Virus record (IMG/VR): IMGVR_UViG_3300025117_000106
Location: 1-46,389 of that record
From: a virus
Taxonomy: Duplodnaviria > Caudoviricetes
Direction: 5' to 3' (one strand)
Length of the DNA: 46,389 nt
Shown here: positions 1-46,389 of the stretch, piece after piece
How the letters are laid out: each line of letters starts with the position of its first letter
Numbering within the stretch: the first letter of the stretch is position 1
Program-made: the position numbers and the translations under genes
Notes under the pieces: generated by a model
Seen by the model: the letters and a program-made list of their open reading frames with translations, nothing else
Told to the model about the DNA's origin: nothing
The model's database searches: none

Positions 1-21
1 TTAACCCATTGGAGAAAACGA

Positions 22-369
22 ATGGGAATATTAAATAAGGATTTAGGAATATATAGGACACCAATGAAACAAGACGACAAGAAAAAATCAAATGTATTCA
101 CAGCACTTGCAGACAAAACTAAAACTGCCACAGTAAAAGAATCTGATATTGAAAAAATACAACCCAATCTCAAACAAATAAAATCTGAAGGATGGAGAAA
201 AGCGATAGTTAAGAACAAAGAAAAAACTAACGATAATGTTTTAAGCACACTCCCAAACAGACATACCGGGTATAAAATTTCACAAAACCCCGCAGACTTC
301 ACAGACCAAGAAAAATTAAAAGTAAATAAATCTAATCAAAAACGTGTAAACAAAATATTAGGATATTGA
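22..369 (+). CDS. Small basic hypothetical protein (115 aa)
   Basis: GGAG SD upstream of the ATG; abuts the next gene; no recognisable motif. Confidence 0.7.
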   Translation: MGILNKDLGIYRTPMKQDDKKKSNVFTALADKTKTATVKESDIEKIQPNLKQIKSEGWRKAIVKNKEKTNDNVLSTLPNRHTGYKISQNPADFTDQEKLKVNKSNQKRVNKILGY

Positions 370-370
370 T

Positions 371-1780
371 ATGGAAAAGGACGTATTCGCAGCAATGTTA
401 AATGAAGACGACAAGCAGACCAAAGCTATAAAGGATATGGAAGATCCCGAAGAAGTTAAGGCTGCACTCGAACTACTCGGAGAAAAAATTGATGAAACCC
501 CTAAAGGGGACACTCCATCAAAACCAACAGAACCCGATGAATTTCCCAAAGAGGAGGAGAAGGACACTTCTAAGGTTACAGAAAAAACTGAAGCCGAGAA
601 AAAGATAGAGGTCGAGAAAAAACTTAACGGCGAAGAACCTCCAAAACTTCCTGATGATGAAACTAAATTTCTTTTGACTGATGAGGTGATTGAGAAACAG
701 CCGGAAGAAAATAAAGCCATCCTTGCCAAGTACAAGGGACAGGGTAAAGAAGAATTGGCTCAGGCAGCAGCCAACGCAGTAGCGTTAAAGACTCCGCATT
801 TCAAGGACAACCCAAAAGCGATAGCACTCTTTAAGGAACAGTTCCTTGAAAAGACGGATGATGAGTTAATTAATATCCTTGTCGATACTCAGCGAGAAAC
901 AGGAAGGGTAGAGAAACCGGCAGAAGAAAAAAAATCAATCCCGAAAATAGAACTTCCTTCACTTCCCGATGACGATCCTGAAATCCAAAAGGTTCTTGAC
1001 AAAGAAACCTTAGTACGTCTCAAGGCAAAATATCCTAACCTCCCGGCAGTAGAAAATATGGACGCTGAAGAATATAAGGAATGGCGTAGAGACCTAAACA
1101 CGGATGAACCGGATAATAAATTCAAAGAAGATTTACAGCAGACAAGAGAAGCGGTAAAGACCGAACTCTCTAAAGTTGTTTACATAAAAAACAACCTGCC
1201 AAATCTATTTGAAGAATCTCCTAACGAAGTTCTTCCCTTGCTCACAGAAGCAAACTTGCCAAGACTTAAAGCCCTTAACGACAATCCAATGAGTGTACTT
1301 GAACAGGATTTACAAACCGAAATCGAGATAATAAAAAACGGACTCAAGAAATTCGGATTGACTGAACAAGACATAATTGTAGATGGAAAACCTCTCGATC
1401 TGACTGTTACAAAAGATGAAACCGGGACACCTTTCAACAAGACCTTAAACGATCTTATTATGGAAGGTAAAACAGCAGACGGAACCCCGATCCCCTCAGG
1501 TAAAATCATAGGGACAAGAGGAAAAACCTTCTGGTTAAAGCAAGGTGAATTGGCAAGAAAATTCAAAGAAGAATTTGACGACAAAATTCTTACTGCTTTT
1601 GTAAACAAGAAAACTCAAACCGAGAAAGTAGTTAAGGAAAAGATTAAGGATGAAACTTTATTAGAGGCATCCGGGAAAGGTGGCGGAGGAGGCAAGAAAG
1701 TTCTTACGGTAGAAGATATTCAGAAAGAACAAGACCCGGTAAAGATGCAGAAGATATTAGCCGATTTAGAAAAAAATTAA
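371..1780 (+). CDS. Putative capsid scaffolding protein (469 aa)
   Basis: E/K/D/P-rich low-complexity N-terminus, helical body and short C-terminal helix; immediately upstream of the probable capsid gene. Function is positional inference. Confidence 0.6.
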   Translation: MEKDVFAAMLNEDDKQTKAIKDMEDPEEVKAALELLGEKIDETPKGDTPSKPTEPDEFPKEEEKDTSKVTEKTEAEKKIEVEKKLNGEEPPKLPDDETKFLLTDEVIEKQPEENKAILAKYKGQGKEELAQAAANAVALKTPHFKDNPKAIALFKEQFLEKTDDELINILVDTQRETGRVEKPAEEKKSIPKIELPSLPDDDPEIQKVLDKETLVRLKAKYPNLPAVENMDAEEYKEWRRDLNTDEPDNKFKEDLQQTREAVKTELSKVVYIKNNLPNLFEESPNEVLPLLTEANLPRLKALNDNPMSVLEQDLQTEIEIIKNGLKKFGLTEQDIIVDGKPLDLTVTKDETGTPFNKTLNDLIMEGKTADGTPIPSGKIIGTRGKTFWLKQGELARKFKEEFDDKILTAFVNKKTQTEKVVKEKIKDETLLEASGKGGGGGKKVLTVEDIQKEQDPVKMQKILADLEKN

Positions 1781-1809
1781 ATCAAAAAAAATAAGGAGTT
1801 TATAAAATA

Positions 1810-3111
1810 ATGGGAACATTTAATAAAGACGTTGCTTTGTATCGTACTGCGTTACAGCAGAACTTTACATTGCACGAATGGCATCAAATCCCTGTTTGGG
1901 GTGATTTGATGGGTTATCCCGGAGGTAAAAACCAATTTGGTTATCCTACCTCAATTCCCTTTGGCGCAATAAGATCAAGAAATGTTGCTCCAGTTGGAAA
2001 TGTAATTGAAGTAATGTTGGACTGGTTTCACTTAGGCGGTTGGGATATGGACATCCCTGTATTGTTACCACTTGTTGATCTTCCGAAACGAGGCGATGAA
2101 CAAGCTAAAGGTTCTGGTGAGGACAGGAGATGGGTTTATCGTAAAGCCTGGTTCACTCAGGTAAGAAAAGTTCTTAAGGTTAGCGATGGTTCTTACGGTG
2201 AAATGGCAATCAATCCACAACTAATTAAACAGTTGCTCAGTAGAGTTACAACTGATCTTGAAAAATATAATATGGATATGCGACTTCATGCACCTTACCA
2301 GGCAATCTATAAAGGATATGACGATAACTTACTCGGTACTGCCGAATTAGCTGCTGACATATCTCAGAAATCTCATCCAAACTTCTTCATAGAAGGATAT
2401 GGAAAAGTAACCTACAATGCAGACAATAATGTTTATGAAACTGCAATTGCAGCGTTACTTGCAAATCTTGGAGTGGGTGATGAATTCACAATGTCAACTT
2501 TAAGAAAAGCAAAGATGGCAGCAAACGAACTTACTATCGGTTATCCAACTATCACGGTTATGGGAAAACCAATTACCGGAGTCTGTATTTGTAATGATAG
2601 ACAGTTCGCTCAACTTGTGGAAGATCCATTGTTCGAGAAAGTTCACGTAGCACTTATCACAAAGGACGGCGATAAAGCACCTTTGTTTGATGGAGCTTAT
2701 GAGGCGCATTTGGTAGAAGGAACTTTAGTACTGGTTGACGTTAATAATCCCGGTATTTGGTTAAGTACAGATACAGATTATGATTCAACGAGAGGAGTCA
2801 TAAATTACGGAAACGTAAATCCGATAAAGAACCCTATCCATAATTCAGACATCAAGTGTGCAATTTATCTCGGTGCATCTGCTTTATTGTGTGCAAGTTC
2901 AAAGAAACGCAGAATGGAAGATGAAGTTGACGACTTTGGAAACGTCAAGGAAACAGCATCCATATCAGCATTTGGTTACACCAGAGCAGACAACTCTAAC
3001 AGAGACAGAAAAGTTGCAACAGCAGATTTCAAACCAAACACAAGCGGACTTTTAATTGCAACATACACACCGCAGAATATAGCATGGTCAACTGGTTCAA
3101 CAAGTTCATAA
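1810..3111 (+). CDS. Probable major capsid protein (433 aa)
   Basis: Strong AAGGAG SD, capsid-like size, position after the scaffold, followed by a terminator hairpin. C-terminal 'EDEVDDFGNVKETASISAFG' resembles the 'D.GN...G' region of N4-gp56-like capsids. Confidence 0.65.
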   Translation: MGTFNKDVALYRTALQQNFTLHEWHQIPVWGDLMGYPGGKNQFGYPTSIPFGAIRSRNVAPVGNVIEVMLDWFHLGGWDMDIPVLLPLVDLPKRGDEQAKGSGEDRRWVYRKAWFTQVRKVLKVSDGSYGEMAINPQLIKQLLSRVTTDLEKYNMDMRLHAPYQAIYKGYDDNLLGTAELAADISQKSHPNFFIEGYGKVTYNADNNVYETAIAALLANLGVGDEFTMSTLRKAKMAANELTIGYPTITVMGKPITGVCICNDRQFAQLVEDPLFEKVHVALITKDGDKAPLFDGAYEAHLVEGTLVLVDVNNPGIWLSTDTDYDSTRGVINYGNVNPIKNPIHNSDIKCAIYLGASALLCASSKKRRMEDEVDDFGNVKETASISAFGYTRADNSNRDRKVATADFKPNTSGLLIATYTPQNIAWSTGSTSS

Positions 3112-3117
3112 GTTAAT

Positions 3118-3145
3118 TTCTCCCGACTTATCGGGAGAAGGTTTT
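3118..3145 (+). terminator. Intrinsic terminator-like hairpin after the capsid gene
   Basis: Perfect 9-bp stem TTCTCCCGA-CTTA-TCGGGAGAA followed by GGTTTT. Confidence 0.7.
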
Positions 3146-3180
3146 AAGTTAATTTTTATTAAATAAATAGGAGAAATAAA

Positions 3181-3513
3181 ATGAGTGGTATAGGTTTAAG
3201 AGCAGGTTGGTCACATCCCTATGTAGGGGATCGTCCAAGAGAAATTTTGGGATTAACCGAAGCTCAGGAAGCAACCCTTAGTCAATTCATAGGATTTACC
3301 GGGAAAGACGTTAATGGTGATCCTGTTGAACAGTTCTTTATTACTTATGATGAAGATAGCGCACCAACGCTAACTGATTATGCAGAGACACCAATCGGGA
3401 CAATCATATTGACACCGAAGTTGGCGAATGTTGCGTTTTATCAACATCAAGCACAATCAACCCCTGCCGTAGTGGGTGATTGGGCTTCAGTCGCCAAGAC
3501 AACGGTAACATAA
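3181..3513 (+). CDS. Putative capsid decoration/minor head protein (110 aa)
   Basis: AGGAG SD; T/A/V-rich small protein directly after the capsid gene, flanked by hairpins. Confidence 0.5.
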   Translation: MSGIGLRAGWSHPYVGDRPREILGLTEAQEATLSQFIGFTGKDVNGDPVEQFFITYDEDSAPTLTDYAETPIGTIILTPKLANVAFYQHQAQSTPAVVGDWASVAKTTVT

Positions 3514-3535
3514 ATTATTCAGAAATATTATTAAC

Positions 3536-3564
3536 CCTGCCCTTAACCGGGCAGGTTATTTATT
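3536..3564 (+). terminator. Intrinsic terminator-like hairpin
   Basis: CCTGCCC-TTAACC-GGGCAGG stem-loop followed by TTATTTATT. Confidence 0.65.
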
Positions 3565-3587
3565 AGAAATAAAGAAAGAGTACAGAT

Positions 3588-4055
3588 ATGGCAAAGATAA
3601 TTTCCAAAACAACAACAACATTAAAGATACCTCCAAACTTCAAAGGGTTGACAGGCAAACAATGGCTTGTTATAGACTTTGAAGCAGACACACCAACAGA
3701 AGTGCCCGACAATGTTGCCGCATATTATGTAAAGAGTTGGTCCAACAAGTTCAGATATGCAAAGGAAGAAGTCCAGATTTCTCCTCTTGGAAACGAAGGG
3801 AACAAAAACAACACTCCTCCACCTCCGGAAGAATTTGAACCAATAAAATTCCTTGAGCAGAACTATGACAGAATTGAAGATGCAGTAAACGAACTCACAG
3901 ACAGGAAACAAATACTTAAGTTGTGTGAAAGTTTACACTTCAAGGGATATCACACTCAAAAAACTGACAGACTGAAAGAAAGAATCATTAACGATATTGA
4001 AGTAAAGAAAAAACAAGAAGAAGAAATTAAAATGAACAAAGGGGCTGTTGATTGA
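3588..4055 (+). CDS. Hypothetical head-completion-region protein (155 aa)
   Basis: Two small domains joined by a PPPP linker; its stop overlaps the TTG start of the next gene. Confidence 0.6.
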   Translation: MAKIISKTTTTLKIPPNFKGLTGKQWLVIDFEADTPTEVPDNVAAYYVKSWSNKFRYAKEEVQISPLGNEGNKNNTPPPPEEFEPIKFLEQNYDRIEDAVNELTDRKQILKLCESLHFKGYHTQKTDRLKERIINDIEVKKKQEEEIKMNKGAVD

Positions 4056-4549
4056 GAAGCCTTGATTTAATAGGTCGTGTATTACGCAATCTTCGGAGGC
4101 ATAACATTACAACCTCTGAGGCTTTGGATGAAGACGTACTTGACGAACTTAACCAGGGACAGAACCAGATCATCTCTGAGATAAACACAGACAAGTCAGT
4201 AACAATCACACTATTGGAAGGGATTGATAGTTATGCACTAACAACGGATGAGGAGACCGAAACTGAGGAGACAACTACTATGAAAGAATTTGTAAACTAT
4301 GATCTTATCGGAACAAAGAACGGAGTAAATAGAGTCTTTACATTCCCGACAATGCCGGATCAGGGACACGCTATTATGGTATTCCTAAATGGGGTTAAGC
4401 TCAATCGGGATGTAGAATATGTGATAACGTGGGAATCAACCTCAGCTTACATCACCTTGCTTGACACTATCACAACACCGCCTAATTATGATTATGATGC
4501 TTTAGTAGGTGATTACATCGATGCAAATTATTTTGAGGAAGCAGCATAA
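4052..4549 (+). CDS. N-terminal part of a head-tail adaptor/ring protein (aa 1-76) fused to an 89-aa fibre-type beta domain
   Basis: 'LIGRVLRNL..DEDVLDELNQGQNQII...TITLLEGIDSYAL' is the usual adaptor N-terminus. After an EETETEETTT linker, 'GTKNGVNRVFTF..MVFLNGVKL..DVEY' is a motif common in fibre-associated proteins. Confidence 0.7.
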   Translation: MRSLDLIGRVLRNLRRHNITTSEALDEDVLDELNQGQNQIISEINTDKSVTITLLEGIDSYALTTDEETETEETTTMKEFVNYDLIGTKNGVNRVFTFPTMPDQGHAIMVFLNGVKLNRDVEYVITWESTSAYITLLDTITTPPNYDYDALVGDYIDANYFEEAA

Positions 4550-5232
4550 TGAAAAAGATATTATTATTTCTGATAATAAGTACAATATTTATTGTTAATG
4601 GGTATGCACAAAATGTAAACATATCGCAGGTTAGACACTTACAAGATTCGCTATTGAACAAACCAACTAAGGCTATGGCAGATACAAAATATCTCGCTAA
4701 ATCAGCTTTTGCAGATTCATTTGCTAATAATATGAACCGTACAAGCATAGCACAAATTAAAGAAGTTTCTGAATACGAACCTGTGATCCAGGATAGTTCA
4801 ATGCTTCTCTACAACTCAGGCACTTGGAGTATATTTGACTTAGGACAGGCGTTAGTTGCACTTGCTCAGAATACGGTAACAATAACTTACCCTGATGCAA
4901 ACACGATAGATTTTAATAATAACGACCAGATTTTACTTGAACAGACAACATTAGCAATAAATGGGAATAATGAATTATCAGTTGTGGACTTAAGTGCTTT
5001 CATAAAAACAGGCATAGATTCAATCCGTTACGGTGTGGATAGCGTTGTGGTTCCTCACGGAGTTGGAAGCGCACCTTCTTTTGTAAGCATACAATTGATG
5101 TCAGATGGATTTGGATTTAGGACCTGGGTGAATGTAATAGGTGCAACTACATTCTCAGTTAAACGAAACAGTTCGGTGTACATAGAAACACCTTCAACTT
5201 ATATAAAGTTTAGATGGTTAGCATACAAATAA
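4549..5232 (+). CDS. Signal-peptide protein with a fibre-tip/lectin-like C-terminal domain (227 aa)
   Basis: Sec-type leader MKKILLFLIISTIFIVNGYA|Q; C-terminal 'VVVPHGVGSAPSFV...TTFSV...FRWLA' is typical of small fibre-tip beta-sandwiches. Confidence 0.7.
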   Translation: MKKILLFLIISTIFIVNGYAQNVNISQVRHLQDSLLNKPTKAMADTKYLAKSAFADSFANNMNRTSIAQIKEVSEYEPVIQDSSMLLYNSGTWSIFDLGQALVALAQNTVTITYPDANTIDFNNNDQILLEQTTLAINGNNELSVVDLSAFIKTGIDSIRYGVDSVVVPHGVGSAPSFVSIQLMSDGFGFRTWVNVIGATTFSVKRNSSVYIETPSTYIKFRWLAYK

Positions 5233-5245
5233 TTAAGGATGTAAA

Positions 5246-7318
5246 ATGAAAAAAATACTTTTGATAATATTATTATTGGCAGGGATGAGTTATCCGCAAT
5301 ATGGAATTAAGCCTAAACTTGATTCAACAATCACAACGGTTGAAGGTAACACAGATGCTATTATACAAATACAAAATGGTACTATAACATCAAATAACAT
5401 ATATACTAAAGATCAGGTAGATGGTCTTATAGCAACCTTACGGCAGGAGTTGAAAGATTCTATCGCCTCATTAAGAGAACTGATAGATGGTGTTATCCCG
5501 ATCTTTCCTTATGCACCTTATAATTTAGATACAACTAAGGTTGAGACTAATTTTATTGCTATTAGTTGGGACGATTCAACGACTTCTCCTGACAGCTTTT
5601 TAATTGAATATGCGAATTTACAATATGACCCAATAACACCTACTCATGCCGTTTGGGGATATTCCACCAATAAAACCGATACAATATCAGGACTTATAGT
5701 TGCTACTCCATATTCAATAAGGGTAAGGACAATTAAAGCTGGTTCAGAATCAGCAGTATCAAATGTTTTAACGGTTACAACAGACGCAGAAGTCCCGCCC
5801 CCGGCAGGTGGTGGTGGTGAGACTTATCTATATGTTTCTGCAAGTGCGACAGGCACAGGAGATGGTTCGGTTGGTAATCCCTATACACTATCTCAAGCAA
5901 GAAATATTGTAACTGGGGATGATACAGTAATATTAGCTCCTGGATATTATGATGTACCGAATCTTCCATCGCAAGACGTAATTATCTTTTCGAGAAGTGG
6001 GACATCTGGGCATAGAATTGTATGGAGAGGGACTATCGCAGACGATGCAGCTTATTGGGCTGATAGTGCAGCAGACTTTAGCGAAACGTCTACGGTAATA
6101 AGATGCTATGGGCAATATCAAGATAAAGCCATAATCTTATCAGGCGATTACCAGACGTTTGAAAATATAATTATGTACACAGCTACATCTAATAATAGAG
6201 GGCTTGTAGAATTACATACTAATAATATTCTTGATTCAGTTGTGGTTATGCAAAACGAAAGTGGACTTTTAACTTCTGACCATACCATTCGTTCTGATCC
6301 TGGCGCAGACAATATTATAATGAGATATTGCAGATTATGGGGTAGTAATAAAACTGGTATCTGGATAGAATCTGGTAATAGTGATCCTTGTAATAATTTA
6401 CTAATAGAGAATTGCATAATAGAAGGTATTGATAACCATTACCCAATTCAGATAATGCCTACAACAAACGTATCTGCTTATCCTAATGGTATAAGTGATA
6501 ATGCTATTGTTAGAAATAACTTATTTGAATCTACCTACGCTAGTCAAGGTGGAGTATATGTAAGACACGCTAAGAACTTTCAAATCTATAATAATGTTTT
6601 CTTAGGTGAATCTTATCCCCTAATTATGGAATATCAACCAATTTACTTAGATACAATAGATGGAGAAAAGGCTATCGTTGCACACAATACATCTATCATA
6701 AGTATTCCAAATGGTACTAATTATAGTTTGCATTTTCCAAGAGGTGTAAACTCGATAGACTATGTAAATAACTTATTTTATTCTGCTTCTGGTTTTACTT
6801 ATTTATACCGTAGTAGTTTATCTACAAATGGTGGCACTTACTCAACAGCACGTTCACAAATTGATTATAACCTTTATTACAGTCCATTAGAAAATATTAA
6901 CAACGGAAATACAAGAGCAGTATCTTGGGATGGTACAAGCAGGAATTGGACTACTTGGTTATCTGCGACAGGACACGATGCCAATACGATAATAGATGAT
7001 AACCCTGATTTTACAGGCTCAATTACTTATGATGCGACTAAAACATCAGCGTTAAATTATCAGTTGCAATTAGGTAGCCCGGCGATAGATGCTGGACTTA
7101 CTATTTCAATTGCTAATGGTTACATAGTAGATATTAACACAGACTTTTTAGGTAATCCCAGAGACGCAACCCCTGACATTGGTGCATTTGAATATGTTGG
7201 TGGCGGACTTGGATATAATAGTTGGAAAAAAATTCAATATTTAATAAATAAAGTTAAGGGAAGCTCAACCCCTGTTTCTAATATCCCTTACACCATAATG
7301 GAAACAAATGAATTATAA
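5246..7318 (+). CDS. Signal-peptide protein: coiled coil, fibronectin type III domain, right-handed beta-helix, choice-of-anchor-Q-like C-terminus (690 aa)
   Basis: Leader MKKILLIILLLAGMSYP|Q; FN3 motifs 'APYNL..ISWDD..TISGL...YSIRVR..SAVSN'; 'YVSASATGTGDGSVGNPY'; 'RNNLF/YNNVF/HNT' beta-helix rungs; 'SPAIDAG..DFLGNPR..PDIGAFE'. Confidence 0.8.
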   Translation: MKKILLIILLLAGMSYPQYGIKPKLDSTITTVEGNTDAIIQIQNGTITSNNIYTKDQVDGLIATLRQELKDSIASLRELIDGVIPIFPYAPYNLDTTKVETNFIAISWDDSTTSPDSFLIEYANLQYDPITPTHAVWGYSTNKTDTISGLIVATPYSIRVRTIKAGSESAVSNVLTVTTDAEVPPPAGGGGETYLYVSASATGTGDGSVGNPYTLSQARNIVTGDDTVILAPGYYDVPNLPSQDVIIFSRSGTSGHRIVWRGTIADDAAYWADSAADFSETSTVIRCYGQYQDKAIILSGDYQTFENIIMYTATSNNRGLVELHTNNILDSVVVMQNESGLLTSDHTIRSDPGADNIIMRYCRLWGSNKTGIWIESGNSDPCNNLLIENCIIEGIDNHYPIQIMPTTNVSAYPNGISDNAIVRNNLFESTYASQGGVYVRHAKNFQIYNNVFLGESYPLIMEYQPIYLDTIDGEKAIVAHNTSIISIPNGTNYSLHFPRGVNSIDYVNNLFYSASGFTYLYRSSLSTNGGTYSTARSQIDYNLYYSPLENINNGNTRAVSWDGTSRNWTTWLSATGHDANTIIDDNPDFTGSITYDATKTSALNYQLQLGSPAIDAGLTISIANGYIVDINTDFLGNPRDATPDIGAFEYVGGGLGYNSWKKIQYLINKVKGSSTPVSNIPYTIMETNEL

Positions 7319-9998
7319 TATGAAAACACTAATCTTTGGCATAGCCACAGGCTTTCTTTTACTAACATCATTTGCATATCCGCAGAGTAAAATGCATTTG
7401 TTGTTTGATGATGAATTTATTTCTGTTGACCAATATGGAGCAGTTGGTGATGGGGTAACTGATGACTATCAAGCAATACAGGACGCAATAGATGCACAAA
7501 AGAACGTGGTATTTAATAGTGGGAAAACTTATCTGGTTTCACAACCAATTTATTTAAGGGCTAATTCTAATTATAAAATAAATGGCAACATAAAAATAAT
7601 GGATGGGGATTCATCGGCTTTAATTGTTGATGCAACTGTTGGACAAGATACATTTATAGTAGCCGAACCTGAGAAATTCGCAGTTGGACAATGGGTAGCT
7701 GTTTCTGATACACAAACCATTCTTACTAAAATGTATGTAAGAGCAGCTTGGCGAGCTTTCACTTCAAAAATTATAGAAATATCTGGTGATACATTAGTGC
7801 TAAATGCTTCTGCTTATCCAACACACGATTATCTTGTGTCTAAAAATGCTATGGTATCACACTGCCAAAGTATAATTATAGCAGAAGGGATTGAGAATGT
7901 ACGCATTTTCGGTAACGGCACTATACTTGGTAATAGAGATAACCAAAAACAAGTGTGGCCGTGGGATTTTTTGGTTAAAGAAGAAAAGCGGGCAGGTGTT
8001 GGTATTTGTGTCACTTCTTGCGATAATGTTACTATTGAAGGCTTAACTGTAAGAGATGCCTTATTACACAACATTTCCGTTAGTGCTGTTTTAGATTCTG
8101 TTTTTTCAAGCAACATAAGATTAAATAATATTACTGCAATACACGCACACGATAAAAATATAATTATCAAAAGAACAAATAATTCTTGGGTAACAAATAC
8201 CTTTTGTGATTCTGCAACTTGGGAAGATGGATTAATTTATTATTTAGGTGATTCCAATGCTGTTGTTTCAAATGTTACACTTACAAATAATAATAGAAGC
8301 GGATTTTGTTGGAACTCAATTACAAGCCAATATTTAACTGCGGATCATATAACAACATCTGGGAATGGTTATGCAGGTGTATCCGTTAATGCAAAATATG
8401 CAACGTTATCTTATCTAACTATGGATGACCCTTTAAGTATCGCAACCTATACTCCTTATGACATTGTATTAAATAATGTAACAATTACAGGAGCAGATGG
8501 GACTTCCCCGCCTGTGGTAGATATTGGAGGGGCAAAACGAGTTACGCTAAATAATCTTATAATGACTGGATGTACTAACGATGGGATAAGAACTAATGGT
8601 ACTAATGAAGATATAATATTTAATGGTGGTGGAATTTATAATCATTATGGCAGAGTAAAATCTAACGTTACAGATGATATAACTTTTAATGATTTTGATG
8701 GACTTACAGAATATATGTATAACGGCGGGATGGAAATAGATACACTTTGGGCTGGCTCTGGTACAGAAGTAGGTGACACGTTAAGCCAATCAAGCTTGAT
8801 AAAGCATAGTGGCACTTATTCAAAATATATATCTACAAATTCTTTTGGTGAAGGCGTTCTTAGCCCTTTAGTTTATCTGGATTCAAACAGAGTTTACAAT
8901 ATTAGCTTTTGGATTTATCCTTTAGTTGCAGATAGTTCTATTAAAATAGTTGATCTTTTGAATAGATGGCAAATTGACACTACCTTGTCTTTAACGCTTA
9001 ACCAGTGGAATGAAATAAACCTAACTGTTAGCGCTACTGTCACCGACTATGATGAGCTTCTGATAAAGGCGGGTGGGGGCTCTGGAACTCCATCAACAAG
9101 ATTTTATTTAGATGATGTAAGTGTTATAGCAGGAGTTACTTATAGCGGCTCTGAACTTATTACAGCTACAATAGATAGAGGGTTAGAACCTGTCTCTGTT
9201 TATCAAAGTGATTTTAGTGTTGATGCAAATGGGTGGACAAATTATACTACGATACCATTAGCGGGAAACATAGATGGTATTTGGGGAGAAGATAATGTTT
9301 TAAGAGGTATTCCAAATTCTACAAGTAGTGGGGGCAGATTTTATTATAATAATTTTTTTACAGTGGGCACTAAGTATGCATTTTCATTCAGATACCTCAT
9401 CCCAGCGGCGAATAATACTTGTGATAATATGAGCCTATATCAAGGTAATATGGTTGAACCCGCCCTCATAACCTTTTTTAACAGTGCGACTAATGTATGG
9501 TCGTTACAGAAAGTATCTTTTGTGTCTCTTTACGACGAGGCTATGTTTTCTGTCGCCTGTGTAACAGCCACAACTGATTCTTCTTATTACAAAGATATGG
9601 GACTATCCACTATCTCTAATTATACAGCTACTGGTAATCATTCCATAGATACTTCATCGACTTACAAACAAGCTGGAAGTTATTCGGGGAAAATTATTGC
9701 CACAGCAGCAGGTAACGGCACAACAAACACAATTTCGTTGGCATCAACAAAGTTTACAGCAGTTACAAGTGGATTAGATTATCGGTTTAAGTTATATGCC
9801 TATACCACAACTGCAAACACTACTTTAACTTTTAAGCTGGGTGATATTACTAAGACGGCAATAGTCCCAACAAGCGGTATGAGTGTAATAAACTTTGATT
9901 TTGTCGCAACAGCAAGCACAACAGGTAATATTTTGCTTTACTTAGATAAAGCCGCGACTGTCTACACAGATGAACTTTCATTAAAGAGTGGACAATGA
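7308..9998 (+). CDS. Signal-peptide tailspike-like protein: pectate-lyase-type beta-helix plus CBM-like domains (896 aa; likely start ATG 7320)
   Basis: Leader MKTLIFGIATGFLLLTSFAYP|Q; 'SVDQYGAVGDGVTDDYQAIQDAID' is the pectate_lyase_3/tailspike signature; 'NGGME..W...HSGTYS..YNISFWI..FYLDDVSV' is CBM4/9-like. Confidence 0.8.
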   Translation: MNYNMKTLIFGIATGFLLLTSFAYPQSKMHLLFDDEFISVDQYGAVGDGVTDDYQAIQDAIDAQKNVVFNSGKTYLVSQPIYLRANSNYKINGNIKIMDGDSSALIVDATVGQDTFIVAEPEKFAVGQWVAVSDTQTILTKMYVRAAWRAFTSKIIEISGDTLVLNASAYPTHDYLVSKNAMVSHCQSIIIAEGIENVRIFGNGTILGNRDNQKQVWPWDFLVKEEKRAGVGICVTSCDNVTIEGLTVRDALLHNISVSAVLDSVFSSNIRLNNITAIHAHDKNIIIKRTNNSWVTNTFCDSATWEDGLIYYLGDSNAVVSNVTLTNNNRSGFCWNSITSQYLTADHITTSGNGYAGVSVNAKYATLSYLTMDDPLSIATYTPYDIVLNNVTITGADGTSPPVVDIGGAKRVTLNNLIMTGCTNDGIRTNGTNEDIIFNGGGIYNHYGRVKSNVTDDITFNDFDGLTEYMYNGGMEIDTLWAGSGTEVGDTLSQSSLIKHSGTYSKYISTNSFGEGVLSPLVYLDSNRVYNISFWIYPLVADSSIKIVDLLNRWQIDTTLSLTLNQWNEINLTVSATVTDYDELLIKAGGGSGTPSTRFYLDDVSVIAGVTYSGSELITATIDRGLEPVSVYQSDFSVDANGWTNYTTIPLAGNIDGIWGEDNVLRGIPNSTSSGGRFYYNNFFTVGTKYAFSFRYLIPAANNTCDNMSLYQGNMVEPALITFFNSATNVWSLQKVSFVSLYDEAMFSVACVTATTDSSYYKDMGLSTISNYTATGNHSIDTSSTYKQAGSYSGKIIATAAGNGTTNTISLASTKFTAVTSGLDYRFKLYAYTTTANTTLTFKLGDITKTAIVPTSGMSVINFDFVATASTTGNILLYLDKAATVYTDELSLKSGQ

Positions 9999-10090
9999 TA
10001 AAACTATCCCTAACACTAATAACAGTAAGTGCTATTGCAAAAGGGTTTTGTGATAGTATAAAAGATAAAAATAAAAAGATAAAAGTATGA
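9995..10090 (+). pseudogene. 31-aa micro-ORF, probable truncated paralog of the membrane gene at 15757
   Basis: Translated by hand as MIKLSLTLITVSAIAKGFCDSIKDKNKKIKV*; ATGA overlaps at both ends; 'AKGFCDSIK' matches 'SKLLCDLIK' in ORF 15757. Confidence 0.55.
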
Positions 10091-10563
10091 GAAAAAACAT
10101 AGCCTCTGTAAAGGTTGTAAAACTACCAAGCGATTGGACTACAAGTACCAGTGATTTTGGGAATACGCCCTTTTTCGGTTCAGGGTTTAAGGTTATTTCT
10201 ACTCTTGATTTTATCAATGCTGTTAATGCAAACCCAAACCTAACAGGGAGACCACGAATCGGGACAGTAATAGACAACAGGTTAAAGATATTTCCTGTTC
10301 CAACTGCGGATTACGCCGGAGCCGAATTAGAGTTTCTTGTTTACTTAAAATCCGCAACAACAACGATTAGTAAGACAATAGAACCGGAACTACCTGAAGT
10401 ATTCGATAAGTGCTTGGAGTATTTTGCAACAAGTCAATTTCTTTCAGGGAAAGATCGAGTGCAATGGCAAAGCGATTACAGAAACGAACTAATGAGATTA
10501 CGCCCGATAGAACACAGAAAGCATTTTAATCTATCACGCCCAGCAATAACAGGATGGAAATAA
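10087..10563 (+). CDS. C-terminal part of a head-tail adaptor/ring protein (158 aa)
   Basis: 'TGRPRIGTVIDNRLKIFPVP...EPELPEVFDKCLEYFA' is the adaptor C-terminal signature; it lacks the N-terminal helices seen in ORF 4052. Confidence 0.75.
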   Translation: MRKNIASVKVVKLPSDWTTSTSDFGNTPFFGSGFKVISTLDFINAVNANPNLTGRPRIGTVIDNRLKIFPVPTADYAGAELEFLVYLKSATTTISKTIEPELPEVFDKCLEYFATSQFLSGKDRVQWQSDYRNELMRLRPIEHRKHFNLSRPAITGWK

Positions 10564-10566
10564 AAG

Positions 10567-11199
10567 ATGGCGACAAAAAAACTTGACACTCTCTGTACGG
10601 AGTTTATCAAAAGAATACCCGATCAACTAAGAGAATCTTTTACTCCGGGAATCGGCGCATTACCTAATGGTTACTTGCTTCCTGCCACTACAATACTTGA
10701 TTACGTGAATAGGGCTTTATATCAGTTATTTAATAATTTCTGGAAAAGTTCAGGAGGCGATCTCCAAACATTTATGAGAATATTCCCTGAACTTATACAG
10801 TTTACTTCAGCAGTAACGCTTGGTTCAGGGAATTATGATATTGCATCTCCATATAAAAATTTTTATAAAATAGTTGGTGCTGTAACTGAGGCGGGCAAAT
10901 ACATTAAAGTAAAAAACGAAGATTTATTTACTGTTTACTTAGCACAGGAATATGGAAATATTGCCCCGACACAAGACGATCCTGCGGTTATACAGGTAAA
11001 TCAAAGGCTTGCATTTTTTCCACAAAACCTAACAGGAACAATAAGGTTCCACTATATAGCACGACCAGTAAGCCCATTAACAGGAAATGCTTTAGAGCAA
11101 AACGGAAGTTACGATTCTCCATTTTTTGAGAGTTGGCACAACGATATAGTTGATATTGCATATATGAAATATTTACAAGAAACAAACGAAACAACCTAA
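10567..11199 (+). CDS. Head-tail adaptor/ring protein paralog 2 (210 aa)
   Basis: 'ILDYVNRAL...GNYDI...RLAFFP...IRFHYIARP...ESWHNDIVDIA' follows the complete adaptor/ring pattern. Confidence 0.7.
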   Translation: MATKKLDTLCTEFIKRIPDQLRESFTPGIGALPNGYLLPATTILDYVNRALYQLFNNFWKSSGGDLQTFMRIFPELIQFTSAVTLGSGNYDIASPYKNFYKIVGAVTEAGKYIKVKNEDLFTVYLAQEYGNIAPTQDDPAVIQVNQRLAFFPQNLTGTIRFHYIARPVSPLTGNALEQNGSYDSPFFESWHNDIVDIAYMKYLQETNETT

Positions 11200-11221
11200 A
11201 CAACCTAAAGGAGATTTTATC

Positions 11222-12121
11222 ATGGCATATACAACAAATCCACTTGGAAAATTATACACACTAATTACAGTTGTAAACACTATTGTACTTTGGTTAAAAA
11301 AAGAGACACAAAAAGAACTCGATCCGGAATTTGTTAAGGTACTTGTAAACCTTTCGGTCATGGATGTTTCTGAAATACTTTCCGGAGCAGGAAGTAGTGA
11401 TTATAGTAAGGATGTAGATGTAACAGATCAGGCGGGATCATCCACAACAACAATTAAACAGAACGCCACATATACGGAAGCAACAAGAAATGTTAATCTT
11501 ACAGCACACGGATTAGTTGCTGCTGCTATTGGAAAAAGAATAGCGATCTGGATAGGGACAACGAGGGCAGCAATAGCGGAAATAGAATCAATTATAGATG
11601 CAAATAATTTCATAATTACTAAAGCTCTTGGCGGAAATGGAACTGCCAACTATGCAGTATTCCCTTTCCATTCATCCACTACGATAGATTTATCTTCATT
11701 CAATATCGCACACGTAACAAAGGTATGGGATTCGGTAAATAATGAGGTAGTAGAGACCGGAGATAAGGAATTCGATAATCTTTACAGGTTCCCGACCAAA
11801 CAGAACAAAGTTTTTTATAATGTACGTGGACAATATATGCGTCTATATCAAGGGACTGATGTTGCTGCGATTGGTGATTTATTAATGACGTTTAACAGTT
11901 ATCCTCAGAAGACAGAAGAAGATGATGATACACTCGACATAAGGGATATGTACGTTCCATTAGTGATCTTGAAAGCAAAGAATTTTTGTGTCGAACACTT
12001 AGGGTTAACTGCACCGGAATCTCTCACAAACGCAATAGATCAAAAATCAAGAGAGATAAGAGAAAACATTATAAAAGAAAAAGAAATAGCTAATCAAAAG
12101 AATCAAGGAAAGATGTCGTAA
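11222..12121 (+). CDS. Head-tail adaptor/ring protein paralog 3 with an inserted beta domain (299 aa)
   Basis: 'VLVNLSV' N-helix, about 80-aa insert ('LTAHGL..IGKRI..IIDANNFII'), then 'YMRLYQ...DDTLDIRDMYVPLVILKA'. Confidence 0.65.
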   Translation: MAYTTNPLGKLYTLITVVNTIVLWLKKETQKELDPEFVKVLVNLSVMDVSEILSGAGSSDYSKDVDVTDQAGSSTTTIKQNATYTEATRNVNLTAHGLVAAAIGKRIAIWIGTTRAAIAEIESIIDANNFIITKALGGNGTANYAVFPFHSSTTIDLSSFNIAHVTKVWDSVNNEVVETGDKEFDNLYRFPTKQNKVFYNVRGQYMRLYQGTDVAAIGDLLMTFNSYPQKTEEDDDTLDIRDMYVPLVILKAKNFCVEHLGLTAPESLTNAIDQKSREIRENIIKEKEIANQKNQGKMS

Positions 12122-12148
12122 GAAATTGAAGAATAAAAAAGGGAATCT

Positions 12149-12706
12149 ATGTTCACAATAAAACAATTAGAAATATGGAAGCCAATTAAAGATTATGAAG
12201 GATTTTATGAAATCTCGAATTTTGGCAACGTTAAATCTTTAGCAAGAATAACTAACCATTATTGCGGGGGAGAGAAAATTCTTAAAACAAAAAGTAAATC
12301 TTCGGCTGGATATAACTTGGCATCATTATATAAAAATGGAGGGGGAAAAACTTTTTCTATCCATCAATTAGTCTGGGATCATTTCGGAGATACTCTAAGA
12401 GAGGGTCTTCAAATTGACCATATAGACAATGATAAAACAAATAATTATATAGCAAATTTACAACTATTATCTCAACGAGAAAACGTATCTAAAAAGTGTA
12501 AGGAAAAACCAAAATCAAGTGTTCATACGGGAGTTACGTGGCATAAAAAGAATAATAAATGGGGTACTTATTTTTCGATAAAAGAAAAAAGATACCATCT
12601 TGGTTATTATGTGGACGAGAATGAAGCCACATTAATGTATAAACAAGCAATAGGAAGTTTAGGAAATGATAGTTCAATCATTATCGGCAGACAGATACCA
12701 TCATAG
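12149..12706 (+). CDS. NUMOD4-HNH homing endonuclease with AP2-like C-terminus (185 aa)
   Basis: NUMOD4 'EIWKPIKDYEGFYEISNFGNVKS'; HNH 'IHQLVW..QIDHIDNDKTNNYIANLQ'; AP2-like 'GVTWHKKNNKW..HLGYY'. Confidence 0.92.
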   Translation: MFTIKQLEIWKPIKDYEGFYEISNFGNVKSLARITNHYCGGEKILKTKSKSSAGYNLASLYKNGGGKTFSIHQLVWDHFGDTLREGLQIDHIDNDKTNNYIANLQLLSQRENVSKKCKEKPKSSVHTGVTWHKKNNKWGTYFSIKEKRYHLGYYVDENEATLMYKQAIGSLGNDSSIIIGRQIPS

Positions 12707-12816
12707 CGTTAAGTTAAAGACGCTCGATAAATATGCAGCAGTAAACGGAACCGGATATTGGTTAAAAGTTTTAATTAAATGTTTAGTTAAATTATTATTT
12801 AAGCCCGAATATTATA

Positions 12817-15312
12817 ATGGCAAAACAACAATGGGAAGAAATAAACTTAGGTGATGCAGTTGGAATGGCATCAAATCCAGTTTCGCCAGGACAGAAATTT
12901 GCCAAACGCCTCCTGAATGTTCACCCGCACGTAAAGCCCGGCGCATTAACACTAAGACCGGGTTACTCATTAAAATACGCTCATCCAACAGATAGCACGA
13001 TTGACAGTCCATATTTTCTAAACTTTGCGCCCTTCTTCGACAGGCAAGCAGATCCCGAAGGACAGGAAATTATTTGTTTAGTCCAAAAAGGAATTGTAGA
13101 ACCGTTAGAAGGATCGGGACTATTAAGCGACACAATGCCAGGGTTACAGTATTGGGTAAGACCATATTGGGACGGAAGTAGTTGGGTAGATGATGATTGG
13201 CAATGGGTAAACAAAACTATCATTACTAAAATAACTGAAGTTGATGCAACTTATCTTTCACACTTTAAGATATTCGGAGATGCTATACTTAACGGATTAG
13301 AGAATGACGCACTTGTGGGCTGGACTATTTATAATAAAACTAAAGATCAATTTGCCAAAGTAATAACAAACAAATTTAACGGCTCAGATTTATGGATAAA
13401 CACTACTCTTTACAATAATGCATGGGAAGTTGATGATATTTTAATAATCTCAAGGATGTGGATAGATATTGATGCACAGACTGAGCTTTACAATAATGTA
13501 ACAAGAGAAGATATAGTTTTTCACAGAATCCTTAATGATTTAAGAATAGGATTTGGCGGGAAAGCAAACAGACCAGGAATCGCAATTGGGTATAGAAAGA
13601 AATATTTCCAGATAAGCGAAGTTGATTTCACTCCCCCTCTCAATGGCGATATAACAGCAGAAGCAATTGAATTATTTGCAAAGATTGATGGAGTTATGCT
13701 TGATACAAATGTTTTGAATAACTTTGATAATTACGGAATCGGATATGCAACTGCGACAGGTGATCTTCCAGCAGCTACTTATTATTTTAGACTTACAGGG
13801 ATAATAGACGGATATGCTGAACAACTTCTTGCCGAAACTCAAGTAGAACTAACTGATTCAGCTCACTACATTGAGTTATATCCATATATAGTTTTAGGCA
13901 GGGAAAATCCAAGAATAACCGGGTTCAAACTTTATAAAAGCACAGACAATATTACGTTTTATAAAATTAAAGAATATGTAGTGAAAACAGACGAGTATTC
14001 ATCTATTAATTGGAAAATTAACGCTTATGGGAAATTGATTCTTGGGGAGGATATTGAAATCGAATTACATACAGAAAGTAATGCTGCTTCAATAGCTTCA
14101 GAAATAAACTCAGAAGGTAGTTGGACTGATCCAGGATTCCCTTTCGTATTTAACACGACCACACCTGGAGCGGGAGGAAGCACATATACTTTGAGGCTTG
14201 CAATAGAGGTCGCCTCCTATCCTGCCCCTGATACTTTTCCAGGAACAAGATATCCGATAGATGGATTAAAAAGAAACACAAGCTACAACTTAACAGTATC
14301 GTTAAAATATTCAGAACTGGCAGGAGTTGAAGTATATGCTTATTTTGTCGGGGAATCACTTTTAGAAACAGGAAGACCCAAAACAATTTGGACTATTACA
14401 AATTCATTTGTGAGTTATTCCAAGACTATCTATACTGGTGAACTTATGGAAGAACCGAAATACTTGGTGATCGGTTCGTGTTTGCAAGAAATAGCGTCAT
14501 TATACATTGATTTAGTTTCGATAAAGGAGGCGGGATTAATCACCTATACAGGAGAAGAAGATGGTACTGAAATGAAAGATGAGATGGGTTACACCCCAAC
14601 TTATGATCTGGTTAAAGGATGGGATCAGGCATTAGTATCATTCAACGGAAGGGTTTATTACCTGAATCCTTACCTTGAAAAAAGATATGAAAACTTTCTT
14701 GTAGTTTCTCATATTGCTCCCCCTGCTACATTTATGCGGGACATTGCATCATTCAGTAATTTTAGAGAACTTGAAAAGTACGACAGCAACGAGACGTTAG
14801 CGATAGAACTTTTACAGAACAGGGAAATACTAATCCTAAAGGATGCCTCAATCACAACAATTGCAGATGATGGACTTATTGGACAGATAAGAGAACCGAT
14901 TTACGGAATAGGCTGCATATCGAGAGGCTCAGTTGTAAACATAAACGGACTTGTATTTTGGTGTGATGATGATGAAATATTTATGTTAAATATCGGAAGT
15001 TCGCTGATTCCCAAACCACTTCTTAAAGAAACGATCAGGGACTTGTATCTCGCAATCACAGACAAGGAAAAAATCTTCGGGACCAGAGGAAAGTTCAACA
15101 CATACAAGATAAGAATAAACGACAGTAGCCTTAAAACAGAATTCTTATTAACCGAGACAGGTTGGATAGAAGAAAGAAAATACCATTATCCTGAGATTTA
15201 CAGAGGCGGATTTAACAACAAACTATACTTTATGAATGCCGGGAACATCTATGAAGAATCAGCAGATTATTCACTAAGTGAAACAGATGCGCCATATGGA
15301 GGGAGTTCTTAA
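12817..15312 (+). CDS. Tail nozzle/tubular protein B-like (P22 gp10/T7 gp12 class) with inserted domains (831 aa)
   Basis: N-terminal 'LLNV..GALTLRPG'; propeller signature 'ILILKDASI..GIGCISRGSVVNINGLVFWCDDDEIF'; follows the adaptor genes. Confidence 0.7.
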   Translation: MAKQQWEEINLGDAVGMASNPVSPGQKFAKRLLNVHPHVKPGALTLRPGYSLKYAHPTDSTIDSPYFLNFAPFFDRQADPEGQEIICLVQKGIVEPLEGSGLLSDTMPGLQYWVRPYWDGSSWVDDDWQWVNKTIITKITEVDATYLSHFKIFGDAILNGLENDALVGWTIYNKTKDQFAKVITNKFNGSDLWINTTLYNNAWEVDDILIISRMWIDIDAQTELYNNVTREDIVFHRILNDLRIGFGGKANRPGIAIGYRKKYFQISEVDFTPPLNGDITAEAIELFAKIDGVMLDTNVLNNFDNYGIGYATATGDLPAATYYFRLTGIIDGYAEQLLAETQVELTDSAHYIELYPYIVLGRENPRITGFKLYKSTDNITFYKIKEYVVKTDEYSSINWKINAYGKLILGEDIEIELHTESNAASIASEINSEGSWTDPGFPFVFNTTTPGAGGSTYTLRLAIEVASYPAPDTFPGTRYPIDGLKRNTSYNLTVSLKYSELAGVEVYAYFVGESLLETGRPKTIWTITNSFVSYSKTIYTGELMEEPKYLVIGSCLQEIASLYIDLVSIKEAGLITYTGEEDGTEMKDEMGYTPTYDLVKGWDQALVSFNGRVYYLNPYLEKRYENFLVVSHIAPPATFMRDIASFSNFRELEKYDSNETLAIELLQNREILILKDASITTIADDGLIGQIREPIYGIGCISRGSVVNINGLVFWCDDDEIFMLNIGSSLIPKPLLKETIRDLYLAITDKEKIFGTRGKFNTYKIRINDSSLKTEFLLTETGWIEERKYHYPEIYRGGFNNKLYFMNAGNIYEESADYSLSETDAPYGGSS

Positions 15313-15744
15313 ATGGTTGACGCAGGAAACCCAATATACATAGACATAAAGTCTTCAGAAGTTATGATTAATGAAAATGGAAAGAGTAGTTCAAGATATG
15401 TTCTTGGTTATATTTCGGGAGAGTTTTCTAAGAATTTAAGTTTTAGTGATTTATATATTCAAGTATGGTTTAAGCGAGGCGTAGATATGGAATGGGAATC
15501 AGTTTTGTTTAAGCTCAACAGCAGGAGTAAGATATTCAGGGCGAAGATTCCGGCAGGGTTATTAGTTGCAACAGTTTGCATAGAAATGTACGGATCGATT
15601 ACTCCAGACCCAGATGATATAGAGACAGAGGAATTTGAGTTGACAGCGTTCAAACTTTCGGTAAAGGAAATGTCAGTTGGTAAATTTGGCGGTGAGCCTT
15701 TGCTGAGAGAAGATAGTCTTCCAGATAGCCCGGTAACTTCATAG
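15313..15744 (+). CDS. Probable separately encoded C-terminal nozzle domain (143 aa)
   Basis: Starts right after the upstream TAA in the same frame; beta-rich; ends 'FELTAFKLSV', like nozzle C-termini. Confidence 0.5.
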   Translation: MVDAGNPIYIDIKSSEVMINENGKSSSRYVLGYISGEFSKNLSFSDLYIQVWFKRGVDMEWESVLFKLNSRSKIFRAKIPAGLLVATVCIEMYGSITPDPDDIETEEFELTAFKLSVKEMSVGKFGGEPLLREDSLPDSPVTS

Positions 15745-15756
15745 AAAGGATAAATT

Positions 15757-16101
15757 ATGATTTACATAGTATTTGCAATTATCTTGTTTATAATAAATTT
15801 AGGTTCAAAACTTCTTTGTGATTTGATAAAGTTCAAACCAAAGTTATTTGAGAATGGAGAGGATGATAATTGGTGGTTGGCAACAGGCAAGTACAGGTAT
15901 GATTTAAGAACAGTTTGGACTAAGGGAGTATTGTCATTTATTAGTGATGGTTGGCATTTTGCAGATGCAGTAAGGAATATGAGTTTTATCCTAACGGTTA
16001 ATATTGTTTTCTCTTTGGTACTCGGTATAAGTTTATTGTGGTGCATAGTTGGTTACGCAATATTTGGTTTACTATTTAATCTTTTATACAAACTCTGGTA
16101 A
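15757..16101 (+). CDS. Membrane protein with DGWH motif (114 aa)
   Basis: Three hydrophobic segments and 'FISDGWHF'; at the start of the lysis cluster. Confidence 0.7.
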   Translation: MIYIVFAIILFIINLGSKLLCDLIKFKPKLFENGEDDNWWLATGKYRYDLRTVWTKGVLSFISDGWHFADAVRNMSFILTVNIVFSLVLGISLLWCIVGYAIFGLLFNLLYKLW

Positions 16102-16112
16102 AGGAAAATTAT

Positions 16113-16496
16113 ATGGATACTCTTGACCCAAAATTGAAAGAAATATTGTTAAAACTTCCAGGTGGATTTCTTGCTTGTCAGGAAGAATCTATCAGAAAGC
16201 ACGAAGAAATTCATAAAAAATTAACAGACTTAAACACGAAGATAGATGAGGCTGTTTACGTTAATCTTGCTAATGGTGATGGTAATCCGATGAAGGTAGC
16301 CAATATATTACCAACAATATACAAGGATGTTAAAGACTTAAAAGTTACAACTGAATTTTTAAGAGACTTCCAAAAATTACATAGCATATTCAAGAAATAT
16401 AAACTCTATTGGATTTTTGCTATAAGTATATTCTCATTGTTAGGGTTTGGGATAAAAGATGTAATAGTAGAAATTCTTAAAGGGGCAGTAAGATAA
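16113..16496 (+). CDS. Small coiled-coil protein with a C-terminal TM helix (127 aa)
   Basis: AAGGA SD; 'LYWIFAISIFSLLGFGI' TM segment. Confidence 0.7.
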   Translation: MDTLDPKLKEILLKLPGGFLACQEESIRKHEEIHKKLTDLNTKIDEAVYVNLANGDGNPMKVANILPTIYKDVKDLKVTTEFLRDFQKLHSIFKKYKLYWIFAISIFSLLGFGIKDVIVEILKGAVR

Positions 16497-16837
16497 TGGC
16501 TGAAAATACCGATAAAAATTATATCCACATAAAAGAATACTTTGAAAAAATAATTGATCTTCGTTTTGATGCGAACAGAAACGAACTAAATGCAAGCAAG
16601 GAAGTGTTGAAAAAGGATTTAGATCATTTGAATGCGCTTAGAACTGAGGTATTAACAGATAGATCGGAATTTATTAGGGCAGGTGTTTATAATGCAAAAG
16701 TAACTAACGATGATAAATGGCAAAGGGAAATAGATAAAAGATTGACAGTTATTGAAACAAGGTCAATCACTTATCCCGCAGCACTTGCATTATTTTTTAT
16801 AATCACACAAATAATGTTGTGGGTATTTAGCAAGTGA
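16496..16837 (+). CDS. Small coiled-coil protein with a C-terminal TM helix (113 aa)
   Basis: TAATG coupling; 'AALALFFIITQIMLWVF' TM segment. Confidence 0.7.
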   Translation: MAENTDKNYIHIKEYFEKIIDLRFDANRNELNASKEVLKKDLDHLNALRTEVLTDRSEFIRAGVYNAKVTNDDKWQREIDKRLTVIETRSITYPAALALFFIITQIMLWVFSK

Positions 16838-17082
16838 ATTGGATTAAAGAAAACATAAAACTATTTCTATCAATCTTCGGGACTGTAACGGCAGTAGGAG
16901 GATTTATAGTAGGAGTTTACGTTACGAGCATGACACTAAAGACAGACTTAGAAAATAACAAATACGCTATCCAGAGGGTAGAAAAAGTATTATCCGAACA
17001 GCAAGCGAGCTATGATAAAATGATGTGGTTCTTAATGAATCGCAAGCACGAAAAAATAATAAAAGCAGAAGGAGTTGAGTGA
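16834..17082 (+). CDS. Small protein with an N-terminal TM helix and coiled coil (82 aa)
   Basis: GTGA overlap; 'LFLSIFGTVTAVGGFIVGVYV'. Confidence 0.65.
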   Translation: MNWIKENIKLFLSIFGTVTAVGGFIVGVYVTSMTLKTDLENNKYAIQRVEKVLSEQQASYDKMMWFLMNRKHEKIIKAEGVE

Positions 17083-17273
17083 TGAGTTTAATAACATTGA
17101 TAATTGTTTTGGTTGTTGTTGGAGTGATTCTCTGGCTGATTAACAGCTACATTCCAATGCAAGCAACCATTAAGAAAATCTTGAATGCAGTTGTAATTAT
17201 TGTAGTAATTTTGTGGTTATTGTCCGCATTCGGAGTAATTGGAAGTTTAGACACAATAAGAATTGGTCGTTAA
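17079..17273 (+). CDS. Two-TM membrane protein, Thivi_2564-like (64 aa)
   Basis: 'LIIVLVVVGVILWLINSYIPM..IKKILNAVVIIVVILWLL' recognised as this family's pattern. Confidence 0.75.
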   Translation: MMSLITLIIVLVVVGVILWLINSYIPMQATIKKILNAVVIIVVILWLLSAFGVIGSLDTIRIGR

Positions 17274-17294
17274 TTAAATAAAAGGAGTTGAGTA

Positions 17295-17540
17295 ATGGAT
17301 ACTGCAAAAATAATTTATATGTATGTGCTGGGCGCAATCCTGGTTCTTGGATTTATAACCTTACTTGCAATTTTAATATTTGTACCAATACCGGAAACTA
17401 ATAACGAGTTGCTTTATTTGGCAATAGGTTCTTACCTAACCTTTGTTGGTTCGGTAGTTGGATATTTCTTTGGAACATCCAAGAGTTCAAGTGATAAGGA
17501 CAAAGTAATTTCAGAGCAATTGAAGAAAACCGATGTATAA
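17295..17540 (+). CDS. Holin-like two-TM protein (81 aa)
   Basis: Two TM helices ending 'VGYFFGTSKSSSDKD'; overlaps the endolysin start. Confidence 0.7.
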   Translation: MDTAKIIYMYVLGAILVLGFITLLAILIFVPIPETNNELLYLAIGSYLTFVGSVVGYFFGTSKSSSDKDKVISEQLKKTDV

Positions 17541-18105
17541 CCGAGAAACATTCTTTAATACTTATCGTACTGCCTTTGGTAAACTCACCCAAAAGCAAGT
17601 TGAGGGATTGGATTTCCTTTTAACAAAGTTAGAACAATCCACAAAAATTGACACGAACGCCAAACGCTCGTATGTGCTTGCTACGATCAAGTGGGAGACC
17701 GCAGACACATTTCAACCAGTTACAGAATACGGATCACAGAAATATCTAAAGAGTAAGAGATATTATCCTTTCATCGGGAGAGGGTATATCCAACTTACGT
17801 GGAAAGAAAATTACAGAAAATTTGGAGTTGCTCTTAAACTTGATCTTGTAAACAATCCTGAACTTGCGAACGAACCAGAGAATGCCTGGAAGATTCTTGA
17901 GGAAGGAATGACGGATGATCTCAGCGTACAAGATCCCGACTTCACTTCGTACACACTTGAGGATTTCTTCAAAGGTGATCGATATGATTTTATGGAGGCG
18001 AGAAAAATAATCAATCCCAAAGATTTTAAGAGTTACAAACCAATTGCAGAGATGGCAGAAAAGTTCTACAAATGTTTGAATGAAAGTAAAGAGGATGATG
18101 TATGA
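17533..18105 (+). CDS. Endolysin, glycoside hydrolase family 19 (chitinase-like) (190 aa)
   Basis: 'YVLATIKWET..FQPVTEYG' and 'GRGYIQLTWKENY' GH19 motifs; 'ARKIIN'. Confidence 0.88.
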   Translation: MYNRETFFNTYRTAFGKLTQKQVEGLDFLLTKLEQSTKIDTNAKRSYVLATIKWETADTFQPVTEYGSQKYLKSKRYYPFIGRGYIQLTWKENYRKFGVALKLDLVNNPELANEPENAWKILEEGMTDDLSVQDPDFTSYTLEDFFKGDRYDFMEARKIINPKDFKSYKPIAEMAEKFYKCLNESKEDDV

Positions 18106-18746
18106 AAACTATACCCTACATAATGATAATTGTTCTTATCGGATTATTGATGTACTCTCATTTCACAAAACCGGAAACATTACCGCCAGACGAAACAAAG
18201 ATCAAACAGCTTGAACAGGAAATAGCGGATAGAGATATCAGGATTAATAGTTTGAAGGAAGAAGTAAACCAGTTACTTGAGGAAAACAAAAAGATAGAAT
18301 ATATCATAGTCCAGGAAACCGCCTCTATTGACAGCGCAATTAAGAAGGATTCAACCCAAGCAATACCAGAGTACAGAAAAGCCATATTATTATTTGATTG
18401 GCTGCCTGACGGAACGCCCGAACTAACCTTCAGGGAAATCGGGATAGGGACTAAGATCATCACGAAAGCACACGGAATGCAGTTACAGATCAAAAACTAT
18501 CAAGACGCTTTTGAACTTGTTGAAGAAACAAACAAAAACTATGAAGGCAAAATATCGGGATTAGAAGACCTGATAAAACTAAAAGACATAAGTTCAGAAT
18601 ATTGGCATAATGAATTTAAGAAGACGCAGGGATTTTGGTACGATAGATTTGTGGTTACAGTTGGACCGGGAATTGGATATGGAGACAATAAATTTTCTCC
18701 TTTTATTGGAGTGATAGCAGGTGTAAAAATTTGGGGATCGGAATGA
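18102..18746 (+). CDS. Spanin-like protein (N-terminal TM, coiled coil, C-terminal amphipathic beta-hairpin) (214 aa)
   Basis: Directly after the endolysin; ends 'FVVTVGPGIGYG..FIGVIAGVKIW'. Confidence 0.6.
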   Translation: MKTIPYIMIIVLIGLLMYSHFTKPETLPPDETKIKQLEQEIADRDIRINSLKEEVNQLLEENKKIEYIIVQETASIDSAIKKDSTQAIPEYRKAILLFDWLPDGTPELTFREIGIGTKIITKAHGMQLQIKNYQDAFELVEETNKNYEGKISGLEDLIKLKDISSEYWHNEFKKTQGFWYDRFVVTVGPGIGYGDNKFSPFIGVIAGVKIWGSE

Positions 18747-18979
18747 GATATAAGTTCCCTAACATACCAGACCTGAACAATGCGCTTGAGTTACTTGAGA
18801 AAACAATCAGCGATTACGCAGGGAAGGAAGTAAAAGAACTGCCTCCGATAAATCAGACGGTAGAGGGAACAACTTTTTTCATAAAACAAACAGACGGTGT
18901 TTACTTTACATATAGAAAGATCGGGAACAGTTTCAGACAAATGAAAGTTGATTCAAATTCACAGGTTTATTGGGAATAA
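18743..18979 (+). CDS. Hypothetical tail-region protein (78 aa from ATG 18743)
   Basis: ATGA overlap with the upstream stop suggests this start rather than 18731. Confidence 0.6.
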   Translation: MRYKFPNIPDLNNALELLEKTISDYAGKEVKELPPINQTVEGTTFFIKQTDGVYFTYRKIGNSFRQMKVDSNSQVYWE

Positions 18980-18980
18980 G

Positions 18981-19208
18981 ATGGTTGCAAGAACGACAAT
19001 AAGAGAATATGTTGATGAGGTAGGAAATGCAATTATAAACGATGCAGAAGATTCAATCGAAACGACATATTCATCCGACAAAGTGGAGACTTTATTAAGT
19101 GGGAAGATTAATACGGATGGAACAATTACAAGTATAATAAAATTAACTCAAGCAGAGTATGATGCACTTACGCCTGTATCAACAACTTTATATATTATAG
19201 TAGGATAA
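18981..19208 (+). CDS. Small tail-fibre-associated protein (75 aa from ATG 18981)
   Basis: C-terminal 'LTQAEYDAL...TTLYII' is a widespread fibre motif. Confidence 0.7.
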   Translation: MVARTTIREYVDEVGNAIINDAEDSIETTYSSDKVETLLSGKINTDGTITSIIKLTQAEYDALTPVSTTLYIIVG

Positions 19209-19209
19209 A

Positions 19210-20679
19210 ATGGCAGTAGCAGTTAAATCAGGAAATAATATCGTTTGTAATGGAACAGCAGGTACTATAACCTTAGCTCAATTAGTTACAGATATAAATG
19301 ATACTGCTTGGGTTGAGGATATGGGAAGTGGAGTTTATAGAATTAAATGTCCTGTTGCAAGAACAATATATATTTATCCAAACGTAACATTAGAGATAGG
19401 TGAAGATGAGACTTTAGAAATTTATAATACTGTTACGAGTAATGCTGCTTATTGTTTATTCTTATCATATCCAAGTACACTTGCAGGATTACCAAATGGT
19501 ACATTAAAAATGTTGGCAGGTTCTACACTTGATGGGTTAACTGTTGATAGCACAGCGAATACTTATGGCGTTAATTTTTATTTAGGCGGAGAAACTGATA
19601 TACAGGGTACTGCCGTTAAAAGAATAACTATAAGTCACACAAGAAATATTACAATAGTTCCTCAAGGCTCTGGATATTATTCAACGAGAGTTTTTGACGG
19701 AGATATAATCTTTAACTATGTAGATTTTGATTATCCCTTTGCCAACACATACTTGTTTTTGTTTAGTGTGCACCAAAGAGAAGCAACGATATTGTTAAAA
19801 GATATAAGATTATTTAATTCGGGCGCAGTGACAGCGCCAATACTTATGCAAGGTGTATCACATCTAAAAAATTTAGTTATAAATAATATTGGTATTGGAG
19901 ATTCCCCAGCAACAGGAACTACACGATGGCGGTGGATGATGGGATATACAGGAGGAAAGATTATAAATCAAGTTTTTGAAGCAAACAAATGGTATGCAGG
20001 TTATTCAATCCAACCATCTGTGAATATGATTATGCCTGTATATTTTCCTACATTGTCTGGCGCTTATACTAAGAAGAAATATGGGCAGATGTATATGATT
20101 TTCGATACAATGACAATGAATGATCAGGGATATGCTTTTTATGGATATTTACAAAATGACGCCACAATAGTATTAAAAGATTGTACCTTTAACGCAACAT
20201 TGAGAACTTGGCTTCTTTATACAGATGCAAAAATTATTTGGTGGAATAGTAGCGTGGCGTTGCCATTCAATGTTTCTAATGCAGGAGATAATGCAGGCGC
20301 ATATTTAGTAGTATTTGGATTATACTTAACTATTACAGATATGAACGATAACCCGATTGAAAATGCTACCGTAATAATTAAGCAGAAAGATGATAGAGAA
20401 ACGTTTATATTTTTTACAGATGTAAACGGACAACTTATTGACCTTTATGATTATCACGTATGCTTATGCACTAATAGATTTAAGAATATGTCAGTTGATG
20501 AATATTGGAGTGACGCAAGCAACTCAACATATCACACAGTAACAGTATTAAAAGAAGGGTACAAGTCTGAAACATTTAATGTAGTAATGGATCAGGATAG
20601 AACACAAACAGTACAATTAAGACCGCTAACTAAAATGTATTTAGGCAGTACAGAATTAACAGCAATAGGATTAGGATAG
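19210..20679 (+). CDS. Tail fibre/spike-like beta-rich protein with a C-terminal carboxypeptidase-regulatory-like domain (489 aa)
   Basis: Beta-helix-like body; 'LTITDMNDNPIENATVII..TDVNG..HTVTVLKEGY'; ends 'MYLGSTELTAIGLG'; no signal peptide. Confidence 0.65.
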   Translation: MAVAVKSGNNIVCNGTAGTITLAQLVTDINDTAWVEDMGSGVYRIKCPVARTIYIYPNVTLEIGEDETLEIYNTVTSNAAYCLFLSYPSTLAGLPNGTLKMLAGSTLDGLTVDSTANTYGVNFYLGGETDIQGTAVKRITISHTRNITIVPQGSGYYSTRVFDGDIIFNYVDFDYPFANTYLFLFSVHQREATILLKDIRLFNSGAVTAPILMQGVSHLKNLVINNIGIGDSPATGTTRWRWMMGYTGGKIINQVFEANKWYAGYSIQPSVNMIMPVYFPTLSGAYTKKKYGQMYMIFDTMTMNDQGYAFYGYLQNDATIVLKDCTFNATLRTWLLYTDAKIIWWNSSVALPFNVSNAGDNAGAYLVVFGLYLTITDMNDNPIENATVIIKQKDDRETFIFFTDVNGQLIDLYDYHVCLCTNRFKNMSVDEYWSDASNSTYHTVTVLKEGYKSETFNVVMDQDRTQTVQLRPLTKMYLGSTELTAIGLG

Positions 20680-20688
20680 ATTTCCAAT

Positions 20689-21057
20689 ATGGTAGTTAGA
20701 GATTACAGACCAGAAGATCACGAAGCAGTAAAGGCACTTGCAGAAAAGCACAAATTAAATATGCCAGGTGAGGGGAAACTGATAGTAGTAGAAACCAATA
20801 GCGGGAAGATAGAAGGGTTTGCAAACATAAGGGCAGTATTTATGATTGAGCCTTTGGTATGCGAGAATCCATTGATGGCAGATAAGCTCTGGACGTATAT
20901 CTCAGAAAAATCGAGAAAAGGAAATGTGAAAATATTGAGATGTTTTATCGAACAAAAACATAGTAAATTGCTAACGAAGATCGGGTTTTATAGAATATTT
21001 AAGAAGCACCATATTTATGAAATAAACTTTTACAATAACAAAGGACAAATAAAATGA
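20689..21057 (+). CDS. GNAT-fold acetyltransferase-like protein (122 aa)
   Basis: 'VRDYRPEDHEAV..LIVVE..GKIEGF..KLLTKIGF'; usual position ahead of podoviral ejection proteins. Confidence 0.65.
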   Translation: MVVRDYRPEDHEAVKALAEKHKLNMPGEGKLIVVETNSGKIEGFANIRAVFMIEPLVCENPLMADKLWTYISEKSRKGNVKILRCFIEQKHSKLLTKIGFYRIFKKHHIYEINFYNNKGQIK

Positions 21058-21521
21058 AAACGATTTTAATAATGGCAATGTGTTTACTCTCCTTCTCGCT
21101 TATGGCACAGACAAGAGGATTTGATCTTGACGACTACCGGACTATTTGGTATGACAGTTTATACAGCGCACAGAAATCAAAAACAACCGATCTTGCAATG
21201 AAATATCCCAGCCTTTCAATAATCTTCGTAAACAAATCAGCGACAATAACAGATACAGTTCAACTATTCTCAGTTACGAAGGGATATAAAAAAACCATAC
21301 CACATAATGCTGTTGATTTTTCAATCTCAGCGATGTGGTTAAAAAATTCAGCAGGGGAAAGCATAGCTTCCGATGGAGTGATAACAATTGCACCGAGTAC
21401 GACAAAAGAATATGTGATAGTAAATTTTGCAGTACAACTAATAGAGACCAGGCTATTAAATACAAACGTAAATGCAAAAGCATACTACTATATGAAAGGC
21501 GTTAAAGACGTACCGGATTAA
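21054..21521 (+). CDS. Signal-peptide beta-sandwich protein (155 aa)
   Basis: Leader MKTILIMAMCLLSFSLMA|Q; ATGA overlap. Confidence 0.7.
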   Translation: MKTILIMAMCLLSFSLMAQTRGFDLDDYRTIWYDSLYSAQKSKTTDLAMKYPSLSIIFVNKSATITDTVQLFSVTKGYKKTIPHNAVDFSISAMWLKNSAGESIASDGVITIAPSTTKEYVIVNFAVQLIETRLLNTNVNAKAYYYMKGVKDVPD

Positions 21522-21571
21522 TTATAAGTGTATTGATAAGAATAAATTTTTATTAAGAACGAGGTGATATT

Positions 21572-22123
21572 ATGGCTGGAAAATCAGATCAAGAAGAAGC
21601 TGCCGAAGGTCTTTACGGAGAAATAGGCGGGTTAAATCCTAACGTAGAGAACCGATGGAAAGGTTATCGAAATCCGTATGGCTTTGGAGACGTTGAGAAG
21701 AAAGTTAATGACACATACTCAAATTACGAGGATATGATTAATCGTGATACCTCCGAAGAAATAGCGAAACAACAGGGAGGCGCAGCATCTTCTTTAGCAA
21801 GCAGAGGAATCACAGGCGGAAGTATCTTAACCGACACACAGTCAGGAATCGCAAGCGACATCAACAAAAGCAAAACAAATGCTCTCTCAAATCTTGGTGC
21901 AAAGAAATCAGGAATGCTCTCAAGTCTTATGGAGTATTTTAATAATTTGAAGATGGGACAAACACAGGCAGCGACAAATGTTGACTTTGGAAATATGGCA
22001 AACTTGTTCCAGAAGTACGGATTAAAGGGAGGTGCATTAGGAGGGCTTTCGGATGATACCTGGCTTGATGATATTCTTGGAGTTGGCAATACCGTAGGGA
22101 ATCTTATTCCGGGAGGAGGTTAG
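21572..22123 (+). CDS. Internal virion/ejection protein, small (183 aa)
   Basis: GAGGTG SD; G/A/S-rich; 'SLASRGITGGS'; Gly-rich amphipathic C-terminus. Confidence 0.7.
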   Translation: MAGKSDQEEAAEGLYGEIGGLNPNVENRWKGYRNPYGFGDVEKKVNDTYSNYEDMINRDTSEEIAKQQGGAASSLASRGITGGSILTDTQSGIASDINKSKTNALSNLGAKKSGMLSSLMEYFNNLKMGQTQAATNVDFGNMANLFQKYGLKGGALGGLSDDTWLDDILGVGNTVGNLIPGGG

Positions 22124-22129
22124 TCTGAA

Positions 22130-23293
22130 ATGGGAGTTGCAAAATCATTAAGAAAGGCGGGACATCTAAGTCAATTAGGACAGGGTATTAATAACCTTGA
22201 AGCAATTCTTGAAGAAAACCGAAAGAAGAAAGAGCGAGAACAACTCTACAATAACGTTGTTGGATTAGTTAATAAGTACCAGGAAGGACTAAAATCCGCA
22301 ACAAATCAAGATGTTGCATTAAAAGAAGGTGGGAAGGTAAATAATGTATTATCATCAGAAACTTTTAGCGGTCAAAGATTAGGCGGAGGAAAACCAACAG
22401 GGATGGGCTTAGACGTAAATCTTCCTGAAAACACACAACAGGTACAGCAGAATATGGCTCCGGTTCCTCCCGAAACACAGACCAGACAAATCAGTCCGCA
22501 AGAAAAGTTTAAGAATGCAGAAACTATATATAGTGATTTTGAAAACGCTATAATTCCTATACTCACAAACCCAAATGTAGGTGAGGAAGACATATCAAGA
22601 TTAAATATATTTAGAACTATTGCAGAAAAGCAGAAAGAAAAGTTTAGACCGAAAGAACGAAAAATCGGAACATTCAATCCTGAATATGATGTTGTTGATG
22701 AAACAACAGGAGAAGTATTAAGAAAGGGAACGCAAAAACAAAAGCCATTTGATGTTGAAGGGAGTATGAAAAACCCAAAGACTAAAACTTATTGGTCTTA
22801 TAATAAGCAGACAGGAGAATACTTTGACACTCAAGTTCCTTACGATCAAAGCGAAGGAAAATCATCCACAACAAACAATTACGGAAGCGGAGATTATAAC
22901 TATTCAAATCTTTATTCTAATGTTCAAGAAGGTATAAAAGTTATAAAATCATTAAAGAGTGCCCCAACTGAAGTAAATAAAGAAACAGGGATGATAACTT
23001 ATTATGAACCTGGAAATAAAGAAGGAAAAGTTTTCGCTAACCAAAAAGAATTTGACACTTATAAAGAAGGCATTAAAAATCAGTATGTAAATGATGCTTA
23101 TGAATTAGTTATACAAAGAGGGCTTGATAATGCTGCGGGAGGAACATCTACGCCTGTTAAAAAAATAAGAGAAGGATTAAGTAAAGGATTTACATTAGAT
23201 GGAGCTTTGAAAAAGTTTAAGGAAAACAACCCGGAATTTCCTGAAGAAGACCTAAATATTATGAAAGACTATTTCACTCTATCAAAACTATAA
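22130..23293 (+). CDS. Internal virion/ejection protein, medium (387 aa)
   Basis: GGAGG SD; Q/E/K-rich; lies between the small ejection gene and the giant gene. Confidence 0.65.
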   Translation: MGVAKSLRKAGHLSQLGQGINNLEAILEENRKKKEREQLYNNVVGLVNKYQEGLKSATNQDVALKEGGKVNNVLSSETFSGQRLGGGKPTGMGLDVNLPENTQQVQQNMAPVPPETQTRQISPQEKFKNAETIYSDFENAIIPILTNPNVGEEDISRLNIFRTIAEKQKEKFRPKERKIGTFNPEYDVVDETTGEVLRKGTQKQKPFDVEGSMKNPKTKTYWSYNKQTGEYFDTQVPYDQSEGKSSTTNNYGSGDYNYSNLYSNVQEGIKVIKSLKSAPTEVNKETGMITYYEPGNKEGKVFANQKEFDTYKEGIKNQYVNDAYELVIQRGLDNAAGGTSTPVKKIREGLSKGFTLDGALKKFKENNPEFPEEDLNIMKDYFTLSKL

Positions 23294-23294
23294 G

Positions 23295-26200
23295 ATGTCA
23301 AAACAACCGCAAATATTAAAGTTCAAGGATTTTGATTGGGGGGATAAGCCCGATACCGATACCCTTGTTAAAGATAAACCCAAAGCCTTTAATGATTTTG
23401 ATTGGGAAGAAAAGAAACCGGAAACAAAAGGCACACCGGAAACAACCGTTCCTCTTTCAACTGAAAGATACAAACCAACAAATGTTTTCGATGCGTTCAA
23501 TACTACAAATGCAAAATTACCAATTCTTGTTCCAGACAAAGTTCCCGAAGAAAAACCACAGACAAAACAGCCCACAATAAAAGAAGGATTAAGCGGAAGA
23601 ATACCAGTTCCACAATTTGAAGGATTCGCTCTACCGGAACAAGGCACATTAGATCAAGCGTTATTTAATGTTGCACCTGAGTTTGTTAAGAGACAGCAGG
23701 AGAGAGAAGAATTAAGCAATAAATTATGGAAAGGGATACAACAAGGTTCCGAAACAATAGAACCATTATCCGGACAAAGATTAGGTGATCTTAAACTTGA
23801 AAATGCACCAATGGGAGAAGTGCGAAACGCTATTGACTTAGTTGTAAATTCAGGATTAAAGATGATACCGGGAACGATTGAGGCATTAGGTTTAATCGCT
23901 GATAAAATAGTTCAAAGAGGTCTAAGTCCTCAAATGCGAATTGAAGATTTTATTCCACCTGCACCAACAGTAAGTAAATTTACAGGAGATATTGGAAAAA
24001 CGGTAAGAGAAGGAATTGACACCTTTGCACCAACAGACCCGAAGATAAAAGGATTCTTTAGTTCTACACTCCCTTCCGCAGTGGGAAGCGGACTTGGATT
24101 TTTAGCTGGAGGACTTGGAGGGAAAGCCATAAAACTACCTACCATGTTAAGCACTTTACTATTATCAACATCTCAGGCAGCCGAAGAATATAATAGCGCA
24201 TTAAAACAGACCGGAGATTATAATAAAGCCTATAATGTTTTTATTGGAAATCTTCCTTTCGCAGCAACCGAAGTTGTTCCATTTGAATTTTTGTTTAAGA
24301 GATTAGATAAACTTGGCGGTAGGAAAGGAACGCAATTACTAATTGATATGCTCGTTCAAGGTACGGTTGAGGGTTCGCAAGAAGTAATACAGCAGTTTGG
24401 CACTAACCTAAATGCTAAGTTAATCTATGATGCGTCAAGAAGTTTAAGCGAAGGAACATTGGAAGGGGGAGCAGCCGGATTTATTACAGGCATGCTGTTA
24501 TCAGGCATAGGAAATATTGCGTCAAAGAGACTTGAAGAAGGGAATCTAACGCCAGAAGAAATAAAACATCTTATAAAAACCATTGAGAAAGTAAACTTAT
24601 CAAAAGCAAAAGTTGAAGCAGAGTTTAAGAACTTTCAAACCGATGCAACCGTAAGAGATTTACTCAATCCAGAAAAAATTAAGACACAGTCGAAAGATTA
24701 TCTCAAGCAAACCGAACAAGAACCATTACAACCTCCAGCGAGAGATATTGAAAAAGGAACAATCAACATCGAACCGGGAGGATTGGACTTAGGAACGCTT
24801 ACCGATCTTACACCACAGGAAAGACAAAAGAACGGACTACCACAGACAGAATCTTTTGATAAAGACCTTGAGTTAATAAATGCAGTTGCACAAAAAACAG
24901 CAAACGGAATTACTGATCTTACCGAACAGGAAAAAATAATTCAAGAAGTTTATTCAACACAAACAAATGATTTAGTAAAGCAGATAAAAGAATCACCAGA
25001 ATTCAGACAACAGCAAAGTATTATTCGTCAACAAACAAAACAAAAACAAAAACTTGACACCGATAACTTTGCAGAACTAACCAGACAATTCAAAAACGCA
25101 CAGCGCAGGAGAGTTCTTGTAGATCCCGGAACACTAACTCAGGGAGTAGAAGGAATAACAACGCCTGAGCTTAAAACAAAAGCAGAAACTTTATTCAAGG
25201 AAGCCACAGAATATAATAACAAGTTACAGAAGCGAAACGAATTTACCCTTGAAAATTTAAGCAGAAAGAAATTTGGCACAGAGAGTATTAGCACCTTAGA
25301 TGAGGAACAACAGCAAGCACTTCTCTCCGAATTTAACGAGATGAAAAAGCAAGGATTCAAAGAGTTCAAAAACATTCAACCAATAACCAAAGGAGGCGGA
25401 TATGCCATACAAAAGCGACAAGCAGAGGAAATACTTCAACGCCAACCGGAAGAAATTAGGGAACAAGTTAGTGAACGAGTTCAACCAGGAATCGAAGGGA
25501 TTAGACCTCCCGAAGAAGTCATCTCCGAAGATCAAAAAGAGAAACCCGAAGAAGATGTCAGTAAAGGACAGGGTAAGGAAGAAACTCGGAATGTAAAAGA
25601 GGAAGATGATTTCTTTATAGACTTGGAACCAACGGAAGCACAGAAAGAAGCAGGTAACTATAAAAAGGGTCACATTAAAAGAGATGGTTTTGATATATCA
25701 ATAGAAAATCCGAAAGGTTCTATCCGGTCCGGAAAAGATTCAGATGGCAAAACTTGGGAAACGAAAATAAATAATGATTACGGATATATTAAAGGAACGG
25801 TAGGAAAAGATAAAGATCATATTGACGTTTTCCTTTCAGACAATTATCAGGAAGATGCCCCTGTATTCATAGTTAATCAAACCACACCCGAAGGGAAGTT
25901 TGATGAGCATAAGGTAATGCTCGGTTTTACTGATAAGGGAGAGGCAGAACAATCCTATATTTCAAACTATGAAAAAGGCAAAGCGAATTATTCTGATATT
26001 ATAGAAATGCCAATGGATGAATTTAAGCAATGGAGTAAGGACCAGAATTTAACAAAGAAACCCGCAGTTAAACCGACAGAGCTTATTGACGATGAGATGG
26101 ATGATCTTGTTAATCAGCTTACGGAAGAACCGCCACCGGAACCGCCAAAGAGTGAAGGTAAGCTATCATCTTGGTATGATAAGTTTGAAGAATTAAAATC

Positions 26201-29200
26201 TAAAAATGATTTGGCAGGGCTTGATAATCTTTATGGCAAAGTAAAGATTGCACTTAATGGAGTTGCACAAGGCAGAAATGCTGTCCCTGAATTTGAAGCA
26301 TTAAAAAAAGAGATTGAAAGCTATGCAGAAGAAATAAAACCAAAACCTCCTGAGACTAAGATAGAGAAGCAACCAGAAAAAACCCTTCCTGAAGATGCCT
26401 TTGCAATCAAACTAAAATCCGGTAAAGTTATTGCAGATAAAGAAGCGGAAAACCACACACAGATCATAGAGAAGAATAACATCAATGAAGATGATGTTGT
26501 TGATGTAGGTTTTATTAGTGAAAATAAATTTCTGACCACAAAAGAACTTTCTGAAAAAGTAAAAATGGAAATTGCTGAAGAAAAGAAACCGTATGAAATG
26601 ACAGATGATGAGTGGTTAGATAAAACAAGATTTTACAGATCAGGCAAAGATAAAATGGTCGAAACTCCCGAAGGAAATAGAGTAATTCTAAAAGCAGAAA
26701 ACACGCCCTCAAATTATAAAGAAAACAGCAGAGATTTTTTACTAAACATTGTTAGAAAGAGACACATAGCGCAAGCGCTCAAAGAGGGTAAAGATATTCC
26801 AGAGGAAGTATTAAAAAATTATTCTGATTTACAGATTAGTGTAGAAAAATCAATTGAGAAACCAGAACCCGATAATAATGCAGTAGCAATCAAAAGAATG
26901 CTATCAGAGGGAAAGACGCTTGAACAAATATCTACCGCCCTTAAAATTCCAATCAATGAAATTGAACCGTTATTACCAAAAGAAGAAAAAGAAGCAGTAG
27001 AAGAACCCGAACCAGAAAAATCCCCAACGGCAATTGAGACCTCGGAACAAATAATGAGAGATGCTAAGGGTTATCCAATTGCGATAGATGATTATGGAAC
27101 GGAACACACAATAAAACTTTGGGGTACTCACATTGTAAGAATAAAAACAGAAGACCCAAATGAAATGCGACTTGGCGGAACAGGCTGGGAGTGGTACGGA
27201 TTCAAGAAGTCCGGCGATATATGGGAGGGATTTGTTCACGGATTTGAGGATGAGTATGGAAGTTTTTCAGAGAGCGAACTAAAAGAAAACGGCGTAACAA
27301 TCAGGACAGACCCAAAAGATTTACTTGAATTGATGCCTCCGATTGGCTGGAAGTGGAAACAGAAACCCAAAGCCATTCCTATGAGTAAACTTGGGAAGGC
27401 TCCGGAGCCAAAACCAAAAGTAGAAAAGAAACCCGAACCTCCATCCATCATTGACGATGAAATGGATGCCCTCATAAACGATATAGATTTCCAACTAAAG
27501 AAACCAAAGACCACAGACTATAAAAAAGATATTGGATTCAAAACAGTTACATCAAAACAGAAACCAACATATCAACTTAAACCAGGCGAAAAGATTCCTG
27601 CCGACAAACAACTTAAAGCAATCGAGTTAGTAGGAAAGTTCATTGAGAAAGAATTATATCCATTCGATAATATCGTACAGGCAGTAAGACAGAAATACGG
27701 AGATGAAAGAACCGAAAGATTACTTCCTGCATTAAAGTCTGGATATTCAGCATACCTATCAAATGCTACCGATGCAGAAACAGAGAAGATGGATAGCTTT
27801 GATTATGTAAAGAAATATGCACTTGAGGAAACAAAACCAGAGAAAAAGAATCGTACAACAATCAGACCTGTACTTGCAACAGAGGTAAGAAATCTTCTTA
27901 TCGACGTAAATAAAATGACACCCGCACAGGCTGATTATAAACTCAAAGGAACCGACATTGAAACTCTTGAGATATGGAAGAAAGAACTTACTGAGCGAGG
28001 CAAGGGAGAAACCGGAACAACATTAATTAGCAGACCATTCATCCAGAGAGTAAGAGAAGAAATCAGAAACGGAAATCAACTAACAAAAACACAACTCGAA
28101 AAGATTGCTAAAGAATATGACATTACCGATCCAAGCATAGCAAAAGAACAGGCTGAGCTTGCCATTGTTGCTGAAGCAAGAAAGATTATAAACGAAACCC
28201 CGAACGAGAAAGAGGCTTACGATAAAGTTGTTGAGATGTACGGCAATCAGCCAAATCTTACTCACAGGACAAACATATCGGTAGAGAACCAACAATACTC
28301 AACCCCCGCACCAATATCTTATGTTGCCGGACTTTATGTTGCTGATGGAATCGGTAACGGTGATGTATTGGAACCATCCGCAGGAAACGGAATGTTGGTT
28401 ATTGCTTTCAATACAAGCCAGGTATATGTAAATGAACTCGATGAAATAAGGAACGCCAATTTAAGACAGACCAAATATGAAGGTATATCAAATGTAGATG
28501 CAGAAAAGAACGATAATATTTTCAATAAAAAATTTGATGGAATAATAACCAATCCGCCATTTGGTAGTGTAGAAGAAAAGAAGTTCAACGATTATAAGTT
28601 GAATAAACTCGAACACGTTATGGCTGCCAACGCACTAAAACAAATGAGAAATGACGGCAGAGCATCAATCATCATTGGCGGACACAACAGATATGATAAT
28701 AAAGGAAGATTGCAGAACGACAGGACATTCTTTAATTGGCTATACCATTATTATAACGTAGAGGCGGTATTAAACATTAGCGGTGATCTCTATAAAAAAC
28801 AAGGTACACAGTTCCCGATCAGACTAATATTAATCAATGGCATAAAGGAAACCCCGCAAGGGGCATCACCTTTATTTGATGCTCAAAGAGACGCTGAGAT
28901 AAAAGATTTTGAAGATTTGTATAATAGAGTTAAGGAGATACGAGATGGAAATATACTACAACCCGGAGTTGATGCACAACGAAGACCAGGCGGAATTACT
29001 GATGTGCGAAACCCCGAAGGGAAAGGAATTCAAGAAGCTGGAAGAACTGAAACCCTTCCTGAAACAGAGGCTAACAAACCTGATAAAGAAAAGCCCGCAG
29101 GATCTGGAAAAACTACAACAGTTAGTGAACGACCTTCTGGAAGTGGAGAACCCATATCTGGAAAGCCCGGAGCAATTAGCGGAACTGATACTGGAAAGCC

Positions 29201-32200
29201 CCCATTACAACCAGGCATTGAGCCAAAACCCAAAGGCGGAGGAAATAGAGAAACTGAGCGAAAAGGAAATGAAGGAGATATTCAATCAGGGTTCGATAGA
29301 GAATCTTCTTCAATTACTGCACGAGCAGTTTTAGATTCCGAAAAACCTTACACTCAATACGAATCAGAATCTAAAGGAGTATCGCTTGATACAGTTATTC
29401 CCCGCAATATGGATTATGATACCCGCAAAGAACTAAGACGATTAGCAGATGAAGTTGGCGGAATTGATGAATTTGTGAAAGATAAATTAGGTTATGAATC
29501 AACTGAGAAATTATTTTCTCATCTCGGAGCTGAACAAATTGATGCAACAGCGATGGCTATCGTTGCTATTGAAAAAGGACAGGGGATGATTATTGGTGAT
29601 ATGACAGGAGTTGGTAAAGGCAGAATTGCAGCAGCAGTCATAAGATATGCAGTAAAAGAAGGATATAAACCAATATTCTTAACGGAGAAAGCCTATCTAT
29701 TTTCTGATCTTTATAGAGACCTTGTTGATATTGATAGTAAAGAACTCAATCCTTTCATAGTTAATAATCCCGGAGGCAATGAAAGTCCAGATATAGTTGA
29801 TGAAGATGGTAATGTAATTCATAGAGCCTACATGGGTGTAAAGAAAAATAACGTACTTTCTTCAGGAGACATTGGGAAACACGATTTTATTGTTACGACC
29901 TATTCACAATTCAATAGTGAAAAAAGAGGATTGAAAAGAAATTTCATTGAAGAAATGGCTACTGGTAATATTATAATTATGGATGAAAGTCATACTGCAA
30001 GTGGAGATTCAAACACAGGTGAATTTTTCTCTCGTATAGTTCAGAAAACAAAAGGAGTAACATTCCTCTCAGCTACATTTGCAAAGAGACCGGATAATAT
30101 GCCGATCTATGCACTAAAGACAGCCATAAGCGAAGCTAACCTTACGAGAGACGATCTCGTATCAGCGATTGAAAGCGGTGGAGTTGCATTACAGGAAATT
30201 CTATCTACTGATATGGTGGAAGCCGGGCAGATGATTAGACGTGAAAAAAGCTATGATGGAATAAGTATAGATTATAAACCATTGGTAGAAAAGAAAGCAG
30301 AGCATAGTAAAGTAGTTGATAGCATAACCGATATAATAAGGGACATTATAAATTTCCAGAACGAAAACGTTAAACCGATTATTGATGCAATGGACACAGA
30401 CGCAGCATCCGAAGGTGAAAGAGTTACTGTTGAACAGGGGACTAATATGGCGGGAGTTGATAATACTCCATTTGCATCTAAGGTATTTAACGTTATAGAT
30501 CAATTACTATTTTCACTTAAAGCAGATTCCGCAGCAGACGAAGCAATAAGATTGCTTAAAGAAAATAAGAAGCCTGTTATTGCTATAAAAAACACAATGG
30601 AATCTTTTCTTAATTATATGGGAGTGCAACCAGGAGACGTTCTTGAAACTACTGACTTCTCGCTTATAATGAGGCGTGGACTTGAAGGGGTAATGAGAAT
30701 AAGAACGAAAGATGTAACAGGCGAAGGTACTCCGGGAGAATTATCATTAAATGATTTATCAGAAGATGGCAGGAAAGAATATAGAAGAATACTTGATAAG
30801 ATAAGTCAAACCACATCAGGGATAACAATTTCACCAATAGATCAAATGATTTACAAATTAGAAAAAGAAGGATATAAGGTTGGCGAAATTACAGGAAGGG
30901 CGATTACTCTAAAATTCAGGGATGATGGAAAAGCCATTGTTGAGAAACGTACAGAAAGAGGGAAGAAAAAGATTTTAAGAGATTATAATAATGGAACAGT
31001 TGATGTAATATTATTAAATGCTTCGGGAGCGACAGGTTCATCAGCGCACTCATCACCAAAGTTTAAGGACCAAAGACAGCGAGTAATGGTAACGGTTCAG
31101 ATAGAACTTAACATTAATACCGAAATTCAAAAAAGAGGGAGAGTAAACAGAACCGGACAAGTAAATAAACCTGCTTACATTACCTTATCAAGTGCAATTC
31201 CGGCTGAACAACGATTGCTCATGATGGCAAAGAAGAAATTAAAATCATTAGATGCCAACGTATCATCAGACCAGAAACAAGCAGGAGAAACATTTGAAGC
31301 AAGCGATTTTCTTAATCATTACGGAGACAGGATTGTCGTTGAATATCTGAAAGAGAACCGGGAACTGAATGATATGCTTCTTGATCCTCTCAAGATGAAC
31401 GAGATGAAAGAAGAAGAATTTGAGAAATTCCAGACTAAAGAAAACGCAGCGCACAAAGTAACCGGCAGAGTAGCAATACTTCCTACGCAATTACAGGAAG
31501 AATTTTACAGCGAAATGGAACACAGGTATAATGATTTTATAGAATATGTTGATTCAGTTGGTGAAAATGATCTGGAAGTAAAGACATTTAGATATGATGC
31601 TGTAACAATTACAAGCAGAATGTTAGTCGCCGGGAAAGGCGGATTTAGCCCATTTGGTAGAGATTCAATTGTTGAGAATACTGAAGTAAACGTATTGAAG
31701 AAACCTTTTAAGATTGAAAAGATTAATGAATTACAGGATAAGTATTTAGAAGGGACAGGAAAGAAAGAAAGAAAATCCAAGTTACAATCAGACTTCAAAT
31801 CATTTTGGGATGAATGGGTAAAGACACATCTCGACAGGAAAAAAGAAGTGATTGCAAAAGATTTCAAGATTAGTATTGAAGATGTCAATTCACATCTCAA
31901 AGGCGGACTATCAATCGAAGATATGGAAAAACGATTTCCTCATTTAATTGGCAAATCGGGATTTATTGAAAGAGAATTTACAAAATATCAAGAACTCTAT
32001 AATAAATTGTTTTATCAAGGTGAGTTTGTTGCTAATAATATCTTAGGCAGATATGATATTGGCAGGGTCTATAAAACTCCTCTTGTAAGAGATCAAGTTG
32101 CGCCAATATATTCAAATGGAATTTTCTTAGGTTGGGAAGTAAATACTAAGAGAAAAAATCCGTATGCGCCAAGTGCAATCAGACTAAGATTTGCAGTAGC

Positions 32201-35200
32201 AGATTCAAGACAGATGGTTATTATACCAGGTTCACAAAGAGATTGGCTGAACGATCTATCGAGTGAAACTTACAGCAGACTTGAAGCATGGCAGGAAAAA
32301 GACATTGTTGAAAATTGGGATAATTCTTTACCAGACAGTCGAAGGGAAATGAAACCGATTGTAACCGGCAACGTCCTCCAGGCGATGAAGGATGTAAAGG
32401 GCGGTCAACTTGTTACCTACACTACTAAAGAAGGTGGACTAAAAAGAGGAATACTTCTAAAGGATAGTAAAGCAATTTCAAGCGGTGAAGTAAGAGTACC
32501 TATTAAGAGAGCAAAAAAATTCATTCAACAAATAGGATTAGGAGATTTCATTGAGAGTGCCTCCGGTGATTTAGCTCTTATTAATGACAGTAATAAATAT
32601 TGGTTAATCGAAGTACCGGCAAGTAAACAAAAAGGCGGAAAATATTATCTTGATGAAGGTCTAAGGAAACTTGTTGCGGATGGCAGATTCGATAAAGTGG
32701 GTGACAGGATGAGAGGCAATGTACTAAAGAAAAACCTCGATGCACTTATAGATTTACTTCAGGATGATTTTGGAATCAGTGTAAGACTATCACAGAAAGA
32801 CATCAAGAAAATAACCGATGATGATATTTCATTTCAATTAAAGGGCGGGAAAGTTTACAAGGATGATTTTAATAATGATATCCCTGCCAGGTTCAGCAAG
32901 ATTCACGAATACAAATTAGGACACCCAAGATTAAAGAACACAAAGATTGAAGTTGTAGAACCAAAAACAGTATATTGGACCAGAGAAACAATAGAATCAA
33001 CTGGTTATACGCCAGAATTATTAGAATTAGAATTATTAAAAAAAGGAGATTTTGGTTATGAAGAAGGAAAAGAAAAGTACGCCGTTGCAATTACAGGGTA
33101 TCACAGGAGTAATCCTGAACAAGCCGGGTCATCCATCACCGTCAGTAGCAGAGCGACTCGCAGCGCATATACCGAAGAACTTATCCATACAATCGTTAAG
33201 GGACTTGAAAAAGAAAGTCCACGCCTCTTACGAAAAATCACAGATTGGGAATCAGGACTAAGAGAACAAGCGAAAGAACTTGGAATAGATATCCCGCAGG
33301 AGGGAGAAACCTTCGCTCAAGCTATGGTATTCTCTCATCTTGGATATGCTGACGAACAACCTAACGTTGCAGAAGTATATGAAATCCCAAAAGACATCCT
33401 TGATGAATTTACTGCAATCCTTAATGAAGGGAAGGTATCTTCAGACGTACTAAGGGGAGGATCTCAAAGAGGAGCGATCAGACTACCTTCCGGTAAAATC
33501 GATAATTCACTACATATTTTCAGAAACAAAAAACGAAACACAGCATTACAATTAGTCTCTCCCGAAAATAAAAGATTAAACAAGGGGAGAGAAACTTACG
33601 TTAAATTAAAATCTGAACTTGGAGAAAAAGCAGACGTTTATTTGAAATGGTTAAAGGATATGAGGCAGGAATATGGAAAGGACTTTGATCGGGATAGAAA
33701 AGTATGGAAACAAATAAAAGATGCTTCGTTCCAACTAAAACCTGCACAGACAGGAAAGATCGAGGTTGACAACGAATTTATTGAGAGAGCAAAGAAACAT
33801 TTTGGAGTGACTGATAATTATAAAGTTGCAGGTTGGATAACCACAGATGGAAGTATGCTGGACTTTAGCGACAAATCATCCGGAGGACAATCAAAATTCA
33901 GGACACAAGGACACGAAGAAATAGGCAAGTTTGAGAAGGATAAAACTCATTATAATAAATACTCATTTAACGAGATGGGTAACATTAGGGTGATATCCTT
34001 ACTTTGGGATAATGGTATAGAGATTGCTCAACCCCCGACAACAGCGCAGAAAGAAATAATTAAGAAAATAGTTGCGGATCTTGATGGGAATATGAATGTT
34101 GAGATCAGACCGGATTCAGATAATCCTTTTTACAAGGTATATAGAAAGGGAACTACACCTGAAGAAATACTTGGGGACATATCAGATTACTTTGCAGGAA
34201 AGATAAGAAGACCGAGTTCTCTCTCACAATTTAGGGCATCATATCAGTTAAAGAAACCGCAAACAGGCACACCAGAGTTTAAGAAGTGGTTTGGCGATAG
34301 TAAGGTAGTTGATGAAAACGGAAAGCCATTAGTCGTTTATCATGGTACGCCTGATGCAAGTTTTACAGAGTTCAAATCAGAATACAAAGGAACAAGAACT
34401 AACCATAATCCTGAAGATGTTGGATTCCATTTCACAAATGATCCTGCTTTATCAGACGCATATTCTAAGGCATATCTGGTAGAGAGTTATACGATTTATA
34501 AGAAAATGTTCCCGGAAGACACTCCAACTGCTTTATTGAATGATATGGGAACTGCACCAGGTACATATCCTATTTATTTATCAATTCAAAATCCATTAGT
34601 AGTTGATGTTTCTAAACAAATTAATAAAAGTCTTATTGACCAAGCAAAAGCCGATGGGTATGATGGTATTATTGCGGGTGCTGGTAAAAATAAAAACGAA
34701 TATGTAGCCTTCAAACCGACACAGATTAAATCCGCAATAGCAAACAGAGGAACATTTAACGTTGATAATCCCAATATCAGTTATCAACTAAAGAAACCCA
34801 AGAGAGATAAAGCAGAAAGATTCTCAGGAAAGAAATTTGAGACCGAACTCGCAAGAGAACAAGGAAGGGAACCCGAGACCGGAGAGGGAAACATTGTTGA
34901 CTTTGGCGCAGGATTAGGGCAGGTATTTACTGTAACGGCGGATAAGATCACAGACTTTGTTCGCAACCAACAAATTGAAAAAGAATTAGGCATATACGAT
35001 CCAAAGCTCAGGGCATTTTACAGGGAATTTCTAACCGCACCTGTATTTTTCTTTGATAAAGAACCTCAACTAAAGAGATTTTGGGATATTGTAGATAGGC
35101 ACTATGTAAGAAATATTAACGAAGAAATTGCAATACTGACAGAGGATAAATGGTTAAGTGGAAAAGGATGGAGAGACCTAAAAGATATTCAGAAAAAAGA

Positions 35201-37901
35201 ATTCCTTTCTGCACTCGAAGAATACGAACAGATGCAATATGAACTCCAAAGAGATGAGGGAGCAACAGAACTTCTCGATTGGGCTGATTTTGCTGATGAA
35301 TACGCACTAACGCCGGATGTAACAAGATTCCTTTTTGATGTTTATAAGCCAACAATTGAAACCGCTCTCGATATGGTAAAGGATGTTGACAGGTACAAGA
35401 TCATCAACGAAACAAAAGTTAATCCATACCTTGAAAACTATTACGATGCCAAAGCAGCAAAAGCAAAACAAGCCTTAATAGATTCAGAGTTAGAAAAAGG
35501 GAAAGATGAATTCTTTAATGACGACCCTAACGCCGAAGCTCTTTATGAAAACGAACTATTAAAAATGCCACAGGGGAAAGTTGATGTAGTAAAAGCACTC
35601 GAATTAGCATGGGGAAACAACCCACAGTTGCGGGAAACACTCGCGGAAGTATTAATTGATAAAAAGTATGAAAAGATAGATGGCAAAGCATACTTTACTT
35701 CATCAAGATTAGAGAAAGAATATTTTCTTAATGCAAACAGGAAAACCACACCGGAGGAAAAACTTCTTGAAGGGAAAATGGATGATAGATATTTCACCAC
35801 AAATGATAGTCTGACAAAACTAAAGGCACTCCGGGTAGAACTTGAAGCGGAAGGTTATACGATAAGAGATAAAGATATAGGGAAGTTTGCGGATGCACAG
35901 GAAGAAATATTACAGAATGCAATAACTCAGGAAGATGTTCTTGATCTTGCGATCTCAGCCGGAGTAGATCAGGACAATCCAATACTTGAAAGACTTGTTA
36001 AAACAATTCAGGCAAAAGGATTCAGCAGACATTTCATCCCTAAGAGATTTATTCCCGGATTTGAATACACGACAGAGAATTTTGAGGAGGCTATATATAA
36101 GTATATTAATTCCGTACCTTTCTATAAGAACAGAACAATTGGCGGTAAAGAACTTGAGAAGACGATGAGCCAGTTAAAAGCTCAGGGAATACTTGATCCG
36201 AAATCAGCAAACAACAGGTATATCCAAGACCTCAGAACTAAGATTGAGGGCAGGGATGTAAAGTTATCAACCGCATTAAGGGCAGTTGCATCAACCTATT
36301 ATCTTGCATTATCACCCGCTTATCTATCACAACAGATCGTACAGCCATTAAATACGCTATTGCCATTGTTACCAGTGGTAGCAAAAGAATTAGGATTAAA
36401 AGCAATTGAAGCCGAGAAAGCATTTGGAGAATCATTATACTCATCACTTGGATATTGGGCTTGGAAGGTTTACGACAAAACGCACAGAGTATTAGGCAGA
36501 CCAACAAACGCCACGTTTGGGTTAGATAGAGAATTTCTCTCAGTGATAAGATCACTCGAAAGGCAAGGAGTTGGAAAACCATTAAGAGCGATGGAATTAG
36601 CAGGACAGAAAGTTGATCCTAAGAAGTATTATGCTTCCGACATATTAACTCAATCTACAAAAATGACAAAATGGTTAGCTACAATAGCAGGAATACCGGG
36701 CATTGTAATTGAAGATTTTACCAGAACAATAGGAATAAGAGCATTTTACACTTTAGGTAAAAAAGCTGGACTGAAGGGAGATAAATTAGAGGACTTTATC
36801 TCAACGAATATAGCCAAGTCTTATGGTCCGGCATCAGGAAGATTAGCAAAACCTCCGGGATATTATATTGCAGGTGAGGGAAGAATGAAGCCGATGAAAG
36901 AGGTTGCACAATCGACAATAGAATCCTGGTTGACATTTAAGAACTTTGCATTTATGAATTTCGGACAATGGGGAAAAATATGGAGAGCATTAAGAAACAA
37001 TACTATGTTCAGACCAATAGCTTACAAATTAGGAGCACAGATCGCATTAGGCGGATTAAAATATATGATGTGGACTTCATCAATACTTACATTATTAAGT
37101 GGTCTTTATGCTTTACTTAATGTTACCGAAGATCCCGAAGAACAATACGAGGGATTATTTAAGCATTTCAATAAACTCATTCCCGGATTAGGAGACGCAT
37201 TATATAAAGGTGTAGCTTCAATAACATTCAAAGTTGATTTGAGCGCAATGTTCGGACAGACAGCTCCACTTGAAGAACCATTTACAAAAGATGCAGTACA
37301 ACTTATCGGAGGCGCACCCGCATCAGCCATTGAAGATATTATCGGAGGAAGATTGCCGAGAGGAGTAAGAGGATTTCAGCAGGTAGAAAAATATGAAAAA
37401 GAAGGGGTGAAGTTAGGCAGCAGAAAATTGATTCCTTCAGAAAAAGATTATAAAGAGATGGATAGTTCAGAAAAGAAAAAATCAAGACCTCCAGTCACCG
37501 AAGAAGAAAAGATAAAACGTAAACTTGGTTTTACTCCGTTAAGAATATCGGACGCATACCAGGAAGAAAATAACAGACAATTTAAGTCAGGTCAATACAC
37601 GGACATAATAAGAAATAAAGTTACAGACAAAATTATTCCAATGATCGAGACAGGCAGGGGGAAAGAAGCGAGAGAGGAGTTCAAAAAATTATTTGAAGAA
37701 ATGAAAGCAGATAATATTCTAACGAAGGGACAACTTGAATCAGTTAAGACCACAAATAATTTTATTTCTCAGATAGTTTTGACACGACTTCAGCAAGAAG
37801 AAAGAGATTTCATAAAAGGCTGGAAGAACGGACGTAGCAACTCCCGTACCAGAAAAGGAGAGGAAAGAGAGACCAGAACAAGAGAAAGCGAAACAAGATA
37901 G
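23295..37901 (+). CDS. Giant polyvalent (DarB-like) virion protein, 4868 aa: InPase, DUF2958-like, N6-adenine MTase, strawberry-notch SF2 helicase, zincin-like segment, ART-PolyVal
   Basis: InPase 'GNYKKGHI..ISIENPKGSIRSG..YGYIKGT.GKDKDHIDVF' (~25620-26040); DUF2958-like 'WEWYG..GFVHGFEDEYGSFSESEL' (~27100-27350); MTase 'QQYSTP/VLEPSAGNG/NPPF' (NPPF 28551); helicase 'GDMTGVGKGR' (29595), DESH (29982), 'GRVNRTGQ'; ART 'FKKWFGDSKVVDENGKPLVVYHGT..EYVAF' (~34260-34780). Confidence 0.92.
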   Translation: MSKQPQILKFKDFDWGDKPDTDTLVKDKPKAFNDFDWEEKKPETKGTPETTVPLSTERYKPTNVFDAFNTTNAKLPILVPDKVPEEKPQTKQPTIKEGLSGRIPVPQFEGFALPEQGTLDQALFNVAPEFVKRQQEREELSNKLWKGIQQGSETIEPLSGQRLGDLKLENAPMGEVRNAIDLVVNSGLKMIPGTIEALGLIADKIVQRGLSPQMRIEDFIPPAPTVSKFTGDIGKTVREGIDTFAPTDPKIKGFFSSTLPSAVGSGLGFLAGGLGGKAIKLPTMLSTLLLSTSQAAEEYNSALKQTGDYNKAYNVFIGNLPFAATEVVPFEFLFKRLDKLGGRKGTQLLIDMLVQGTVEGSQEVIQQFGTNLNAKLIYDASRSLSEGTLEGGAAGFITGMLLSGIGNIASKRLEEGNLTPEEIKHLIKTIEKVNLSKAKVEAEFKNFQTDATVRDLLNPEKIKTQSKDYLKQTEQEPLQPPARDIEKGTINIEPGGLDLGTLTDLTPQERQKNGLPQTESFDKDLELINAVAQKTANGITDLTEQEKIIQEVYSTQTNDLVKQIKESPEFRQQQSIIRQQTKQKQKLDTDNFAELTRQFKNAQRRRVLVDPGTLTQGVEGITTPELKTKAETLFKEATEYNNKLQKRNEFTLENLSRKKFGTESISTLDEEQQQALLSEFNEMKKQGFKEFKNIQPITKGGGYAIQKRQAEEILQRQPEEIREQVSERVQPGIEGIRPPEEVISEDQKEKPEEDVSKGQGKEETRNVKEEDDFFIDLEPTEAQKEAGNYKKGHIKRDGFDISIENPKGSIRSGKDSDGKTWETKINNDYGYIKGTVGKDKDHIDVFLSDNYQEDAPVFIVNQTTPEGKFDEHKVMLGFTDKGEAEQSYISNYEKGKANYSDIIEMPMDEFKQWSKDQNLTKKPAVKPTELIDDEMDDLVNQLTEEPPPEPPKSEGKLSSWYDKFEELKSKNDLAGLDNLYGKVKIALNGVAQGRNAVPEFEALKKEIESYAEEIKPKPPETKIEKQPEKTLPEDAFAIKLKSGKVIADKEAENHTQIIEKNNINEDDVVDVGFISENKFLTTKELSEKVKMEIAEEKKPYEMTDDEWLDKTRFYRSGKDKMVETPEGNRVILKAENTPSNYKENSRDFLLNIVRKRHIAQALKEGKDIPEEVLKNYSDLQISVEKSIEKPEPDNNAVAIKRMLSEGKTLEQISTALKIPINEIEPLLPKEEKEAVEEPEPEKSPTAIETSEQIMRDAKGYPIAIDDYGTEHTIKLWGTHIVRIKTEDPNEMRLGGTGWEWYGFKKSGDIWEGFVHGFEDEYGSFSESELKENGVTIRTDPKDLLELMPPIGWKWKQKPKAIPMSKLGKAPEPKPKVEKKPEPPSIIDDEMDALINDIDFQLKKPKTTDYKKDIGFKTVTSKQKPTYQLKPGEKIPADKQLKAIELVGKFIEKELYPFDNIVQAVRQKYGDERTERLLPALKSGYSAYLSNATDAETEKMDSFDYVKKYALEETKPEKKNRTTIRPVLATEVRNLLIDVNKMTPAQADYKLKGTDIETLEIWKKELTERGKGETGTTLISRPFIQRVREEIRNGNQLTKTQLEKIAKEYDITDPSIAKEQAELAIVAEARKIINETPNEKEAYDKVVEMYGNQPNLTHRTNISVENQQYSTPAPISYVAGLYVADGIGNGDVLEPSAGNGMLVIAFNTSQVYVNELDEIRNANLRQTKYEGISNVDAEKNDNIFNKKFDGIITNPPFGSVEEKKFNDYKLNKLEHVMAANALKQMRNDGRASIIIGGHNRYDNKGRLQNDRTFFNWLYHYYNVEAVLNISGDLYKKQGTQFPIRLILINGIKETPQGASPLFDAQRDAEIKDFEDLYNRVKEIRDGNILQPGVDAQRRPGGITDVRNPEGKGIQEAGRTETLPETEANKPDKEKPAGSGKTTTVSERPSGSGEPISGKPGAISGTDTGKPPLQPGIEPKPKGGGNRETERKGNEGDIQSGFDRESSSITARAVLDSEKPYTQYESESKGVSLDTVIPRNMDYDTRKELRRLADEVGGIDEFVKDKLGYESTEKLFSHLGAEQIDATAMAIVAIEKGQGMIIGDMTGVGKGRIAAAVIRYAVKEGYKPIFLTEKAYLFSDLYRDLVDIDSKELNPFIVNNPGGNESPDIVDEDGNVIHRAYMGVKKNNVLSSGDIGKHDFIVTTYSQFNSEKRGLKRNFIEEMATGNIIIMDESHTASGDSNTGEFFSRIVQKTKGVTFLSATFAKRPDNMPIYALKTAISEANLTRDDLVSAIESGGVALQEILSTDMVEAGQMIRREKSYDGISIDYKPLVEKKAEHSKVVDSITDIIRDIINFQNENVKPIIDAMDTDAASEGERVTVEQGTNMAGVDNTPFASKVFNVIDQLLFSLKADSAADEAIRLLKENKKPVIAIKNTMESFLNYMGVQPGDVLETTDFSLIMRRGLEGVMRIRTKDVTGEGTPGELSLNDLSEDGRKEYRRILDKISQTTSGITISPIDQMIYKLEKEGYKVGEITGRAITLKFRDDGKAIVEKRTERGKKKILRDYNNGTVDVILLNASGATGSSAHSSPKFKDQRQRVMVTVQIELNINTEIQKRGRVNRTGQVNKPAYITLSSAIPAEQRLLMMAKKKLKSLDANVSSDQKQAGETFEASDFLNHYGDRIVVEYLKENRELNDMLLDPLKMNEMKEEEFEKFQTKENAAHKVTGRVAILPTQLQEEFYSEMEHRYNDFIEYVDSVGENDLEVKTFRYDAVTITSRMLVAGKGGFSPFGRDSIVENTEVNVLKKPFKIEKINELQDKYLEGTGKKERKSKLQSDFKSFWDEWVKTHLDRKKEVIAKDFKISIEDVNSHLKGGLSIEDMEKRFPHLIGKSGFIEREFTKYQELYNKLFYQGEFVANNILGRYDIGRVYKTPLVRDQVAPIYSNGIFLGWEVNTKRKNPYAPSAIRLRFAVADSRQMVIIPGSQRDWLNDLSSETYSRLEAWQEKDIVENWDNSLPDSRREMKPIVTGNVLQAMKDVKGGQLVTYTTKEGGLKRGILLKDSKAISSGEVRVPIKRAKKFIQQIGLGDFIESASGDLALINDSNKYWLIEVPASKQKGGKYYLDEGLRKLVADGRFDKVGDRMRGNVLKKNLDALIDLLQDDFGISVRLSQKDIKKITDDDISFQLKGGKVYKDDFNNDIPARFSKIHEYKLGHPRLKNTKIEVVEPKTVYWTRETIESTGYTPELLELELLKKGDFGYEEGKEKYAVAITGYHRSNPEQAGSSITVSSRATRSAYTEELIHTIVKGLEKESPRLLRKITDWESGLREQAKELGIDIPQEGETFAQAMVFSHLGYADEQPNVAEVYEIPKDILDEFTAILNEGKVSSDVLRGGSQRGAIRLPSGKIDNSLHIFRNKKRNTALQLVSPENKRLNKGRETYVKLKSELGEKADVYLKWLKDMRQEYGKDFDRDRKVWKQIKDASFQLKPAQTGKIEVDNEFIERAKKHFGVTDNYKVAGWITTDGSMLDFSDKSSGGQSKFRTQGHEEIGKFEKDKTHYNKYSFNEMGNIRVISLLWDNGIEIAQPPTTAQKEIIKKIVADLDGNMNVEIRPDSDNPFYKVYRKGTTPEEILGDISDYFAGKIRRPSSLSQFRASYQLKKPQTGTPEFKKWFGDSKVVDENGKPLVVYHGTPDASFTEFKSEYKGTRTNHNPEDVGFHFTNDPALSDAYSKAYLVESYTIYKKMFPEDTPTALLNDMGTAPGTYPIYLSIQNPLVVDVSKQINKSLIDQAKADGYDGIIAGAGKNKNEYVAFKPTQIKSAIANRGTFNVDNPNISYQLKKPKRDKAERFSGKKFETELAREQGREPETGEGNIVDFGAGLGQVFTVTADKITDFVRNQQIEKELGIYDPKLRAFYREFLTAPVFFFDKEPQLKRFWDIVDRHYVRNINEEIAILTEDKWLSGKGWRDLKDIQKKEFLSALEEYEQMQYELQRDEGATELLDWADFADEYALTPDVTRFLFDVYKPTIETALDMVKDVDRYKIINETKVNPYLENYYDAKAAKAKQALIDSELEKGKDEFFNDDPNAEALYENELLKMPQGKVDVVKALELAWGNNPQLRETLAEVLIDKKYEKIDGKAYFTSSRLEKEYFLNANRKTTPEEKLLEGKMDDRYFTTNDSLTKLKALRVELEAEGYTIRDKDIGKFADAQEEILQNAITQEDVLDLAISAGVDQDNPILERLVKTIQAKGFSRHFIPKRFIPGFEYTTENFEEAIYKYINSVPFYKNRTIGGKELEKTMSQLKAQGILDPKSANNRYIQDLRTKIEGRDVKLSTALRAVASTYYLALSPAYLSQQIVQPLNTLLPLLPVVAKELGLKAIEAEKAFGESLYSSLGYWAWKVYDKTHRVLGRPTNATFGLDREFLSVIRSLERQGVGKPLRAMELAGQKVDPKKYYASDILTQSTKMTKWLATIAGIPGIVIEDFTRTIGIRAFYTLGKKAGLKGDKLEDFISTNIAKSYGPASGRLAKPPGYYIAGEGRMKPMKEVAQSTIESWLTFKNFAFMNFGQWGKIWRALRNNTMFRPIAYKLGAQIALGGLKYMMWTSSILTLLSGLYALLNVTEDPEEQYEGLFKHFNKLIPGLGDALYKGVASITFKVDLSAMFGQTAPLEEPFTKDAVQLIGGAPASAIEDIIGGRLPRGVRGFQQVEKYEKEGVKLGSRKLIPSEKDYKEMDSSEKKKSRPPVTEEEKIKRKLGFTPLRISDAYQEENNRQFKSGQYTDIIRNKVTDKIIPMIETGRGKEAREEFKKLFEEMKADNILTKGQLESVKTTNNFISQIVLTRLQQEERDFIKGWKNGRSNSRTRKGEERETRTRESETR
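25402..25596 (+). CDS. Nested +1-frame gene: small basic MPYKS-type phage protein (64 aa)
   Basis: AGGAGG at 25391-25396, 5 nt before the ATG; 'MPYKSDKQRKYFNAN..VNEFNQESKGLDLP' resembles a recurring small phage protein type as I recall it. Confidence 0.75.
   Translation: MPYKSDKQRKYFNANRKKLGNKLVNEFNQESKGLDLPKKSSPKIKKRNPKKMSVKDRVRKKLGM
28945..29334 (+). CDS. Nested +1-frame gene: acidic helical protein (129 aa)
   Basis: AAGGAG at 28932-28937, 7 nt before the ATG; amphipathic L/E/K-rich product; exactly occupies the MTase-helicase linker. Confidence 0.7.
   Translation: MEIYYNPELMHNEDQAELLMCETPKGKEFKKLEELKPFLKQRLTNLIKKSPQDLEKLQQLVNDLLEVENPYLESPEQLAELILESPHYNQALSQNPKAEEIEKLSEKEMKEIFNQGSIENLLQLLHEQF
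33058..33261 (+). CDS. Possible third nested +1-frame gene (67 aa)
   Basis: AAGGAG at 33043-33048, 9 nt before the ATG; the main frame uses atypical C-ending codons here. Confidence 0.4.
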   Translation: MKKEKKSTPLQLQGITGVILNKPGHPSPSVAERLAAHIPKNLSIQSLRDLKKKVHASYEKSQIGNQD

Positions 37902-37998
37902 AAAAATATTTTCATCCTCATAAAATCCACAAAAACAACAGCTTGCAGATACGGCACAACCTTTGTAATAGACACATCTGAAAATAATTTTTACAAAC

Positions 37999-38031
37999 CA
38001 CTTGCAAGTGAACAGAAAAACACTATGTTTG
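37999..38031 (+). promoter_or_regulatory. Putative early promoter with an overlapping 12-bp palindrome
   Basis: TTG(38002-38004)-N19-TATGTTTG(38024-38031) fits the Bacteroidota -33/-7 consensus (TTTG/TAnnTTTG); palindrome CACTTGCAAGTG at 37999-38010. Confidence 0.55.
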
Positions 38032-38083
38032 TACACAACGATTAGAAAACTTATTTAAGAATAGAAATCAAGGAGATAGATAG

Positions 38084-38302
38084 ATGAAAACGATTCAGGA
38101 TTTAATTAAAAGTTTAGATGGCATCGTAGGCAAAACTCAAATTATCCTCGACATCCGATTAGGCAATCATAATTTAGTAGCAAAGAAATTTGCGAACAGC
38201 TATGCGATAGAAGATGATGTTGCAAAGAAATATATCATCACCAGAAAAAAACTTCACGCCGAAAAAGAATTAAAGAAAAAGAATTTACTCAAACAAAAAT
38301 AG
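38084..38302 (+). CDS. Small basic hypothetical protein (72 aa)
   Basis: AAGGAG SD; first gene after the promoter gap. Confidence 0.7.
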   Translation: MKTIQDLIKSLDGIVGKTQIILDIRLGNHNLVAKKFANSYAIEDDVAKKYIITRKKLHAEKELKKKNLLKQK

Positions 38303-38306
38303 AATT

Positions 38307-38705
38307 ATGGAAAAAGTATTTACCGAAATAGAAAAAAAGATATTGTCTAATTGGTTCTCCGGGACAATATCAGAGAGAGAAACAATTCTTAAACTCTTAG
38401 GTGAATTTGAGGATAGGAATAAGTGTTTGATTGCTTTCTTGAAAGAAGCGGTGGACAACTATATAGCCAACGAATTTACGAATTACATAAAATCTATTGA
38501 TATTGATTTATACAATAGCTTTATATACGATGCAACAACAGGCGGATATTATTTGGGAGATAGACAGCCCGATTTTGATGAAGATTATAAGAAGGTAAGA
38601 GTGACATCAGACAAGAGTATTAAAAGAATAGCTAAACTATACAATTCATTAGTTACAGAAAAAATCGATTCGTTATTTATACAATTCAAAGAGAAGCGTA
38701 TATAA
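38307..38705 (+). CDS. Hypothetical protein (132 aa)
   Basis: Tightly packed + strand ORF. Confidence 0.65.
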   Translation: MEKVFTEIEKKILSNWFSGTISERETILKLLGEFEDRNKCLIAFLKEAVDNYIANEFTNYIKSIDIDLYNSFIYDATTGGYYLGDRQPDFDEDYKKVRVTSDKSIKRIAKLYNSLVTEKIDSLFIQFKEKRI

Positions 38706-38706
38706 A

Positions 38707-38898
38707 ATGAACCAACGAGAGAAATATCATAAAGCATTGAAAAAAAGTTTAGAACATATTGCTGACCCTAACTTCCGAAGGATGGAGAAACAAGGGGCAG
38801 AGTATTTTACAGAATTGCTTAGTAAGGCTCATAAAGACATAGAGATAAAAGATGGAAAACCACTTGGGTCAATAAGATATAAAAGAGTACCAAAATGA
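38707..38898 (+). CDS. Hypothetical protein (63 aa)
   Basis: Tightly packed; ATGA overlap with the next gene. Confidence 0.6.
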   Translation: MNQREKYHKALKKSLEHIADPNFRRMEKQGAEYFTELLSKAHKDIEIKDGKPLGSIRYKRVPK

Positions 38899-39110
38899 AA
38901 TTAGTACGTTGGAAATTTGAATTAGATCAAACTGATGGGCATAATGATTATCTGATATATTCGGGCAAAAGCTATATTGGCTTAATTTGCGGAGAAGTAA
39001 AATACCAACTTGTTTTGGGAGGGCGTAGCATAGGAACTACCGATAAATTATGGAAAGCAAAAATAAAATTTATATGCAAATACTATTTGACAAGATTATT
39101 AGGCGTATGA
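38895..39110 (+). CDS. Hypothetical protein (71 aa)
   Basis: ATGA overlap. Confidence 0.6.
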   Translation: MKLVRWKFELDQTDGHNDYLIYSGKSYIGLICGEVKYQLVLGGRSIGTTDKLWKAKIKFICKYYLTRLLGV

Positions 39111-39123
39111 CCATCAAAAAGAA

Positions 39124-39249
39124 ATGAGTTGGTTTTCTTACAAATATAAAATTTATTCAGAATTTTTTGAATCCAAAGGGAAGAAAAGGAAAATAATGTT
39201 CCGTTTATTATTTCCACGCTTCTATTCAATTTATAAACAGTTACAGTAA
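39124..39249 (+). CDS. Small hypothetical protein (41 aa; not in the ORF track)
   Basis: Translated by hand as MSWFSYKYKIYSEFFESKGKKRKIMFRLLFPRFYSIYKQLQ*; fills the gap between neighbouring genes. Confidence 0.45.
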   Translation: MSWFSYKYKIYSEFFESKGKKRKIMFRLLFPRFYSIYKQLQ

Positions 39250-39264
39250 ATACAGGAGAAAGAA

Positions 39265-39528
39265 ATGAGCGCACCATACATAAGTGAAAGAACAAAAACA
39301 ATGAGCCATTGTTGTGGAGCACCGATAATGGATGATTCAGATATTTGCACGGAATGTAAAGAACATTGTGAGGGAGAGGAAGTTTGTCCTGAATGCAATG
39401 GCTCCGGTAGAGTAGATGAAATAGATGAGAGCAGAATCAATTCACACACAATTGATATCCCTTACAAAAAAGTTAGTTGTGAAAAATGCAAAGGTGAAGG
39501 AACATTAATAGTTGAGATAGATTTATAG
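39265..39528 (+). CDS. Cys-rich zinc-finger protein, DnaJ-CXXCXGXG-like (87 aa)
   Basis: 'SHCCGA..ICTECKEHC', 'CPECNGSG', 'CEKCKGEG'; AGGAG SD. Confidence 0.8.
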   Translation: MSAPYISERTKTMSHCCGAPIMDDSDICTECKEHCEGEEVCPECNGSGRVDEIDESRINSHTIDIPYKKVSCEKCKGEGTLIVEIDL

Positions 39529-39556
39529 TATTTACAGAAACAAGAAAGAAACAGTA

Positions 39557-40147
39557 ATGCCAGTCCTAACATTTGAAGAAGAAAATCACATCTATAAATT
39601 AGATGGCGTAAACATTCCTTCCGTAACTCAGATTACAAAGGAAGCCGGATTAATGGATTTATCTTTCGTTAAGAAAGAACTTTTAGAATACAAGGCTGAT
39701 CTTGGAAAGAAGATTCACTCGACTACCGAACTATACGACAACAACAATCTTGATCTTGAATCACTTCATCCGGTACTAAAGGGATATTTGAACGGATGGA
39801 TAAAATTCAGAACCGAAAGCAAGTTCATACCTATATTAATAGAGTATAGAAGATTTCACCCTCTTTACAGGTATGCCGGAAGGATTGACAGAATAGGAAC
39901 GATAGAGAATGTACTTGCAGAATTGGATTTGAAATCGGGAGTGCATCATCATTCATACGCAATACAATCAGCCGGGTACACCGAACTCTATAATTATGGT
40001 AAACCAAAGAACGAACAAGTAAAGAAACGATTCACTCTTTATCTAAAAGAAGATGGAACGTACAGCCTCCAGGAACATAAAAATCCAAACGATAAGACAG
40101 TGTTCTTATCAGCACTAACGGTAACAAATTATTTAAGATCACATTAA
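39557..40147 (+). CDS. PD-(D/E)XK exonuclease-like protein (196 aa)
   Basis: 'HIY..IPSVTQI', 'GKKIH', 'YAGRIDR..LDLKSG..IQSAGY'. Confidence 0.82.
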   Translation: MPVLTFEEENHIYKLDGVNIPSVTQITKEAGLMDLSFVKKELLEYKADLGKKIHSTTELYDNNNLDLESLHPVLKGYLNGWIKFRTESKFIPILIEYRRFHPLYRYAGRIDRIGTIENVLAELDLKSGVHHHSYAIQSAGYTELYNYGKPKNEQVKKRFTLYLKEDGTYSLQEHKNPNDKTVFLSALTVTNYLRSH

Positions 40148-40162
40148 AAAAGGAGATTTAAG

Positions 40163-40591
40163 ATGCAAGACGGAAACGTAAATTTAACCATTAGCAAAGA
40201 GATAGTTACCCCGATTGTAGATGCTAAGATTAAAGAAGCTATACTTGCTGCGCTTGGGGGGACTGATAATTTAGTGAAAATTGTCACTGACAAAATAATT
40301 AACCAAAAAGTTGACGCCAAAGGCAATGTGTCATCTTACAGTAGTGAAAATAAATTTAGTTGGCTTGATATTATGGTGACAACCCAAATAGAGACGGCTG
40401 TTAGAGAAGAATTAAAGATACAAATTGCCAATTCCTCAAGCGTTATCAAAGAGGCACTTATTAACCAATTAAGGACTAAAAAAGGTTCAAGTATGGTCGC
40501 ATCAGCCTTACTCGCTGGATTAGATAAGTCTTTTGAATCTAGTTGGAGATCAAATATAGAAATTAAAATAACTCCGTTAACAAATAATTAA
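40163..40591 (+). CDS. Hypothetical protein (142 aa)
   Basis: AAGGAG SD; helical. Confidence 0.7.
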   Translation: MQDGNVNLTISKEIVTPIVDAKIKEAILAALGGTDNLVKIVTDKIINQKVDAKGNVSSYSSENKFSWLDIMVTTQIETAVREELKIQIANSSSVIKEALINQLRTKKGSSMVASALLAGLDKSFESSWRSNIEIKITPLTNN

Positions 40592-40606
40592 AAGAAGGAA
40601 CGCAAA

Positions 40607-41308
40607 ATGACAACAAAGAAAGACACCGCCGGAAACATTTCGGTAAACATCAACACAGTAGAGGAACAAAAAAAGACAAGTGATGTTCCCGCCCTGTTAA
40701 AGAAAGCCGAACTAACAATCTCTAATCAGGCAGAGTATGAAACCGCAGCAACAGTATTGAGCGAAGTTAAAAACCGCTACAAAGAACTTGACACACAGCG
40801 TAAGGAAATAACCAAACCTATCGATGATGCCAAGACAAGGATAATGGATCTATTCAAACCTCCATTAGAACTTCTAAAGAAAGCAGAAAACAAGATCAAA
40901 GACTTGATGGATGCTTACAGAGAAGAACAGGAACGAAAAGCTGAGGAAGAACGCAAACGCCTACAAAAGTTAGCAGATCAGGAAACGGAGAGGCAAAAGA
41001 AAATTCTTGATGAGAAAATTGCAAGGGCGAACGCATCAGGGAAAACAGAAAAAGTAGAAGAACTCCAGATGCAGAAAGAAACCATTGTTCCGATAGTCCC
41101 GGTAGTTGCACCAAAGATAGAAACCCCGAAAGGAATCTCATACAAAGATCAATGGACAGCCGAAGTTGTTGATTTCGGATTACTACCAAACGAATATAAG
41201 GTAGCCAATCAACAAACATTAGATAAAGTTGCTCAAGCGACAAAAGGAAGCATCACAATACCAGGAGTAGTATTTCACTCTAAAAAAATTGTAGCATCAA
41301 GAAGCTAA
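40607..41308 (+). CDS. Coiled-coil protein, Gp157/Gam-like (233 aa)
   Basis: 'RKEITKPID' coiled coil; C-terminal 'W.AEVVDFGLLPNEY..IPGVVF'. Confidence 0.6.
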   Translation: MTTKKDTAGNISVNINTVEEQKKTSDVPALLKKAELTISNQAEYETAATVLSEVKNRYKELDTQRKEITKPIDDAKTRIMDLFKPPLELLKKAENKIKDLMDAYREEQERKAEEERKRLQKLADQETERQKKILDEKIARANASGKTEKVEELQMQKETIVPIVPVVAPKIETPKGISYKDQWTAEVVDFGLLPNEYKVANQQTLDKVAQATKGSITIPGVVFHSKKIVASRS

Positions 41309-41335
41309 CAAATACAGGAAAGAAGAATTATTAAA

Positions 41336-42121
41336 ATGGCAGTAACAAAAAAGAAACCAAGAAGCAAGCCGATTGTTAAAGGAAAACAATCATCAATTGA
41401 AAAACTGATAGCACAGGCAATAAATAAAAAAGCCTTTGATGCAATTGACATGATAGTTGGTTACGATAGAGAACTCAGAGCGGAGAAAGCTAAGAGATCA
41501 TACTTCACGGCAATGAGAACCTTCCAGAACGAAGTGCCTGATTTACCAAAGGTTCAGGAAGCGACTGATAAAAACGGAAGACATTACAAATTTTGTCCCC
41601 TTCCTCTTATAGTAGTGAAGATTCAGCCCTTCATTTATAAACTAAATTTCATTTACAGATGGGATTTTAAGGCAATTGGCGAAAAGATTGAATGTACTTG
41701 CATCAATACCCACATTGACGGACACTCGGAAACAGCAAGTATGACGGCGGACAGGGATGATTCTGAAAGTATGAACAACCTCCAAAGTATTGGCAGTACC
41801 AACACCTATTTACAGAGGCGTACATTAATTGCTGTTCTTGGACTAACTACGGCTGAGGAAGATAATGACGGAGCGACAGCAAACACTTCAACAAAAACAA
41901 CCTCCGCTATTCCAGATCCTCAAGCAATCTCTAAAGAGAGAGAAGCATTAGAGGCAATGGCAATAGAAGAACTTGTTCTTAAAGTAGAAACGGATATTCT
42001 TGATAAGTCTCTCAAGGAGAAATTCAAAGATAGATTTGAGAACGGAAAAGTTATATTCACCGCAAAGGAACAAGGTGAGGTCAAGAAACTTATTATAGAC
42101 ATAATCCTTGAGAAGAAATAA
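41336..42121 (+). CDS. erf: ERF-family single-strand annealing protein (261 aa)
   Basis: 'HIDGHSE', 'QSIGSTNTYLQRRTLIAVLGL...EDNDG' ERF signature. Confidence 0.85.
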   Translation: MAVTKKKPRSKPIVKGKQSSIEKLIAQAINKKAFDAIDMIVGYDRELRAEKAKRSYFTAMRTFQNEVPDLPKVQEATDKNGRHYKFCPLPLIVVKIQPFIYKLNFIYRWDFKAIGEKIECTCINTHIDGHSETASMTADRDDSESMNNLQSIGSTNTYLQRRTLIAVLGLTTAEEDNDGATANTSTKTTSAIPDPQAISKEREALEAMAIEELVLKVETDILDKSLKEKFKDRFENGKVIFTAKEQGEVKKLIIDIILEKK

Positions 42122-42336
42122 TGAATAAACAATTAGCGGACTTTGCACGAGAAGAACTAAAAAAAGGGTTAGCGCAATTACCTGAATCTAACCAATTAAT
42201 GTTTAGGCGTATGTATTCTCATAAAAATTTGGATGCTGATATTAATGAAGTTGTCGATAAAATGCCGAATGATAAATTGGATTGGGCAATGCAACAAGTA
42301 GAGAGTTCGTTAGCCACAATTAAAAACAATCCTTGA
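42121..42336 (+). CDS. Hypothetical protein (71 aa)
   Basis: TAATG coupling. Confidence 0.7.
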   Translation: MNKQLADFAREELKKGLAQLPESNQLMFRRMYSHKNLDADINEVVDKMPNDKLDWAMQQVESSLATIKNNP

Positions 42337-42345
42337 GAAGAAATA

Positions 42346-42543
42346 ATGGAAATAAGTTTAAGAGATTATTTTGCCGGACACGTAGTACAAGGACTAATGG
42401 CGAATGAATTTGAAACCCTTGATTTGTTCAAGGGGGTGAAGGAAAAAAAAGAGAAAGAACTCAAACAACTTGCATCCGTAGTATATAAGATTGCGGATGC
42501 ACTAATAGAAGAAAGGAACAAAAGCAATGATAAACTCAATTAA
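42346..42543 (+). CDS. Small phage protein with 'SLRDYFA' motif (65 aa)
   Basis: 'SLRDYFAGHVVQGL..YKIADALIEER' is a common phage family pattern. Confidence 0.75.
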   Translation: MEISLRDYFAGHVVQGLMANEFETLDLFKGVKEKKEKELKQLASVVYKIADALIEERNKSNDKLN

Positions 42544-43540
42544 AACGGCATACAGAATAAACGTTGATAAGCGAGGGAAGATCACTACTGGAATAAAGAA
42601 AAAAAATGATAAGGGCGTGGAATATCCATCAACAACAGATTACTTTGTTATAGATGAATTTCCCGAACTTAAAGCTATTTATGGAGAGAAGCCCAAAAAG
42701 CTGATGTTAGTTTTTCCACAAAACGAAATTTCAAGTTTCCTTCAAATCGATAAAGTGTTATACGGTTCCAATAATGCAATGATTCGCAAATGTGATGAGA
42801 TAGAGTGCATACATAGAATTGATGAAGAATTAGATCACGTTGGAATAATTGACGTAGATGGAAGTTTGAAAGAAACAGAACCTTTCAAAAAGAAATATGT
42901 AGCTGGAGAAATATCCGAATGTTGTTGTAAGACAATGCCATCGATGATTACAAAGAATGGAAAAGAAGTTAAGAATCCGAAACTATGTAATTGTGCAATG
43001 TATATGAAAGCGCACATTGTTGATTACAAAACAAAAAAGATTGTTTCTCCAGTCTGCTATTTGTTTTATTCCGGAAGTATCAATACCGCAGCAAATATTT
43101 ATAGCGAGTTGGATAAAATAAAAACGATCACAAATGGAAGGCTCGCAAATATTCCTTTTGGACTTTCTCTTGATATGGTTGGCGGAAAAATGGATGCAAA
43201 GAGAAAATATCCAATCTGGAACATCCAGGTATTGGGAACAATGGAGCAGCTTGAAAAAGCCACAAACTCTTTCCTTTATGGATATAGAGATATGTTACAA
43301 ATCGGTGAGGGTGAAGACGAAGGAATAGATGATTCAAAGTCATTGCCGGAACACCCCCCAATTCAGGAAGACGATCTTATATTAAAGAAAATCCAGAACG
43401 CCAAAACCAAAGCGGAGCTGAATGATATCTTTGGAAAGTTAGGAGAGGAAGAACAAGGGAAATACATTACGGCAATACAGGATAGAGAACAGGAGATAGC
43501 AAATCCGGAAAGTGGATTGTTCGGAAAAGACGAAAACTAA
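42527..43540 (+). CDS. Recombination-directionality-factor-like (phiC31 gp3-like) protein (337 aa)
   Basis: 'GKITTGIK..YPSTTDYF..YGEKPKKL..P', 'RKCD', Cys cluster, 'SGSIN..GRLANIPFGL'. Confidence 0.65.
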   Translation: MINSIKTAYRINVDKRGKITTGIKKKNDKGVEYPSTTDYFVIDEFPELKAIYGEKPKKLMLVFPQNEISSFLQIDKVLYGSNNAMIRKCDEIECIHRIDEELDHVGIIDVDGSLKETEPFKKKYVAGEISECCCKTMPSMITKNGKEVKNPKLCNCAMYMKAHIVDYKTKKIVSPVCYLFYSGSINTAANIYSELDKIKTITNGRLANIPFGLSLDMVGGKMDAKRKYPIWNIQVLGTMEQLEKATNSFLYGYRDMLQIGEGEDEGIDDSKSLPEHPPIQEDDLILKKIQNAKTKAELNDIFGKLGEEEQGKYITAIQDREQEIANPESGLFGKDEN

Positions 43541-43552
43541 AAGGAGATAACT

Positions 43553-43762
43553 ATGGAACAAACCAAAGTAGAGAGATTGGTCGTTAAGCAAGCATTAAAA
43601 ATTGATGACTTAAAAAAAAGGTTGCGCCATTCTGAAAAACTAATAAAGACGGTTTTACTAAAAATAACCTGTATAGGCGCACCACTTAATGACAATATGC
43701 TTCATTATAGCAAAGAGCAACTAAAAATATTTATTGAAATCCAAGAGATTTTATCAGCTTAA
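43553..43762 (+). CDS. Hypothetical protein (69 aa)
   Basis: AAGGAG SD; 'CIGAPLNDN'. Confidence 0.7.
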   Translation: MEQTKVERLVVKQALKIDDLKKRLRHSEKLIKTVLLKITCIGAPLNDNMLHYSKEQLKIFIEIQEILSA

Positions 43763-43813
43763 AACTAATCTGCAATAAGCAGACAATTAAAAATAAACGT
43801 ATAGGAGTTATGT

Positions 43814-44242
43814 ATGCCTAAGAAAACACCGGAGAAAAAACCAAAGAAGAAATCGGATAAACCCAAATCTTCTTCTGCCTCCAAATCGCCCGAACTTCCT
43901 GAAGGTACAATGACACATCTTCAGGTAATTAACGTTGAGAGAAAACTCACACAAAAAGAAGTTGCGGAATGCGGAACAAATCTTGCAACACAGGAATTGC
44001 AGTTGGACCAGGTTCGTAAAGAAAAGAAGGAAGCCAATAGGGAATTTGATAACACTATCAAAGATCACCTGAAAAACATTATGCAATTTTCACACGCAAT
44101 TGATACAGGCATTCTGGTAGAAAACATTGAGTGTGATGTTGTGATTAACAGGGAAAAGGAAACAAAGTATTGTTATCCTAAAGACGGTTCAGAAATGATT
44201 ACTTTGAAAATGACACCCGAAGACTTTGATCTTCTTTCTTAA
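43814..44242 (+). CDS. Hypothetical protein (142 aa)
   Basis: AGGAG SD; basic N-terminal tail and coiled coil. Confidence 0.7.
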   Translation: MPKKTPEKKPKKKSDKPKSSSASKSPELPEGTMTHLQVINVERKLTQKEVAECGTNLATQELQLDQVRKEKKEANREFDNTIKDHLKNIMQFSHAIDTGILVENIECDVVINREKETKYCYPKDGSEMITLKMTPEDFDLLS

Positions 44243-46134
44243 TGGACGAGACATTAGAAATAGTTAAACAATCCATTCGAGGACTTGCCGGAGTTTGTGA
44301 CTTCGCAAGTTCTCAGGATGGTATGGGATTCAGTAAGACCGATACAAGTTTCGGTCATTCACTTGCTAAACAAGAAAATTGGAGTACAAAGCAAACGAAA
44401 GCTGCCTGTTCGCTTGTAATAAAATATCAAGGACAGCTCCCAAACGTTGATATAAATAAAATTCAGGAACTAATGAAAACACTTGATGAAACAATTCAGA
44501 AAGAAGAAGCGAATAAAAAAGCACAAATGAAAGTTTCACTTCTTACGGATAGAGAAGGTAATAAAAGTATTGCGATTACATTTCCTTATAATCCCGATAC
44601 AGTTGAGAAAATAAAAACATTTGAAGGAAGAAAATGGGATTCAACTAATAGACGTTGGGAAGTACCATTGCTTAATTTACCAAGAATAAAAACGATGTTT
44701 CCAACAGCCGAACTTTCAGAGGGGATAAAAGAACTTGAGAGCATTCAAGATCAAAAAGAAAAAATGATGTTAGAGGATTTCAAAGAGATATCCGCTACTA
44801 TTGATCTAACAAAACCATTACCTAACGGATTAACGCCTTTCGATCATCAGAGAAAAGGGATATTGAGGATGGTAAAATATCTCAGACAGATCCTCGCCGA
44901 TGATATGGGATTGGGTAAAACACTTCAATCTTTAGTTGCTGCAAAGATTCTTTCTGAATATAATAATTGGTTAATAGTAATAATCGCACCCGCCTCATTA
45001 CTTGAACGCCCCTGGAATAGAGACGCTAAAGCTCTTAAAATATCCAAACAAAAATATTCAATTCATTCTTGGGGTAAAATACCCGCTCCTCCGCCAAAAG
45101 AGTTTATATTGATTGCGGATGAAGCGCACTATGCACAGGCGGGGACAAAAACTTTAAGAGGAAAGGGTTTTCTAAAATTAGCAGAAAGCGAAAACTGTAA
45201 AGCCTGTTTTCCTTTGACCGGAACGCCAATTAAGAACGGCAGACCGATAAACATATATCCATTACTTAAAGCAGTAAGACACGAATTAGGAAAAGACAGC
45301 CGATATTTTCAATTAAGATTTTGTAATGCACACATCCGGGAGTTCGGAAAGAAAAATAAAAGAAAATTTTGGGATGTTACTGGTTCATCGCACCTTGAGG
45401 AACTTCACGAAAAGATTAAAGATATAATGATACGCCGGATAAAGAAAGAGTGTTTAGACCTTCCTGAAAAGCTCAGAGTATTGAGGGAGGCGGAATTATC
45501 TACTGAATCAATAAAACTTTACAATGAAACCCTAAACAATCTGAGAGCGACATATCAGAAAAGATTGGAAAGCGGAGAAATAAAAGAGGGCGGGGAAGCG
45601 TTGGTTATGTTGGGTCAATTGGCACACGCCGGAGCATTGGGTAAAATTGAAACGGCGTATGAATTAGCTTCAGAAGTTGTTGAGGAAGGAAACCAGGTCG
45701 TCATATTTTCTACTTTTGTGGAACCGCTTAAAACATTACGAGATAAATTTGAAAAGGATGGTATTCCAACATCACTATTAATAGGAGATACAAAAGATCG
45801 GGAAAAACTTGTTGATGATTCTCTAAAAGGGAAAAGCAGAGTATTCCTGTTAAGTATGGCTGGAGGGTTGGGTATTGATCTTTATACATCAACCACAATC
45901 ATCTTGATAAATCGCCCCTGGACACCGGGGGATGTTCTTCAGATTGAAGATCGTCTTCACAGAATAGGACAAAAGAATCCTGTAACTTCTATCTGGTTAC
46001 AATATGGAGAAGTGGATGAACACGTTGATGCAATACTTGAATCAAAGAACCAAAACATTTCTCAGGTACTTCAAAGCGGAAGCAAGGGAGATGATATAAT
46101 TACATTTGCAAAGAAATATTTTAAGGGAAAATAA
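44242..46134 (+). CDS. SNF2-family helicase with HARP-like domain (630 aa)
   Basis: 'FPYNPDTVEKIK..RKWD...W.VP' HARP-like; 'ILADDMGLGKT'; DEAH; 'LTGTPI.N'; 'QIEDRLHRIGQ'. Confidence 0.9.
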   Translation: MDETLEIVKQSIRGLAGVCDFASSQDGMGFSKTDTSFGHSLAKQENWSTKQTKAACSLVIKYQGQLPNVDINKIQELMKTLDETIQKEEANKKAQMKVSLLTDREGNKSIAITFPYNPDTVEKIKTFEGRKWDSTNRRWEVPLLNLPRIKTMFPTAELSEGIKELESIQDQKEKMMLEDFKEISATIDLTKPLPNGLTPFDHQRKGILRMVKYLRQILADDMGLGKTLQSLVAAKILSEYNNWLIVIIAPASLLERPWNRDAKALKISKQKYSIHSWGKIPAPPPKEFILIADEAHYAQAGTKTLRGKGFLKLAESENCKACFPLTGTPIKNGRPINIYPLLKAVRHELGKDSRYFQLRFCNAHIREFGKKNKRKFWDVTGSSHLEELHEKIKDIMIRRIKKECLDLPEKLRVLREAELSTESIKLYNETLNNLRATYQKRLESGEIKEGGEALVMLGQLAHAGALGKIETAYELASEVVEEGNQVVIFSTFVEPLKTLRDKFEKDGIPTSLLIGDTKDREKLVDDSLKGKSRVFLLSMAGGLGIDLYTSTTIILINRPWTPGDVLQIEDRLHRIGQKNPVTSIWLQYGEVDEHVDAILESKNQNISQVLQSGSKGDDIITFAKKYFKGK

Positions 46135-46135
46135 A

Positions 46136-46389
46136 ATGTCAACTACTACAAAAGCACAAAGAGAGATTTATGATAAAATCGATCAAGAAGAAATGAAAAA
46201 AATAAACATTGATAAAGTTGTCGCAGCAAGGGCTATGGTATCATTTGTTGGTTGGCGATTTGTTGATTGGGATGAAGATGGCAATTTCATAGTTGGTGAT
46301 ATGAAAAAAAATGAGGTTATTGAATTCAAAAAGTTTTGGCGAGAAATAGGTGCAGAAGTTTATTCTAAATGGCTATGGAAGCATAAGTT
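46136..46389 (+). CDS. Partial hypothetical protein running off the window end
   Basis: ATG 46136 (MSTTTKAQREIY...) is open to the end of the window. Confidence 0.6.
   Translation, partial: MSTTTKAQREIYDKIDQEEMKKINIDKVVAARAMVSFVGWRFVDWDEDGNFIVGDMKKNEVIEFKKFWREIGAEVYSKWLWKHK

Follow-up and report, generated by a model that had tools for sequence, protein, structure and literature searches.

A probable conserved gene nested out of frame between the methylase and helicase regions of a giant phage protein gene

The viral DNA considered here (the window, 46,389 nucleotides) carries a giant gene whose low-complexity linker, lying between two enzymatic regions, is also open in the +1 frame. This raises the question of whether the second frame encodes a protein and, if so, what that protein may do and how it came to be nested there. 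The relevant features are as follows.

23295..37901, plus strand: host gene, a 4868-aa large polyvalent protein (InPase, adenine methylase, strawberry-notch SF2 ATPase, ART-PolyVal)
28014..28928, plus strand: host N6-adenine methylase region (TP, GxG and NPPF motifs; limits are anchor estimates)
28929..29339, plus strand: low-complexity linker in the host frame, 137 codons by anchors, of which the nested ORF covers 94%
28932..28937, plus strand: Shine-Dalgarno (SD) AAGGAG, 7 bases 5' of the nested ATG
28945..29334, plus strand: nested gene 2 (+1 frame, 129 aa), with an acidic product predicted to form a short two-strand element and seven helices
29340..31583, plus strand: host strawberry-notch-like helicase/translocase (AAA_34 and Helicase_C_4; start is an anchor estimate)

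The host protein resembles the methylase–helicase dyad polyvalent proteins, the archetype of which is DarB of P1, in being a giant multidomain phage protein with a gamma-class adenine methylase and an SF2 ATPase (Iyer et al. 2017, PMC5512222). Its Pfam match to the methylase family MTS/Eco57I (host residues about 1708-1803) is marginal or below the cut-off, and the STP and NPPF motifs by which the gamma class of N6-methylases is recognised are invariant in 20 aligned homologs. The SF2 ATPase, which in this protein is of the strawberry-notch type, is placed C-terminal to the methylase and is matched by AAA_34 (residues 2092-2328, E 9e-17) and Helicase_C_4 (residues 2514-2763, E 3e-23). The chain also contains the polyvalent domains InPase and ART-PolyVal (Pfam), and PHROG matches to virion and DarB-like families are confined to the InPase region. 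The methylase region ends in a conserved helix immediately 5' of the nested start, and the host frame beyond it, between methylase and helicase, is rich in G, P, E, R, T and S, much as the initial annotation described it; its disorder is judged from composition.

The nested frame runs from the ATG at 28945 to a TAG at 29332-29334, +1 relative to the ORF 23295-37901, so that the coordinates and translation bear out the AAGGAG-N7-ATG start and 129 codons first noticed there. The peptides quoted for the product are found in the translation, and its acidity corresponds to a net charge of -12. The SD duplex (-9.2 kcal/mol) ranks second among the 172 +1-frame ATGs of the host gene, and the same motif and spacing recur in the relatives L001, L002 and L238. 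An in-frame TTG is present upstream, at 28909; because in the two closest relatives (L005 and L006) a +1 stop precedes the ATG by four codons, the conserved start is the ATG at 28945.

How much the open frame itself proves was questioned from the beginning, with the caveat that hydrophobe-poor linkers may leave +1 frames open by chance. For a single sequence this caveat holds: only six L/I/V/M sites of the host linker could make a +1 stop, and the probability of an open frame given the host amino acids and host codon usage is 0.05 for the window linker and as high as 0.66 in one GC-rich relative. The nested frame is the longest +1 run of the host gene (143 codons from stop to stop; the next has 86), and for the window alone such openness is weak evidence for a gene.

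The comparison of homologous linkers carries the case. An ATG-initiated +1 ORF of at least 100 aa is present in all 75 long viral linkers that could be analysed (the window, phage BS-TP4 and 73 loci of IMG/VR; 14 lineages with less than 70% flank identity), each of the 75 having an ATG where the frame opens, compared with none of ten long cellular inserts; two of these ten were scanned, and both are MutS_I. All four close relatives of the window have the gene. Within the window clade, the host third-position distance is 0.40 and 0.51 in the flanks versus 0.18 in the overlap, and across the overlap amino acid identity is 66% in the +1 frame versus 50% in the host frame (60% versus 44% with the fourth relative added). 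Alignment columns favour the +1 frame by 52 to 14 (sign test, p=2.8e-6), and conservation flips towards it in four of five clusters, the exception being L017/L018, where the two frames are nearly equal (74% and 76%). Of the two features that the initial annotation proposed to compare, the open +1 frame is conserved; a strong SD is present in 4/4 window-clade members and in only 6/16 lineage representatives.

Homology reaches beyond the phages. Homologs of the +1 ORF also lie in cyanobacterial plasmid linkers (hhalign 72%, E 3.5e-5, 121 columns), and in the decoy test 0, 0 and 4 of 300 decoys reached the real score. Bacteroides phage BS-TP4 (PQ571277, gp3), a cultured phage of Bacteroides salyersiae, has an unannotated nested ORF at the equivalent site, at about positions 10032-10391 of its record. 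Profile–profile comparison gave no link between the window family and the +1 products of two gut-phage groups (L028 and L022 types), L026 or L075. Taken across alignments, the data indicate that the +1 frame is more constrained than the host frame and that it is, very probably, a real and conserved gene under purifying selection.

The predicted structure agrees with this. AlphaFold2 gives the 129-aa product a confident, compact and mostly helical model (pLDDT 89, pTM 0.83). Pfam and PHROG contain no family for it, and no nuclease family was matched among 20 aligned members. Foldseek returned 0/114 PDB and 0/215 BFVD matches at E<=0.001, and the best VIA-align score among 48,161 chains was Z 3.0, with death-fold domains in the top rows, too weak to use. 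Neither the window protein nor one free-standing homolog had a match in the Atlas, which is not evidence of novelty. No description of the nested gene was found in the openly available literature searched; section 14 of the account of the dyad by Iyer et al. 2017 (PMC5512222) describes no nested gene or third small component, and the words "overlap" and "linker" do not occur in its main text.

The family also exists outside the overlap, and its free-standing form between separate methylase and helicase genes is new here. Three profile matches in two bacterial genomes (E 2.6e-15, 4.9e-14 and 1e-9, before their addition to the profile) each form an ORF of their own, flanked by a methylase gene and a strawberry-notch helicase gene, with an AAA_5 ATPase gene next after this set; two of the three overlap the methylase stop as ATGA. 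The would-be host frame over them contains 13, 5 and 3 stops; therefore, it is the small protein that is kept, while the linker is largely a by-product of its gene being translated one base out of register. The free-standing form is known from these three loci in two genomes: the genome profile search was positive in 2/401, and a redrawn sample gave the same three places. The families of the two positive genomes yielded no further copies (1/13 and 1/20), and a search of five genomes none (0/5). Further samples gave a fusion (1/351) and a nested phage copy (1/185); the single match in another sample (1/401) was a chance one spanning a stop. A metagenome scan recovered the window and one known relative, its third match being a chance similarity in an unrelated protein, and tblastn found no match for the nested product in annotated phages or for P0132 in plasmids. 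The domain is also fused to unrelated proteins with hydrophobic N-termini (P0131, P0136), and L236 has it in a fusion on a 3.4-kb contig without a methylase or helicase ORF. No copy was detected in the vicinity of 78 fused cellular methylase–helicase genes or of seven split pairs, which implies that methylase and helicase can work without it. Where the nested gene is present the linker measures 115-185 aa, versus 26-67 aa where it is absent.

These forms bear on the direction of nesting. The initial annotation spoke of an overprinted gene, which would mean a younger frame superimposed on a pre-existing linker. De novo overprinting predicts a younger, narrower frame with no homologs outside the overlap; the family has free-standing and fused homologs, and its frame is the more conserved one, so this description does not stand as worded. 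The data would still accommodate a de novo origin in the very distant past with later release. Monophyly of the nested forms is rejected with all rows (p=0.0008) and is not when outer rows are dropped (p=0.16 and 0.63), and the order leans towards nested first; the evidence is neutral towards an ancestral three-gene operon whose small gene was engulfed through fusion. The nested state would be old, given its presence in phages of gut and environmental bacteria and in cyanobacterial plasmids, and one group of Bacteroidota elements may later have released the gene into a three-gene operon, while another may have lost it.

A second small gene is nested in the same host gene, and a third +1 ORF is conserved:

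25402..25596, plus strand: nested gene 1, 64 aa, basic, +1 frame, situated in the linker that precedes the InPase domain; SD AAGGAGG at 25390-25396
33058..33261, plus strand: third conserved +1 ATG-ORF, 67 codons, with an SD-like word

The SD of gene 1 ranks first of the same 172 ATGs, and gene 1 is kept with its SD and ATG in 4/4 close relatives, in keeping with the "genes in the linkers" design suggested at the outset. At 30 of 46 distinct loci, its family lies outside a long host frame. Substitutions in 33058..33261 follow the host frame; it is likely not a gene and serves as an internal negative control.

As to function, the role we consider most likely for the product of gene 2, at about even odds, is that of an accessory to the methylase–helicase pair beside it, which it would regulate or help to fold. 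An inhibitor or chaperone is plausible because the order methylase, small gene, helicase is conserved. Initiation would be internal, at the gene's own start on the giant-gene mRNA, so that late in infection the small protein would be made alongside the giant virion protein. By binding the methylase part or the ATPase part, it would keep that part folded or inactive up to the packaging and ejection of the giant protein. Against this role, many methylase–helicase relatives have no detected copy, and the domain is also fused to unrelated proteins. The DNA mimic also proposed initially is weakened. Mimics of the Ocr and ArdA type carry a strong and conserved negative charge that copies the phosphate pattern of DNA; the net charge of the nested products ranges from 0 to -24 across 16 lineages, which would argue against mimicry, and no fold match to a mimic was found.

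Alternatively, the gene may have a function of its own: its small acidic product would target the host, for counter-defence or takeover, with the giant transcript providing a place for its expression and linkage keeping the gene there. We consider this possible though rather unlikely: the fusions away from methylase–helicase genes, the many loci without the gene, the rapid divergence between lineages and the nesting of gene 1, an unrelated small gene, in another linker speak for it, but all three free-standing copies remain between methylase and helicase though freed from the overlap, and none of the retrieved loci with a giant gene had a family member at another place. It is improbable that the +1 frame supplies the methylase with a different C-terminal domain through programmed frameshifting, giving a short methylase isoform. 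The frame does open only a few codons away from where the methylase ends, and the domain does occur as a C-terminal fusion in other proteins, but the invariable ATG at the frame start, the strong SD throughout the window clade, the upstream +1 stop in L005 and L006 and the separate free-standing ORFs all speak against it.

A selfish out-of-frame insert homing into methylase genes would explain the longer linkers. ShiLan, a hidden out-of-frame HNH insert in actinophage methylases, shares this layout: an out-of-frame gene within a phage DNA-methylase gene, the host frame staying open and reading through as a loop (Arsenault et al. 2025, PMC11855218). Yet ShiLan is described there as a patchy homing endonuclease lacking a detectable RBS, whereas gene 2 is fixed across deep lineages (4/4 close relatives, 75/75 long viral linkers), matches no HNH or other homing-nuclease domain or fold, has an SD in the window clade, encodes a mostly acidic product and also stands free at the same position; we therefore consider such an insert very improbable. 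Hardly conceivable, and strongly disfavoured, is an accidental opening in a hydrophobe-poor linker, for which the open-frame probabilities and the ORF at 33058..33261, apparently such a by-product, speak, but which is opposed by the codon-position flip towards the +1 frame, the free-standing homologs, the confident fold and homology scores above host-synonymous decoys.

Embedded genes themselves are already known, as with Rz1 in Rz of lambda and comS in srfA of Bacillus; the Rz1 product is a partner of its host protein, and separated Rz/Rz1 arrangements exist. Gene 2 is likewise wholly embedded in another frame, but unlike these it spans the inter-domain linker of a DNA-modifying enzyme, and no relation to Rz1 or comS in sequence, fold or function was found. 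A family that is nested, free-standing and lost at one site offers a natural series on the origin and dissolution of overlaps, and the locus points to an uncharacterised small putative partner of DarB-like anti-restriction enzymes. More broadly, and with somewhat less than an even chance of being right, the strawberry-notch methylase–helicase modules of phages and plasmids may include a third subunit of new fold that has gone unrecognised, its gene switching between a nested state in fused giant genes and a free state in split ones, and the disordered linkers of giant polyvalent virion proteins may often be off-frame shadows of small genes. If so, a hidden layer of phage proteins escapes annotation, and the low-complexity linkers of giant phage proteins deserve to be read in the +1 frame. 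Since BS-TP4 is cultured, direct tests of translation and function are feasible.

The window is a phage record in which all genes of known type lie on the plus strand, and on the features testable by sequence its giant polyvalent protein is a member of the methylase–helicase class. Gene 2 is nested in the linker between the methylase and the strawberry-notch ATPase of this protein, and its AAGGAG motif, its ATG and its 129-codon +1 frame were all recovered where the initial annotation had placed them.

Features of the host gene and gene 2 in the window
23295-37901, plus strand: host gene, 4868 aa
host residues 781-915: InPase domain (Pfam scan)
host residues about 1708-1803: adenine methylase (Pfam, marginal scores)
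host residues 2092-2328 and 2514-2763: strawberry-notch SF2 ATPase (Pfam scan)
host residues 3673-3821: ART-PolyVal (Pfam scan)
28932-28937, plus strand: SD of gene 2, AAGGAG
28945 (ATG) to 29332-29334 (TAG), plus strand: gene 2, 129 codons in the +1 frame of the host gene

Among the 172 +1-frame ATGs of the host gene, that of gene 2 has the second-best SD, the best belonging to gene 1, the other nested gene; the gene 2 ORF spans 94% of the 137-codon linker. When codons were resampled with the host amino acids fixed, its frame was open in 5% of redraws (0.14% to 66% across 16 loci). The earlier caveat that such a linker may leave a +1 frame open by chance is thus valid, and the open frame of the window by itself is weak evidence for a gene. 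Downstream of the giant gene (41336-46134) lie genes for an ERF recombinase, a Gp3-like protein and a separate SNF2 helicase.

In the window clade (the window and its closest relatives at gene 2), the host third-position difference is 0.40 and 0.51 in the flanks and 0.18 in the overlap, where this position is the least variable of the three. Differences by codon position in the +1 frame of the overlap are 0.27, 0.17 and 0.38, and amino acid identity is 66% in this frame versus 50% in the host frame. Out of 128 columns, 52 vary at +1 position 3 only and 14 at position 2 only (p=2.8e-6). The same codon-position pattern occurs in four of the five clusters having at least two distinct sequences, the exception being L017/L018, where both frames are equally conserved; gene 1 follows the same direction more weakly (71% vs 55%). 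As a negative control we used the +1 ORF at 33058-33261, which has the third-best SD and is conserved; its identity is 42% in the +1 frame and 54% in the host frame, so the host frame is followed. This ORF, whose SD-like word and ATG are present in four of four relatives, is apparently a by-product of conservation in the host protein and cautions that an SD with a conserved open frame is insufficient as proof of a gene. Judged on these substitution patterns, gene 2 is a conserved gene under selection, and our verdict is that it represents a real hidden gene.

Using an alignment of 14 methylase–linker–helicase homologs as the query, we took the top 79 out of 555 viral loci and the top 80 out of 574 from genomes, added the window and the cultured Bacteroides phage BS-TP4 to the viral set, and left out the loci that encode methylase and helicase separately (four viral, two from genomes). 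The linker reaches at least 100 aa in 75 of 77 viral rows and is short in the other two. All 75 long viral linkers, a redundant set that collapses to 26 lineages at 90% flank identity, 14 at 70% and 10 at 60%, contain an ATG-initiated +1 ORF that is 100 aa or longer and covers at least half of the linker. The proposed check on homologous linkers favoured the gene; SD, start and frame are also retained in L238, a fourth close relative, and the BS-TP4 ORF at this site is absent from its annotation. The 78 genome rows comprise 68 short and 10 long linkers, and none of the 10 long inserts has such an ORF. Folded inserts occupy the same junction in cellular homologs (L092, L103, L105, L110, L129, L132, L136, L140, L155 and L158; MutS_I domains in both of the two scanned), which makes it an insertion hot spot. 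Annotated cyanobacterial plasmid strawberry-notch genes (L242, L243, L244) contain homologous unannotated +1 linker ORFs of 146-169 codons; in a Xanthomonas plasmid homolog (L245) the +2 frame is open across the entire 171-codon linker, probably a high-GC effect.

The gene 2 product has no match in Pfam, PHROG or Atlas. Four homologs at 44-47% and 13 representatives at E<=0.001 were found, most of them lying on short contigs that give no context. AlphaFold2 (24 sequences) confidently predicted a mainly helical protein (pLDDT 89, pTM 0.83), as had been expected from its sequence, with two short strands close to the N-terminus and seven helices. A fold search with this model gave no match, which does not prove the fold new. 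Conserved columns are chiefly leucines and an N-terminal aromatic-proline motif. Homology of the window clade was detected to L011/L015, L017/L018, L009, the L030 gut group and the cyanobacterial plasmid ORFs; profile–profile comparison linked neither the L028 and L022 groups nor L026 and L075, all at the same site, to the window family, and L075 matches the L030 group.

New here is a free-standing three-gene form. A 20-row family profile searched against 401 genomes of one Bacteroidota order gave three matches in two genomes, each a separate ORF preceded by a methylase gene and followed by a strawberry-notch helicase gene and an AAA_5 ATPase gene, with a DUF7192 gene next in the two loci scanned. 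In two of the three copies the start codon shares an ATGA with the stop codon of the methylase gene, and in L228 the 3' end of the small gene is still overlapped by the start of the helicase gene, with the frame relation seen in the phage. Their would-be host frames contain 13, 5 and 3 stops; with methylase and helicase apart, the small protein was thus kept and the linker peptide was not. Both genetic forms keep gene 2 linked to the methylase–helicase junction. Immediately upstream of one of the free-standing sets is a type I restriction-modification cluster (L232:13238-19998, minus strand; HsdM confirmed). By eye, the split methylase gene of L013 has a second methylase-like stretch at its end, and the gene after it also looks methylase-like.

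In a tree rooted on four proteobacterial plasmid/phage homologs without the family ORF, the deepest split has nested rows on either side. The rows with a free-standing copy and those lacking the gene sit within an inner group that has good support, and three changes are enough. Nested monophyly was rejected with 31 rows (p=0.0008) but no longer after removal of L025/L026 (p=0.16) or of L025/L026 plus the cyanobacterial rows (p=0.63); the tested group was named after earlier trees had been seen, and long branches are involved. The simpler reading is a nested origin followed by release and loss, since the cyanobacterial plasmid ORFs are homologous to gene 2, while a three-gene operon may have been engulfed, once or more, to give the nested form.

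One can suggest that ribosomes initiating within the giant gene's mRNA would yield the gene 2 protein, which may bind the methylase or ATPase part as a co-expressed brake or chaperone, fitting a virion-borne DarB-like dyad; we suppose that a very large protein must stay tractable before packaging. Iyer et al. 2017 (PMC5512222) describe such dyads as DarB-like and virion-borne and propose that they methylate incoming DNA during translocation. We give this partnership with the methylase–helicase an even chance: no family member was detectable near 78 fused and 7 split loci, and fusions of the gene 2 domain to unrelated proteins (P0131, P0136, L236) also count against it. An independent, host-directed role is possible and less probable, the free-standing copies still sitting between methylase and helicase. 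A frameshift isoform is improbable beside the separate ORFs, and a selfish insert slightly more so. A chance open frame, conceivable from the redraws, is highly improbable given the selection, and roles other than these take the remainder.

The layout resembles that of Rz1 in Rz. Literature searches found no paper describing gene 2. The hidden HNH insert of ShiLan (PMC11855218) has a similar layout but is patchy, whereas gene 2 is fixed in the long viral linkers and its product matches no nuclease.

Gene 1 (25402-25596; loci L168-L225) comes from a widespread phage family of small, basic proteins with no Pfam or PHROG match. It occurs in both states: among 46 distinct sequences taken from 58 loci, 16 count as nested in +1 within a long host frame by the rule that we applied, and the other 30 do not. 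Other protein-like +1 ORFs were seen in further low-complexity linkers of the giant genes, at L164:6504 (54 aa), L075:4085 (57 aa), L028:4151 (76 aa), L030:3500 (79 aa), L014:3665 and 4433, and L009:3719, and the additional linker ORFs of BS-TP4 and L075 are alike by eye.
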